Below, piece by piece: positions 1 to 32,000 of a DNA stretch of 32,000 nucleotides; position 1 is the stretch's first letter, and every line of letters starts with the position of its first letter. The notes beneath the pieces are model-generated. The model did no database searches, was not told where the DNA came from, and saw only the letters and a program-made list of their open reading frames with translations. The DNA comes from Mycolicibacterium smegmatis. GTDB taxonomy: Bacteria > Actinomycetota > Actinomycetes > Mycobacteriales > Mycobacteriaceae. The stretch is from the NCBI RefSeq assembly GCF_001457595.1, contig NZ_LN831039.1, positions 1,110,001 through 1,142,000 on the forward strand, in the 5' to 3' direction. The position numbers were made by a program, and so were the translations under genes.

Positions 1-576
1 AAGGAGAACGGCCTGCCGTTTTGGATCATCGCGTCGTGCGCGCTGGCCATCGGGCTGGGCACCTACCTCGGCGGCTGGCGCGTCATCCGCACGCTGGGCA
101 AGGGCCTCGTCGAGATCGAATCTCCGCAGGGCCTGGCCGCCGAGGCGTCATCCGCCGCGATCATCCTGAGCTCTAGCGCTGCCGGTATGGCGCTGTCCAC
201 CACCCACGTCGCCACCGGTTCGATCCTCGGCAGCGGCGTCGGCAAGCCCGGTGCCGAGGTGCGCTGGGCGGTCGCGGGCCGCATGGCGGTGGCGTGGCTC
301 GTGACGCTGCCCGCCGCGGGCATCGTCGGTGCGCTGGCGTTCTGGCTGTCCCACGGGGTCGAGAAGCTGACCGGCTCGTCGCTGGCCGGTGACGGCCTGA
401 TCTTCATGGTTCTCGTCGGCCTGTCGTTCTACATGTGGTGGCGTGCACAGCAGCAGAAGGTCGACCACAACAACGTCAACGCCGATTGGGACGAGACCAC
501 CAACTCGGTGGTTCCCGCCGATCTGAAGGTGACCATCCCCGACAACTCCGAGCGCCCCACCCCCGCGGGTGTCTGA
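1..576 (+). CDS. pitA: PiT-family inorganic phosphate transporter, C-terminal portion (5' end outside window)
   Basis: Frame +1 is open from base 1: KENGLPFWIIASCALAIGLGTYLGGWRVIRTLGKG...STTHVATGSILGSGVGKPG. This is the conserved PiT repeat. Several hydrophobic TM stretches; stop at 574-576. Confidence 0.9.
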   Translation, partial: KENGLPFWIIASCALAIGLGTYLGGWRVIRTLGKGLVEIESPQGLAAEASSAAIILSSSAAGMALSTTHVATGSILGSGVGKPGAEVRWAVAGRMAVAWLVTLPAAGIVGALAFWLSHGVEKLTGSSLAGDGLIFMVLVGLSFYMWWRAQQQKVDHNNVNADWDETTNSVVPADLKVTIPDNSERPTPAGV

Positions 577-591
577 CCTGAAGGAACGTTG

Positions 592-870
592 ATGACCTAC
601 CTGGAATCCATCATGAAGGTTCTGGTGGTCGGGTTGATCCTCGGCGCCGGACTGCCCGCGCTGTTCGCCACCGGCCTGCTCGCGTTCGCGGGCACCGACG
701 CCGACGCCGACGGTACCGCCGCGGCACGCAACCCGATGATGAAGTTCCTGGGCCTGGCGCTGTTCGTGTTCGTGGGTGCGGTGATCCTGGTCGCGATCCT
801 GTGGATCACGCGCGGCACCATCATCCACCACACCGGTGTCGACCTTTTCCCGTTCCTTCCGAGGAAGTGA
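592..870 (+). CDS. Small integral membrane protein (two predicted TM helices), conserved pitA neighbour
   Basis: ATG 592 lies about 5 nt after GAAGGAA. 92 aa with hydrophobic stretches VLVVGLILGAGLPALFATGLLAFAG and FLGLALFVFVGAVILVAILWI. High GC3. From memory, same size and position as Rv0544c next to pitA. Confidence 0.65.
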   Translation: MTYLESIMKVLVVGLILGAGLPALFATGLLAFAGTDADADGTAAARNPMMKFLGLALFVFVGAVILVAILWITRGTIIHHTGVDLFPFLPRK

Positions 871-871
871 C

Positions 872-1183
872 ATGACCGAGACGACGACGACCTTCATGGA
901 CAACGTCCTCGGTTGGCTGCGCAAGGGCTACCCCGAGGGCGTTCCGCCGAAAGACTATTTCGCGCTGCTGGCCCTGTTGAAGCGGTCGCTCACCGAGGAC
1001 GAGGTGGTGCGCGCGGCGCAGGCGATCCTGCGTTCCACCGATGGCCAGAGCCCGGTGACCGACGACGACATCCGCAACGCGGTGCACCAGATCATCGAGA
1101 AGGAACCGACCGCCGAGGAGATCAACCAGGTCGCCGCGCGGCTGGCATCGGTGGGCTGGCCGTTGGCCGTTCCGGTGCGCTAG
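872..1183 (+). CDS. DUF3349-family protein
   Basis: ATG 872 lies 1 nt after the upstream stop and is preceded by GAGGAAG. MTETTTTFMDNVLGWLRKGYPEGVPPKDYFALLALLKRSLTEDEV... matches my recollection of mycobacterial DUF3349 (Rv0543c-like) proteins. The ORF-track start at 836 would overlap the upstream gene. Confidence 0.75.
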   Translation: MTETTTTFMDNVLGWLRKGYPEGVPPKDYFALLALLKRSLTEDEVVRAAQAILRSTDGQSPVTDDDIRNAVHQIIEKEPTAEEINQVAARLASVGWPLAVPVR

Positions 1184-1200
1184 GCCGGTGCGCTGAGCGC

Positions 1201-1572
1201 CTAATCCCGCACGTCGCGCCGCAGCGGATGCGTCGAGGGCACCTGGACGAAGATCAGCGTGATGCCGTCGGGGTCGGTCACGTGCATCTCGTGCAGACCC
1301 CACGGTTCCTGTTTGGCCGGCCGCGTGATCGGCACCCCGCGACCCTCGAGCTCCTGCTGCGCGGCGTAGATGTCGCGCACCTGCAACCACAGGCTGCCGC
1401 CTCCCGACGGTTCGCCGTGGCCGGCGATCTCGATCAGCGACTGACCGGCGTAGAACACTGTGCCGCCGGGGTATTCACGCGCGATCGCCAGGCCGATCCC
1501 GTCGCGGTAGAACTCGAGCGATTTCTCGTAGTCGACCGGTCGGATCAACATCCGGCTGGCCAGGATCTCCAT
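1201..1572 (-). CDS. VOC / glyoxalase-bleomycin-resistance family protein
   Basis: 123 aa: MEILASRMLIRPVDYEKSLEFYRDGIGLAIAREY...WGLHEMHVTDPDGITLIFVQVP. Typical VOC beta-alpha-beta-beta-beta module; resembles Rv0546c from memory. Confidence 0.85.
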   Translation of the reverse strand: MEILASRMLIRPVDYEKSLEFYRDGIGLAIAREYPGGTVFYAGQSLIEIAGHGEPSGGGSLWLQVRDIYAAQQELEGRGVPITRPAKQEPWGLHEMHVTDPDGITLIFVQVPSTHPLRRDVRD

Positions 1573-1620
1573 GGTGTCTGTCTACCACCCTCGTTTGCCG
1601 CGCGGGCGGGCGACACGGGA

Positions 1621-3036
1621 TCAGTTCGGTCGCCGTGTCATGCGGCTGTGCCGGTCACTGGCACGCAGGCCGATTGCGAAGGCGGCCTGATCCTCGAAGT
1701 TCAGCGGGTTGCGGCCGGTGATCTCGTGGATGCGCGCGAGCCGGTGCCGCACGGTGTTGGTGTGCAGGAAGAGTTCGCGCGCGGTGTCGATGAGGGATCC
1801 GTTGGTGGCCAGAAACACCCGCAGCGTCCGCACGTGCTGGGTGCCGCGCTCGTGGTCGCTCTCGGCCAGGGGGTCGATGAGTTGCTGCTTGAACGGCGTG
1901 AGCCTGCTGAGCGGAAGGCCTTCCAGCAGACTGTCGAACGTGCTCAGCTGATCGGGCCCGATGCTGCCGCCGTGCTGACGTGCTAGGTCGAGCGCGATGC
2001 GGGCCTGTGTGATCGCCGAGCCCAGTTCGGCCAGCGGTGCGGTGGCCGAATGTCCCGACGGCAGCGACAGTTCGGCGGCGATCGCGGGCAGGTCGGCGGT
2101 GGCGCTGGTCGCCGGGTCGGTCAACACCAGGCACACCTCGGGGGCGTCGCCGACGAGCGCGGTGGGGAACGCCATCGACAACAGGGCGCCGGCACCGGCC
2201 GGCCACGCCGAGCAGGCCACCTCACGCGCGGCGAGGCCGGGCCAGTCCAGCAGCTGGTTGAGCGCGTCGGGAAGCAGCATGCGGCGCTCGACCAGTGACA
2301 GCAGCTGACCGACGCGTTCACGCGCCAGCGCCGCTTCGATGTCACGCTCGCCCTGCGCGGCCTGCACGAACCGCACGATCACGTCCAGCACGGCGTCGTC
2401 GGGTGGCGTGCCGCTGCCCACCCACACCAACGTGCCGAGTCCGTCGATGGTCACGGTGTGCGCTGCCGGGCCGCCGGTGTCTGCGGGTGCGCCGGGCTCG
2501 AGCAGGAAGTAGCAGCCCAGCACCTCACCCGCGCGGTCCAGCAGCTGCCGGGGTGATTCGCGGCGACGCGCAGACGCGAGCAGTTCCGGCACCAGGGTGT
2601 TGGTCGCGCGTGCGACGGCGAGTTCGCCGCCCACTTGGAAGTCGGCCACGTAGCGGCTCACGGTCGCGAACAGCACATTCGGCGGCGCGATCAGCAGCGG
2701 CAACCGCCTGCGCGTGCATGCCGCGACAAGAGCGTCGGGAACCGCGTCGTGCGCGTCGCCCGTGCCGAAACACAGGCCCGCGGCACCGGATTCACACAGT
2801 GCCGCGACGAAGGCCTCACAGTCGTCGGGCGTCTGCAGGCTGATGCCGACCGTGCACACCAGTTCGCCGCCGCGCAGGTAGCGCGACGGGTCGCGCAGCT
2901 CGGTGGTGTGGGCCCACGTGATCGTCCGGTCCAGTTCAGCCGACAGATCATCAGTCAGGTTCTGGGCCGCCACGACACCCAGGTGCGAATTGAGCAAATC
3001 GCGCAGCGTGGGGGCGACGTCGTCGCGATCAGGCAC
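1621..3036 (-). CDS. PucR-family transcriptional regulator
   Basis: 471 aa. The C-terminal PucR-type HTH is ARELFLHTNTVRHRLARIHEITGRNPLNFEDQAAFAIGLRA. The N-terminal region resembles the purine-catabolism PucR sensor domain. Divergent from the permease operon. Confidence 0.9.
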   Translation of the reverse strand: MPDRDDVAPTLRDLLNSHLGVVAAQNLTDDLSAELDRTITWAHTTELRDPSRYLRGGELVCTVGISLQTPDDCEAFVAALCESGAAGLCFGTGDAHDAVPDALVAACTRRRLPLLIAPPNVLFATVSRYVADFQVGGELAVARATNTLVPELLASARRRESPRQLLDRAGEVLGCYFLLEPGAPADTGGPAAHTVTIDGLGTLVWVGSGTPPDDAVLDVIVRFVQAAQGERDIEAALARERVGQLLSLVERRMLLPDALNQLLDWPGLAAREVACSAWPAGAGALLSMAFPTALVGDAPEVCLVLTDPATSATADLPAIAAELSLPSGHSATAPLAELGSAITQARIALDLARQHGGSIGPDQLSTFDSLLEGLPLSRLTPFKQQLIDPLAESDHERGTQHVRTLRVFLATNGSLIDTARELFLHTNTVRHRLARIHEITGRNPLNFEDQAAFAIGLRASDRHSRMTRRPN

Positions 3037-3200
3037 GGACCGAGCGTAACGCGGACGTCATATGAGGGCGCCGCCGCGTTGTGCGATCCTCCAAAGCCCC
3101 GGGTGCGCGACGGTGGGTTTGCAGCGACTTTGTCCCAACGCCTTGGCGGTGGCACAGGGCGGGCGTGATAGTTCGTGCAACCGGATCAAGGGAGGACACC

Positions 3201-4667
3201 GTGTCTGTACCTGAGTCGTCGTCAGGCGATTCGCAAACTCTGCGCCGCGAGTTCTCGTTGTGGTCGGCGTTCGCCTTCGCCTTCGCGTTCATCTCGCCGA
3301 TCGTCGCGCTCTACGGCATCTTCGGCCTGGCGCTCTCGGCCGCTGGCCCCAGCTTCTGGTGGGGTTTCGGCCTCGTGTTCGCAGGCCAGTTCCTCGTGGC
3401 GCTGGTGTTCGCGATGCTGGTGTCGCGCTGGCCGCTCGAAGGGTCCATCTACCAGTGGTCACGGCGCCTGCTCGGCACCACCTACGGCTGGTTCGCGGGC
3501 TGGCTCTACATGTGGACACTCGTGATCGCGATGGCCACGGTCGCGCTCGGCGCGGCGGGCTTCGTCGCCAACATCGCCGGTCTCGAAGAACCGTCCGGCG
3601 GCACGCTCGCGCTGATCGCGCTGGTGATCCTGCTGGCGGGCACCGCGGTCAACCTCGCCGGACGTCAGGCACTCAAGATCTTCATGGCGGCCAGCATCGC
3701 GGCCGAGGTCATCGGTTCGGTGGTGCTCGGCACGTGGCTGTTGCTGTTCCACCGCGAGAACTCGCTTTCGGTGCTGTTCTCCGGCGGCGGCGTGGATGTG
3801 GACATGTGGTCGTATCTCAGCGGTCCGTTCCTGCTGGCTGTGGCGTTCATCGGCTGGAGCTTCGTGGGGTTCGAGAGCGCCGGTTCGATCGCCGAGGAGG
3901 TCCACGAGCCGCGCAAGTACCTGCCGAAGGCCGTGCTGTTCTCGCTGACGTTCATCGCGCTCGTGGTGGGTTACTCGAGCCTGGCGATCATCCTGGCCAT
4001 CCCGGATCTCGACGCGGTCGCCGAGGGCGCGGTCGCCGACCCGGTCTACGACACGCTGACCAACGCGCTGGGGCACGGCGTGGCCAAACCGGTCGAGGTG
4101 ATGTTCGTGATCGGCTTCCTCGCAAGCTTTCTCGCGCTGCAGACCTCGGCGTCGCGCGTCATCTGGGCGTATGCCCGTGACGGTGCGCTGCCCGCCGCGT
4201 CCGCGCTGGGACGGTTGCGCGGCCCGGCGCGCATCCCGACCGTGGCGATCCTGGTCACCACGGTCATCGGCGCCTGCCTGTTCCTGCTCAGCATCGTCGC
4301 GGGCGACATCTACTCGCTCATGGTGAACTTCACCGCGGGTGGCTTCTACCTGGCGTTCCTGTTCCCGCTCGTCGGTTTCCTGGTGGTGCTGCTGCGCCGC
4401 ACCTGGACGCCTGCGACGTTCTCGCTCAAGGGCTTCACGCTGCCGGTCGCGCTGGTGGCCGTGGTGTGGGCGAGCCTGCAGTTCCTCAACATCGCCTGGC
4501 CGCGTGCGGCTTTCGACCAGCGCTGGCTCGACTGGTCGGTGTGGATCGGCGTCGCGGCGCTGGCTGTGCTGGGCACGGCGATCCTGGCCTCGGTGCGCTC
4601 GCACATCACCGGCACGGCAGTGGTCGAAGAGGCCGAGCTGCGCGACGAACTGGCCGATCGCTCATGA
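3201..4667 (+). CDS. APC-superfamily amino acid/polyamine permease
   Basis: GTG 3201 is preceded by GGGAGGA (3189-3195). About 12 hydrophobic segments; the N-terminal LRREFSLWSAFAFAFAFISPIV and FVGFESAGSIAEE motifs are typical of APC permeases. The 3081 start in the ORF track adds a non-membrane, Arg-rich extension. Confidence 0.9.
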   Translation: MSVPESSSGDSQTLRREFSLWSAFAFAFAFISPIVALYGIFGLALSAAGPSFWWGFGLVFAGQFLVALVFAMLVSRWPLEGSIYQWSRRLLGTTYGWFAGWLYMWTLVIAMATVALGAAGFVANIAGLEEPSGGTLALIALVILLAGTAVNLAGRQALKIFMAASIAAEVIGSVVLGTWLLLFHRENSLSVLFSGGGVDVDMWSYLSGPFLLAVAFIGWSFVGFESAGSIAEEVHEPRKYLPKAVLFSLTFIALVVGYSSLAIILAIPDLDAVAEGAVADPVYDTLTNALGHGVAKPVEVMFVIGFLASFLALQTSASRVIWAYARDGALPAASALGRLRGPARIPTVAILVTTVIGACLFLLSIVAGDIYSLMVNFTAGGFYLAFLFPLVGFLVVLLRRTWTPATFSLKGFTLPVALVAVVWASLQFLNIAWPRAAFDQRWLDWSVWIGVAALAVLGTAILASVRSHITGTAVVEEAELRDELADRS

Positions 4668-5359
4668 CCGCCCCGGTAGCGGTGGTCACCGGCGCCGCCA
4701 GCGGCATCGGTGCGGCCGTGGTCGACGCCCTGCGAGCGCGTGGCTACCGCGTGGGTGTCCTGGACATGGCAGGGCGTGCCGACGCCGATCACGTTGTCGC
4801 GGTGGATGTTTCCGACGGCTCCGCGGTCTCCGGCGCGGTGGGCGAGATCCGGCGCACGCTCGGCCCGGTGAGTGCACTGGTGACCTCGGCCGGGCACTAC
4901 GAGATGGCCGCGGTCGCCGACATCGGCACGCAGGCGTGGCAGCGCATGCTGCGCGTGCATCTCGGCGGGTTGTTCAACGCCGCACGCGCGTGCCTGCCGG
5001 ACATGCTCGAAGCGCGCTCGGGCGCGGTGGTCGCCGTCGCGAGCGAACTCGCGGTCGGCGGTGGTGACTGCGAGGCGCACTACGCCGCGGCCAAGGGCGC
5101 CATCATCGGCCTGGTGCGCAGCCTGGCCGCCGAGGTCGCCGACCGCGGTGTGCGTGTCAACGCCGTCGCCCCGGGGCCCACCGACACGCCGCTGCTGGCG
5201 CAGGATTCGCCATGGCGAGCACCGGAATACCTTCAGACGCTGCCGTTGCGCCGGCTCGCGTCGCCGCGTGAGGTGGCCCGCTGTGTCGAATACCTGGTGT
5301 GCGACGCGACTTTCGCGACGGGGGATGTGGTGAACGTGAACTCAGGAGCGGTGATATGA
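4664..5359 (+). CDS. Short-chain dehydrogenase/reductase (SDR)
   Basis: ATG 4664 overlaps the permease stop (ATGA). It has the TGAASGIGAA cofactor motif, YAAAK catalytic motif and a NAVAPGPTDTP segment. Confidence 0.9.
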   Translation: MTAPVAVVTGAASGIGAAVVDALRARGYRVGVLDMAGRADADHVVAVDVSDGSAVSGAVGEIRRTLGPVSALVTSAGHYEMAAVADIGTQAWQRMLRVHLGGLFNAARACLPDMLEARSGAVVAVASELAVGGGDCEAHYAAAKGAIIGLVRSLAAEVADRGVRVNAVAPGPTDTPLLAQDSPWRAPEYLQTLPLRRLASPREVARCVEYLVCDATFATGDVVNVNSGAVI

Positions 5360-6117
5360 CCTCGCTGGCAGGCCGCGTCGCGCTGGTGACAGGTGCGGCG
5401 CAGGGGATGGGTGCCGCACACGCACGGCGGCTGGCCGCGGCCGGTGCGACGGTGGCGGTCAACGACATCCGCGCCGGTGATGCCCTGCACGCGCTGGCGC
5501 AGGAGATCGGCGGACTCACCGCGCCGGGCGACGTGTCCGACCCGGCGGTGTGCCGACAGATCGCCGACGACGTGGCCGCGGCGACCGGGCGACTGGACAT
5601 CCTGGTCGCCAACCACGCGTACATGACCATGGCGCCGCTGCTGGACCACGACGAGGGCGACTGGTGGCGCGTCGTCGACACCAACCTCGGTGGCACGTTC
5701 CACCTGGTGCAGGCCGTGCTGCCGCACATGCGACGCCTCGGCGCGGGACGCATCGTGGTGATCGCGAGCGAGTGGGGTGTGATCGGCTGGCCCGAGGCCA
5801 CGGCCTATGCCGCGGCGAAGTCCGGGCTGATCTCGCTGGTCAAATCGCTCGGCCGTGAACTCGCACCCGAGCACATCATCGTCAACGCGGTGGCCCCCGG
5901 TGTCACCGACACTCCCCAACTGCAGGTCGACGCCGACGCCGCCGGGGTCGATCTGGCGACCATGCACGCGCAGTATGCCGAGGCGATTCCCATGGGCCGC
6001 ATCGGATCTGCCGACGAGATCGCCGCGACCGTGGAGTTCCTCGCCGATTTCGAACTGGAAGCGGTTGTGGGACAGGTGATCTCCAGCAACGGCGGGTCCA
6101 CCCGGGCCAGGGCGTGA
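5356..6117 (+). CDS. Short-chain dehydrogenase/reductase (SDR), second paralogue
   Basis: ATG 5356 overlaps the upstream stop (ATGA). It has TGAAQGMGAA, YAAAK and NAVAPGVTDTP motifs. Confidence 0.9.
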   Translation: MTSLAGRVALVTGAAQGMGAAHARRLAAAGATVAVNDIRAGDALHALAQEIGGLTAPGDVSDPAVCRQIADDVAAATGRLDILVANHAYMTMAPLLDHDEGDWWRVVDTNLGGTFHLVQAVLPHMRRLGAGRIVVIASEWGVIGWPEATAYAAAKSGLISLVKSLGRELAPEHIIVNAVAPGVTDTPQLQVDADAAGVDLATMHAQYAEAIPMGRIGSADEIAATVEFLADFELEAVVGQVISSNGGSTRARA

Positions 6118-7112
6118 AGTTCATGACGAAAGGAGAGCACGTGGAAGGCCAGCCGTACGTGCGGTCGGCGTCGGGCAAGGTGGGCCAGGTCAACGCCACC
6201 GAGGTGCCGCGGTACGCGGGCATCGCGACGTTCGCGCGTCTGCCGCAGCGGTTCGAGGTCCTCGACCACGACATCGCGGTGGTGGGTGTGCCGTTCGACA
6301 GCGGTGTCACCTACCGGCCCGGTGCCCGCTTCGGCCCGTCGGCCATCCGCGAGGCGTCGCGTCTGCTCAAGCCGTACCACCCCGCGCTCGACGTGAGCCC
6401 GTTCGCGCAGGCCCAGGTGGTCGATGCCGGTGATCTCGGGGTCAACCCGTTCAACATCGACGAGGCCGTCGGGCAGATCCGTGACGGCGTGACCGAACTG
6501 CTGGACCGCCCCGACCAGCGCGTGGTGCTGCTCGGCGGGGACCACACGATCGCGCTGCCCGCTCTGCAGGCGATGCACGCCATCCACGGCCCGGTCGCGC
6601 TCGTGCACTTCGACGCACATCTCGACACGTGGGACACCTATTTCGGGGCGCCGTGCACGCACGGCACGCCCTTCCGTCGCGCGTCGGAACTGGGGCTCAT
6701 CGTGAAAGGGCATTCGGCGCACGTCGGCATCCGCGGATCGCTGTACGACCGCGCCGATCTGCTCGACGACGAGTCCCTCGGATTCACGGTCGTGCACTGC
6801 CGCGACATCGACCGCATCGGTGTCGACGGTGTCATCTCGCGCATCCACGAGCGGGTCGGCGAGTATCCGGTGTACGTGTCGATCGACATCGACGTCCTCG
6901 ACCCGGCGTTCGCGCCCGGCACGGGAACGCCCGAGATCGGCGGCATGACCAGCCGTGAACTCGTCGCGGTGCTGCGCGCGATGCGTGGGCTCAACATCGT
7001 GGGCGCCGACATCGTCGAGGTCGCCCCCGCGTACGACAGCGGCGACGTCACCGCGGTCGCGGCCGCTAACCTGGCCTACGAATTGATTACGCTGATGGCC
7101 GATGGCTTCTGA
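6114..7112 (+). CDS. Agmatinase/guanidino-acid hydrolase (arginase-family ureohydrolase)
   Basis: Mn-binding motifs are all present: GGDHTIALP, HFDAHLDTWD, SIDIDVLDPAFAPGTGTPEIGGMTSRE. The start is ambiguous: GTG 6114 (GTGA overlap), ATG 6123, or GTG 6141, which follows AAAGGAGAG. Confidence 0.9.
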   Translation: MKFMTKGEHVEGQPYVRSASGKVGQVNATEVPRYAGIATFARLPQRFEVLDHDIAVVGVPFDSGVTYRPGARFGPSAIREASRLLKPYHPALDVSPFAQAQVVDAGDLGVNPFNIDEAVGQIRDGVTELLDRPDQRVVLLGGDHTIALPALQAMHAIHGPVALVHFDAHLDTWDTYFGAPCTHGTPFRRASELGLIVKGHSAHVGIRGSLYDRADLLDDESLGFTVVHCRDIDRIGVDGVISRIHERVGEYPVYVSIDIDVLDPAFAPGTGTPEIGGMTSRELVAVLRAMRGLNIVGADIVEVAPAYDSGDVTAVAAANLAYELITLMADGF

Positions 7113-7965
7113 ATCGGCTCCCGGCCTGGTCTGGCCCGAGGGCAAGGTCGCGGCGGCGGCGTTCACGTTCGACGTCGACGCCGAGTCGGCGATCCTGTGG
7201 GGCAATGAGGCCGTCGGCGCGCGCATGAGCGTCATGAGCCACCAGGCCTACGGGCCCCTGGTGGGCGTGCCGCGCATCCTCGATCTGCTCGACCGCCACC
7301 AGATCGCCTCGACGTTCTTCGTGCCCGGGCACACCGCGCACCGCTATCCCGATGCCGTGCGGGCGATCGTCGCGGCCGGCCACGAGGTCGCCCACCACGG
7401 CTACCTGCACGAGCAGCCCACCGCGCTCACGCTCGAAGAGGAGATCGAGGCGCTCGACCGCGGCCTCGAAGCGCTCGCCGAGGTCGCCGGTGTCACACCG
7501 GCCGGCTACCGCGCCCCGATGTGGGACTTGTCGTGGCACACACCGGGTCTGCTCGCCGAACGCAACTTCCTGTACGACTCCAGCCTGATGGACGCCGACG
7601 TTCCCTACGAACTCGCGGTGGGGGACACCTCGCTCGTGGAGATCCCGATCCAGTGGGCGCTCGACGACTGGGAGCAGTACTGCTTCTTGCCCGACATCTC
7701 GGGCAGCGGGCTCATCGAAAGCCCACGCAAGGCACGGGAACTGTGGCAACTGGAGTTCGACGCGTTGCGCCGCGCCGGCGGCTGCTGGGTGCTCACCAAT
7801 CACCCGTTCCTGTCCGGAAGAGCCTCGCGCGCAGCAGAACTCGACGATCTGATGCGCTACGTCACCGAGCACGCCGACGTGTGGACCACCAATCTGGGCA
7901 CCCTCGCCCGGCATGTCCGCGCGCAGGGTCTCACCCCGCGCAGCATCACCCAGCCGGGAAAATAG
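7102..7965 (+). CDS. Polysaccharide deacetylase (NodB/CE4 fold) family protein, possibly PuuE-like amidohydrolase
   Basis: FTFDVDAES, STFFVPGHTA and HEVAHHGYLHE are NodB-type motifs. The start overlaps the ureohydrolase 3' end by 11 nt. Confidence 0.85.
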   Translation: MASESAPGLVWPEGKVAAAAFTFDVDAESAILWGNEAVGARMSVMSHQAYGPLVGVPRILDLLDRHQIASTFFVPGHTAHRYPDAVRAIVAAGHEVAHHGYLHEQPTALTLEEEIEALDRGLEALAEVAGVTPAGYRAPMWDLSWHTPGLLAERNFLYDSSLMDADVPYELAVGDTSLVEIPIQWALDDWEQYCFLPDISGSGLIESPRKARELWQLEFDALRRAGGCWVLTNHPFLSGRASRAAELDDLMRYVTEHADVWTTNLGTLARHVRAQGLTPRSITQPGK

Positions 7966-8860
7966 GCCGGCGCCCGACGCCGTCCGGTTGTGCCGACTGA
8001 CGTTTCATCACGGCGTTCACCACACCGGGCGCCACGGCGTTGAGTGCCCTGGCGCCCACCGCGACTCGTGGTGCGATCTGCACGGGGCGGTGGCGCGCCG
8101 CGGTGATCATCCAGTCGGCCGCCTCGTCGGCCGAGAGCGCGGGCAACCCGTCGAACGCGCGGGTCGGCTTGATCATCGGGGTGTCCACCAGCGGGTAGTA
8201 CAGCGTGGTGGAATGCACACCGCCGTCGCCCCATTCGGTTTCGATGACGCGGCTGACGGCGCTCAGCGCGGCCTTCGACGCCTGGTACACCGAGAACAGC
8301 GGCGACGCCTCGCTCAGCACGCCCCACGTCGAGACGTTGATGATGTGGCCCGCGCCGCGTTCGCGCATGCCCGGCGCGAACCCGCGGATCAGCCGCAGCG
8401 GCGAGTAGTAGTTGAGCGTCATCGTGCGCTCGATGTCGTGCCAGCGCTCCAGGGAGTCGGCCAGCGGCCTGCGGATCGAATGCCCCGCGTTGTTCACCAG
8501 GATGTCCAGGCCGCCGTGGTCGGACTCGATCTCGGCCACCAGCGCGTCGATCGCGTCGAGGTCGGTCAGATCGCACGGCCGCGCCTTCGCGTCACCACCG
8601 GATGCGGTGATGCCACCGGCCACCTCGTCGAGCAGTTCGGCGCGTCGCGCCACCACGATCACCCGTGCCCCACGCTCGGCGAACTTGCGGGCGGCAGCGG
8701 CGCCGATGCCCGACGACGCACCCGTGATCAGCACCCGCTTGCCCGTCAGGTCCACCGCGTCGCGCGCGGCCCGCAGCTGAATCAACTGGTCGGTGACCGG
8801 CGGCCGCATACTCGCCAGGAACAGGTTGTCGGTGAGCCGTCGTAACGGGTGCTTGCTCAT
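7946..8860 (-). CDS. SDR-family oxidoreductase (Rv0547c-like)
   Basis: 304 aa with ITGASSGIGAAAARKF and YQASKAAL motifs. Its 3' end overlaps the deacetylase gene convergently by 20 nt. Confidence 0.9.
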   Translation of the reverse strand: MSKHPLRRLTDNLFLASMRPPVTDQLIQLRAARDAVDLTGKRVLITGASSGIGAAAARKFAERGARVIVVARRAELLDEVAGGITASGGDAKARPCDLTDLDAIDALVAEIESDHGGLDILVNNAGHSIRRPLADSLERWHDIERTMTLNYYSPLRLIRGFAPGMRERGAGHIINVSTWGVLSEASPLFSVYQASKAALSAVSRVIETEWGDGGVHSTTLYYPLVDTPMIKPTRAFDGLPALSADEAADWMITAARHRPVQIAPRVAVGARALNAVAPGVVNAVMKRQSAQPDGVGRRPIFPAG

Positions 8861-8886
8861 GTCGGGAGTGTAGGTGCGCCGTTGAT

Positions 8887-8955
8887 CTCCGCCGAAACCG
8901 CATTCCAGCAGGCGTCCACTCGCACTTTGCCTGCCGGAATGACGTTTCGGCGGAA
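8887..8955. repeat. Hairpin repeat element, copy A (degenerate stem)
   Basis: Arms 8888-8906 and 8936-8954 pair at 17 of 19 positions, with a 2x2 internal mismatch. The 29-nt loop is AGCAGGCGTCCACTCGCACTTTGCCTGCC. About 91 % identical to 29355-29423. It lies between the menB stop and the SDR start. Confidence 0.8.
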
Positions 8956-8962
8956 AATACGC

Positions 8963-9892
8963 CTAGAAGTAGCGCGGGAAGCGGCTCCAGTCCGGGTCGC
9001 GCTTCTCCAAGAACGCGTCGCGGCCTTCGACGGCTTCGTCGGTCATGTACGCCAGACGTGTTGCCTCACCGGCGAACACCTGCTGGCCCACCAGGCCGTC
9101 GTCGATGAGGTTGAACGCGAACTTGAGCATCCGGATCGCCTGCGGCGACTTGCCGTTGATCTCGGCGGCGTACTGCAGCCCGGCCTTCTCCAGATCGGCA
9201 TGGTCGACGACCTCGTTGACCGCGCCCATCTGGTGCATGGTCTGCGCGTCGTAGGCACGGCCCAGGAAGAAGATCTCGCGCGCGAACTTCTGGCCGGTCT
9301 GGCGCGCCAGGTAGGCGCTGCCGAACCCGCCGTCGAAGCTGCCCACGTCGGCGTCGGTCTGCTTGAACCGCGCGTGCTCACGGCTGGCCAGCGTCAGGTC
9401 GCACGTGACGTGCAGGCTGTGCCCACCACCGGCGGCCCAGCCGTTGACCAGGCAGATCACGACCTTGGGCATGAACCGGATGAGCCGCTGCACCTCGAGA
9501 ATGTGCAGTCGGCCCGCGCGTGCCGGGTCGACGGTCTCGGCCGTCTCGCCCGAGGCGTACTGGTAGCCCGTGCGCCCCCGGATGCGCTGATCGCCGCCGG
9601 AACAGAACGCCCAGCCGCCGTCCTTGGGCGACGGGCCGTTGCCGGTGAGCAGGATGACGCCGACGTCGGACGACATCCGCGCGTGGTCGAGCACGCGGTA
9701 CAGCTCGTCGACGGTGTGGGGCCGGAACGCGTTGCGCACCTCGGGCCGGTCGAACGCCACGCGCACGGTGGGCTGACGTGCGCCGTCGAGCACGTGGCGG
9801 TGGTAGGTGATGTCGGTCAGATCATCGAAGCCGGGCACCCGTTCCCACATCGCGGGGTCGAACGGGTTGTCCGAAGCTGCTTGGCTGCTCAT
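8963..9892 (-). CDS. menB: 1,4-dihydroxy-2-naphthoyl-CoA synthase
   Basis: Crotonase fold. MSSQAASDNPFDPAMWERVPGFDDLTDITYHRH..., GGDQRIRG and GWAAGGGHSLHVTCDLTLAS are MenB hallmarks. The start at ATG 9892 was chosen by similarity to the mycobacterial MenB N-terminus; the ORF track extends to 9952. Confidence 0.93.
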   Translation of the reverse strand: MSSQAASDNPFDPAMWERVPGFDDLTDITYHRHVLDGARQPTVRVAFDRPEVRNAFRPHTVDELYRVLDHARMSSDVGVILLTGNGPSPKDGGWAFCSGGDQRIRGRTGYQYASGETAETVDPARAGRLHILEVQRLIRFMPKVVICLVNGWAAGGGHSLHVTCDLTLASREHARFKQTDADVGSFDGGFGSAYLARQTGQKFAREIFFLGRAYDAQTMHQMGAVNEVVDHADLEKAGLQYAAEINGKSPQAIRMLKFAFNLIDDGLVGQQVFAGEATRLAYMTDEAVEGRDAFLEKRDPDWSRFPRYF

Positions 9893-9990
9893 TTGCTCGA
9901 CTGTAGAGCGGAGGTTTCGTCCGTACCGACGAAGGGTATGAAACCGGCGCAATGATGCGTATCGCGCATCAGCAGACAGAAAGGGCTTCG

Positions 9991-10266
9991 ATGAAGCGCA
10001 CAGCAGGCGTGTTGTTCTCGGGGTTGGTGGCCGGCTTCATGATCGTCGGTTGCTCCCCAGCGGTCACCGGCGGTGACACCACCTGCGAGGACTTCTTGGG
10101 CCAAGACGAGAAGACGCAGGACGACGCGGTCGCCAAGATGCTGAAGGACGAGAAGGGCACCGACGCCGCGCAGCTGGAGATCACCGGTACGCGCGTTGCG
10201 GTGCAGGCCTTCTGCCAGACGGCGGGCAAGCAGGACAGCAAGATCAAGGAAGCGCCGCACCTGTAG
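9991..10266 (+). CDS. Small secreted lipoprotein with HdeA-like Cys-pair motif
   Basis: The signal peptide MKRTAGVLFSGLVAGFMIVGC carries a lipobox (IVG/C). The mature part contains TCEDFL...VQAFCQ. ATG 9991 is preceded by AAAGGG. Confidence 0.7.
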   Translation: MKRTAGVLFSGLVAGFMIVGCSPAVTGGDTTCEDFLGQDEKTQDDAVAKMLKDEKGTDAAQLEITGTRVAVQAFCQTAGKQDSKIKEAPHL

Positions 10267-10267
10267 T

Positions 10268-10729
10268 TCAGAGCGGATCGAGACGGAACACCGGGCACCG
10301 TCCGGCGAGTGCTTCGAACTCGTCCGGATGGGGCCCGGTGACCAGTCCCGCGTTCTTCATGAAGCCCACGCCGGTGGGCACGAGGATGGGGAACTCCCGC
10401 AACAGCGGTCGAGCCTCCTCCACCGACATCTCGACCGCGCGGACGCGTTGTGCCTTGCGGCCCTGATGGATCGTCGCCTCTTCGGCGGCACGCAGGTTCG
10501 CCGTCCAGTCGGCGCCGGGTAGCCCGCCGACGACGTACCGCTTGCCGTCCACGGTCATCGGTGTGACGGGAGTGGTCCGGGGTTTGCCGGTCTTGCGGCC
10601 CGGCACCGTGAGCACCACAGGCCCCTTGTCCCCGCCGACGCCGACCTTGGACAACCCGATCATCACTTTGTTGACGTACTTGAGCCACCACGGCGGCCGG
10701 ATACGTTCGGTGCGCATTTCGGAGCCCAT
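10268..10729 (-). CDS. Deazaflavin (F420)-dependent nitroreductase-family protein (Ddn/DUF385-like)
   Basis: PPWWLKYVNKVMIGLSKVG...LTVPGRKTGKPRTTPV...DGKRYVVGG...ADWTANLRA is the typical family pattern. Confidence 0.85.
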   Translation of the reverse strand: MGSEMRTERIRPPWWLKYVNKVMIGLSKVGVGGDKGPVVLTVPGRKTGKPRTTPVTPMTVDGKRYVVGGLPGADWTANLRAAEEATIHQGRKAQRVRAVEMSVEEARPLLREFPILVPTGVGFMKNAGLVTGPHPDEFEALAGRCPVFRLDPL

Positions 10730-10738
10730 GCCACCAGG

Positions 10739-11428
10739 TTAGGTCGCGATGCCCACAGACGACACCGCCGCGATCAGACCGTCGCGCCGCTCGGTGGTCG
10801 GCAGCGGATCCACCAGCGCGAATGCACATCCCACCGCGGTCGCACCGCCGTCGGCCTCCTCGCTGTCGCCGACCATGAGCGCGTCCTGCGGTGCGACACC
10901 CAGCCGTTGCAGCGTCGTCGTGAAGATCGCGGCGTCCGGTTTCACCGCCCCCACCTCGTACGACAGCACGAACTCGTCGACGTCCGCGTCGATACCCAGT
11001 GCGGTGAACGCGGGCCGCACGTCGAAGGCGATGTTGGACACCACGGCGGTCTTGATGTCTTGCTGCTTAAGGCTTTTCAGCACGGTCGCGGTGTCCGGAT
11101 AGGCCGTCCAGCTGTCCGGGTCGATCACGCGTCCGTAGAGGCTCTCGGCGTGTGGGTCGGCAAGCCCGGACTCGCGCAGCACATGCAGATACGCCTCGCG
11201 GTGCAGATGCGGCGCCAGGTCCCGGTTCACCCAGGCGTGGTACTGCTCGTCGCTCATCTGCACCGAACGCCCCGTCGGGGCCGTGAGCCTGCGCATGAGC
11301 TCGGCCTGCACGTGGCCGTCGACCTCCCGTTCGTCGACCGTCATCCCCTCGAACCAGCTCTCGTCTTCCTCGAGGCGGAACAACGTCCCCGAAAAGTCGA
11401 ACAACACCGCCTTGACCATGACCACCAT
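10739..11428 (-). CDS. HAD-superfamily hydrolase (motif I D-x-S variant)
   Basis: Motif I is AVLFDFSGTLF and motif IV is MVGDSEEADGGATAVG. The start is taken at MVVMVK (11428; ATG 11419 is also possible). The track ORF extends to 11485. Confidence 0.8.
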   Translation of the reverse strand: MVVMVKAVLFDFSGTLFRLEEDESWFEGMTVDEREVDGHVQAELMRRLTAPTGRSVQMSDEQYHAWVNRDLAPHLHREAYLHVLRESGLADPHAESLYGRVIDPDSWTAYPDTATVLKSLKQQDIKTAVVSNIAFDVRPAFTALGIDADVDEFVLSYEVGAVKPDAAIFTTTLQRLGVAPQDALMVGDSEEADGGATAVGCAFALVDPLPTTERRDGLIAAVSSVGIAT

Positions 11429-11550
11429 GTTACGGACGGGCGCCAGTATTTCCTGGACGTTTCGGAACGACGTATTTCGCAACACTTTTCGACGAAATAT
11501 CCGTCATCTGCCGGATGGTGGGAATCCGGATGCATCCATAGCGTGAGCAG

Positions 11551-11994
11551 ATGATCCCGATTCCCCAGGACGATGCAAGCCGGCAACGCATGATCCGTGA
11601 GGTCGAGGCGAGTGTCTCCGACTTCCGCGGGGTGGCAGGTTTCTCGGTCCTGCGCACCGAACGTCCTGGCAGCGCGATCGGCGCGCACGGCGGTATCCAG
11701 GACGATGTGCAACTCGACCGGGTCCTGACCCGCATGCGCATGCAGCCCGTCGGGGCGTTCGGCGGGAAACTCGTCATCGTCTGCACCAGGCCCGAGCGGC
11801 AGTGGCGTATCGCCCGCCTGTCCGGGATCCGCGGCGTCGCACCGCAGTTCGTCGACGATCGGGTCTTCACCGACGAGCAGACCGCCCAGGCCGAGATCCT
11901 CAAGATGCGGTTCACGCAGTACCCCGCCGAGGACGGGATGCCCGAACACTGCACGCCCGCATGGAAATCGCGAGGGGAGAACTGGGGCGCATGA
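11551..11994 (+). CDS. Hypothetical 147-aa protein, candidate small subunit of the DMFase-like enzyme
   Basis: GC3 is about 77 % in the first 30 codons. The stop overlaps the start of the large-subunit gene (ATGA at 11991-11994). Size and position match the small (about 15 kDa) subunit of two-subunit N,N-dimethylformamidases. I recognised no motif. Confidence 0.55.
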   Translation: MIPIPQDDASRQRMIREVEASVSDFRGVAGFSVLRTERPGSAIGAHGGIQDDVQLDRVLTRMRMQPVGAFGGKLVIVCTRPERQWRIARLSGIRGVAPQFVDDRVFTDEQTAQAEILKMRFTQYPAEDGMPEHCTPAWKSRGENWGA

Positions 11995-14435
11995 ACACCA
12001 ACGGCAACGCAGGCACTGTGGCTGACACCGACGACTACCCGGAACTGATGCGGCTCACCGGCTATGGCAGCAAATGGTCGGTCGAGCAAGGCGACAGCGT
12101 CGACTTCTACGTCAACTGCGACGGACCGGCGACGTACCGCGCCGAACTGGTCAAGCTCATCCACGGCGACACCCACCCCAGCGGACCGGGATTCAAAGAG
12201 GAACTCGTCAACTCCGGAATCAACGGGACCTATCCCGGACGGCCGCAACGCATCCACGCCGGGTCCTACGCCATGGTCGCCGACCGCCGCCCCCTGCGCG
12301 TCGACAGTTTCACCATGCAGTGCTGGATCTGGCCCACCATGCCCACCAAGATCGAGGGGTACTGGGCGCCCGGTGAGCAGATGATCATGGGCAAGTGGGC
12401 ACAGGGACGCGGATACGGGTTGTTCCTCGATCTCGACGGCCGCGTGTGCCTGCGGATCGACGATCAGGTGCTGACGGCCCCGCACCCGGTGCGTGACCGT
12501 GCCTGGCACTTCGTCGCCGCGACGTTCGACGCCGCCACGGGAACCGCCGTGCTGTTCTGCGAACCGCAGGTGCGGTACGCGCTCGACCCGCAGCCCGCCG
12601 CGGTCGAAGCCGTGTTCGCCCAGCCCATCTCGCACACCGGTGTTCCGTTCACCTTCGCCGCGCACCCGGCGAGCGCCGAACCCGGGAAACAGACGCGTCA
12701 GCCCGGCGGATGGGTGATGACGGGCCACTACAACGGCAAGATCGACGCACCGCGGTTGTGCTCACGCGCGCTGAACCGCCTCGAGATCGAAACCATGAAA
12801 CTCGGTTTCGCTCCGGGCATGGACGAGCGTCGCGCAGGCGGCCCGTCCCCGGAGCTGGGTGCGGTGATGGTGGCCGCATGGGACTTCTCGCTGCAGATCC
12901 CGACGCGCACCATCGTCGACTGCGGCCCGTACCGTCTCGACGGTGAACTCGTCGGCCTGCCCGCGCGGGGGATGACCGGGCACAACTGGAGCGGCGCCGT
13001 GACGTCCTGGAGCGTCGAGCACCGCGAGTACGGCGCCATCCACTTCCACGACGACGATGTCGACGACGCGCGCTGGGCCGTCGATTTCACGCTCGAAGTG
13101 CCCGGGGATCTGCCCAGCGCGGTGTACGCCGTGAAGCTCACCACCGACGAGGGCGACGAGGACTACATCCCGTTCGTCGTCCGCACCCCGCTGGGCCGGC
13201 CGGGGGCGAAGATCGCCGTCATCATGTCGACCATCGACTACCTGGCCTACGCCAACGAGCACCAGGCCAGCAACTTCGGCAGCGCCGAGGCGCTGATCTA
13301 CCGCACCCCGATCATGGCCCCGCAGAACATCTTTCTCAGCGTGCACCGTGAGTACGGATACTCGCTGTACGACACCCACAGCGACGGGTCGGGCGTGCAC
13401 ATCTCCTCACGCCTGCGCCCGATCCTCAACTTCCGGCCCAAGTACGATTCGTGGCTCACACAGGCGCCCTGGCAGTTCAACGCCGACCTGCACCTGATCG
13501 ACTGGCTCACCGAGAAGGGCTACACGTTCGACGTCGTCACCGACGAGGACATCAGCTACGACGGTCTGGAGCGGATCGAGGGCTACAACGTGCTGATCAC
13601 GGGTTCACATCCCGAACACAAGGACGGCCACTACCTCGACGCGATCCATGCCTACAAGGAGCGCGGCGGGCGGCTCATGTACATGGGCGGTGACGGGTTC
13701 TACTGGCGGCACACCTTCCATCCCGCCTACGGACGCGGCGAGGTCACCGAGATGCGCCGCTGCGAATCGGGGATCAGGCCCTGGCAGGCGCAGCCCGGCG
13801 AATACCACCACCAGAGCGACGGCAAACTCGGCGGCATGTGGCGCTTCCTCGGCCGCGACATGGCCGCGGTGAGCGGAACATCGATGGTGGCACAGGGTTT
13901 CGACATCTCGACCTACTTCAAGCGCACACCCGAGAGCCAAGATCCGCGTGTGGCCTGGGCTTTCGAGGGCATCTCGTACGACGAGCGACTCGGCGACTTC
14001 GGTCTGGTGGGCGGGGGAGCGGCCGGTGCAGAACTGGACACCGTCGACACCACGCTGGGCTCGCCTCCGCACACACTGCTGGTCGCGACATCGGCCGGCC
14101 TGCACACCGACGCCTATCTGCTGGTGACCGAACTGATCCTCACCAACGCCCCCGGCGTGACCGGCACACAGCATCCCCGGATCCGCGCCGACATGGCGTT
14201 CCACGAAACCCCCAACGGCGGGGCGGTGTGGTCGTTCAGCTCGATCTCGTACTGCGGCAGCCTGTCCCACAACGACTACGACAACAACATCTCGAAGCTC
14301 ACCGCGAACGTCCTCGACCACTTCATGCAGGACGGGCCGCTGCCTGCCCCGCCCGCGAACGCGGTGCGGCCGCGTGGCCGGTTCGAGTCGACCCCCGAGT
14401 TGAACTACCACCTGCCCGAAGAGGTCGGATCGTGA
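11991..14435 (+). CDS. N,N-dimethylformamidase large-subunit-like protein (LamG-like domain + DMFase beta-type C-terminal domain)
   Basis: 814 aa from ATG 11991. The N-terminal YRAELVKLIHGDTHPSGPGFKEELV resembles DMFase large subunits from memory. The LamG-type signature is AWHFVAATFDAATGTAVLF...YNGKIDAPRLCSRALNRLEIE. The upstream 63 codons of the track ORF overlap the small-subunit gene. Confidence 0.8.
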   Translation: MNTNGNAGTVADTDDYPELMRLTGYGSKWSVEQGDSVDFYVNCDGPATYRAELVKLIHGDTHPSGPGFKEELVNSGINGTYPGRPQRIHAGSYAMVADRRPLRVDSFTMQCWIWPTMPTKIEGYWAPGEQMIMGKWAQGRGYGLFLDLDGRVCLRIDDQVLTAPHPVRDRAWHFVAATFDAATGTAVLFCEPQVRYALDPQPAAVEAVFAQPISHTGVPFTFAAHPASAEPGKQTRQPGGWVMTGHYNGKIDAPRLCSRALNRLEIETMKLGFAPGMDERRAGGPSPELGAVMVAAWDFSLQIPTRTIVDCGPYRLDGELVGLPARGMTGHNWSGAVTSWSVEHREYGAIHFHDDDVDDARWAVDFTLEVPGDLPSAVYAVKLTTDEGDEDYIPFVVRTPLGRPGAKIAVIMSTIDYLAYANEHQASNFGSAEALIYRTPIMAPQNIFLSVHREYGYSLYDTHSDGSGVHISSRLRPILNFRPKYDSWLTQAPWQFNADLHLIDWLTEKGYTFDVVTDEDISYDGLERIEGYNVLITGSHPEHKDGHYLDAIHAYKERGGRLMYMGGDGFYWRHTFHPAYGRGEVTEMRRCESGIRPWQAQPGEYHHQSDGKLGGMWRFLGRDMAAVSGTSMVAQGFDISTYFKRTPESQDPRVAWAFEGISYDERLGDFGLVGGGAAGAELDTVDTTLGSPPHTLLVATSAGLHTDAYLLVTELILTNAPGVTGTQHPRIRADMAFHETPNGGAVWSFSSISYCGSLSHNDYDNNISKLTANVLDHFMQDGPLPAPPANAVRPRGRFESTPELNYHLPEEVGS

Positions 14436-14460
14436 CGGTCGGGCGACGCAGGCCGGCCAC

Positions 14461-15219
14461 ATGACCGCGGGCCGCGACCTGCTGCTCACCCCGGTGTCCT
14501 CAGGACGTCACCCGTCGGCGGACAGCACCGACTTGACCGGCACGTGGGTGTGCGTCGGCCTGGCCGAGCAACTCACCGAGGTGGGCGCGATCCTGCCCGC
14601 GACCATCGGCCAACACGCCGCGCATGTGCGACTGGCCGAGGCCGGTCCGGTGGCGGCCCTGAACGCGCGCCCGTTCGGCGGATGCCTGTCGGTGCCCGTG
14701 CACTGCGGCAGCACACGCAACGTCAGATGTCCGCACCGTGCGTGTGCCTTCAGCGAGGACGGACCGGTCCTCGACGACCGGACCGACCCGCGGGGCGTCG
14801 CACGTTCGGAGTTCGTCGGTCGCCGCACGGTCAACATCCCTCTGGCGCAGTGGGGTTCGCTGCTGTTCGTCAACGTCACGATGCGTACACCGCCGCCGCT
14901 GCCGGTGCCCGACGTGACGTGGGACGGCGTGGCGCTGGTCGGCACCGGCTCGGACACCGTCGCAGGCAACTGGCTGCAGGCACCGTCACGCGCGGCCGAA
15001 CAGGTCACCGCCGCCTGCCCCTGGGCCCGCACGGTCACGATCGCACCCAACGTCGTGGTGATCCGCGACGACCGCGACGTTCTCGCCGTGTTCAGCAGGC
15101 CCGCGGGCAAATACCGCAGCACCATGACGTGGGCCGTGTTCGCAAACTCGAAGGGCAGCGGTGCGTTGGGCGCCGCGGCCGCGCGAGTGTGGGGGAGCTC
15201 ACGCGGACCCGTGGCGTGA
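14461..15219 (+). CDS. Rieske-oxygenase-alpha-like protein with non-canonical Cys/His cluster (possibly truncated or degenerate)
   Basis: WVCVGLAEQL...VAALNARPFGGCLSVPVHCGSTRNVRCPHRACAFSEDG aligns to a Rieske domain, but the CxH...CxxH pattern is broken. AGNWLQ resembles the NWK motif of RHO alpha subunits. Only 252 aa. Good GC3. Confidence 0.55.
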   Translation: MTAGRDLLLTPVSSGRHPSADSTDLTGTWVCVGLAEQLTEVGAILPATIGQHAAHVRLAEAGPVAALNARPFGGCLSVPVHCGSTRNVRCPHRACAFSEDGPVLDDRTDPRGVARSEFVGRRTVNIPLAQWGSLLFVNVTMRTPPPLPVPDVTWDGVALVGTGSDTVAGNWLQAPSRAAEQVTAACPWARTVTIAPNVVVIRDDRDVLAVFSRPAGKYRSTMTWAVFANSKGSGALGAAAARVWGSSRGPVA

Positions 15220-15257
15220 TTTACGGCATGGAAACAGGCTCTGAACCTGGTTGACCC
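15220..15257 (+). promoter_or_regulatory. Candidate GlnR box (a-n6-b-n6-a-n6-b)
   Basis: The sequence is TTTAC-ggcatg-GAAAC-aggctc-TGAAC-ctggtt-GACCC. The first a/b pair fits gTnAc-n6-GaAAc and the whole site fits AC-n9-AC-n9-AC. It lies 49-86 nt upstream of the LuxR-family gene. Confidence 0.4.
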
Positions 15258-15305
15258 GCACCCGTAGTCAACTTGTCCACAAGCACTTGACCGGAGGGGG
15301 GCGAG

Positions 15306-16049
15306 ATGGCTGGACAGATGACGTTGATGAACGAGATGCGTGACATCGCCTCGATCGCCGCCGACATGGCCTCGACCGACACCTCGGTGCGGGTGCGTGG
15401 CGCCATTGACTTCCTGCGGCTCGAGGCACGGTGCGACACGTTCCTGCTCGCGTACAAGACCCCGGGTGCCAAGGGTTTCGACCTGATCACCTCGGTCGGA
15501 TACTCCGAACCCGTGGCGCGGTATCTGACCTCCGACATCCAGGCAAAGCCCGAGTTCACCAAGCAGTTCGCCGACCAGACGCGGGTCTGGGACTGGGACG
15601 ACGTCCCCGAGTTCTACGACTCCTACAGCGGTGCCGAGGTTCTGCGCCCGGAAGGGTTCACCAACGGCTTCCTCATGGTCCTGCACGACGGTGCGGGCGA
15701 CGTGGTCGGGATGTGCCAGGGCAACATGGAGCGCCCCGACTTCACGCCCCGCAACCGCTCAACGGTGGAAGCCGTGCGCCCGTTGTTCACCAAGTACGTG
15801 ACGAAGCTACGGACACGGGCCCGCGCGAGGTTGACACCGCGAGAGCAGGAGATCCTGGCGCTGCTGCGCAGCGGCCTGTCGAACGCCGAGATCAGCGATC
15901 GGCTGTACCTGTCGCCGCGAACCGTGAGCACCCACGTCGAACGCGTGCTGCGCAAGCTCGGCGTGGCCAACCGCGTGGCCGCGGCGGTGCAGGCCACCGA
16001 ACTCGAACTCCTCGACGCCGGACGTGATGCGGTGACGCCGCTGCCGTAG
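15306..16049 (+). CDS. LuxR-family one-component transcriptional regulator (N-terminal ligand-sensor-like domain, no receiver domain)
   Basis: The C-terminal HTH is LTPREQEILALLRSGLSNAEISDRLYLSPRTVSTHVERVLRKLGVANRVAA. ATG 15306 is preceded by GGAGGGGGG. The N-terminal ~170 aa has no phospho-acceptor motif. Confidence 0.9.
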   Translation: MAGQMTLMNEMRDIASIAADMASTDTSVRVRGAIDFLRLEARCDTFLLAYKTPGAKGFDLITSVGYSEPVARYLTSDIQAKPEFTKQFADQTRVWDWDDVPEFYDSYSGAEVLRPEGFTNGFLMVLHDGAGDVVGMCQGNMERPDFTPRNRSTVEAVRPLFTKYVTKLRTRARARLTPREQEILALLRSGLSNAEISDRLYLSPRTVSTHVERVLRKLGVANRVAAAVQATELELLDAGRDAVTPLP

Positions 16050-16063
16050 CGGCGGTCCACCAG

Positions 16064-16092
16064 CACCGGGTGCCCGACAGGGGCGCCCGGTG
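16064..16092 (+). terminator. Stem-loop downstream of the LuxR-family gene
   Basis: CACCGGGTGCCC-GACA-GGGGCGCCCGGTG forms a 12-bp stem with one G-U pair. It is followed by TTCACGCTGTTTG, a weak T tract. Confidence 0.45.
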
Positions 16093-16113
16093 TTCACGCT
16101 GTTTGATGAAAAG

Positions 16114-16141
16114 TTCACCAGCGCAATCAATTACGTAGAAT
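16114..16141 (+). promoter_or_regulatory. Candidate SigA-type promoter for the ABC/amidase/urease operon
   Basis: TTCACC, a 16-nt spacer, then TAGAAT (fits TANNNT). It sits inside the most AT-rich stretch of the window (about 16100-16200). Confidence 0.3.
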
Positions 16142-16279
16142 GACGTATTCCCTCCGTGCCCGCTGGGTCATAACGTCAAACATGAATTCGTTGATGTCAT
16201 CGCTCGTCGTGGCGTGATGGCGGATGGACGATCTTCTCCAGTGATCCGGAGGACCCACGATGAAGTTCTGCGAGTACAC

Positions 16280-17884
16280 ATGCGGCAGCCGGTGACACGT
16301 CTTCACGCCACGCTCCTGGGCGTGATCGTCGCGATCGCGGCTCTGGCCGGCTGTTCGCGAGGCCCGGTGCAGACCGGCAATGTCTTCGTCATCGCGATCG
16401 AGTCCGAGGCCGACATCCTCGACCCACAGGTCGCCGGCGGCTGGGTGAGCTGGCGGATCAACCGGCAGATCTTCGAACCGCTTGTCGACGAGGATCTTTC
16501 GATGCCGTCGAGCGAGGCGACGGTGCCGCCGCTGCGGCCCGGTCTGGCCGAGTCGTGGGATATCAGCGACGACGGCCTGGAGTACACGTTCCACATCCGC
16601 AAAGACGTGAAGTTCCACGACGGCACGCCGCTGGACGCCCAGGCCGTCGAGTACAACGTCCGGCGCATGTGGGACAAGTCGTCGCCCATGTACAACGCAC
16701 GTGCCGCAGGCCAGACCGGCTTCGTCTGGAAGTTCCTCGATTCGGTGCAGACGGTCGATGATCACACCCTGAAAATGCGTCTGAGCCAGCCGTTCTCGGA
16801 GTTCCTGCGTATGCTCGCCCAGGGCGGCAACGGTTCCACGGCGATCATGAGCCCCACCGCGCTGCAGACCTACGGCGAAGACGTCGCCGACCATCCGGTG
16901 GGCACCGGGCCGTTCAAGTTCAAAGAACGCATCCGCGGCGAACGCATCGACCTGGTGCGTAACGACGACTACTGGGGCAAGGTGCCCTACATCGACGGTG
17001 TCGTCTTCCGTCCGCTGCCCGACCCGTCGGCCCGCACCGCGGCGCTGCGCTCAGGTGACGTCGACATGATCGCGGTGCCCAATCCCGACAGCATCGACAA
17101 CCTGGTCTCCGAGGGTTATCAACTCTCGGAGGGCACCCCGCCGCACACGTGGTACCTGTCGTTCAACATGAAGGACCGCTACACCTCGATTCCCGAGGTG
17201 CGCCAGGCGATCAACCTCGCGGTGGACCGCGAGGGCATGGCCAAGGACATGCTGCGCGGTTCGGTCACCCCGGCATGGGGCGTGCAGGCGCTGTCGGCGG
17301 GCGGATACGTCGAACGCAAGGACATCTACCAGCGCAACCTCGACAAGGCCCGTCAACTGCTGGCGTCGGTCGGGTTGGCCGACGGGTTCCAGACCACGCT
17401 GATCACCTCGACCGACGGATCCGGGCAGATCATGCCCGCCCAGATGGCCGAGTTCATCCAGCAGAATCTCGCCGAGATCGGCATCAAGGTGAACATCCAG
17501 ACCCAGGAATGGATCTCGTATCTGGGTGTGTGGGCACGCGGCATGCAGGACGGCGTCGGTATGGCCCAGATGTCCTGGGGCATGACCAGCCCGTACTGGC
17601 TCTACATCGTGACGTCGTCGGAACTGCAGGCGCCCAACGGTCCCAACGTCGGGTACTACTCCAGTCCGGCGCTGGACAAGGCGATGAACAACGCGATCAC
17701 CGCGCTCGACCCGCAGGAGGCCGAACAGTGGTGGCGCCGGGCCAACAACATCGTCAGCGACGAGGCCGCGCTGGTTCCCATCGTCAACGACAAGGCGCCG
17801 TACGTGCTGGCGCCGTATGTGTCGGGGTTCATCTCGGCGAGTGAGGAATGGTACGACCTCACCTCAGTGAAACTCGAACAGTGA
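16280..17884 (+). CDS. ABC transporter substrate-binding lipoprotein, family 5 (peptide/nickel/opine type)
   Basis: The lipoprotein signal is MRQPVTRLHATLLGVIVAIAALAGC. The body is typical of SBP family 5 (FHIRKDVKFHDGTPLDAQAV..., DDYWG). The track ORF starts at 16214. Confidence 0.9.
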   Translation: MRQPVTRLHATLLGVIVAIAALAGCSRGPVQTGNVFVIAIESEADILDPQVAGGWVSWRINRQIFEPLVDEDLSMPSSEATVPPLRPGLAESWDISDDGLEYTFHIRKDVKFHDGTPLDAQAVEYNVRRMWDKSSPMYNARAAGQTGFVWKFLDSVQTVDDHTLKMRLSQPFSEFLRMLAQGGNGSTAIMSPTALQTYGEDVADHPVGTGPFKFKERIRGERIDLVRNDDYWGKVPYIDGVVFRPLPDPSARTAALRSGDVDMIAVPNPDSIDNLVSEGYQLSEGTPPHTWYLSFNMKDRYTSIPEVRQAINLAVDREGMAKDMLRGSVTPAWGVQALSAGGYVERKDIYQRNLDKARQLLASVGLADGFQTTLITSTDGSGQIMPAQMAEFIQQNLAEIGIKVNIQTQEWISYLGVWARGMQDGVGMAQMSWGMTSPYWLYIVTSSELQAPNGPNVGYYSSPALDKAMNNAITALDPQEAEQWWRRANNIVSDEAALVPIVNDKAPYVLAPYVSGFISASEEWYDLTSVKLEQ

Positions 17885-17894
17885 GGCTCAACCG

Positions 17895-18854
17895 ATGACC
17901 GCAACCATCAGAAATCGTTTACTGTCAACACTTCTCGTCCTGTTCGGGGTCAGCCTCATCGTGTTCCTGCTGCTGCAGCTGGTGCCCGGTGACCCAGCCG
18001 TCACCATCCTCGGTTCCGGGGCAACGGCCGAGGCGGTCGCCGCCCTGCGCACCGAGTTGGGCCTCGACCGCGCACTGCCGATCCAGTTCTTCGACTACCT
18101 CGGCGGCCTCGTGCGCGGCGATCTGGGCCGGTCGCTGACCGTCAACGCCCCGGTCGCCGACATCATGCTGCCGCGGTTCGCCAACACGATCATCCTCACG
18201 GTCGCCGCACTGATCCTGTGCATCGTGGTCGCCGTCCCGCTCGGCGTCATCGCGGCGCACAAGCAGTACAGCATTTTCGACCGCGTCTCGATGATGGTCT
18301 CGCTGGCCGGCGCGAGCGTGCCGGTGTACTGGTTCGGCCTGCTGCTGATCGGTGCGTTCGCCGTCACGCTGGGCTGGCTGCCCACCTCGGGTATGTACAA
18401 CCCGCGTTTCCCCGGTGGATTCACGGATCTGCTGGCGCACCTTGTGCTTCCCGCGATCGCCGCGGCGCTCGTGCCGCTCGCGGTGATCGCGCGGATGACA
18501 CGCAGCGTGATGATCGACATCCTGCAGCAGGACTACATCCGCACGCTGCGCGCCTCGGGCCTGTCGACGAACTCGGTGCTGTGGCGCCACGCCCTGCGAA
18601 ACGCGTTGCCGCCCATCGTCAACATCATCGGCCTGCAGGTCGGGTACCTGCTCGGCGGTGTGGTGTTCGTCGAGGTCGTCTTCGGCTGGCCAGGTCTCGG
18701 CCAGCAGCTCTACACGTCGATCACCCAGCGTGACATCCCGGTGGTGCAGGCCGGTGTGCTGTTCATCGCGCTGGCGTTCGTGATCATCAACCTGCTCGCC
18801 GACGGTGCGGTCGGACTGCTGGATCCGCGTACGAGAAGGAAGGTCGGAGCATGA
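17895..18854 (+). CDS. ABC transporter permease (DppB/NikB-like)
   Basis: The N-terminus is LLVLFGVSLIVFLLLQLVPGDP. The EAA-type loop is DYIRTLRASGLS. Confidence 0.93.
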   Translation: MTATIRNRLLSTLLVLFGVSLIVFLLLQLVPGDPAVTILGSGATAEAVAALRTELGLDRALPIQFFDYLGGLVRGDLGRSLTVNAPVADIMLPRFANTIILTVAALILCIVVAVPLGVIAAHKQYSIFDRVSMMVSLAGASVPVYWFGLLLIGAFAVTLGWLPTSGMYNPRFPGGFTDLLAHLVLPAIAAALVPLAVIARMTRSVMIDILQQDYIRTLRASGLSTNSVLWRHALRNALPPIVNIIGLQVGYLLGGVVFVEVVFGWPGLGQQLYTSITQRDIPVVQAGVLFIALAFVIINLLADGAVGLLDPRTRRKVGA

Positions 18855-19786
18855 GCACACTGGTCGCGGGACGCACGTTCCCGTGGGTCCGCAGATCCTC
18901 GGCCGGCGGACCCGTCCAGGTCGACACCGACACCCCGAAACCGCAGTGGCGCCTGGCCGTCCGGGCGTTCAGCCGCGACCGGATGGCCGTGGTGTCGCTC
19001 GTCGTGCTGGTGATCGTGACGCTCGCGGCGGTTTTCGCGCCGTTGCTCACGCCCTACAGCCCCACCGCGGGTGACCCGGTGGACCGGCTCGCAGGCATCG
19101 GCACCGAAGGCCACCTGCTGGGCCTCGACGGGCAGGGACGTGACATCTGGACCCGGCTGCTCTACGGCGGGCGCAACTCGCTCATGACCGCGGTGGTGCC
19201 GGTGTTCGTGGTGTTCCCGCTGGCGCTGATGATCGGCCTGTTCGCGGGATACCGGCGCAGCCGCGCAGGTGAGGTGCTCATGCGCATCCTCGACGTGCTG
19301 TTCGCGTTCCCGCTGGTGCTGCTGGCCATCGCGCTGTCGGCCGTGCTCGGCGCGGGGCTCGGCAACGTGATGCTCGCGATCGGCATCACGCTCATCCCCT
19401 ACATGGCCCGTGTCGCCTACACCGCGACGGTGTCCGAGGCGAGCAAGGACTACATCGAGGCCGCACGCGCCTACGGCGCCAACCCGCTGCTGCTGATGTT
19501 CCGCGAACTCATGCCCAACGTCGTCGTACAGCTGCTCGTGTACTCGACCACGTTGTGCGGCCTGATGATCGTGGTGGCCTCGGGTCTGAGCTTCCTGGGC
19601 GTCGGCGTCATCCCGCCCACACCGGACTGGGGCATCATGACCGCCGACGGCAAGAACGTCCTGCTGGAGGGCATCTACCACGTCGCGACCATTCCCGGCC
19701 TGCTCATCCTCGTCGTCTCGCTGGCGTTCAACCTCGTCGGCGACGGCATCCGCGACGCCCTCGACCCACGGAAGCAGACCAACTGA
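18851..19786 (+). CDS. ABC transporter permease (DppC/NikC-like)
   Basis: ATGA overlap with the upstream gene. Motifs include LLGLDGQGRDIWTRLLYG and DYIEAARAYGAN. Confidence 0.93.
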   Translation: MSTLVAGRTFPWVRRSSAGGPVQVDTDTPKPQWRLAVRAFSRDRMAVVSLVVLVIVTLAAVFAPLLTPYSPTAGDPVDRLAGIGTEGHLLGLDGQGRDIWTRLLYGGRNSLMTAVVPVFVVFPLALMIGLFAGYRRSRAGEVLMRILDVLFAFPLVLLAIALSAVLGAGLGNVMLAIGITLIPYMARVAYTATVSEASKDYIEAARAYGANPLLLMFRELMPNVVVQLLVYSTTLCGLMIVVASGLSFLGVGVIPPTPDWGIMTADGKNVLLEGIYHVATIPGLLILVVSLAFNLVGDGIRDALDPRKQTN

Positions 19787-20664
19787 TGACACACGCCCTT
19801 GACGTCAAGAACCTGTCCGTGGACTTCCACACCGACAACGGCGTGGTCCACGCGGTCAAGAACGCCGACATCTGTGTGCGCGAAGGCGGAATCCTCGGCC
19901 TGGTCGGCGAATCCGGCTCCGGGAAATCCGTCACGTCGCTGGCGGTGCTGCGCCTGTTGGCCGGCCGGGCCCGGATCACCAACGGAGAGATCCTGTTCCG
20001 GGGCGAGAACCTGCTGGACAAGACCGAGAAACAGATGCGCGCCATCCGCGGCTCACACATCGGGATGGTCTCGCAGAACGCGCTGTCGGCGCTCGACCCG
20101 TCGTTCACCATAGGTGCACAGCTCGTCGAGGTGATCCGGTTGCACCAGGGCGTCGACAAGTCCACCGCGCGGGCCAAGGCGCTGGAGGCACTCGAACTCG
20201 TGGCGCTGCCGGATCCCAAGCGCCGCATGAAGTCCTACCCCCACGAGTTGTCGGGCGGGCAGCGTCAGCGCGTCGTGATCGCGATCGCGCTGTCGTGCCG
20301 GCCCGAACTGCTGCTCGCCGACGAGCCCACCACCGCGCTCGACGCGACCGTGCAGAAGCAGATCCTCGACCTGCTGCTGGACATCAACAAGGAACTGGGT
20401 ACGTCGATCCTGTTGGTCACACACGATTTCGGAGTCGTCGCACACGTGTGCACCGACGTCACGGTCATGCGCCGCGGCGACGTGCTGGAGTCCGGTACCG
20501 CCGATCAGGTTCTCAACAACCCGCAACACCCCTACACCCAGGGACTCATGCGGGCCGTGCCGCGGCTGCACCTCGATGCCACCACGCGCGCCATCCCGCG
20601 CGCGGACCGGCGGTTGTTCGAGTTCCACGGCGACACCACCAAGGAGGCCGCCAATGTCGCGTGA
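19786..20664 (+). CDS. ABC transporter ATP-binding protein (DppD/NikD-like)
   Basis: Walker A is GESGSGKS, the signature is LSGGQRQR and Walker B is LLLADEPTTALD. TGATG junction with the upstream gene. Confidence 0.95.
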   Translation: MTHALDVKNLSVDFHTDNGVVHAVKNADICVREGGILGLVGESGSGKSVTSLAVLRLLAGRARITNGEILFRGENLLDKTEKQMRAIRGSHIGMVSQNALSALDPSFTIGAQLVEVIRLHQGVDKSTARAKALEALELVALPDPKRRMKSYPHELSGGQRQRVVIAIALSCRPELLLADEPTTALDATVQKQILDLLLDINKELGTSILLVTHDFGVVAHVCTDVTVMRRGDVLESGTADQVLNNPQHPYTQGLMRAVPRLHLDATTRAIPRADRRLFEFHGDTTKEAANVA

Positions 20665-21466
20665 AATCTTTGAACCGCTCATCTCGGTCACCGGCCTCAC
20701 CAAGGTGTTCACGGTCCGCGGTGAGGACGGCAAGCGCAGCGAGTTCACCGCGGTCGACGGCGTGAGCTTCGACATCCAGCGCGGCGAGACGTTCGGGCTG
20801 ATCGGCGAATCCGGGTCGGGCAAGACCACGACGGGCCGCATGGTGCTGGGCCTGGAGACGCCGACGTCCGGATCGATCACGTTCGAGGGCAACGAACTGG
20901 TGGGCCTGTCCGATCTCGCGATGCGGCGCTACCGCCGCCACATCCAGATCGTCTTCCAGGACTCCGGGTCGGCCTTCAACCCGCGTCGCAGCGTCGGGGC
21001 GCAGATCTCCTATCCGCTCAAGCTGTTCCGTCTCGCGACACCGGAAGAGGCCCGCAAGAAGACCCTCGAGCTGCTCGAGCGCGTCGGCATGCTGCCCTCG
21101 CACTACGACCGTTACATCCACGAGTTCTCGGGAGGTCAGCGCCAGCGACTCGGTATCGCCCGCGCGCTGATCACCGACCCGGACTTCATCGTGCTCGACG
21201 AGCCGACGGCCGCGCTCGACGTCTCGGTGCAGGCGCAGATCCTCAACCTGCTCAAGGACCTTCAGCTCGAACGCAAACTCACGATGCTGTTGATCACCCA
21301 CAACCTGGCACTCGTCGAGCACATGTGTGAGCACGCCGGGGTGCTCGACCACGGCAGGCTCGTCGAATCCGGCCCGGTGGACCGGTTGCTCACCGAACCC
21401 GGAACCGAGATCACCCGCAAGCTCGTCGACGCCGTGCTCGAACCGGAATTGGAGACCGCGATATGA
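20654..21466 (+). CDS. ABC transporter ATP-binding protein (DppF/NikE-like)
   Basis: Motifs are GESGSGKTT, FSGGQRQR and FIVLDEPTAALD. 11-nt overlap with the upstream gene. Confidence 0.95.
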   Translation: MSREIFEPLISVTGLTKVFTVRGEDGKRSEFTAVDGVSFDIQRGETFGLIGESGSGKTTTGRMVLGLETPTSGSITFEGNELVGLSDLAMRRYRRHIQIVFQDSGSAFNPRRSVGAQISYPLKLFRLATPEEARKKTLELLERVGMLPSHYDRYIHEFSGGQRQRLGIARALITDPDFIVLDEPTAALDVSVQAQILNLLKDLQLERKLTMLLITHNLALVEHMCEHAGVLDHGRLVESGPVDRLLTEPGTEITRKLVDAVLEPELETAI

Positions 21467-22863
21467 CCGACTCGGCACTCGAACGGGCCACCGACACCGT
21501 CCGGCAGACCATCCCCCAGGTGCGGGCCCAACTCGACCGCGGCGAGATCACCCCGGTCGGCCTGGTGCGCCGCGCGTTGGCGCGCATCTCCCACGTCGAG
21601 GACAAGATCCAGGCGTTCGCGGCGGTGTTCGCCGACGAAGCACTCGCGGTGGCGCAGGAGAGCGCGCCGCAGGCCGGCCCGCTGTGGGGCATCCCGGTCG
21701 CCGTCAAGGACATCTACGACGTGGCCGGCTACCGCACCGGAAACGGATCCCGCGGTGCCCCAGAGCATCCCGCACTGCGCGACGCCGATGCCGTCCGGCG
21801 GCTGCGCGACGCGGGCGCCATCATCCTCGGCAAGGCCACCACGCACGAGTACGCCTACGGCGTCACCACGCCGCCGACGCGCAACCCGTGGTCGCTGGAC
21901 CGCATCCCCGGCGGTTCCAGCGGAGGCACCGGCGCGGCCATCGCGGCAGGCGTGGTCGCGGCCGGTCTGGGCACCGACACCGGCGGTTCGATCCGCATCC
22001 CGGCCGCATTGTGCGGCGTCACGGGCCACAAACCGACGTTCGGTCTGGTGAGCCGCAGCGGTGTCAGCGCACTGAGTTCCACGCTCGACCACACCGGGCC
22101 GCTGGGGCGCACGGTCGACGACACCGTCGCCCTGCTCGAGGTCATCGCCGGGCACGACCCGGCCGACCCGTACAGCTCGTCGGCGCCCGTGCCCGATTTC
22201 CGGGCCGAATTCGACCGGGGTTTGGCAGGTCTCACCATCGGCGTCGCCGAACCATATTTCTGCGACCGGCTCACCCCCGACGTCGCCGCGGCGTTCGAGG
22301 AGGCCATCCACACCCTCGAACGCGGCGGCGCCACCATCACCTCGGTGACGTTCACCGACGTCGACCTGTGCCCCCGCGTCGTCGACGTGGTGTGCGGTGT
22401 CGAGGCCGCGGCATGGCACGCCGCGCAGATCGGTATGGCACCCGAGAAATTCAGCCCAGAGGTGCGGGACGCGCTGCGCCTCGGCGCCTCCTACACCGGT
22501 GTGGAATACCTCGAGGCCCGTCGTGCCCGATGTGCGGTGATCGCCGGGATGAACGCCCTGTTCGACTCCGGTCCGGATCTGTTGATCTCACCCACCATCG
22601 CGATGACCGCGCCGCCGTACGGGTCGACACACGTCGATCTCGGCGGACGCACCGTCGGAGTGCTCGACGGGGTCAACGCACTGACCGTCCCGGCGAATGT
22701 GACCGGGATGCCCGCACTGACCGTGCCTGCCGGTTTCGGCAGTGACGGACTGCCGATCGGCCTACAGTTGATGGGCCGGCCGGGGGCGGACGCGACGGTG
22801 CTCGGCGCAGGCCGGGCCTTCGAGCGGATCGCCGGTTTCGTCGACTTCACCCCCAACCTCTGA
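21463..22863 (+). CDS. Amidase-signature (AS) family amidohydrolase 1
   Basis: ATGA overlap with the upstream gene. It has VAVKDIYDVAG (Lys) and the AS signature GGSSGGTGAAIAAGVVAAGLGTDTGGSIRIPAALCGVTGHKPTFG (Ser-cisSer). Confidence 0.9.
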   Translation: MTDSALERATDTVRQTIPQVRAQLDRGEITPVGLVRRALARISHVEDKIQAFAAVFADEALAVAQESAPQAGPLWGIPVAVKDIYDVAGYRTGNGSRGAPEHPALRDADAVRRLRDAGAIILGKATTHEYAYGVTTPPTRNPWSLDRIPGGSSGGTGAAIAAGVVAAGLGTDTGGSIRIPAALCGVTGHKPTFGLVSRSGVSALSSTLDHTGPLGRTVDDTVALLEVIAGHDPADPYSSSAPVPDFRAEFDRGLAGLTIGVAEPYFCDRLTPDVAAAFEEAIHTLERGGATITSVTFTDVDLCPRVVDVVCGVEAAAWHAAQIGMAPEKFSPEVRDALRLGASYTGVEYLEARRARCAVIAGMNALFDSGPDLLISPTIAMTAPPYGSTHVDLGGRTVGVLDGVNALTVPANVTGMPALTVPAGFGSDGLPIGLQLMGRPGADATVLGAGRAFERIAGFVDFTPNL

Positions 22864-22877
22864 GAGCGAGGAGAACC

Positions 22878-23069
22878 ATGTCCGATTTCATGCCATCGCA
22901 GGAACAGATTTCCGCGGCGTTCGAGTTCGCGGGCCTGCCCGTGCCCGCCGAGCGGCTCGCGGAGAACCACACCACGTATGCCGAGACACTGGCCCTGATC
23001 CGCAAGGCCTCCACACCCGGGCTGGGGGAGACCGTCCCGGCACTGGGTTTCAAGGCGCACTGGGACTGA
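22878..23069 (+). CDS. GatC/AtzG-like microprotein (candidate small subunit of an AS amidase)
   Basis: 63 aa. ATG is preceded by GAGGAGAA. It sits immediately upstream of an AS amidase, as atzG does for atzE. The pattern ISAAFEFAGLPVPAERLAEN...ETVPALGF resembles GatC/AtzG (DUF4089-type) proteins, from memory. Confidence 0.6.
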   Translation: MSDFMPSQEQISAAFEFAGLPVPAERLAENHTTYAETLALIRKASTPGLGETVPALGFKAHWD

Positions 23070-23106
23070 CGGCACCCGAATCTGCAGAGCTGAAAGGAAC
23101 ATCCGG

Positions 23107-24513
23107 ATGGAACTCTACGAACTGCCACTGATCGAGGTCGCCGAGAAGATCCGCACCAAGGAGGTCTCACCGGTCGAGGTCGCCGAGTCGTCGCTCGCGC
23201 GCCTGGAGGAGGTCGAACCGCTCCTGACCGCGTTCGTCACCACCACGCCCGAACTCGCCCTCGAGCAGGCCAAGGCCGCCGAAAAAGAGATCGCCGACGG
23301 CAAGTACCGCGGTCCGCTGCACGGAATTCCGCTGGGCGTCAAGGATCTCTACGACACCGCGGGTATCAGGACCACGTCGAGCTCGGCGCAGCGCGCCGAC
23401 CACGTCCCCGACGCCGACTGTGTTTCGGTGGCCAAGCTGTACGACGCGGGCATGATCCTGGTCGGCAAGACCCATACACACGAATTCGCCTACGGTGCAA
23501 CAACGCCCACCACCGGCAACCCGTGGGCGCCGGACCGCACCCCGGGCGGATCGAGCGGCGGTTCGGGTGCCGCGGTCGCCGCGGGCGTCGTGCACGTCGC
23601 ACTCGGTAGCGATACAGGCGGATCCATCCGCATCCCTGCCGCGCTGTGCGGCACCGTGGGCCTCAAGCCGACGTACGGGCGCGCGTCGCGCGTCGGTGTC
23701 GCCTCGCTGTCGTGGTCCCTGGACCATGTGGGCCCGCTGAGCCGCAACGTGACCGACGCGGCCCTGGTGATGCAGGCCATGTCGGGATATGACCGCCGCG
23801 ATCCCGGGACGGCCAACGTGCCCGTGCCCGACATGGTTTCGGGTATCGACGCCGGTGTGGCGGGGAAAAAGATCGGCATCCCGGTCAACTACTACACCGA
23901 CCGGGTCGCCCCCGAGGCCGCCGAGGCAGCGAAGGCGGCCGCGGCCACCTTCGAGAAACTCGGCGCCCAACTGGTCGAGGTCGAGATCCCGATGGCCGAG
24001 CACATCGTGCCGACCGAATGGGCGATCATGATGCCCGAGGCGACCGCGTATCACATGGACTACCTGCGCAATTCGCCCGAAAAGTTCACCGACGAGGTCC
24101 GCACGCTGCTCGAGGTCGGTGCCGCCGAACCCGCGGTCGACTACGTCAACGCGATGCGTCTGCGCACCCTGATCCAGGCCGCGTGGAACGAGATGTTCAC
24201 GGGCATCGACGTGCTGCTGGCCCCCACCGTCGTCGCGCCCGCGACCCTGCGCTCCGACCCGTTCGTGCGATGGGAGGACGGCACCGTCGAGGCCGCGACC
24301 GCCGCGTATGTGCGGCTGTCGGCGCCGGCCAACGTCACGGGACTGCCGTCGCTCTCGGTACCCGCGGCGTTCACGGCCGACGGCCTGCCGCTGGGCGTGC
24401 AGATCCTGGGCAAGCCGTTCGCCGAGCCCGAGATCCTGACGTTCGGCTACGCCTTGGAGCAGAACACCGATACGGTCGGCCGGATCGCGCCGGTCCTGGA
24501 GAAGGTGGGCTGA
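23107..24513 (+). CDS. Amidase-signature family amidohydrolase 2 (GatA/AtzE-like)
   Basis: It has LGVKDLYDTAG and GGSSGGSGAAVAAGVVHVALGSDTGGSIRIPAALCGTVGLKPTYG. ATG is preceded by GAAAGGAA. Confidence 0.9.
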   Translation: MELYELPLIEVAEKIRTKEVSPVEVAESSLARLEEVEPLLTAFVTTTPELALEQAKAAEKEIADGKYRGPLHGIPLGVKDLYDTAGIRTTSSSAQRADHVPDADCVSVAKLYDAGMILVGKTHTHEFAYGATTPTTGNPWAPDRTPGGSSGGSGAAVAAGVVHVALGSDTGGSIRIPAALCGTVGLKPTYGRASRVGVASLSWSLDHVGPLSRNVTDAALVMQAMSGYDRRDPGTANVPVPDMVSGIDAGVAGKKIGIPVNYYTDRVAPEAAEAAKAAAATFEKLGAQLVEVEIPMAEHIVPTEWAIMMPEATAYHMDYLRNSPEKFTDEVRTLLEVGAAEPAVDYVNAMRLRTLIQAAWNEMFTGIDVLLAPTVVAPATLRSDPFVRWEDGTVEAATAAYVRLSAPANVTGLPSLSVPAAFTADGLPLGVQILGKPFAEPEILTFGYALEQNTDTVGRIAPVLEKVG

Positions 24514-24514
24514 C

Positions 24515-24973
24515 ATGGCGCTCGGCACCGGCCTGCGGATCCTCGACACCATCGTCGGCTGGAGCACCGATCAGCCGATCGCAGGCCGGTTGCACGAGCT
24601 GCGCCACCGCCACGCCGTTGAGTACGTGCACCTCGATGCGCACGACCTGGACCGCAAGCGTCTGCGCTTGACATCGGACGCCGGCACCGAGTACGCGATC
24701 GCACTGTCGCGCGACGTCACGCTCGCCGACGGCGCGGTGCTGCTCCTCGACGACGATCGTGCGGTGGTCGTGCGCGCAGGCGCACCGCAGACGCTGACGC
24801 TGCGCGCCGTCGACACCGCGGCGGCCCTGCGTCTCGGGTTCCTCGCGGGGCACCTGCACTGGAAGGTCGATCAGCACGACGACACCCTCGTGGTGCGTCT
24901 GGAGGCCCCGCGCGACGACTACACCGCGCGCATCGCCGACCTGCTGGCGAGCGGCCGGGTCCAGATCACATGA
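24515..24973 (+). CDS. ureE: Urease accessory protein UreE-like (no His-rich tail)
   Basis: Starts 1 nt after the amidase stop. DRKRLRLTSDAGTEYAIALSRDVTLADGAVLL and LGFLAGHLHWKV resemble the UreE N-domain and its GNRH-type motif. Confidence 0.7.
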   Translation: MALGTGLRILDTIVGWSTDQPIAGRLHELRHRHAVEYVHLDAHDLDRKRLRLTSDAGTEYAIALSRDVTLADGAVLLLDDDRAVVVRAGAPQTLTLRAVDTAAALRLGFLAGHLHWKVDQHDDTLVVRLEAPRDDYTARIADLLASGRVQIT

Positions 24974-25632
24974 CCGATCCGGGCCAGCTGATCGCGGCGA
25001 TGCGGTTCGGCGACAGCGCCTTTCCCTCGGGAGGATTCGCGTTCTCGTCGGGTCTGGAGGGCGCGCACCGCGACGGTCTGGTACACGACGAACGCGACGT
25101 CGCCGTGTTCACCGCCGAACAGTTGTGCGGCCGGTGGCACCGCGGCGACCGCGTGCTGCTGCGCATGGCGTGGACGCACGACGATCCCGGCGACGTCGAC
25201 GCGCTCGCCGAGGCGGTCACCACCATGTCCGTGCTGCGTGAGGCGTCCCGACGTGCGGGCGCCGCGACGCTGTCGACGTTCGCCGCGATCACGACCGCCG
25301 ACCACCTGACCCGCTATCGCACCCGGGTGCTCGCCGGCGACGCCCCGGGACACCTCCCGATCGCGCAGGCGCTGAGCTTCCGCGCGGCCGGGCTGACGCT
25401 GCCGACCGCCGAGGCCGTCGCGGCGTGGCAGGTGGTATCGGGCATCACCAGCGCTGCCCTGCGCCTGGGGATCTGCGGACACCTGGGTGCGCAACGCATC
25501 CTGGGCGACCTCACGGCGCCGATGCTGGATGTGCTCGACCGCGAACCACCCGCAGTGCCCGCCACTTTCACCGCCTACGCCGACATCGCCGCGCAGCGCC
25601 GCCGTGATGGCGTGCGGCTGTTCGCCAGTTGA
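24970..25632 (+). CDS. ureF: Urease accessory protein UreF
   Basis: ATGA overlap with ureE. LIAAMRFGDSAFPSGGFAFSSGLE is the UreF N-terminal signature. Confidence 0.85.
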   Translation: MTDPGQLIAAMRFGDSAFPSGGFAFSSGLEGAHRDGLVHDERDVAVFTAEQLCGRWHRGDRVLLRMAWTHDDPGDVDALAEAVTTMSVLREASRRAGAATLSTFAAITTADHLTRYRTRVLAGDAPGHLPIAQALSFRAAGLTLPTAEAVAAWQVVSGITSAALRLGICGHLGAQRILGDLTAPMLDVLDREPPAVPATFTAYADIAAQRRRDGVRLFAS

Positions 25633-25642
25633 AGGAGATCAT

Positions 25643-26299
25643 GTGAACCTCACGCCCACCGAACTCGAACGCCTCACGGTGTTCACCGCCGCCGAGATGG
25701 CGCGACGCAATCTGCGCGAGGGGGTTCTGCTGAGCCATCCCGAGGCCGTCGCGCTGCTCACCGACGAGGTCATGCTGGCCGCGCGCAAGAACCTGGCGTA
25801 CGACGAGGTGGTCGACATGGCCGCGAACCTGCTGCAGGCCAAGGACTGTGAGCCCGGTGTGCCCGACCTGGTGCGCATGGTGATGATCGACGCCCCGTTC
25901 CCCGACGGCACCAAGCTCGTCGCGCTGATCGACCCGATCACCCGGGCCGAGGACGACATCCGGCCGGGGGAGATCATCGTCGGTGACCAACCCGTCGAGC
26001 TGTTCCCTGGCGTCGAGCGCATCACGCTCACCGTGGTCAACCGCGGTGACCGGGACATCCAGGTGCGCAGTCAATCCCATTTCTACGAGACCAACCCCGC
26101 GCTGGAGTTCGACCGTCGCGCGGCATGGGGGTACAAGCTCGACATCGCCTCGGGCGGCGGTGTCCGGTTCGAACCCGGCATCCCGGTCCAGGTCAGCCTT
26201 GTCCCGATGGGCGGTGAGCGCGTGATCCAGGGCTTCTCCGGGCTGGTCAACGGCCCGCTCGACGGTGCCGACCAACTCGCCGAGCAGAAAGGCGCCTGA
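25643..26299 (+). CDS. ureAB: Urease gamma-beta fusion subunit
   Basis: GTG 25643 follows GAAGGAGA. The gamma part is LTPTELERLTVFTAAEMARRNLREGVLLSHPEAVALL...FPDGTKLV. The beta part is PGEIIVGD...NRGDRDIQVRSQSHFYETNPALEFDR...RFEPG. Both lie in one 218-aa ORF. Confidence 0.9.
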   Translation: MNLTPTELERLTVFTAAEMARRNLREGVLLSHPEAVALLTDEVMLAARKNLAYDEVVDMAANLLQAKDCEPGVPDLVRMVMIDAPFPDGTKLVALIDPITRAEDDIRPGEIIVGDQPVELFPGVERITLTVVNRGDRDIQVRSQSHFYETNPALEFDRRAAWGYKLDIASGGGVRFEPGIPVQVSLVPMGGERVIQGFSGLVNGPLDGADQLAEQKGA

Positions 26300-26300
26300 C

Positions 26301-28007
26301 GTGACGACCATCGACCGCCGCTCGTATGCGCGCATGTTCGGGCCCACCAAGGGTGACCGGATCCGGCTCGCCGATTCGGATCTGTTCGTCGAGGTCGAGT
26401 ACGACCACACCGTGCCGGGTTACGAGTTGCTCAGCGGTGCAGGAAAATCCGTGCGCGACGGCGAGGGGTACCGGCCATCGTCCAAACCGTCCGACGGCGC
26501 GCTCGACTACGTCATCATGAACGCCGTCGTGATCGACGCTGTCGCCGGGATCATCAAGTGCGACATCGGTATCCGCGACGGGCGCATCGTCGGCATCGGC
26601 AAGGCGGGCAACCCGGACACCATGCCGGGGGTCACCGAAAGCATGGTCGTCGGCAGCGCCACCACGCCGATCCCGGCCGAGGGCATGATCGTCACGGCGG
26701 GTGCCATCGAGACGCACGCGCACCTGATCTCGCCGCAGCAGACCGAACACGCGTTGTCGACGGGCACCACCACGCTCATCGGCGGTTCACTGGGCCCGTC
26801 GTTCGAGGTCGCGACCGGCGGCCCGCGCAACCTCGGCATGTTCCTCAAGGCCGGTGACTACACGCCCATGAACTACGTGCCGTTCGGGCGGGGTTCGTCG
26901 GATCCGGCCGCGGTGCTGGAGATGGTGGCCGCAGGCGCGGGCGCGGTCAAGATCCACGAGGACTTCGGCGCCTCGCCCGACATCATCGACAAGACGTTGC
27001 AGGCCGCGGATTCCGCAGATTTCGCGGTGCATCTGCACACCGATTCGATCAACGAGTTCGGGTTCTCCGAGATCACCATGTTGACGATCGGCGACCGGAC
27101 CATCCACCTCTATCACGTCGAGGGTGCGGGCGGCGGGCACGCACCCGACCTGATCCGGTGCGTGAGCTTCGACAACGTCATCCCGGGCACCACCAACCCC
27201 ACCAACCCGTACACGTTGGGCGGTCTCGACGAAGGTGTGCCGATGACCATGGCGGCGCACCTGATGAACTGGGAGTCGCCCGAGGACATCGCGTTCGCCG
27301 AGGCGCGGATCCGCCCGCAGACCATGGTGGCCGAGGATCTCCTGCACGACATGGGTGCCATCTCGATCTTCGGCAGCGACACCCAGGGCATGGGGCGAGT
27401 CGCCGAGAACATCGCCAACTGCTGGCAATTGGCCGCGGTGATGAAACAGCGTGTCGGGCGCCTGCCGGAGGAGAAGACCGCCGCGGCCGACAACGAACGC
27501 GTCAAGCGCTACATCGCGAAACTGACCATCAACCCGGCCATCTCGGTCGGCGCCGACGATCACATCGGTTCGGTCGAGGTGGGCAAGGTCGCCGACCTGG
27601 TGATCTGGAAACCCGCGTTCTTCGGCGTCAAACCACAGGTGGTGCTCAAGAACGGCTACATCGCGTGGGCCGCGCTCGGCGACGCGGCCGGGTCGATCTC
27701 GTCGTCCGAACCGATCATCCAGCGCCCCAACTGGGCCGCCTTGGGCGACGCGGCCGCCGACGGCGGATTCGTGTTCATGTCCTCGCTCGCCATCGACGCC
27801 GGGGTGCCCGAACGCCTCGGGCTGCGCAAGCATGTACTGCCCATCAAGTCGGTGCGCTCGCTGCGCAAGAAGGACATGGTGCGCAACGACGCCCTGCCGC
27901 ACGTCGAGGTCGATCCGCGCACCTTCGACGTGCGGGCCGACGGGGTACTGCTCACCGCCGAACCCGCTGTCAGCGTGCCGTTTTCGCGGAAGTTCCTGCT
28001 GCGATGA
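26301..28007 (+). CDS. ureC: Urease alpha (catalytic) subunit
   Basis: GTG 26301. [25 protein letters not shown] is the typical N-terminus. The active-site set is present: [15 protein letters not shown] (carbamylated Lys), [22 protein letters not shown] and [11 protein letters not shown]. Confidence 0.95.
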
Positions 28008-28621
28008 CCACCGCACTCAAGGCAGCACGCATCGGTATCGGCGGTCCGGTGGGCTCGGGCAAGACCGCGCTGGTCGAGGCGCTGCTCGCCGGTTTCGCGC
28101 GGCGGGGTCGCAGCGTGTCGGTGATCACCAACGACCTCGTCACCACCGAGGACGCCGAACGGGTCCGTCGTTCGGGACTGATCGATCCGCGGCGCGTACG
28201 TGCGGTCGAGGCCGGGGGATGCCCGCACACCGTGATCCGTGAGGATCCGTCGCTCAACATGGCCGCGGCCGACGCGCTCGAAGCCGAATTCCCCGACACC
28301 GAGATGATCCTGCTGGAATCCGGCGGCGACAACCTGGCGTCGACGTTCTCGCGGGACCTGGTGGACTACTGGCTCTTCGTGATCGACGTCGCAGGCGGAG
28401 ACGACATCCCACGCAAACGCGGACCCGGCGTGCTGCGCTGCGACCTGCTGGTGATCAACAAGGTCGACCTCGCACCGCACGTCGGCGTCGATCTCGACCT
28501 GATGCGCCGCGAGGCCGACGAAGTCCGCAGCGGCAGAACGGTTGTTGCGATCAGCGCCCGCAACGGGCACGGCATCGACGAGTTGATGGACGTGCTCGAG
28601 CGCGAAGTGCTGTTCGTGTGA
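28004..28621 (+). CDS. ureG: Urease accessory GTPase UreG
   Basis: ATGA overlap with ureC. The P-loop is [11 protein letters not shown], the Ni-binding motif is [11 protein letters not shown], and NKVD is present. Confidence 0.95.
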
Positions 28622-29433
28622 AGCTCGCCGAACGCACGGCGGCCGATCTGCGGTTCGCCCGCGCCGGCGCCCACACGGTGCTGACCCGGCGCCGTCATCG
28701 GTGGCCGTTCGTGATCGGCCGCGTCTTCGCCGACCCGCAGGACCCCGGCCTCGGCACGCTCACCCTGCAGAACGCGGCGGGCACCGTCATCCCCGGCGAC
28801 GTGATCCGCCAGCGCATCGAGGTGGTCGACGGCGGGCGGGCCGCGGTCAACGGGCAGGGGGCCACGCTGATCAGCGGTGTTCCCGGCGGTGACGCGTCGG
28901 CCGAGGAGACCGAGTTGTACGTCGACGCCCACAGTTGGCTGCGGTTCGATCCCGCGCCACGCATCCTCACCGCCCACGCCCGTCATCGCCAGCGCACCGA
29001 GGTGTGCGTCGCACACCGCGGCTGCGCCGTCGTCGTCGACGCCGTGGTGCTGCACCCCGACCTCGACGCGGCGACCTTCGGCAGCATCGAATCCACCGTC
29101 ACCGTCCGCTCGCCCGGCGGCGCACTGCTGGCGATGGACGCACAGGTCTTGGACGCCCCACCCGTGACGGGCCGCTTCACCGCGTTCGGCACGGTCTACT
29201 TCGTCGGGGCGGGCTTCACCGGGGGCCACCATGAGGGCCCGACCGATCCACCCGGCGTCTACACCGCGGTCACCGAACTGCCCAACGGCGCCGGCTGCGC
29301 CGTACGCATCGCCGCCGCGGACGGCGGAACCCTGCGCACCTACCTTCGCCTGCTCTCCGCCGAAACGGCATTCCAGCGGGCGTCCACTCGCACTTTTACT
29401 GACGGAATGCCGTTTCGGCGGAGTCAGGTGTGA
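28618..29433 (+). CDS. ureD: Urease accessory protein UreD/UreH
   Basis: GTGA overlap with ureG. Position, about 270 aa length and general UreD-like sequence support the call. The last ~26 codons are encoded by the hairpin repeat element. Confidence 0.75.
29355..29423. repeat. Hairpin repeat element, copy B (perfect 20-bp stem)
   Basis: CTCCGCCGAAACGGCATTCC (29355-29374) is the exact reverse complement of GGAATGCCGTTTCGGCGGAG (29404-29423). The 29-nt loop is AGCGGGCGTCCACTCGCACTTTTACTGAC. Confidence 0.85.
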
Positions 29434-29462
29434 AAACGTCGCGCACGGGTTACTAAGCACGC

Positions 29463-30146
29463 ATGCTTGAGAGCCAAGTCGATCAGATCGCCGTCGTCAT
29501 CCCCGCGCACAACGAGCGCGCCCACCTGCCGATGTCGCTTCGTGCGATGGTCACCGCCGCGATGTGCGTGCCCGTACCCGTGCAGATCGTCGTGGTTCTC
29601 GACGCCTGCACCGACGGCAGCGAGGCGCTCGCCGGCGACTTCGGCTCCGATGTCCACTTCGTGTCGGTCGACGCGGGCAATGTGGGTGCCGCGCGCGCCG
29701 CGGGATTCGCGTATGCCCGCTCGCTGCGCCCGGACACCGTGAGGACCTGGTACGCGACGTCCGACGCCGATACGGCGGTGCCCGCCGACTGGCTCGTCGA
29801 GATGACGACGACGGCCGTCGAGGTCGACGCCGACATGGTGCTCGGTGGCGTCCACGTGCCGGGCGGCCAGGATTTCAGCGAGAGCAACGACCACGTGCAC
29901 GGCGCCAACATGGGATTTCGTGCCGACGCGTACTGGTCGGTCGGTGGCTTCCGCGGGCTGAAGACCGGTGAGGACGCCGAACTCGCCGACCGCTTCGAGT
30001 CACACGGCCTGCACGTGCACCGCGACGGCGACCTGTCGGTGGAGACCTCGGCCCGCCGGTCGGGCCGCGCGCCCGACGGCTTCGCCGACTACCTGCGCGA
30101 ACTCGCCCGCACCCCGGTGCCTGCCGAACTCGGCGCCCCGGCCTGA
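29463..30146 (+). CDS. Glycosyltransferase family 2 protein
   Basis: AVVIPAHNE, VVLDACTDGS and SDADT (DxD-like) are typical GT-A/GT2 motifs. Confidence 0.8.
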   Translation: MLESQVDQIAVVIPAHNERAHLPMSLRAMVTAAMCVPVPVQIVVVLDACTDGSEALAGDFGSDVHFVSVDAGNVGAARAAGFAYARSLRPDTVRTWYATSDADTAVPADWLVEMTTTAVEVDADMVLGGVHVPGGQDFSESNDHVHGANMGFRADAYWSVGGFRGLKTGEDAELADRFESHGLHVHRDGDLSVETSARRSGRAPDGFADYLRELARTPVPAELGAPA

Positions 30147-30168
30147 TCTCCTGCGCGAGCGGACGGAG

Positions 30169-30196
30169 GTACCCCGCGACGAGGGGTGCGGGGTAC
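30169..30196. terminator. Hairpin between convergent genes (candidate bidirectional terminator)
   Basis: GTACCCCGC-(10 nt)-GCGGGGTAC forms a perfect 9-bp GC-rich stem. It lies between the GT2 stop (30146) and the acyl-CoA synthetase stop (30217). There is no clear U tract. Confidence 0.45.
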
Positions 30197-30216
30197 TGCC
30201 CGTCTGCCGCGCCCGA

Positions 30217-31836
30217 TCAGCCGACCGCGCGCGCGGCACCCTCCCAGAACTGGGCCCGCACGGCCTTCTTGTCGGGCTTGCCCAGCGCGGTCACGGGCAC
30301 CGAGTCGACGACGATCACCTGCTTGGGTGACTGCACCGAACCCTTGCGTTCCTTCACCGACGCCTGGATCTCGGCGGTCAACCGCTCGATGCCCTCCTCG
30401 CTGCGGTCGGCGTCGGGACGCAGCACGACCACCGCGGTGACGGCCTCGCCCCACTTCTCGTCGGGCGTGCCGATCACGCACACCTGCGCGACCGAGGGAT
30501 GTTCGGCGACAACGTCTTCCACCTCACGCGGGAACACGTTGAAGCCGCCGGTGACGATCATGTCCTTGACCCGGTCGACGATGAACCAGTAGCCGTCCTC
30601 GTCCTCGCGGGCCATGTCGCCGGTGTGCAGCCAGCCGTCCTTGAACGTCTCGGCCGTCGCGTCGGGCAGCTTCCAGTACCCGCCGGCCAGCAGCGGGCCG
30701 GACACGCAGATCTCGCCGACCTCGCCCTGCGGGACGGGGTTTCCCTCGGGGTCGAGCAGCGCCGTGCGCGCGAACATGGTGGGCCGCCCGCACGAGGTGA
30801 GCCGCTTCTCGTCGTGGTCCTTCTTGCCCAGGTACGAGATCACCATCGGGGCCTCGGACTGGCCGTAGTACTGCGCGAAGATCGGGCCGAACCGCTTGAG
30901 CGCCTCGGCCAGCCGCACGGGGTTCATCGCCGAGGCGCCGTAGTACACGGTCTCCAGCGACGACAGGTCGCGCGTGTGGGAGTCGGGGTGGTCCAGCAGC
31001 GCGTAGAGCATCGACGGCACCAGCATGGTCGCGGTGATGCGACGTTCTTCGATGACGCGCAGTACCTCGCCAGGATCGAACTTGGGCAGCACGATCATCT
31101 CGCCGCCCTTGACGATCGTCGGCACGAAGAACGCCGCACCGGCGTGCGACAGCGGCGTGCACATCAGGAAGCGGGGGTTCTCGGGCCACTCCCATTCGGC
31201 CAGCTGGATCGTCGTCATGGTGGTGATCGACCGCACCGTGCCCATCACGCCCTTGGGCTTACCAGTGGTTCCGCCGGTGTAGGTGAGCCCGCCGATGTGG
31301 TCGGGCGGCAACTCGGCCGCGACGAGCGGCTTCGCCGGGTACTTGGCGGCCTCGGCGTTCAGATCGGTGGCCACCCCGGCCAGCGCCTCGGGCACGGGCC
31401 CGATGGTCAGGATCTGGCGCAGCGTCGGGACCTTCTCCAGCAGTCCCAGCGCGCGCTCGACGAACGCGGGCGTCGGGTCGATGATCAGCGTCGTGACCTC
31501 GGCGTCGGACAGCACGTAGGCGTGGTCGTCGAGGGAACCCAGCGGGTGCAGCGCCGTGCGCCGGTAACCCTGCGTCTGCCCCGCTCCGATGATCATCAGC
31601 ACCTCGGGCCGGTTCAGCGACAGCAGGCCGACGCCCTCGCCGGAACCCGCACCGAGCGCCTCGAACGCCTGGATGTACTGGCTGATGCGGTCGGCGAGTT
31701 CACCGCCGGTCAGCGTGGTGTCGCCGAGGAACAGCACCGGCTTGTCCCGGTTGCGTTTGAGCGCTGCCACGGTCAGGTGGCCGGAGTGAGTGGGGTGACG
31801 CAGCAGATCGGGCGAGGAGCTTTTCACCTGGGTCAT
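30217..31836 (-). CDS. fadD: Acyl-CoA synthetase / fatty-acid--CoA ligase (AMP-binding family, FadD8-like)
   Basis: The AMP-binding motif is LTYTGGTTGKPKGV; also YGQSEAP, TGDMARED and a C-terminal GKPDKK. The start is taken at MTQVKSS (31836); the track ORF extends to 31932. Confidence 0.9.
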   Translation of the reverse strand: MTQVKSSSPDLLRHPTHSGHLTVAALKRNRDKPVLFLGDTTLTGGELADRISQYIQAFEALGAGSGEGVGLLSLNRPEVLMIIGAGQTQGYRRTALHPLGSLDDHAYVLSDAEVTTLIIDPTPAFVERALGLLEKVPTLRQILTIGPVPEALAGVATDLNAEAAKYPAKPLVAAELPPDHIGGLTYTGGTTGKPKGVMGTVRSITTMTTIQLAEWEWPENPRFLMCTPLSHAGAAFFVPTIVKGGEMIVLPKFDPGEVLRVIEERRITATMLVPSMLYALLDHPDSHTRDLSSLETVYYGASAMNPVRLAEALKRFGPIFAQYYGQSEAPMVISYLGKKDHDEKRLTSCGRPTMFARTALLDPEGNPVPQGEVGEICVSGPLLAGGYWKLPDATAETFKDGWLHTGDMAREDEDGYWFIVDRVKDMIVTGGFNVFPREVEDVVAEHPSVAQVCVIGTPDEKWGEAVTAVVVLRPDADRSEEGIERLTAEIQASVKERKGSVQSPKQVIVVDSVPVTALGKPDKKAVRAQFWEGAARAVG

Positions 31837-31847
31837 GCAGTCCAGAC

Positions 31848-31861
31848 TAGAACGTGTTCCA
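31848..31861. promoter_or_regulatory. TetR/KstR-type operator-like palindrome
   Basis: TAGAACGTGTTCCA fits TnnAACnnGTTnnA. It lies 12 nt upstream of the fadD start, in the divergent intergenic region. Confidence 0.4.
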
Positions 31862-31979
31862 GAAATGGTGCAGTCGATCCCCCTGAACTCGGGCCGAGGC
31901 GCACAAAGCAGGTAGTCCGCTACGCATGTCACCCCTGGTCGACCTCCCTAACGTCACACATGAACAAGGAGGCACGAAC

Positions 31980-32000
31980 ATGGCGACCACCGACCGCCGG
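31980..32000 (+). CDS. 5' end of an unidentified gene (MATTDRR...), runs out of window
   Basis: ATG 31980 lies 7 nt after AAGGAGG. Only 7 codons are visible. Confidence 0.35.

Follow-up and report, generated by a model that had tools for sequence, protein, structure and literature searches.

Do the ABC importer, the two amidases and the complete urease encoded side by side in Mycolicibacterium smegmatis serve one common route, or are they neighbours that share little beyond their regulation? The locus, MSMEG_1084-1096, lies in a 32,000-nucleotide stretch of M. smegmatis mc2 155 (here the window; window coordinate + 1131438 = genome coordinate). A preliminary description had placed 14 genes here, all on the + strand, and our recomputation of open reading frames, starts, stops and spacers agrees with it at every point, including all the overlaps and gaps it listed, with every gene identity backed by Pfam and NCBIfam:

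16280-17884, + strand: lipoprotein solute-binding protein (SBP), SBP_bac_5 family, MSMEG_1084 (Pfam 312 bits; lipobox LAGC)
17895-19786, + strand: two permease genes, MSMEG_1085 and 1086, with a 4-nt overlap (Pfam BPD_transp_1 with BPD_transp_1_N / OppC_N)
19786-21466, + strand: two ABC ATPase genes with an 11-nt overlap (Pfam ABC_tran in both, oligo_HPY in the first)
21463-22863, + strand: amidase 1, amidase-signature (AS) family, MSMEG_1088, annotated 'gatA' (Pfam Amidase 371 bits)
22878-23069, + strand: 63-aa microprotein, a truncated GatC homologue, MSMEG_1089 (own Shine-Dalgarno sequence; at least 44 homologues)
23107-24513, + strand: amidase 2, AS family, AtzE/GatA-like, MSMEG_1090 (Pfam 398 bits)
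24515-25632, + strand: ureE and ureF (Pfam UreE_N and UreF; NCBIfam UreE NF009752 190, above the 162 cutoff)
25643-28007, + strand: urease fused gamma/beta subunit gene, ure(AB), and alpha subunit gene, ureC (NF009671 287 > 243; TIGR01792 705 > 680)
28004-29433, + strand: ureG (P-loop, CPH motif) and ureD (TIGR00101 235 > 204; Pfam UreD)

From the SBP gene to ureD the spacers are 10, -4, -1, -11, -4, 14, 37, 1, -4, 10, 1, -4 and -4 nt; the preliminary description was silent on those of 14 and 37 nt around the microprotein gene and on the 10-nt spacer before ure(AB). Its remark that no characterised pathway with this architecture is known was fair, although the locus had not gone unnoticed, as both the ureEFABCGD unit and the nitrogen-starvation induction of the locus are already in the M. 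smegmatis literature.

The 14-gene set is real and conserved, with its peptide-type ABC importer, its pair of related amidases and its complete second urease. We find the same gene order in about 20 loci of Mycobacterium, Mycolicibacterium, Rhodococcus and Rhodococcoides, with a LuxR gene ahead where the sequence reaches that far, and Kineococcus, Dietzia and metagenome contigs have the same parts arranged in at least five further ways. In Kineococcus two microprotein-amidase pairs are divergent from importer-ureEF(AB)CGD, and in Dietzia ureDGC(AB)FE-luxR is divergent from importer-amidase-microprotein-amidase-amidase; in one contig (L046) importer-amidase-microprotein-amidase directly overlaps ure(AB), and in another (L042) the order is importer-amidase-ureEF(AB)C. 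The linked urease order is nearly always ureEF(AB)CGD, and gamma and beta are fused in every case examined. Since the linkage recurs in these related loci and in several different arrangements, the objection that it might not be conserved among relatives fails. Some mycobacteria carry microprotein-amidase 2-urease alone with no transporter, others microprotein-amidase 2 by itself, and in three genera (Amycolatopsis, Pseudonocardia and Sediminivirga) the importer-amidase core occurs without an adjacent urease. Considering that importer and amidases remain together in these three genera, the importer appears to serve the amidases and not only the urease.

By its sequence ureEF(AB)CGD is a canonical, complete Ni-urease set. 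The alpha subunit conserves the metal ligands (HxH, K, H, H, D) and the flap His, with Cys319 and Ala363 of the K. aerogenes enzyme replaced by Ala and Gly respectively; UreE consists of the N-terminal domain only and is without a His-rich tail. The two amidases are paralogous AS enzymes with 43% identity, amidase 1 having its motifs intact (K82, GGSSGG, DTGGSIR) and amidase 2 carrying GGSSGG, DTGGSIR and an LGVKD lysine read in the sequence. The AtzE family is the top NCBIfam match of both, yet at 316 and 338 bits for amidases 1 and 2 neither reaches its cutoff of 461. The microprotein had been described as GatC/AtzG-like and this holds up: a broad alignment of its family against five PDB GatC sequences gave an hhalign probability of 89% (E 2.2e-6), and GatC was also the top PDB match of its profile (E 0.0099), while the AtzG chains in the PDB gave no detectable match. 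Moreover, in the homologous loci examined its gene always stands immediately 5' of an amidase 2 orthologue.

How the cluster is switched on can be read in part from published data and in part from the region upstream of the SBP gene, where we find the following:

15231-15246, + strand: GlnR-box-like GAAAC-N6-TGAAC upstream of the LuxR gene, read from the sequence
15306-16049, + strand: gene of a LuxR/GerE-family regulator, MSMEG_1082 (GerE HTH domain, residues 175-228)
16131-16148, + strand: putative palindromic operator, consensus ATACGTC-N4-GACGTAT, in the window TTACGTA-GAAT-GACGTAT (invariant columns in an alignment of eight LuxR-SBP intergenic regions)
16171-16176, + strand: predicted -10 element TAACGT of a nitrogen-limitation promoter (T, A and final T invariant in 8/8 species)
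16198-16219, + strand: leader-RNA hairpin with an 8-bp stem and 6-nt loop, conserved across 16 sequences

According to published measurements, nitrogen limitation switches the cluster on. In nitrogen starvation MSMEG_1082 is induced 47.7x, 1084 51.8x, 1085-1087 6-19x and 1088-1090 about 5x, and comparison of wild type with a glnR deletion gave 12.5x for 1084, 8.0x for 1088, 3.3x for 1090 and 2.6x for ureC. MSMEG_1082 itself shows 277x GlnR-dependent induction and direct GlnR binding upstream of the gene, with ChIP-seq peak 8 at 1146711-1146751, window 15273-15313 (PMC3662644); GlnR was not bound upstream of 1084 or 1090. The GAAAC-N6-TGAAC element is a candidate GlnR site; it lies 27 nt upstream of this peak, and its centre is some 43 nt before the published start at 1146719 (window 15281; PMC6448022 supplement). 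The LuxR protein is in turn the probable activator of MSMEG_1084-1096, its gene standing directly 5' of the SBP gene in every same-order locus with sequence reaching upstream of the SBP gene. Its putative target is the palindrome, as conservation and geometry suggest: each locus has a single copy of the core TACGT-N4-TGACG, always upstream of the SBP gene (22 sequences, i.e. 21 loci, including Sediminivirga, and the window), and from the centre of the palindrome to the start site implied by the predicted -10 it is about 42 nt downstream, the geometry of a class II activator. In nitrogen-replete growth 5'-end mapping found no start site at 16171-16176 (PMC6448022 supplement), as would be expected of an induced promoter. 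In the leader hairpin 89.8% of cells are paired across the 16 sequences with compensatory changes in 4/8 pairs, against 0/500 shuffles matching the observed score and 21-59% pairing in slid controls; Rfam families gave no match to it.

Two features farther along bear on whether the 14 genes form a single transcript, as had been proposed:

22763-22775, + strand: weak internal promoter, -10 TACAGT at 22763-22768 and start site at 22775 (published 5'-end map, PMC6448022 supplement)
29355-29423, + strand: terminal stem-loop with a perfect 20-bp stem inside the 3' end of ureD (z = -5.9)

The AT-rich region at 16100-16200 had been taken as the only promoter, but the published map adds the weak start at 22775 (genome 1154213), which is listed under the primary as well as the internal class and is present in two datasets, and it gives no separate start site for the urease genes (PMC6448022 supplement). 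Urease transcripts presumably arise by read-through, since no start of their own was mapped. The internal start sits within the 3' end of the amidase 1 gene, 103 nt before the microprotein gene. Its -10 element stems from a CTA Leu codon, which is rare in GC-rich genomes and which 14 related loci lack. Basal RNA peaks at the microprotein and second amidase genes, and GlnR-dependent induction in nitrogen limitation weakens gene by gene, being 12x at its highest and about 2.6x at the urease. The single-transcript reading holds only in part: it is favoured by the lack of a separate urease start, whereas the internal start, the falling induction and the basal peak speak against it, and transcription appears to run mainly from the upstream promoter and to decay along the cluster, with M. 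smegmatis adding a weak start before the microprotein gene. The only strong hairpin had been placed at the very 3' end, and the analysis agrees: no inverted repeat in the cluster is longer than that at 29355-29423, which is likely a terminator or 3' stabiliser; a terminator scan found sites no more frequent than in shuffled sequence. Relatives do not share the gene downstream of ureD, MSMEG_1097, whose read counts are about 30 times those of ureD.

What, then, might the cluster do? We give an even chance to its being a pathway, induced by nitrogen limitation, for scavenging an amide that either includes urea or collapses to it. The LuxR protein would act at the palindrome to activate the promoter some 100 nt before the SBP gene, and the Dpp/Gsi-type importer would take up the substrate. 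Amidases 1 and 2 would each cleave a terminal amide or ureido group to release ammonia, amidase 2 in a complex with the GatC-derived microprotein, as AtzE with AtzG. The skeleton left would be urea, or an N-carboxyurea (allophanate, 1,3-dicarboxyurea) that turns into urea by spontaneous loss of CO2, and the last two nitrogens would be freed by the co-encoded Ni-urease, matured by its own UreEFGD set. Both 1,3-dicarboxyurea and allophanate are reported to form urea spontaneously, which is a dead end for a urease-negative host. The urea-forming step and the identity of the substrate are conjecture; the best-fitting candidates may be acylureas or polyureides (biuret, triuret, 1-carboxybiuret, oxalurate or malonurate types), with none of these favoured over the rest. 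Urea formation in fact hinges on this assumed substrate class, because characterised AtzE/GatA relatives yield ammonia and not urea, and small polyureides are a poor fit to the SBP in that cluster-C SBPs usually take peptide-sized ligands.

The closest parallel is AtzG-AtzE, the 1-carboxybiuret hydrolase of Pseudomonas sp. ADP (atzDGEHF operon), together with the widespread proteobacterial atzG-atzE-atzH clusters. As here, a small GatC relative lies immediately 5' of a GatA-like AS amidase, and the neighbourhood is reported to hold ABC transporters, other amidases and, for finishing urea-family intermediates, allophanate hydrolase. By this analogy a channelled import-amidase-urease route is plausible, with urease possibly in place of allophanate hydrolase as the terminal enzyme. 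However, AtzH (DUF3225), for which we looked, AtzD and AtzF are absent here, the host is an actinobacterium, M. smegmatis has two paralogous amidases and only one microprotein, and the latter lacks the match to PDB AtzG noted above. The absence of AtzH, together with the sub-cutoff AtzE scores, also counts against the pathway itself. A similar logic of ABC uptake, stepwise polyureide deamidation and final allophanate/urea mineralisation is found in the triuret/biuret pathway (TrtA, TrtB, BiuH, AtzF) of Herbaspirillum and nitrifiers, although its known enzymes are isochorismatase-like rather than of the AS family and it ends in AtzF rather than urease. A role for our cluster in polyureide breakdown is speculation.

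Alternatively, the genes could be co-regulated neighbours with no common substrate, the importer and amidases freeing ammonia from a peptide-like amide and the urease handling other urea, e.g. from purine breakdown, grouped for no other reason than that each helps when nitrogen is limiting. We consider this doubtful but a serious contender. It would account for the importer-amidase core without urease in three genera and for microprotein-amidase 2 alone, both of which count against the scavenging pathway, and it agrees with the ammonia-yielding chemistry of this AS clade, with the glutathione or dipeptide ligands of the closest solved SBP relatives and with a gamma-glutamyltranspeptidase-family gene near a Pseudonocardia locus. 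Urease gene induction is also much below that of the importer. In continuous-culture RNA-seq the amidase and urease genes responded weakly (1.4-2.2x in 7/9; ureG 5.0x, not significant), with MSMEG_1090 alone significant among the nine, and urease activity was not raised 30 min into starvation, results that likewise tell against the pathway. On the other hand, shared regulation alone is hard to accept when the urease is juxtaposed in at least six gene arrangements, in several actinobacterial genera and unassigned contigs, including some where ure(AB) is directly overlapped by the amidase gene and ureE by an ATPase gene. The near-constant order and gamma/beta fusion of the linked ureases argue the same way, as does the presence in M. 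smegmatis of another, separate canonical urease, MSMEG_3623-3627.

It is improbable that the transporter is instead a NikABCDE-type importer of nickel or a nickel chelate that feeds the urease, with the amidases as passengers or nickel-ligand processors. Ureases beside nickel or urea transporters are well established, so that the statement that urease clusters usually stand alone was too strong. Transporter-linked urease operons (nickel: nik, ynt, cbi, ureMQO; urea: urtABCDE, ureI) resemble ours in pairing a complete urease and accessory genes with a peptide/nickel-family ABC importer, the Kineococcus transporter genes lead straight to ureE, and NCBIfam matches include NikA at 192 bits and an Opp2B nickel permease at 311.5 against a cutoff of 350. 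Yet all nickel models, and indeed every NCBIfam equivalog on the SBP, are below cutoff, and among solved proteins the SBP comes nearest to GsiB and HbpA, which bind glutathione, followed by DppA (188-149 bits), with the NikAs lower (124-101 bits); on these scores the importer is of the Dpp/Gsi type. AS amidases require no metal. In our cluster, unlike those operons, the importer is separated from a urease ordered ureE-F-(AB)-C-G-D with gamma/beta fused by a pair of AS amidases plus a GatC-like protein, the importer accompanies amidases even where no urease adjoins, and it is missing from the microprotein-amidase 2-urease loci.

Finally, it is very improbable that we are dealing with an extra glutamine amidotransferase of the GatCA type that serves tRNA-dependent Asn/Gln synthesis, as the 'gatA' label of MSMEG_1088 implies and as the preliminary description named as a refuting outcome: both amidases have GatA near the top of their solved relatives and ancestry is shared with GatCAB, but GatB is absent, microprotein residues 6-55 align to GatC 4-53 only (the N-terminal 50 residues or so, with the C-terminal half missing), the amidases score 290 and 321 against the NCBIfam GatA cutoff of 481, amidase 2 has Leu and Val in place of what we take to be the Gln-binding residues Arg358 and Asp425 of GatA, and the context is catabolic and nitrogen-regulated, between importer and urease. 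As for annotation, the ATPase gene pair is entered as a single pseudogene, MSMEG_1087; relatives have the same two-gene layout, including the 11-nt overlap.

Between 16280 and 29433 we re-derived fourteen + strand genes together with their junctions, and Pfam and NCBIfam bear out the gene content claimed in the preliminary description: an SBP_bac_5 lipoprotein, two permeases, two ATPases, an AS amidase (amidase 1), a 63-aa ORF (the microprotein) and another AS amidase (amidase 2), followed in the 3' part by UreE, UreF, a fused urease gamma/beta subunit, UreC, UreG and UreD. From SBP to UreD the successive spacers are 10, -4, -1, -11, -4, 14, 37, 1, -4, 10, 1, -4 and -4 nt, and the overlaps and short gaps first read from the DNA all proved correct when recomputed. 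We see in the locus a catabolic module of the AtzEG type that is attached to a urease operon, and we give roughly an even chance to a scavenging pathway in which an imported amide would be deamidated by amidase 1 and by a complex of the microprotein with amidase 2, leaving urea, or an N-carboxyurea from which urea forms by decay, whose breakdown urease would then complete. Two terminal deamidations that leave urea would suit triuret, biuret, carboxybiuret or acylureas as substrates, and none of these is singled out by our analyses. Two M. smegmatis transcriptome papers list in their supplements genome coordinates that equal window coordinates plus 1131438, a constant offset, and the best match to UreE (99% identity) is a Mycolicibacterium smegmatis protein; the cluster thus corresponds to MSMEG_1084-1096 of mc2 155 or of a nearly identical strain.

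Genes in the window, with genome coordinates of the published tables
15306-16049: LuxR-family gene MSMEG_1082, just upstream of the cluster
16280 (genome 1147718), + strand: MSMEG_1084, SBP
22878 (genome 1154316), + strand: MSMEG_1089, microprotein
23107 (genome 1154545), + strand: MSMEG_1090, amidase 2
25643 (genome 1157081), + strand: MSMEG_1093
29463 (genome 1160901): MSMEG_1097

With tblastn we mapped 67 loci, taken from a genome scan for the microprotein family, the context of microprotein and SBP homologues, and a metagenome scan for SBP orthologues. The full order LuxR, importer, amidase 1, microprotein, amidase 2, ureEF(AB)CGD recurs in about 20 of them (Mycobacterium, Mycolicibacterium wolinskyi, vaccae and litorale, Rhodococcus yunnanensis and Rhodococcoides kyotonense), and with the further arrangements listed here the linkage of importer, amidases and urease, first noted in the window, is seen to be conserved in relatives.

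Other arrangements in related loci
Some mycobacteria: microprotein, amidase 2 and urease, importer absent
Some mycobacteria: microprotein and amidase 2 alone
Kineococcus: two microprotein-amidase pairs, divergent from importer-ureEF(AB)CGD
Dietzia: ureDGC(AB)FE-luxR, divergent from the importer and three amidases
Contig L046: amidase 2 directly overlapping ure(AB)
Contig L042: importer and ureE separated by a single, different AS amidase
Amycolatopsis, Pseudonocardia, Sediminivirga: importer, amidase, microprotein, amidase, no adjacent urease

Urease has therefore been joined to the importer-amidase core repeatedly and in different ways, which favours functional coupling over chance and likewise weighs against co-regulation without a shared substrate, a reading that we hold to be possible but rather doubtful. 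Megablast of the amidase-urease half against PLSDB gave no match that would suggest a plasmid origin.

A conserved hydrophobic protein of ~135 aa, without family match (gene coordinates L003 11625-12032, L012 18823-19230 and L013 1812-2249), is encoded directly after amidase 2 in loci without urease; in the urease-bearing locus L012 an opposite-strand gene and a distance of ~2.2 kb separate its gene from the end of ureD. Since this gene adjoins amidase 2 where urease is lacking and follows ureD in L012, we infer an insertion or deletion of the ureEF(AB)CGD block at some point between amidase 2 and the ~135-aa gene. As a candidate AtzH in some mycobacteria the same gene was rejected, the product being a hydrophobic membrane protein that is not NTF2-like and has no Pfam match.

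Nitrogen starvation induces MSMEG_1082 47.7x, MSMEG_1084 51.8x, MSMEG_1085-1087 6-19x and MSMEG_1088-1090 ~5x (PMC4222082), and between wild type and a glnR deletion the differences are 12.5x for 1084, 11x for 1085, 10.4x for 1087 and 8.0x for 1088, with 3.0x, 3.3x and 2.6x for the downstream 1089, 1090 and ureC (PMC3662644). The nitrogen regulator GlnR binds upstream of MSMEG_1082 (ChIP peak 8, 277x; PMC3662644), and gel shifts with the upstream regions of 1084 and 1090 showed no binding, so that the cluster is indirectly GlnR-dependent. A GAAAC-N6-TGAAC box lies at 15231-15246, and the mapped start of 1082 follows ~43 nt further downstream. Between LuxR and SBP the palindrome ATACGTC-N4-GACGTAT (16131-16148) occurs once per locus in 22 sequences including the window; in the intergenic alignment a TAnnnT at 16171-16176 is invariant and the palindrome centre falls ~42 nt upstream of the implied start. 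The LuxR protein would, on this arrangement, be the one that binds the palindrome. The importer leader RNA also carries a conserved hairpin at 16198-16219 (8-bp stem, 6-nt loop, compensatory changes at four of its eight pairs), which could be a 5' end stabiliser or a regulatory element; Rfam gave no match to a known RNA or riboswitch in the window at the gathering threshold, nor in the leader at E up to 1.

Between 1146719 and 1163274 a 5'-end map of nitrogen-replete cultures has just two start sites of high confidence: one belongs to 1082, and the other, at 1154213 (window 22775), is weak and precedes the microprotein gene by 103 nt. None is mapped for the urease genes (PMC6448022), which are therefore presumably read through from upstream. 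RNA-seq base counts peak at 1089 and 1090 and drop ~ninefold at ureE. The weak start falls within the 3' end of amidase 1, and its -10, TACAGT, stems from a CTA leucine codon, a codon rare in GC-rich genomes and missing from 14 related loci. The internal promoter thus looks specific to M. smegmatis, and because the CTA codon on which it depends is found there only, a conserved internal promoter could be ruled out as a separator of the blocks. Candidate internal terminators in a consensus scan are no commoner than in shuffled sequence, and the strong hairpin that had been placed at the cluster end is there, at 29355-29423, with a perfect 20-bp stem (z = -5.9) that makes it the longest inverted repeat of the cluster. 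Of the single transcript proposed in the preliminary description, one conserved unit stands, and uniformity does not, given the minor internal promoter and decaying read-through; the picture is of neither a uniform single transcript nor independent blocks.

Within the coding region of amidase 1 (22284-22330) there is a 17-nt inverted repeat of 94% complementarity around a 13-nt spacer. A long imperfect hairpin extends over the first ~85 nt of ureE (24517-24600; moderately stable in a fold of 24440-24600, z = -2.6), which coincides with the ~ninefold RNA-seq drop from MSMEG_1090 to 1091 and could be an attenuation or processing site.

By its domains (an SBP_bac_5 lipoprotein, two BPD_transp_1 permeases with BPD_transp_1_N and OppC_N, and two ATPases with an oligo_HPY tail) the importer is a member of the peptide/opine/nickel (PepT, Dpp/Opp-type) family. 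The top scores of its SBP are to the glutathione binders GsiB and HbpA, then to DppA, with NikA proteins lower, and no NCBIfam equivalog model was reached by the importer. Given the neighbouring urease we considered whether the transporter brings in nickel, and find this improbable. Its co-occurrence with urease is mixed: in Kineococcus the transporter genes run into those of urease, in three genera transporter and amidases occur without adjacent urease, and in three mycobacterial loci urease occurs without transporter. The amidase pair is its constant partner, which argues against a pure nickel importer, and the nickel models all score under their NCBIfam cutoffs, at 191.6 against 393 for NikA, 150 against 600 for Opp5A_nikA, 311.5 against 350 for the permease model Opp2B and 243 against 447 for NikB.

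MSMEG_1087 is annotated in the published tables as one pseudogene. In the DNA, 19786-21466 holds two intact genes for ABC ATPases that overlap by 11 nt, a layout shared by relatives, and the label looks like an annotation artefact. At the start of the SBP gene a conserved Shine-Dalgarno GGAGGA (16247-16295 region) is followed by an ATG at 16260 that in M. smegmatis is out of the SBP frame and opens an 11-codon ORF, MKFCEYTCGSR, ending at 16295; this ORF overlaps the annotated SBP start (16280), for which no separate Shine-Dalgarno is present. The corresponding ATG of relatives seems to open the SBP gene in frame (frame traced in the related locus L007 only), and the short ORF suggests either translational coupling to SBP or an N-terminal frame change.

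The cluster urease is expected to hydrolyse urea, to judge from its model scores and active-site residues. UreC (TIGR01792, 705 against a cutoff of 680), the fused gamma/beta subunit (287 against 243), UreE (190 against 162) and UreG (235 against 204) all score above their model cutoffs. Compared with the K. aerogenes and S. pasteurii enzymes, UreC keeps the metal ligands (HxH, carbamylated Lys, His, His and Asp) and the catalytic flap His, the only differences being Cys319 to Ala and Ala363 to Gly, so that the flap reads AAH; the motif GSDTQGMGR is present. UreD, UreE, UreF and UreG complete the accessory set, UreG with GPVGSGKT and CPH, and UreE as an N-terminal domain only, without a His-rich tail; a search for UreE homologues returned only close mycobacterial relatives. 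Urease activity is known in M. smegmatis at the level of the organism, which has two ureases, and the literature names ureEFABCGD as the second.

Both amidases, on their motifs, belong to the amidase signature family with the Lys / cis-Ser / Ser motifs intact: VAVKD (K82), GGSSGG and DTGGSIR in amidase 1, and LGVKD (read from the sequence), GGSSGG and DTGGSIR in amidase 2, with 371 and 398 bits for Pfam Amidase (cutoff 27). They are paralogues (43% identity) whose best NCBIfam models are those of the AtzE family, with GatA among their top solved relatives and all of these model scores under cutoff. For NF006631 and TIGR02715 (cutoffs 461 and 425.75) amidase 1 scores 316.5 and 293.6 and amidase 2 337.6 and 329.8; for the GatA model TIGR00132 the two score 290 and 321 against 481. 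Amidase 1 has no small partner ORF in M. smegmatis, whereas its counterpart in Pseudonocardia and Kineococcus has one. In those two genera (loci L030 15030-18202 and L026 6349-9789) each amidase is preceded by its own ~60-aa ORF, from which we infer that the pair arose by tandem duplication of a microprotein-amidase unit, with loss of the first microprotein in mycobacteria.

The microprotein gene has its own ribosome-binding site, at least 44 homologues, and an end 37 nt upstream of amidase 2. As a single sequence or a narrow mycobacterial profile it matched nothing in Pfam, NCBIfam or PDB, and hhalign gave 4.5% only. Homology to GatC became detectable only once divergent actinobacterial members (Rhodococcoides/Rhodococcus, Dietzia, Sediminivirga, Amycolatopsis, Kineococcus and Pseudonocardia) were added: with this broad alignment hhalign against five PDB GatC sequences reached 89% probability (E = 2.2e-6), residues 6-55 aligning to GatC 4-53, and an unbiased profile search of the whole PDB returned GatC first (E = 0.0099). 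By profile homology the microprotein is therefore a truncated GatC that lacks the C-terminal half. Foldseek against PDB with an AlphaFold2 model of the microprotein (pLDDT 72.5) gave only meaningless matches, at E > 2.

As in AtzE-AtzG, then, amidase 2 has a small GatC-derived partner encoded immediately upstream. Both amidases stay under the NCBIfam cutoffs of the AtzE family, their best match, in which the enzyme is an obligate heterotetramer with the small subunit and acts on 1-carboxybiuret. No AtzH (DUF3225/NTF2) gene was found in the window or the related loci. Proteobacterial atzG-atzE-atzH clusters accompany ABC transporters, further amidases and allophanate hydrolase, and where they have that hydrolase as terminal enzyme the M. 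smegmatis cluster has urease; Pseudomonas sp. ADP cannot degrade urea, and the spontaneous decay of 1,3-dicarboxyurea and allophanate to urea is a dead end there. Unlike GatCAB, the window has no GatB, the microprotein covers GatC 4-53 only rather than the full ~95-100 aa, and amidase 2, aligned to 2DF4_A, has Leu and Val at the positions of S. aureus GatA Arg358 and Asp425, which we take to be the residues binding the glutamine substrate and whose replacement is therefore evidence against a glutaminase. Transamidation of tRNA, named in the preliminary description as an example of an outcome that would overturn its proposal, is for these reasons and with TIGR00132 under cutoff barely credible.

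A more specific form of the scavenging pathway, to which we attach a low probability, is that Actinobacteria possess an undescribed route for mineralising polyureides and acylureas (triuret, biuret, carboxybiuret, oxalurate and malonurate types). Two amidases derived from GatA, one or both of them stabilised by a vestigial GatC, would receive their substrate from a Dpp-like importer dedicated to the route; the N-carboxyureas they form would break down to urea without an enzyme, and a second urease reserved for the pathway would complete the process. If true, the route would end without AtzH or AtzF, with urease in place of the allophanate hydrolase of Proteobacteria, and would explain why M. 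smegmatis keeps two ureases; with such substrates the pathway would also bear on what becomes of fertiliser impurities and of purine and pyrimidine oxidation products in soil. More generally, if the coupling is functional, it would mean a new nitrogen-scavenging pathway in soil Actinobacteria, a physiological role outside Proteobacteria for a second, GatCA-derived AtzEG-like amidase system, a reason for the second urease (ureEFABCGD) of M. smegmatis and relatives, and, for the nitrogen regulon of mycobacteria, an additional GlnR-to-LuxR cascade with a defined operator. Since M. smegmatis is a model organism with good genetics, every step is directly testable. The earlier remark that a characterised pathway of this architecture was not known to its author holds for the system as a whole, in that none of the papers searched treats importer, GatCA-derived amidases and urease as one or tests any substrate, and not for its parts, which are already published: the importer and amidase genes figure in nitrogen-starvation lists, and MSMEG_1085 is discussed as a dipeptide transporter. 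We found no literature report of growth of M. smegmatis on biuret, and a lead from HpxX/HpxY yielded nothing usable in the literature.

Other genes beside these clusters deserve mention. Amycolatopsis (L027 8258-9852) and Pseudonocardia (L030 8167-9739) have a solitary Peripla_BP_5/6 protein and a MarR regulator next to the importer-amidase cluster, and the mycobacterial contig L005 (18284-20210) has an ANTAR response regulator and then a Peripla_BP_6 gene downstream of it. Going by its domain, the solitary protein may be AmiC-like and sense amides or urea, and both gene pairs are possible alternative amide-sensing regulators. In the window, two genes lie directly upstream of the LuxR gene at 11802-15219: the product of MSMEG_1080 resembles the large subunit of N,N-dimethylformamidase (DMFA2_C and Laminin_G_3), and MSMEG_1081 encodes a 252-aa protein without family match. 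The pair is kept upstream of the LuxR gene in many mycobacterial loci, is mildly GlnR-dependent (4.4x and 2.5x), and may be another amide-cleaving activity of the same nitrogen island.

What the first reader, a model, noticed from the sequence alone, without database searches (positions are those of the whole stretch)
22878..23069. 63-aa GatC/AtzG-like microprotein sandwiched between two amidase-signature genes
This is a short ORF with a good SD (GAGGAGAA) lying directly upstream of an AS amidase. The arrangement matches atzG-atzE in the Pseudomonas cyanuric-acid operon. There the ~68-aa AtzG, a vestigial GatC, is an obligate partner of the 1-carboxybiuret hydrolase AtzE. The peptide MSDFMPSQEQISAAFEFAGLPVPAERLAENHTTYAETLALIRKASTPGLGETVPALGFKAHWD has the GatC-like layout: an amphipathic helix followed by an extended C-terminal ...VPA..F segment. 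Such ORFs are easily missed by gene callers. Which of the two flanking amidases it partners is unknown. No GatB-like gene is present.
Basis: partly seen in the sequence, partly recalled or inferred. Interest (0 to 1): 0.62.

Follow-up and report, generated by a model that had tools for sequence, protein, structure and literature searches.

The report
GatC-like helper subunit of an amidase
The 63-codon gene is real and encodes a distant relative of the small GatC/AtzG helper proteins, most likely the partner subunit of the amidase encoded just downstream; it is a new example of a known two-part enzyme design, not a new kind of system.

Summary
ORF 22878-23069 (+), 63 aa, lies behind the Shine-Dalgarno sequence GAGGAGAA, between two intact amidase-signature genes. 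It is a conserved coding gene: 44 homologue clusters of 63-70 aa, GC3 of 0.84, and differences among orthologues concentrated at third codon positions.

The window protein gets no hit in Pfam, NCBIfam or the PDB sequence search. Profile-profile comparison of its family does detect GatC (probability 94%, E 1.5e-7) and AtzG (86%, E 4.7e-6), in mutually consistent registers. The top four Foldseek hits of its model are GatC chains.

The partner is the downstream amidase (23107-24513). Of 80 relatives of that amidase in Actinomycetota and Pseudomonadota, 68 have a family ORF ending at the amidase start at E < 1e-3. These amidases form one clade (support 100/99). The upstream amidase belongs to a sister clade, is present in only 17 of the 80 loci, and was never seen without the pair.

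No physical complex was shown, and an AlphaFold read-through fusion was inconclusive. The substrate is unknown.

This is a new member of a known kind. The scan has reported similar GatC/AtzG-like mini-subunits on other DNA.

The parts
22868..22875 (+). Shine-Dalgarno sequence GAGGAGAA of the small gene
   Evidence: Read directly from the sequence. It lies 2 nt before ATG 22878 and 4 nt after the stop of the upstream amidase.
22878..23069 (+). 63-aa GatC/AtzG-superfamily small protein. Helices span about residues 8-45. The conserved extended tail reads TPGLGETVPAxxFxAxW.
   Evidence: ORF. Conservation. AF2 monomer with pLDDT 80.5 and helices above 90. Foldseek top hits are GatC chains. hhalign against GatC and AtzG.
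23093..23099 (+). Shine-Dalgarno-like AAAGGAA of the downstream amidase
   Evidence: Read directly from the sequence, 7 nt before ATG 23107.
23107..24513 (+). 468-aa amidase-signature enzyme (am2), the inferred catalytic partner of the small protein
   Evidence: PF01425 at E 7e-119. The best NCBIfam hit is the AtzE family, 337.6 bits against a cut-off of 461. The best PDB relatives are GatA and AtzE. A family ORF lies directly upstream of its orthologues at E < 1e-3 in 68 of 80 loci. The amidases preceded by a family ORF form one clade with support 100/99. The catalytic motifs are intact.
21463..22863 (+). 466-aa amidase-signature paralogue (am1), an accessory member of the module. It is not the conserved partner, but shared use of the small protein is not excluded.
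   Evidence: PF01425 at E 1e-110. It is 42.5% identical to am2. Its clade is sister to the am2 clade with support 94/93. It has no small ORF of its own upstream. It is present in 17 of 80 am2 loci. In the genomes sampled it was found only beside the small-gene/am2 pair.
16214..21466 (+). Context: family-5 substrate-binding protein plus a Dpp/Opp/Nik-type ABC importer (2 permeases, 2 ATPases) in the same gene string
   Evidence: Pfam and NCBIfam hits. The syntenic annotated loci L003, L007 and L009 show the same genes.
24515..29433 (+). Context: urease genes ureE, ureF, gamma-beta fusion, ureC, ureG and ureD directly downstream
   Evidence: Pfam and NCBIfam hits. Syntenic loci carry the same genes. 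ureE/ureF follow am2 in only 13 of 80 related loci.

Best explanation
ORF 22878-23069 encodes a 63-residue non-catalytic subunit of the GatC/AtzG superfamily. It is made together with the amidase encoded 37 nt downstream (23107-24513) and binds to it. By analogy with GatC-GatA and AtzG-AtzE, its three N-terminal helices would pack on the amidase, and its invariant extended tail (LGETVPAxxFxAxW) would lie along the amidase surface. This would keep the enzyme folded and soluble as a two-subunit hydrolase.

In this genome the pair sits in a nitrogen-scavenging gene string: an ABC importer, a paralogous amidase, the small subunit, the amidase, then urease. The string probably takes up an amide- or ureide-type compound and releases its nitrogen as ammonia.

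What is shown: the gene is real and conserved, it is homologous to GatC/AtzG, and it is strictly linked to one amidase clade. What is inferred: physical binding, a chaperone-like role, and the pathway.
For: The gene is conserved and coding.

Homology to GatC/AtzG rests on several tests:
- The narrow family profile gives P about 4e-4 against both AtzG and GatC. Residue offsets are consistent: micro x corresponds to AtzG x-1 and GatC x-2.
- No shuffle out of 150 reaches the real score, in either direction of shuffling.
- The 90-sequence family profile gives 94% probability and E 1.5e-7 against GatC (micro 5-56 aligned to GatC 3-54), and 86% and E 4.7e-6 against AtzG.
- Relatives hit TIGR00135 gatC at E 2e-5 to 2e-4.
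- The family HMM scores genuine GatC proteins at 16-25 bits.
- The relative in L165 hits all three HMMs.

Structure: the AF2 monomer has confident helices at 8-17, 24-29 and 31-45 and a low-confidence but invariant tail. The four best Foldseek PDB hits out of 350,542 chains are GatC chains, and 4wj3_C and 3kfu_G also appear.

Partner:
- The small ORF lies directly upstream of an am2 orthologue in every fetched locus that has downstream DNA.
- It precedes am2 in 68 of 80 am2-related loci at E < 1e-3, with weaker matches in another 10.
- In L005/L006 it precedes am2 with no am1, ABC importer or urease present.
- Amidases preceded by a family ORF form one clade, with SH-aLRT 99 in the quick tree and 100/99 in the careful tree.
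- The nearest solved structures of am2 are GatA and AtzE, both of which have such a partner. 6c62_A matches with TM 0.95 and rmsd 1.7.
- Of the 16-17 AS amidases in this genome, only gatA and am2 have such an ORF upstream.

Literature: AtzG is a non-catalytic, obligate partner, AtzE is insoluble without it, and the pair is thought to derive from GatCA (PMC6219798).
Against: The window protein gets no hit in Pfam, NCBIfam or the PDB sequence search. The Foldseek E-values of 0.9-1.7 are not significant on their own. An AF2 model of a natural in-frame read-through fusion (L061) did not raise confidence in the conserved tail, with pLDDT 38-62 over residues 51-70. Binding is therefore not shown, and no PAE or coordinates were available. 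The careful tree does not resolve how the am2/am1 clade relates to GatA and AtzE.
Confidence: 0.8

Rival explanations
1. The small protein serves both flanking amidases. Either it acts as a shared helper, or it bridges am1 and am2 in a mixed complex, much as GatC contacts both GatA and GatB.
For: The gene lies between the two amidases, 14 nt after am1 and 37 nt before am2. The am1 clade is the sister of the am2 clade (94/93) and has no small ORF of its own. In the 401 genomes sampled, every am1-type match of at least 45% identity lies beside a small-gene/am2 pair. An earlier scan note on another genome (e1-4231590) reached a similar reading.
Against: Most loci (63 of 80) have the small gene and am2 without am1, so am1 is dispensable for the pair. 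All fetched loci were selected through am2 or the small gene, which biases the apparent dependence of am1. There is no structural or co-variation evidence for an am1 interface.
Confidence: 0.15
2. The small protein is conserved but does something other than act as an amidase subunit. It could be a regulator, a carrier-like adaptor to the urease or the transporter, or a translational-coupling leader.
For: No complex has been shown, and the AF2 fusion left the conserved tail at low confidence. The direct family HMMs are negative.
Against: Homology to GatC/AtzG is supported by several independent tests. Linkage is to the amidase and not to the urease or ABC genes, which are absent from most loci. 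The peptide sequence itself is under purifying selection, which argues against a mere leader.
Confidence: 0.04
3. The ORF is a chance open frame in GC-rich intergenic DNA and is not expressed.
For: Many spurious ORFs of this size occur in the window. No translation evidence was obtained.
Against: The family spans two phyla with a conserved length and motif. Variation shows third-position bias. The ORF has a strong SD. Its position is conserved in 68 of 80 loci at E < 1e-3.
Confidence: 0.01

Closest known systems
AtzG-AtzE, the 1-carboxybiuret hydrolase of Pseudomonas sp. ADP (plasmid pADP-1 atzDGEHF; PDB 6C62/6C6G; Pfam PF13318 AtzG-like)
   Same: A protein of about 65 aa is encoded immediately upstream of a GatA-like amidase-signature enzyme, and no GatB is present. 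The profile-profile match to the AtzG family gives 86% probability and E 4.7e-6 over residues 10-50. The am2-orthologue part of the read-through fusion model (L061, 83% identical to am2) superposes on 6c62_A with TM 0.95 and rmsd 1.7 A at 34% identity. The setting is nitrogen-compound catabolism.
   Different: The Pfam PF13318 model does not detect the window protein. The conserved tail is LGETVPAxxFxAxW rather than AtzG's ELAEIYRPAPFPA. The amidase scores below the AtzE equivalog cut-off, 337.6 against 461 bits. No AtzH/HpxZ-like gene follows; ureE follows instead. No atzD or atzF is present. The substrate is unknown.
GatC of the GatCAB tRNA-dependent amidotransferase (PF02686, TIGR00135; PDB 2DF4, 4WJ3, 3KFU)
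   Same: This is the best profile-profile match, with 94% probability and E 1.5e-7. Residues 5-56 align to GatC 3-54, including the conserved Pro of the V(E/P)PT motif. GatC chains are the top Foldseek hits. The gene order, small gene then amidase, is the same. GatA chains are the closest sequence relatives of am2.
   Different: The protein has 63 aa, against 99 aa for this genome's own GatC. It lacks the C-terminal third that contacts GatB. No gatB is adjacent. The genome keeps a separate, genuine gatCA(B) at C1:2514040. The context is catabolic, not translation.
HpxX-HpxW-HpxZ of the enterobacterial oxalurate pathway (NCBIfam NF033624 HpxX)
   Same: This is another small AtzG-type protein paired with an AS amidase acting on a ureide. 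AtzG itself weakly matches the HpxX model.
   Different: The window protein has no match to NF033624, and there is no HpxZ/AtzH homologue. The comparison rests on family annotation only.

Membership tests
GatC (PF02686 / TIGR00135) | Sequence matches the curated family model above its cut-off | tested here: not met
   The window protein has no hit at E <= 1. None of the 43 close homologues hits it. More distant family members reach 12-24.7 bits against a cut-off of 47.1.
GatC (PF02686 / TIGR00135) | Homology detectable at profile level, in a consistent register | tested here: met
   hhalign gives 94% probability and E 1.5e-7 over 52 columns. The narrow profile scores 24.3, against a maximum of 17.9 in 150 shuffles.
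GatC (PF02686 / TIGR00135) | Full-length protein of about 95-100 aa with a GatB-contacting C-terminal part, and gatB in the system | tested here: not met
   The protein has 63 aa, against 99 aa for the genome's own GatC. No GatB-type gene is in the operon.
GatC (PF02686 / TIGR00135) | GatC-like fold of the N-terminal helical part | tested here: inconclusive
   The top 4 Foldseek hits are GatC chains with TM(query) 0.39-0.52, but E is 0.9-1.7.
AtzG-like (PF13318, DUF4089) | Sequence matches the Pfam model above its cut-off (24 bits) | tested here: not met
   There is no hit on the ORF. The best relative tested scores 13.4 bits.
AtzG-like (PF13318, DUF4089) | Profile-level homology to AtzG homologues | tested here: met
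   hhalign gives 86% probability and E 4.7e-6. The narrow profile gives P 4e-4, and 0 of 150 shuffles reach it.
AtzG-like (PF13318, DUF4089) | Protein of about 68 aa encoded directly upstream of its AS-amidase partner | tested here: met
   AtzG is encoded 2 nt upstream of AtzE in pADP-1.
AtzG-like (PF13318, DUF4089) | Obligate physical complex: the amidase is insoluble without the small subunit | not testable with these tools
   This is known for AtzEG (PMC6219798). The AF2 read-through fusion here was inconclusive.
AtzE 1-carboxybiuret hydrolase (NF006631 / TIGR02715), for the partner amidase | Score above the equivalog cut-off | tested here: not met
   The amidase scores 337.6 bits against 461, and 329.8 against 425.75. 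In the careful tree AtzE lies outside the am2/am1 clade, and deeper relations are unresolved.
atzG-atzE-atzH cluster (Esquirol et al. 2018, PMC6219798) | An AtzH-like (PF11533) gene accompanies the pair | tested here: not met
   The next gene is ureE. The 135-aa gene after the pair in L005 has no PF11533 hit, whereas true AtzH scores 190 bits.

The most novel reading that the evidence does not exclude
The small protein is a belt shared by the two paralogous amidases. It would tie am1 and am2 into one hetero-oligomer that carries out two successive amide cleavages on an imported ureide-type compound and passes urea to the co-encoded urease. This would be a catabolic analogue of the way GatC holds GatA and GatB together.
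Probability: 0.1. Interest if true: 0.65.

Novelty: new member of a known kind. Interest (0 to 1): 0.35.

Why it matters
The family is large. At least 585 related amidase loci were matched in one species-level genome collection, across Actinomycetota and Pseudomonadota. Current Pfam and NCBIfam models do not detect it, so these genes are annotated as 'hypothetical protein' next to a generic 'amidase'.

Recognising the amidases as two-subunit enzymes matters in practice. Expressing such an amidase alone would probably give insoluble or inactive protein, as happens with AtzE. It also answers the question of which of the two flanking amidases is the partner, and it marks the operon as a candidate pathway for an unidentified nitrogen source. 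The idea itself, a vestigial GatC retained by GatA-derived amidases, was published in 2018, and this scan has met it repeatedly.

Tried and rejected
- **Direct family searches.** Pfam and NCBIfam scans of the window protein and its 43 close homologues found nothing. A PDB sequence search with the family profile at E <= 10 also found nothing. A six-frame PF13318 search of the genome did not hit the ORF.
- **Locus search with the broad alignment.** It was replaced by the genome search and by a search with the amidase alignment.
- **Pseudo-complex.** A natural in-frame read-through of the single TGA between the small gene and the amidase in L061 (11-residue linker) was folded with a mixed alignment. 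The overall model was excellent (pLDDT 91.9). The conserved tail stayed at pLDDT 38-62, and no PAE or coordinates are returned. This neither supports nor refutes binding.
- **AtzH-like third gene.** The idea was rejected.
- **Deep phylogeny.** The quick tree joined am2+am1 with GatA+AtzE (89). The careful mixture-model tree did not resolve this, so the claim was dropped.
- **Esquirol et al. 2018 JBC (PMC5961051).** The paper is not held. Facts about AtzG come from PMC6219798.

Full report
**Observation.** GAGGAGAA lies at 22868-22875. The ORF starts 14 nt after the stop of a 466-aa gene (21463-22863) and ends 37 nt before a 468-aa gene (23107-24513). Both neighbours are Pfam Amidase PF01425 (E 1e-110 and 7e-119). 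Their best NCBIfam matches are the AtzE family, followed by other amidase models and gatA, and all are below the curated cut-offs. Both keep the VKD lysine, GGSSGG and DTGGSIR motifs of the Ser-cisSer-Lys triad. Upstream lies a family-5 SBP with a Dpp/Opp/Nik-type ABC importer. Downstream lie ureE, ureF, a gamma-beta fusion, ureC, ureG and ureD (and the syntenic loci). No GatB-type gene is present.

**Is it a gene?** GC-rich DNA throws up many ORFs of this size, so conservation is the real test. A search of 5.8 billion proteins found 44 clusters, nearly all of 63-70 aa and at 62-98% identity. Those that carry a name are from Mycobacterium and are labelled 'hypothetical protein'. They share an invariant C-terminal block, TLALIRKASTPGLGETVPAxxFxAxW. 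A profile search of 1.84 billion representatives added about a dozen more distant small proteins with the same LGETxPAxxFxAxW ending. The ORF's GC3 is 0.84, against 0.87-0.90 in its neighbours. Among ten orthologues, differences fall 661/374/1333 on codon positions 1/2/3. It is therefore a conserved protein-coding gene. It is also often called by NCBI and JGI pipelines, so it is under-annotated rather than missed.

**Homology.** The window protein and its 43 close homologues get no Pfam or NCBIfam hit. The family profile gets no PDB sequence hit. The PF13318 six-frame search of the genome does not touch the ORF.

I then fetched authentic AtzG from pADP-1 (L026:3219-3425) and its homologues. 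I also took 30 diverse actinobacterial GatC proteins from whole genomes. hhalign of the 24-sequence family profile gave P = 4e-4 against AtzG (micro 8-49 aligned to AtzG 7-48) and P = 3.8e-4 against GatC (micro 5-54 aligned to GatC 3-52). AtzG against GatC, a pair known to be related, gave only P = 0.13, but in the register the other two alignments predict. Column shuffles of either side never reached the real scores: 0 of 150, with a maximum of 17.9 against 23.4 and 24.3.

After the family was broadened to 90 sequences (see below), the values rose to 94% probability and E 1.5e-7 against GatC, and 86% and E 4.7e-6 against AtzG. Further links:
- Individual family members hit TIGR00135 gatC at E 2e-5 to 2e-4.
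- The family HMM scores genuine GatC proteins at 16-25 bits.
- One member (in L165) hits the family, GatC and AtzG HMMs together.

An AlphaFold2 monomer has confident helices at 8-17, 24-29 and 31-45 (pLDDT above 90). Its extended tail has low confidence, yet it is the most conserved part of the sequence, which is the signature of a segment that folds on a partner. The four best Foldseek matches among 350,542 PDB chains are GatC chains (2df4_C, 2f2a_C, 9a62_B, 2dqn_C), and 4wj3_C and 3kfu_G also appear. Their E-values of about 1 carry no weight alone. Taken together, the protein belongs to the GatC/AtzG superfamily but to neither curated family.

**Which amidase is the partner?** In Mycobacterium sp. 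MS1601 and several metagenomic mycobacteria the whole arrangement (ABC importer, am1, small gene, am2, urease) is conserved. In L005/L006 the small gene is followed only by the am2 orthologue, in an unrelated neighbourhood.

In a 401-genome sample of the order, 13 genomes carry the family by the narrow profile, and two more do by the broad profile. Only one of the 33 other genomes sampled from the window's genus has it. In every locus with downstream DNA, an am2 orthologue (53-88% identity) starts within a few tens of bases of the small ORF. An upstream amidase is often absent.

Approaching from the amidase side, a pattern search of one genome per species returned at least 585 relatives. The best 80 (52-88% identity) come from Mycobacteriaceae, Rhodococcus, Streptomyces, Geodermatophilaceae, Pseudonocardia, Kineococcus, Arthrobacter, Burkholderiales, Rhodospirillaceae, Nevskiaceae and Paracoccaceae. 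Of these, 78 show an upstream ORF matching the family profile, 68 of them at E < 1e-3. The two exceptions are one locus with only 137 nt of upstream DNA and one weak match.

All amidases preceded by a family ORF form a single clade, with SH-aLRT 99 in a 97-row tree and 100/99 in a 50-row mixture-model tree. am1-type amidases form the sister clade (94/93) and have no small ORF of their own. They accompany the pair in 17 of 80 loci. In the 401 genomes, they were found only beside a small-gene/am2 pair. ureE/ureF follow am2 in 13 of 80 loci, and an ABC ATPase precedes it in 16 of 80.

The conserved unit is therefore small gene + am2. am1, the importer and the urease are lineage-specific additions. 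Of the 16-17 AS amidases in this genome, only gatA and am2 have a GatC-like gene in front. The nearest solved structures to am2 are GatA and AtzE. For the modelled orthologue, 6c62_A matches with TM 0.95 and rmsd 1.7 A. How the am2/am1 clade relates to GatA and AtzE is not resolved by the careful tree.

**Mechanism.** By homology and by the published behaviour of AtzG, which is non-catalytic, forms an obligate heterotetramer and is required for AtzE solubility (PMC6219798), the most likely role is a structural subunit of am2. It would be co-translated from the same mRNA. In other lineages the two genes abut or overlap; Streptomyces members overlap by 11 nt.

I tried to test binding with the tools at hand. 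In several loci the two genes share a frame and are separated by one TGA. The L061 read-through, which has an 11-residue linker, was folded with a mixed alignment. The model is excellent overall (pLDDT 91.9, pTM 0.90). The helices stay near 90, but the conserved tail remains at 38-62, and neither PAE nor coordinates are returned. This test is inconclusive.

**Pathway context.** The substrate is unknown. The operon composition suggests uptake and deamidation of an amide- or ureide-type nitrogen source, ending in urease.

A transcriptome paper on M. smegmatis lists msmeg_1084 (a peptide/opine/nickel ABC transporter component, annotated as such) through msmeg_1090 as induced by nitrogen starvation. 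Three consecutive entries are msmeg_1088 'Glu-tRNA amidotransferase' (4.6-fold), msmeg_1089 'hypothetical protein' (4.6-fold) and msmeg_1090 'amidase' (5.2-fold) (PMC4222082). A second paper reports msmeg_1085 induced 7.7-fold (PMC4617892). This order matches am1, small gene, am2.

The window's genome is a 6.98-Mb, single-contig Mycolicibacterium whose GatC is 95% identical to that of M. goodii. It may be that species, but names are withheld and I could not verify this. I treat the expression data as a lead, not as evidence.

**Comparison and novelty.** The system works like AtzG-AtzE and like the GatC-GatA half of GatCAB. It is not a member of Pfam GatC, Pfam AtzG-like or the AtzE equivalog, and it lacks the AtzH/HpxZ gene of the described atzG-atzE-atzH clusters. 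It is thus a further, uncatalogued branch of a known design.

Earlier notes of this scan describe comparable GatC/AtzG-like mini-subunits in Bacillales, Chloroflexota, Azorhizobium and others. I did not check those notes, and they are not used as support. They do show that the theme recurs. Interest is moderate to low. The result is solid, is useful for annotation and for anyone expressing these amidases, and leaves an open substrate question. It is not surprising to a specialist.

Noticed in passing
window 21463-22863, and loci L056-L074, L156, L157: The upstream amidase (am1) belongs to a clade sister to am2. In the genomes sampled it occurs only next to a small-gene/am2 pair, whereas the pair mostly occurs without it. 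This suggests a tandem duplicate that stays dependent on the module.
   Followed up: partly
L097, L101, L102, L109, L114, L115, L118, L123, L124, L127 (Streptomyces, Nocardiopsis, Streptosporangium, Sphaerisporangium): In these lineages the small protein has 69 aa and overlaps the amidase start by 11 nt. It ends ...DTPPAPAYRAEQE... instead of the ...F.A.WE ending, so it is a distinct tail variant.
   Followed up: no
L005/L006 8001-9610 (metagenomic Mycobacterium): The small-gene/amidase pair sits without the ABC importer, am1 or urease. Nearby are AAA_15/AAA_21 ATPase, UvrD-like helicase and Abi_alpha genes, so the two-gene module moves independently of the operon.
   Followed up: no
L007 6001-7611; L058, L061, L063, L068, L073, L096, L104: In at least eight loci the small gene and the amidase are in the same reading frame, separated by a single TGA and 1-10 codons. 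One mutation or a stop read-through would give a fused protein.
   Followed up: partly
window 24515-29433, and L003, L007, L009: The urease genes stand in the order ureE, ureF, gamma-beta fusion, ureC, ureG, ureD, directly coupled to the amidase. The order is conserved in related mycobacteria, but urease genes follow am2 in only 13 of 80 amidase loci.
   Followed up: partly
window 16214-24513: M. smegmatis msmeg_1084-1090 (the same gene order, including a 'hypothetical protein' between a GatA-like gene and an amidase) are reported as induced 4.6- to 52-fold by nitrogen starvation (PMC4222082). No GlnR binding was detected upstream of msmeg_1084 or msmeg_1090. Whether the window is that locus could not be verified.
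   Followed up: partly
genus-level distribution: Only 1 of the 33 other genomes sampled from the window's own genus carries the small gene. The module is an accessory, patchily distributed trait.
   Followed up: no
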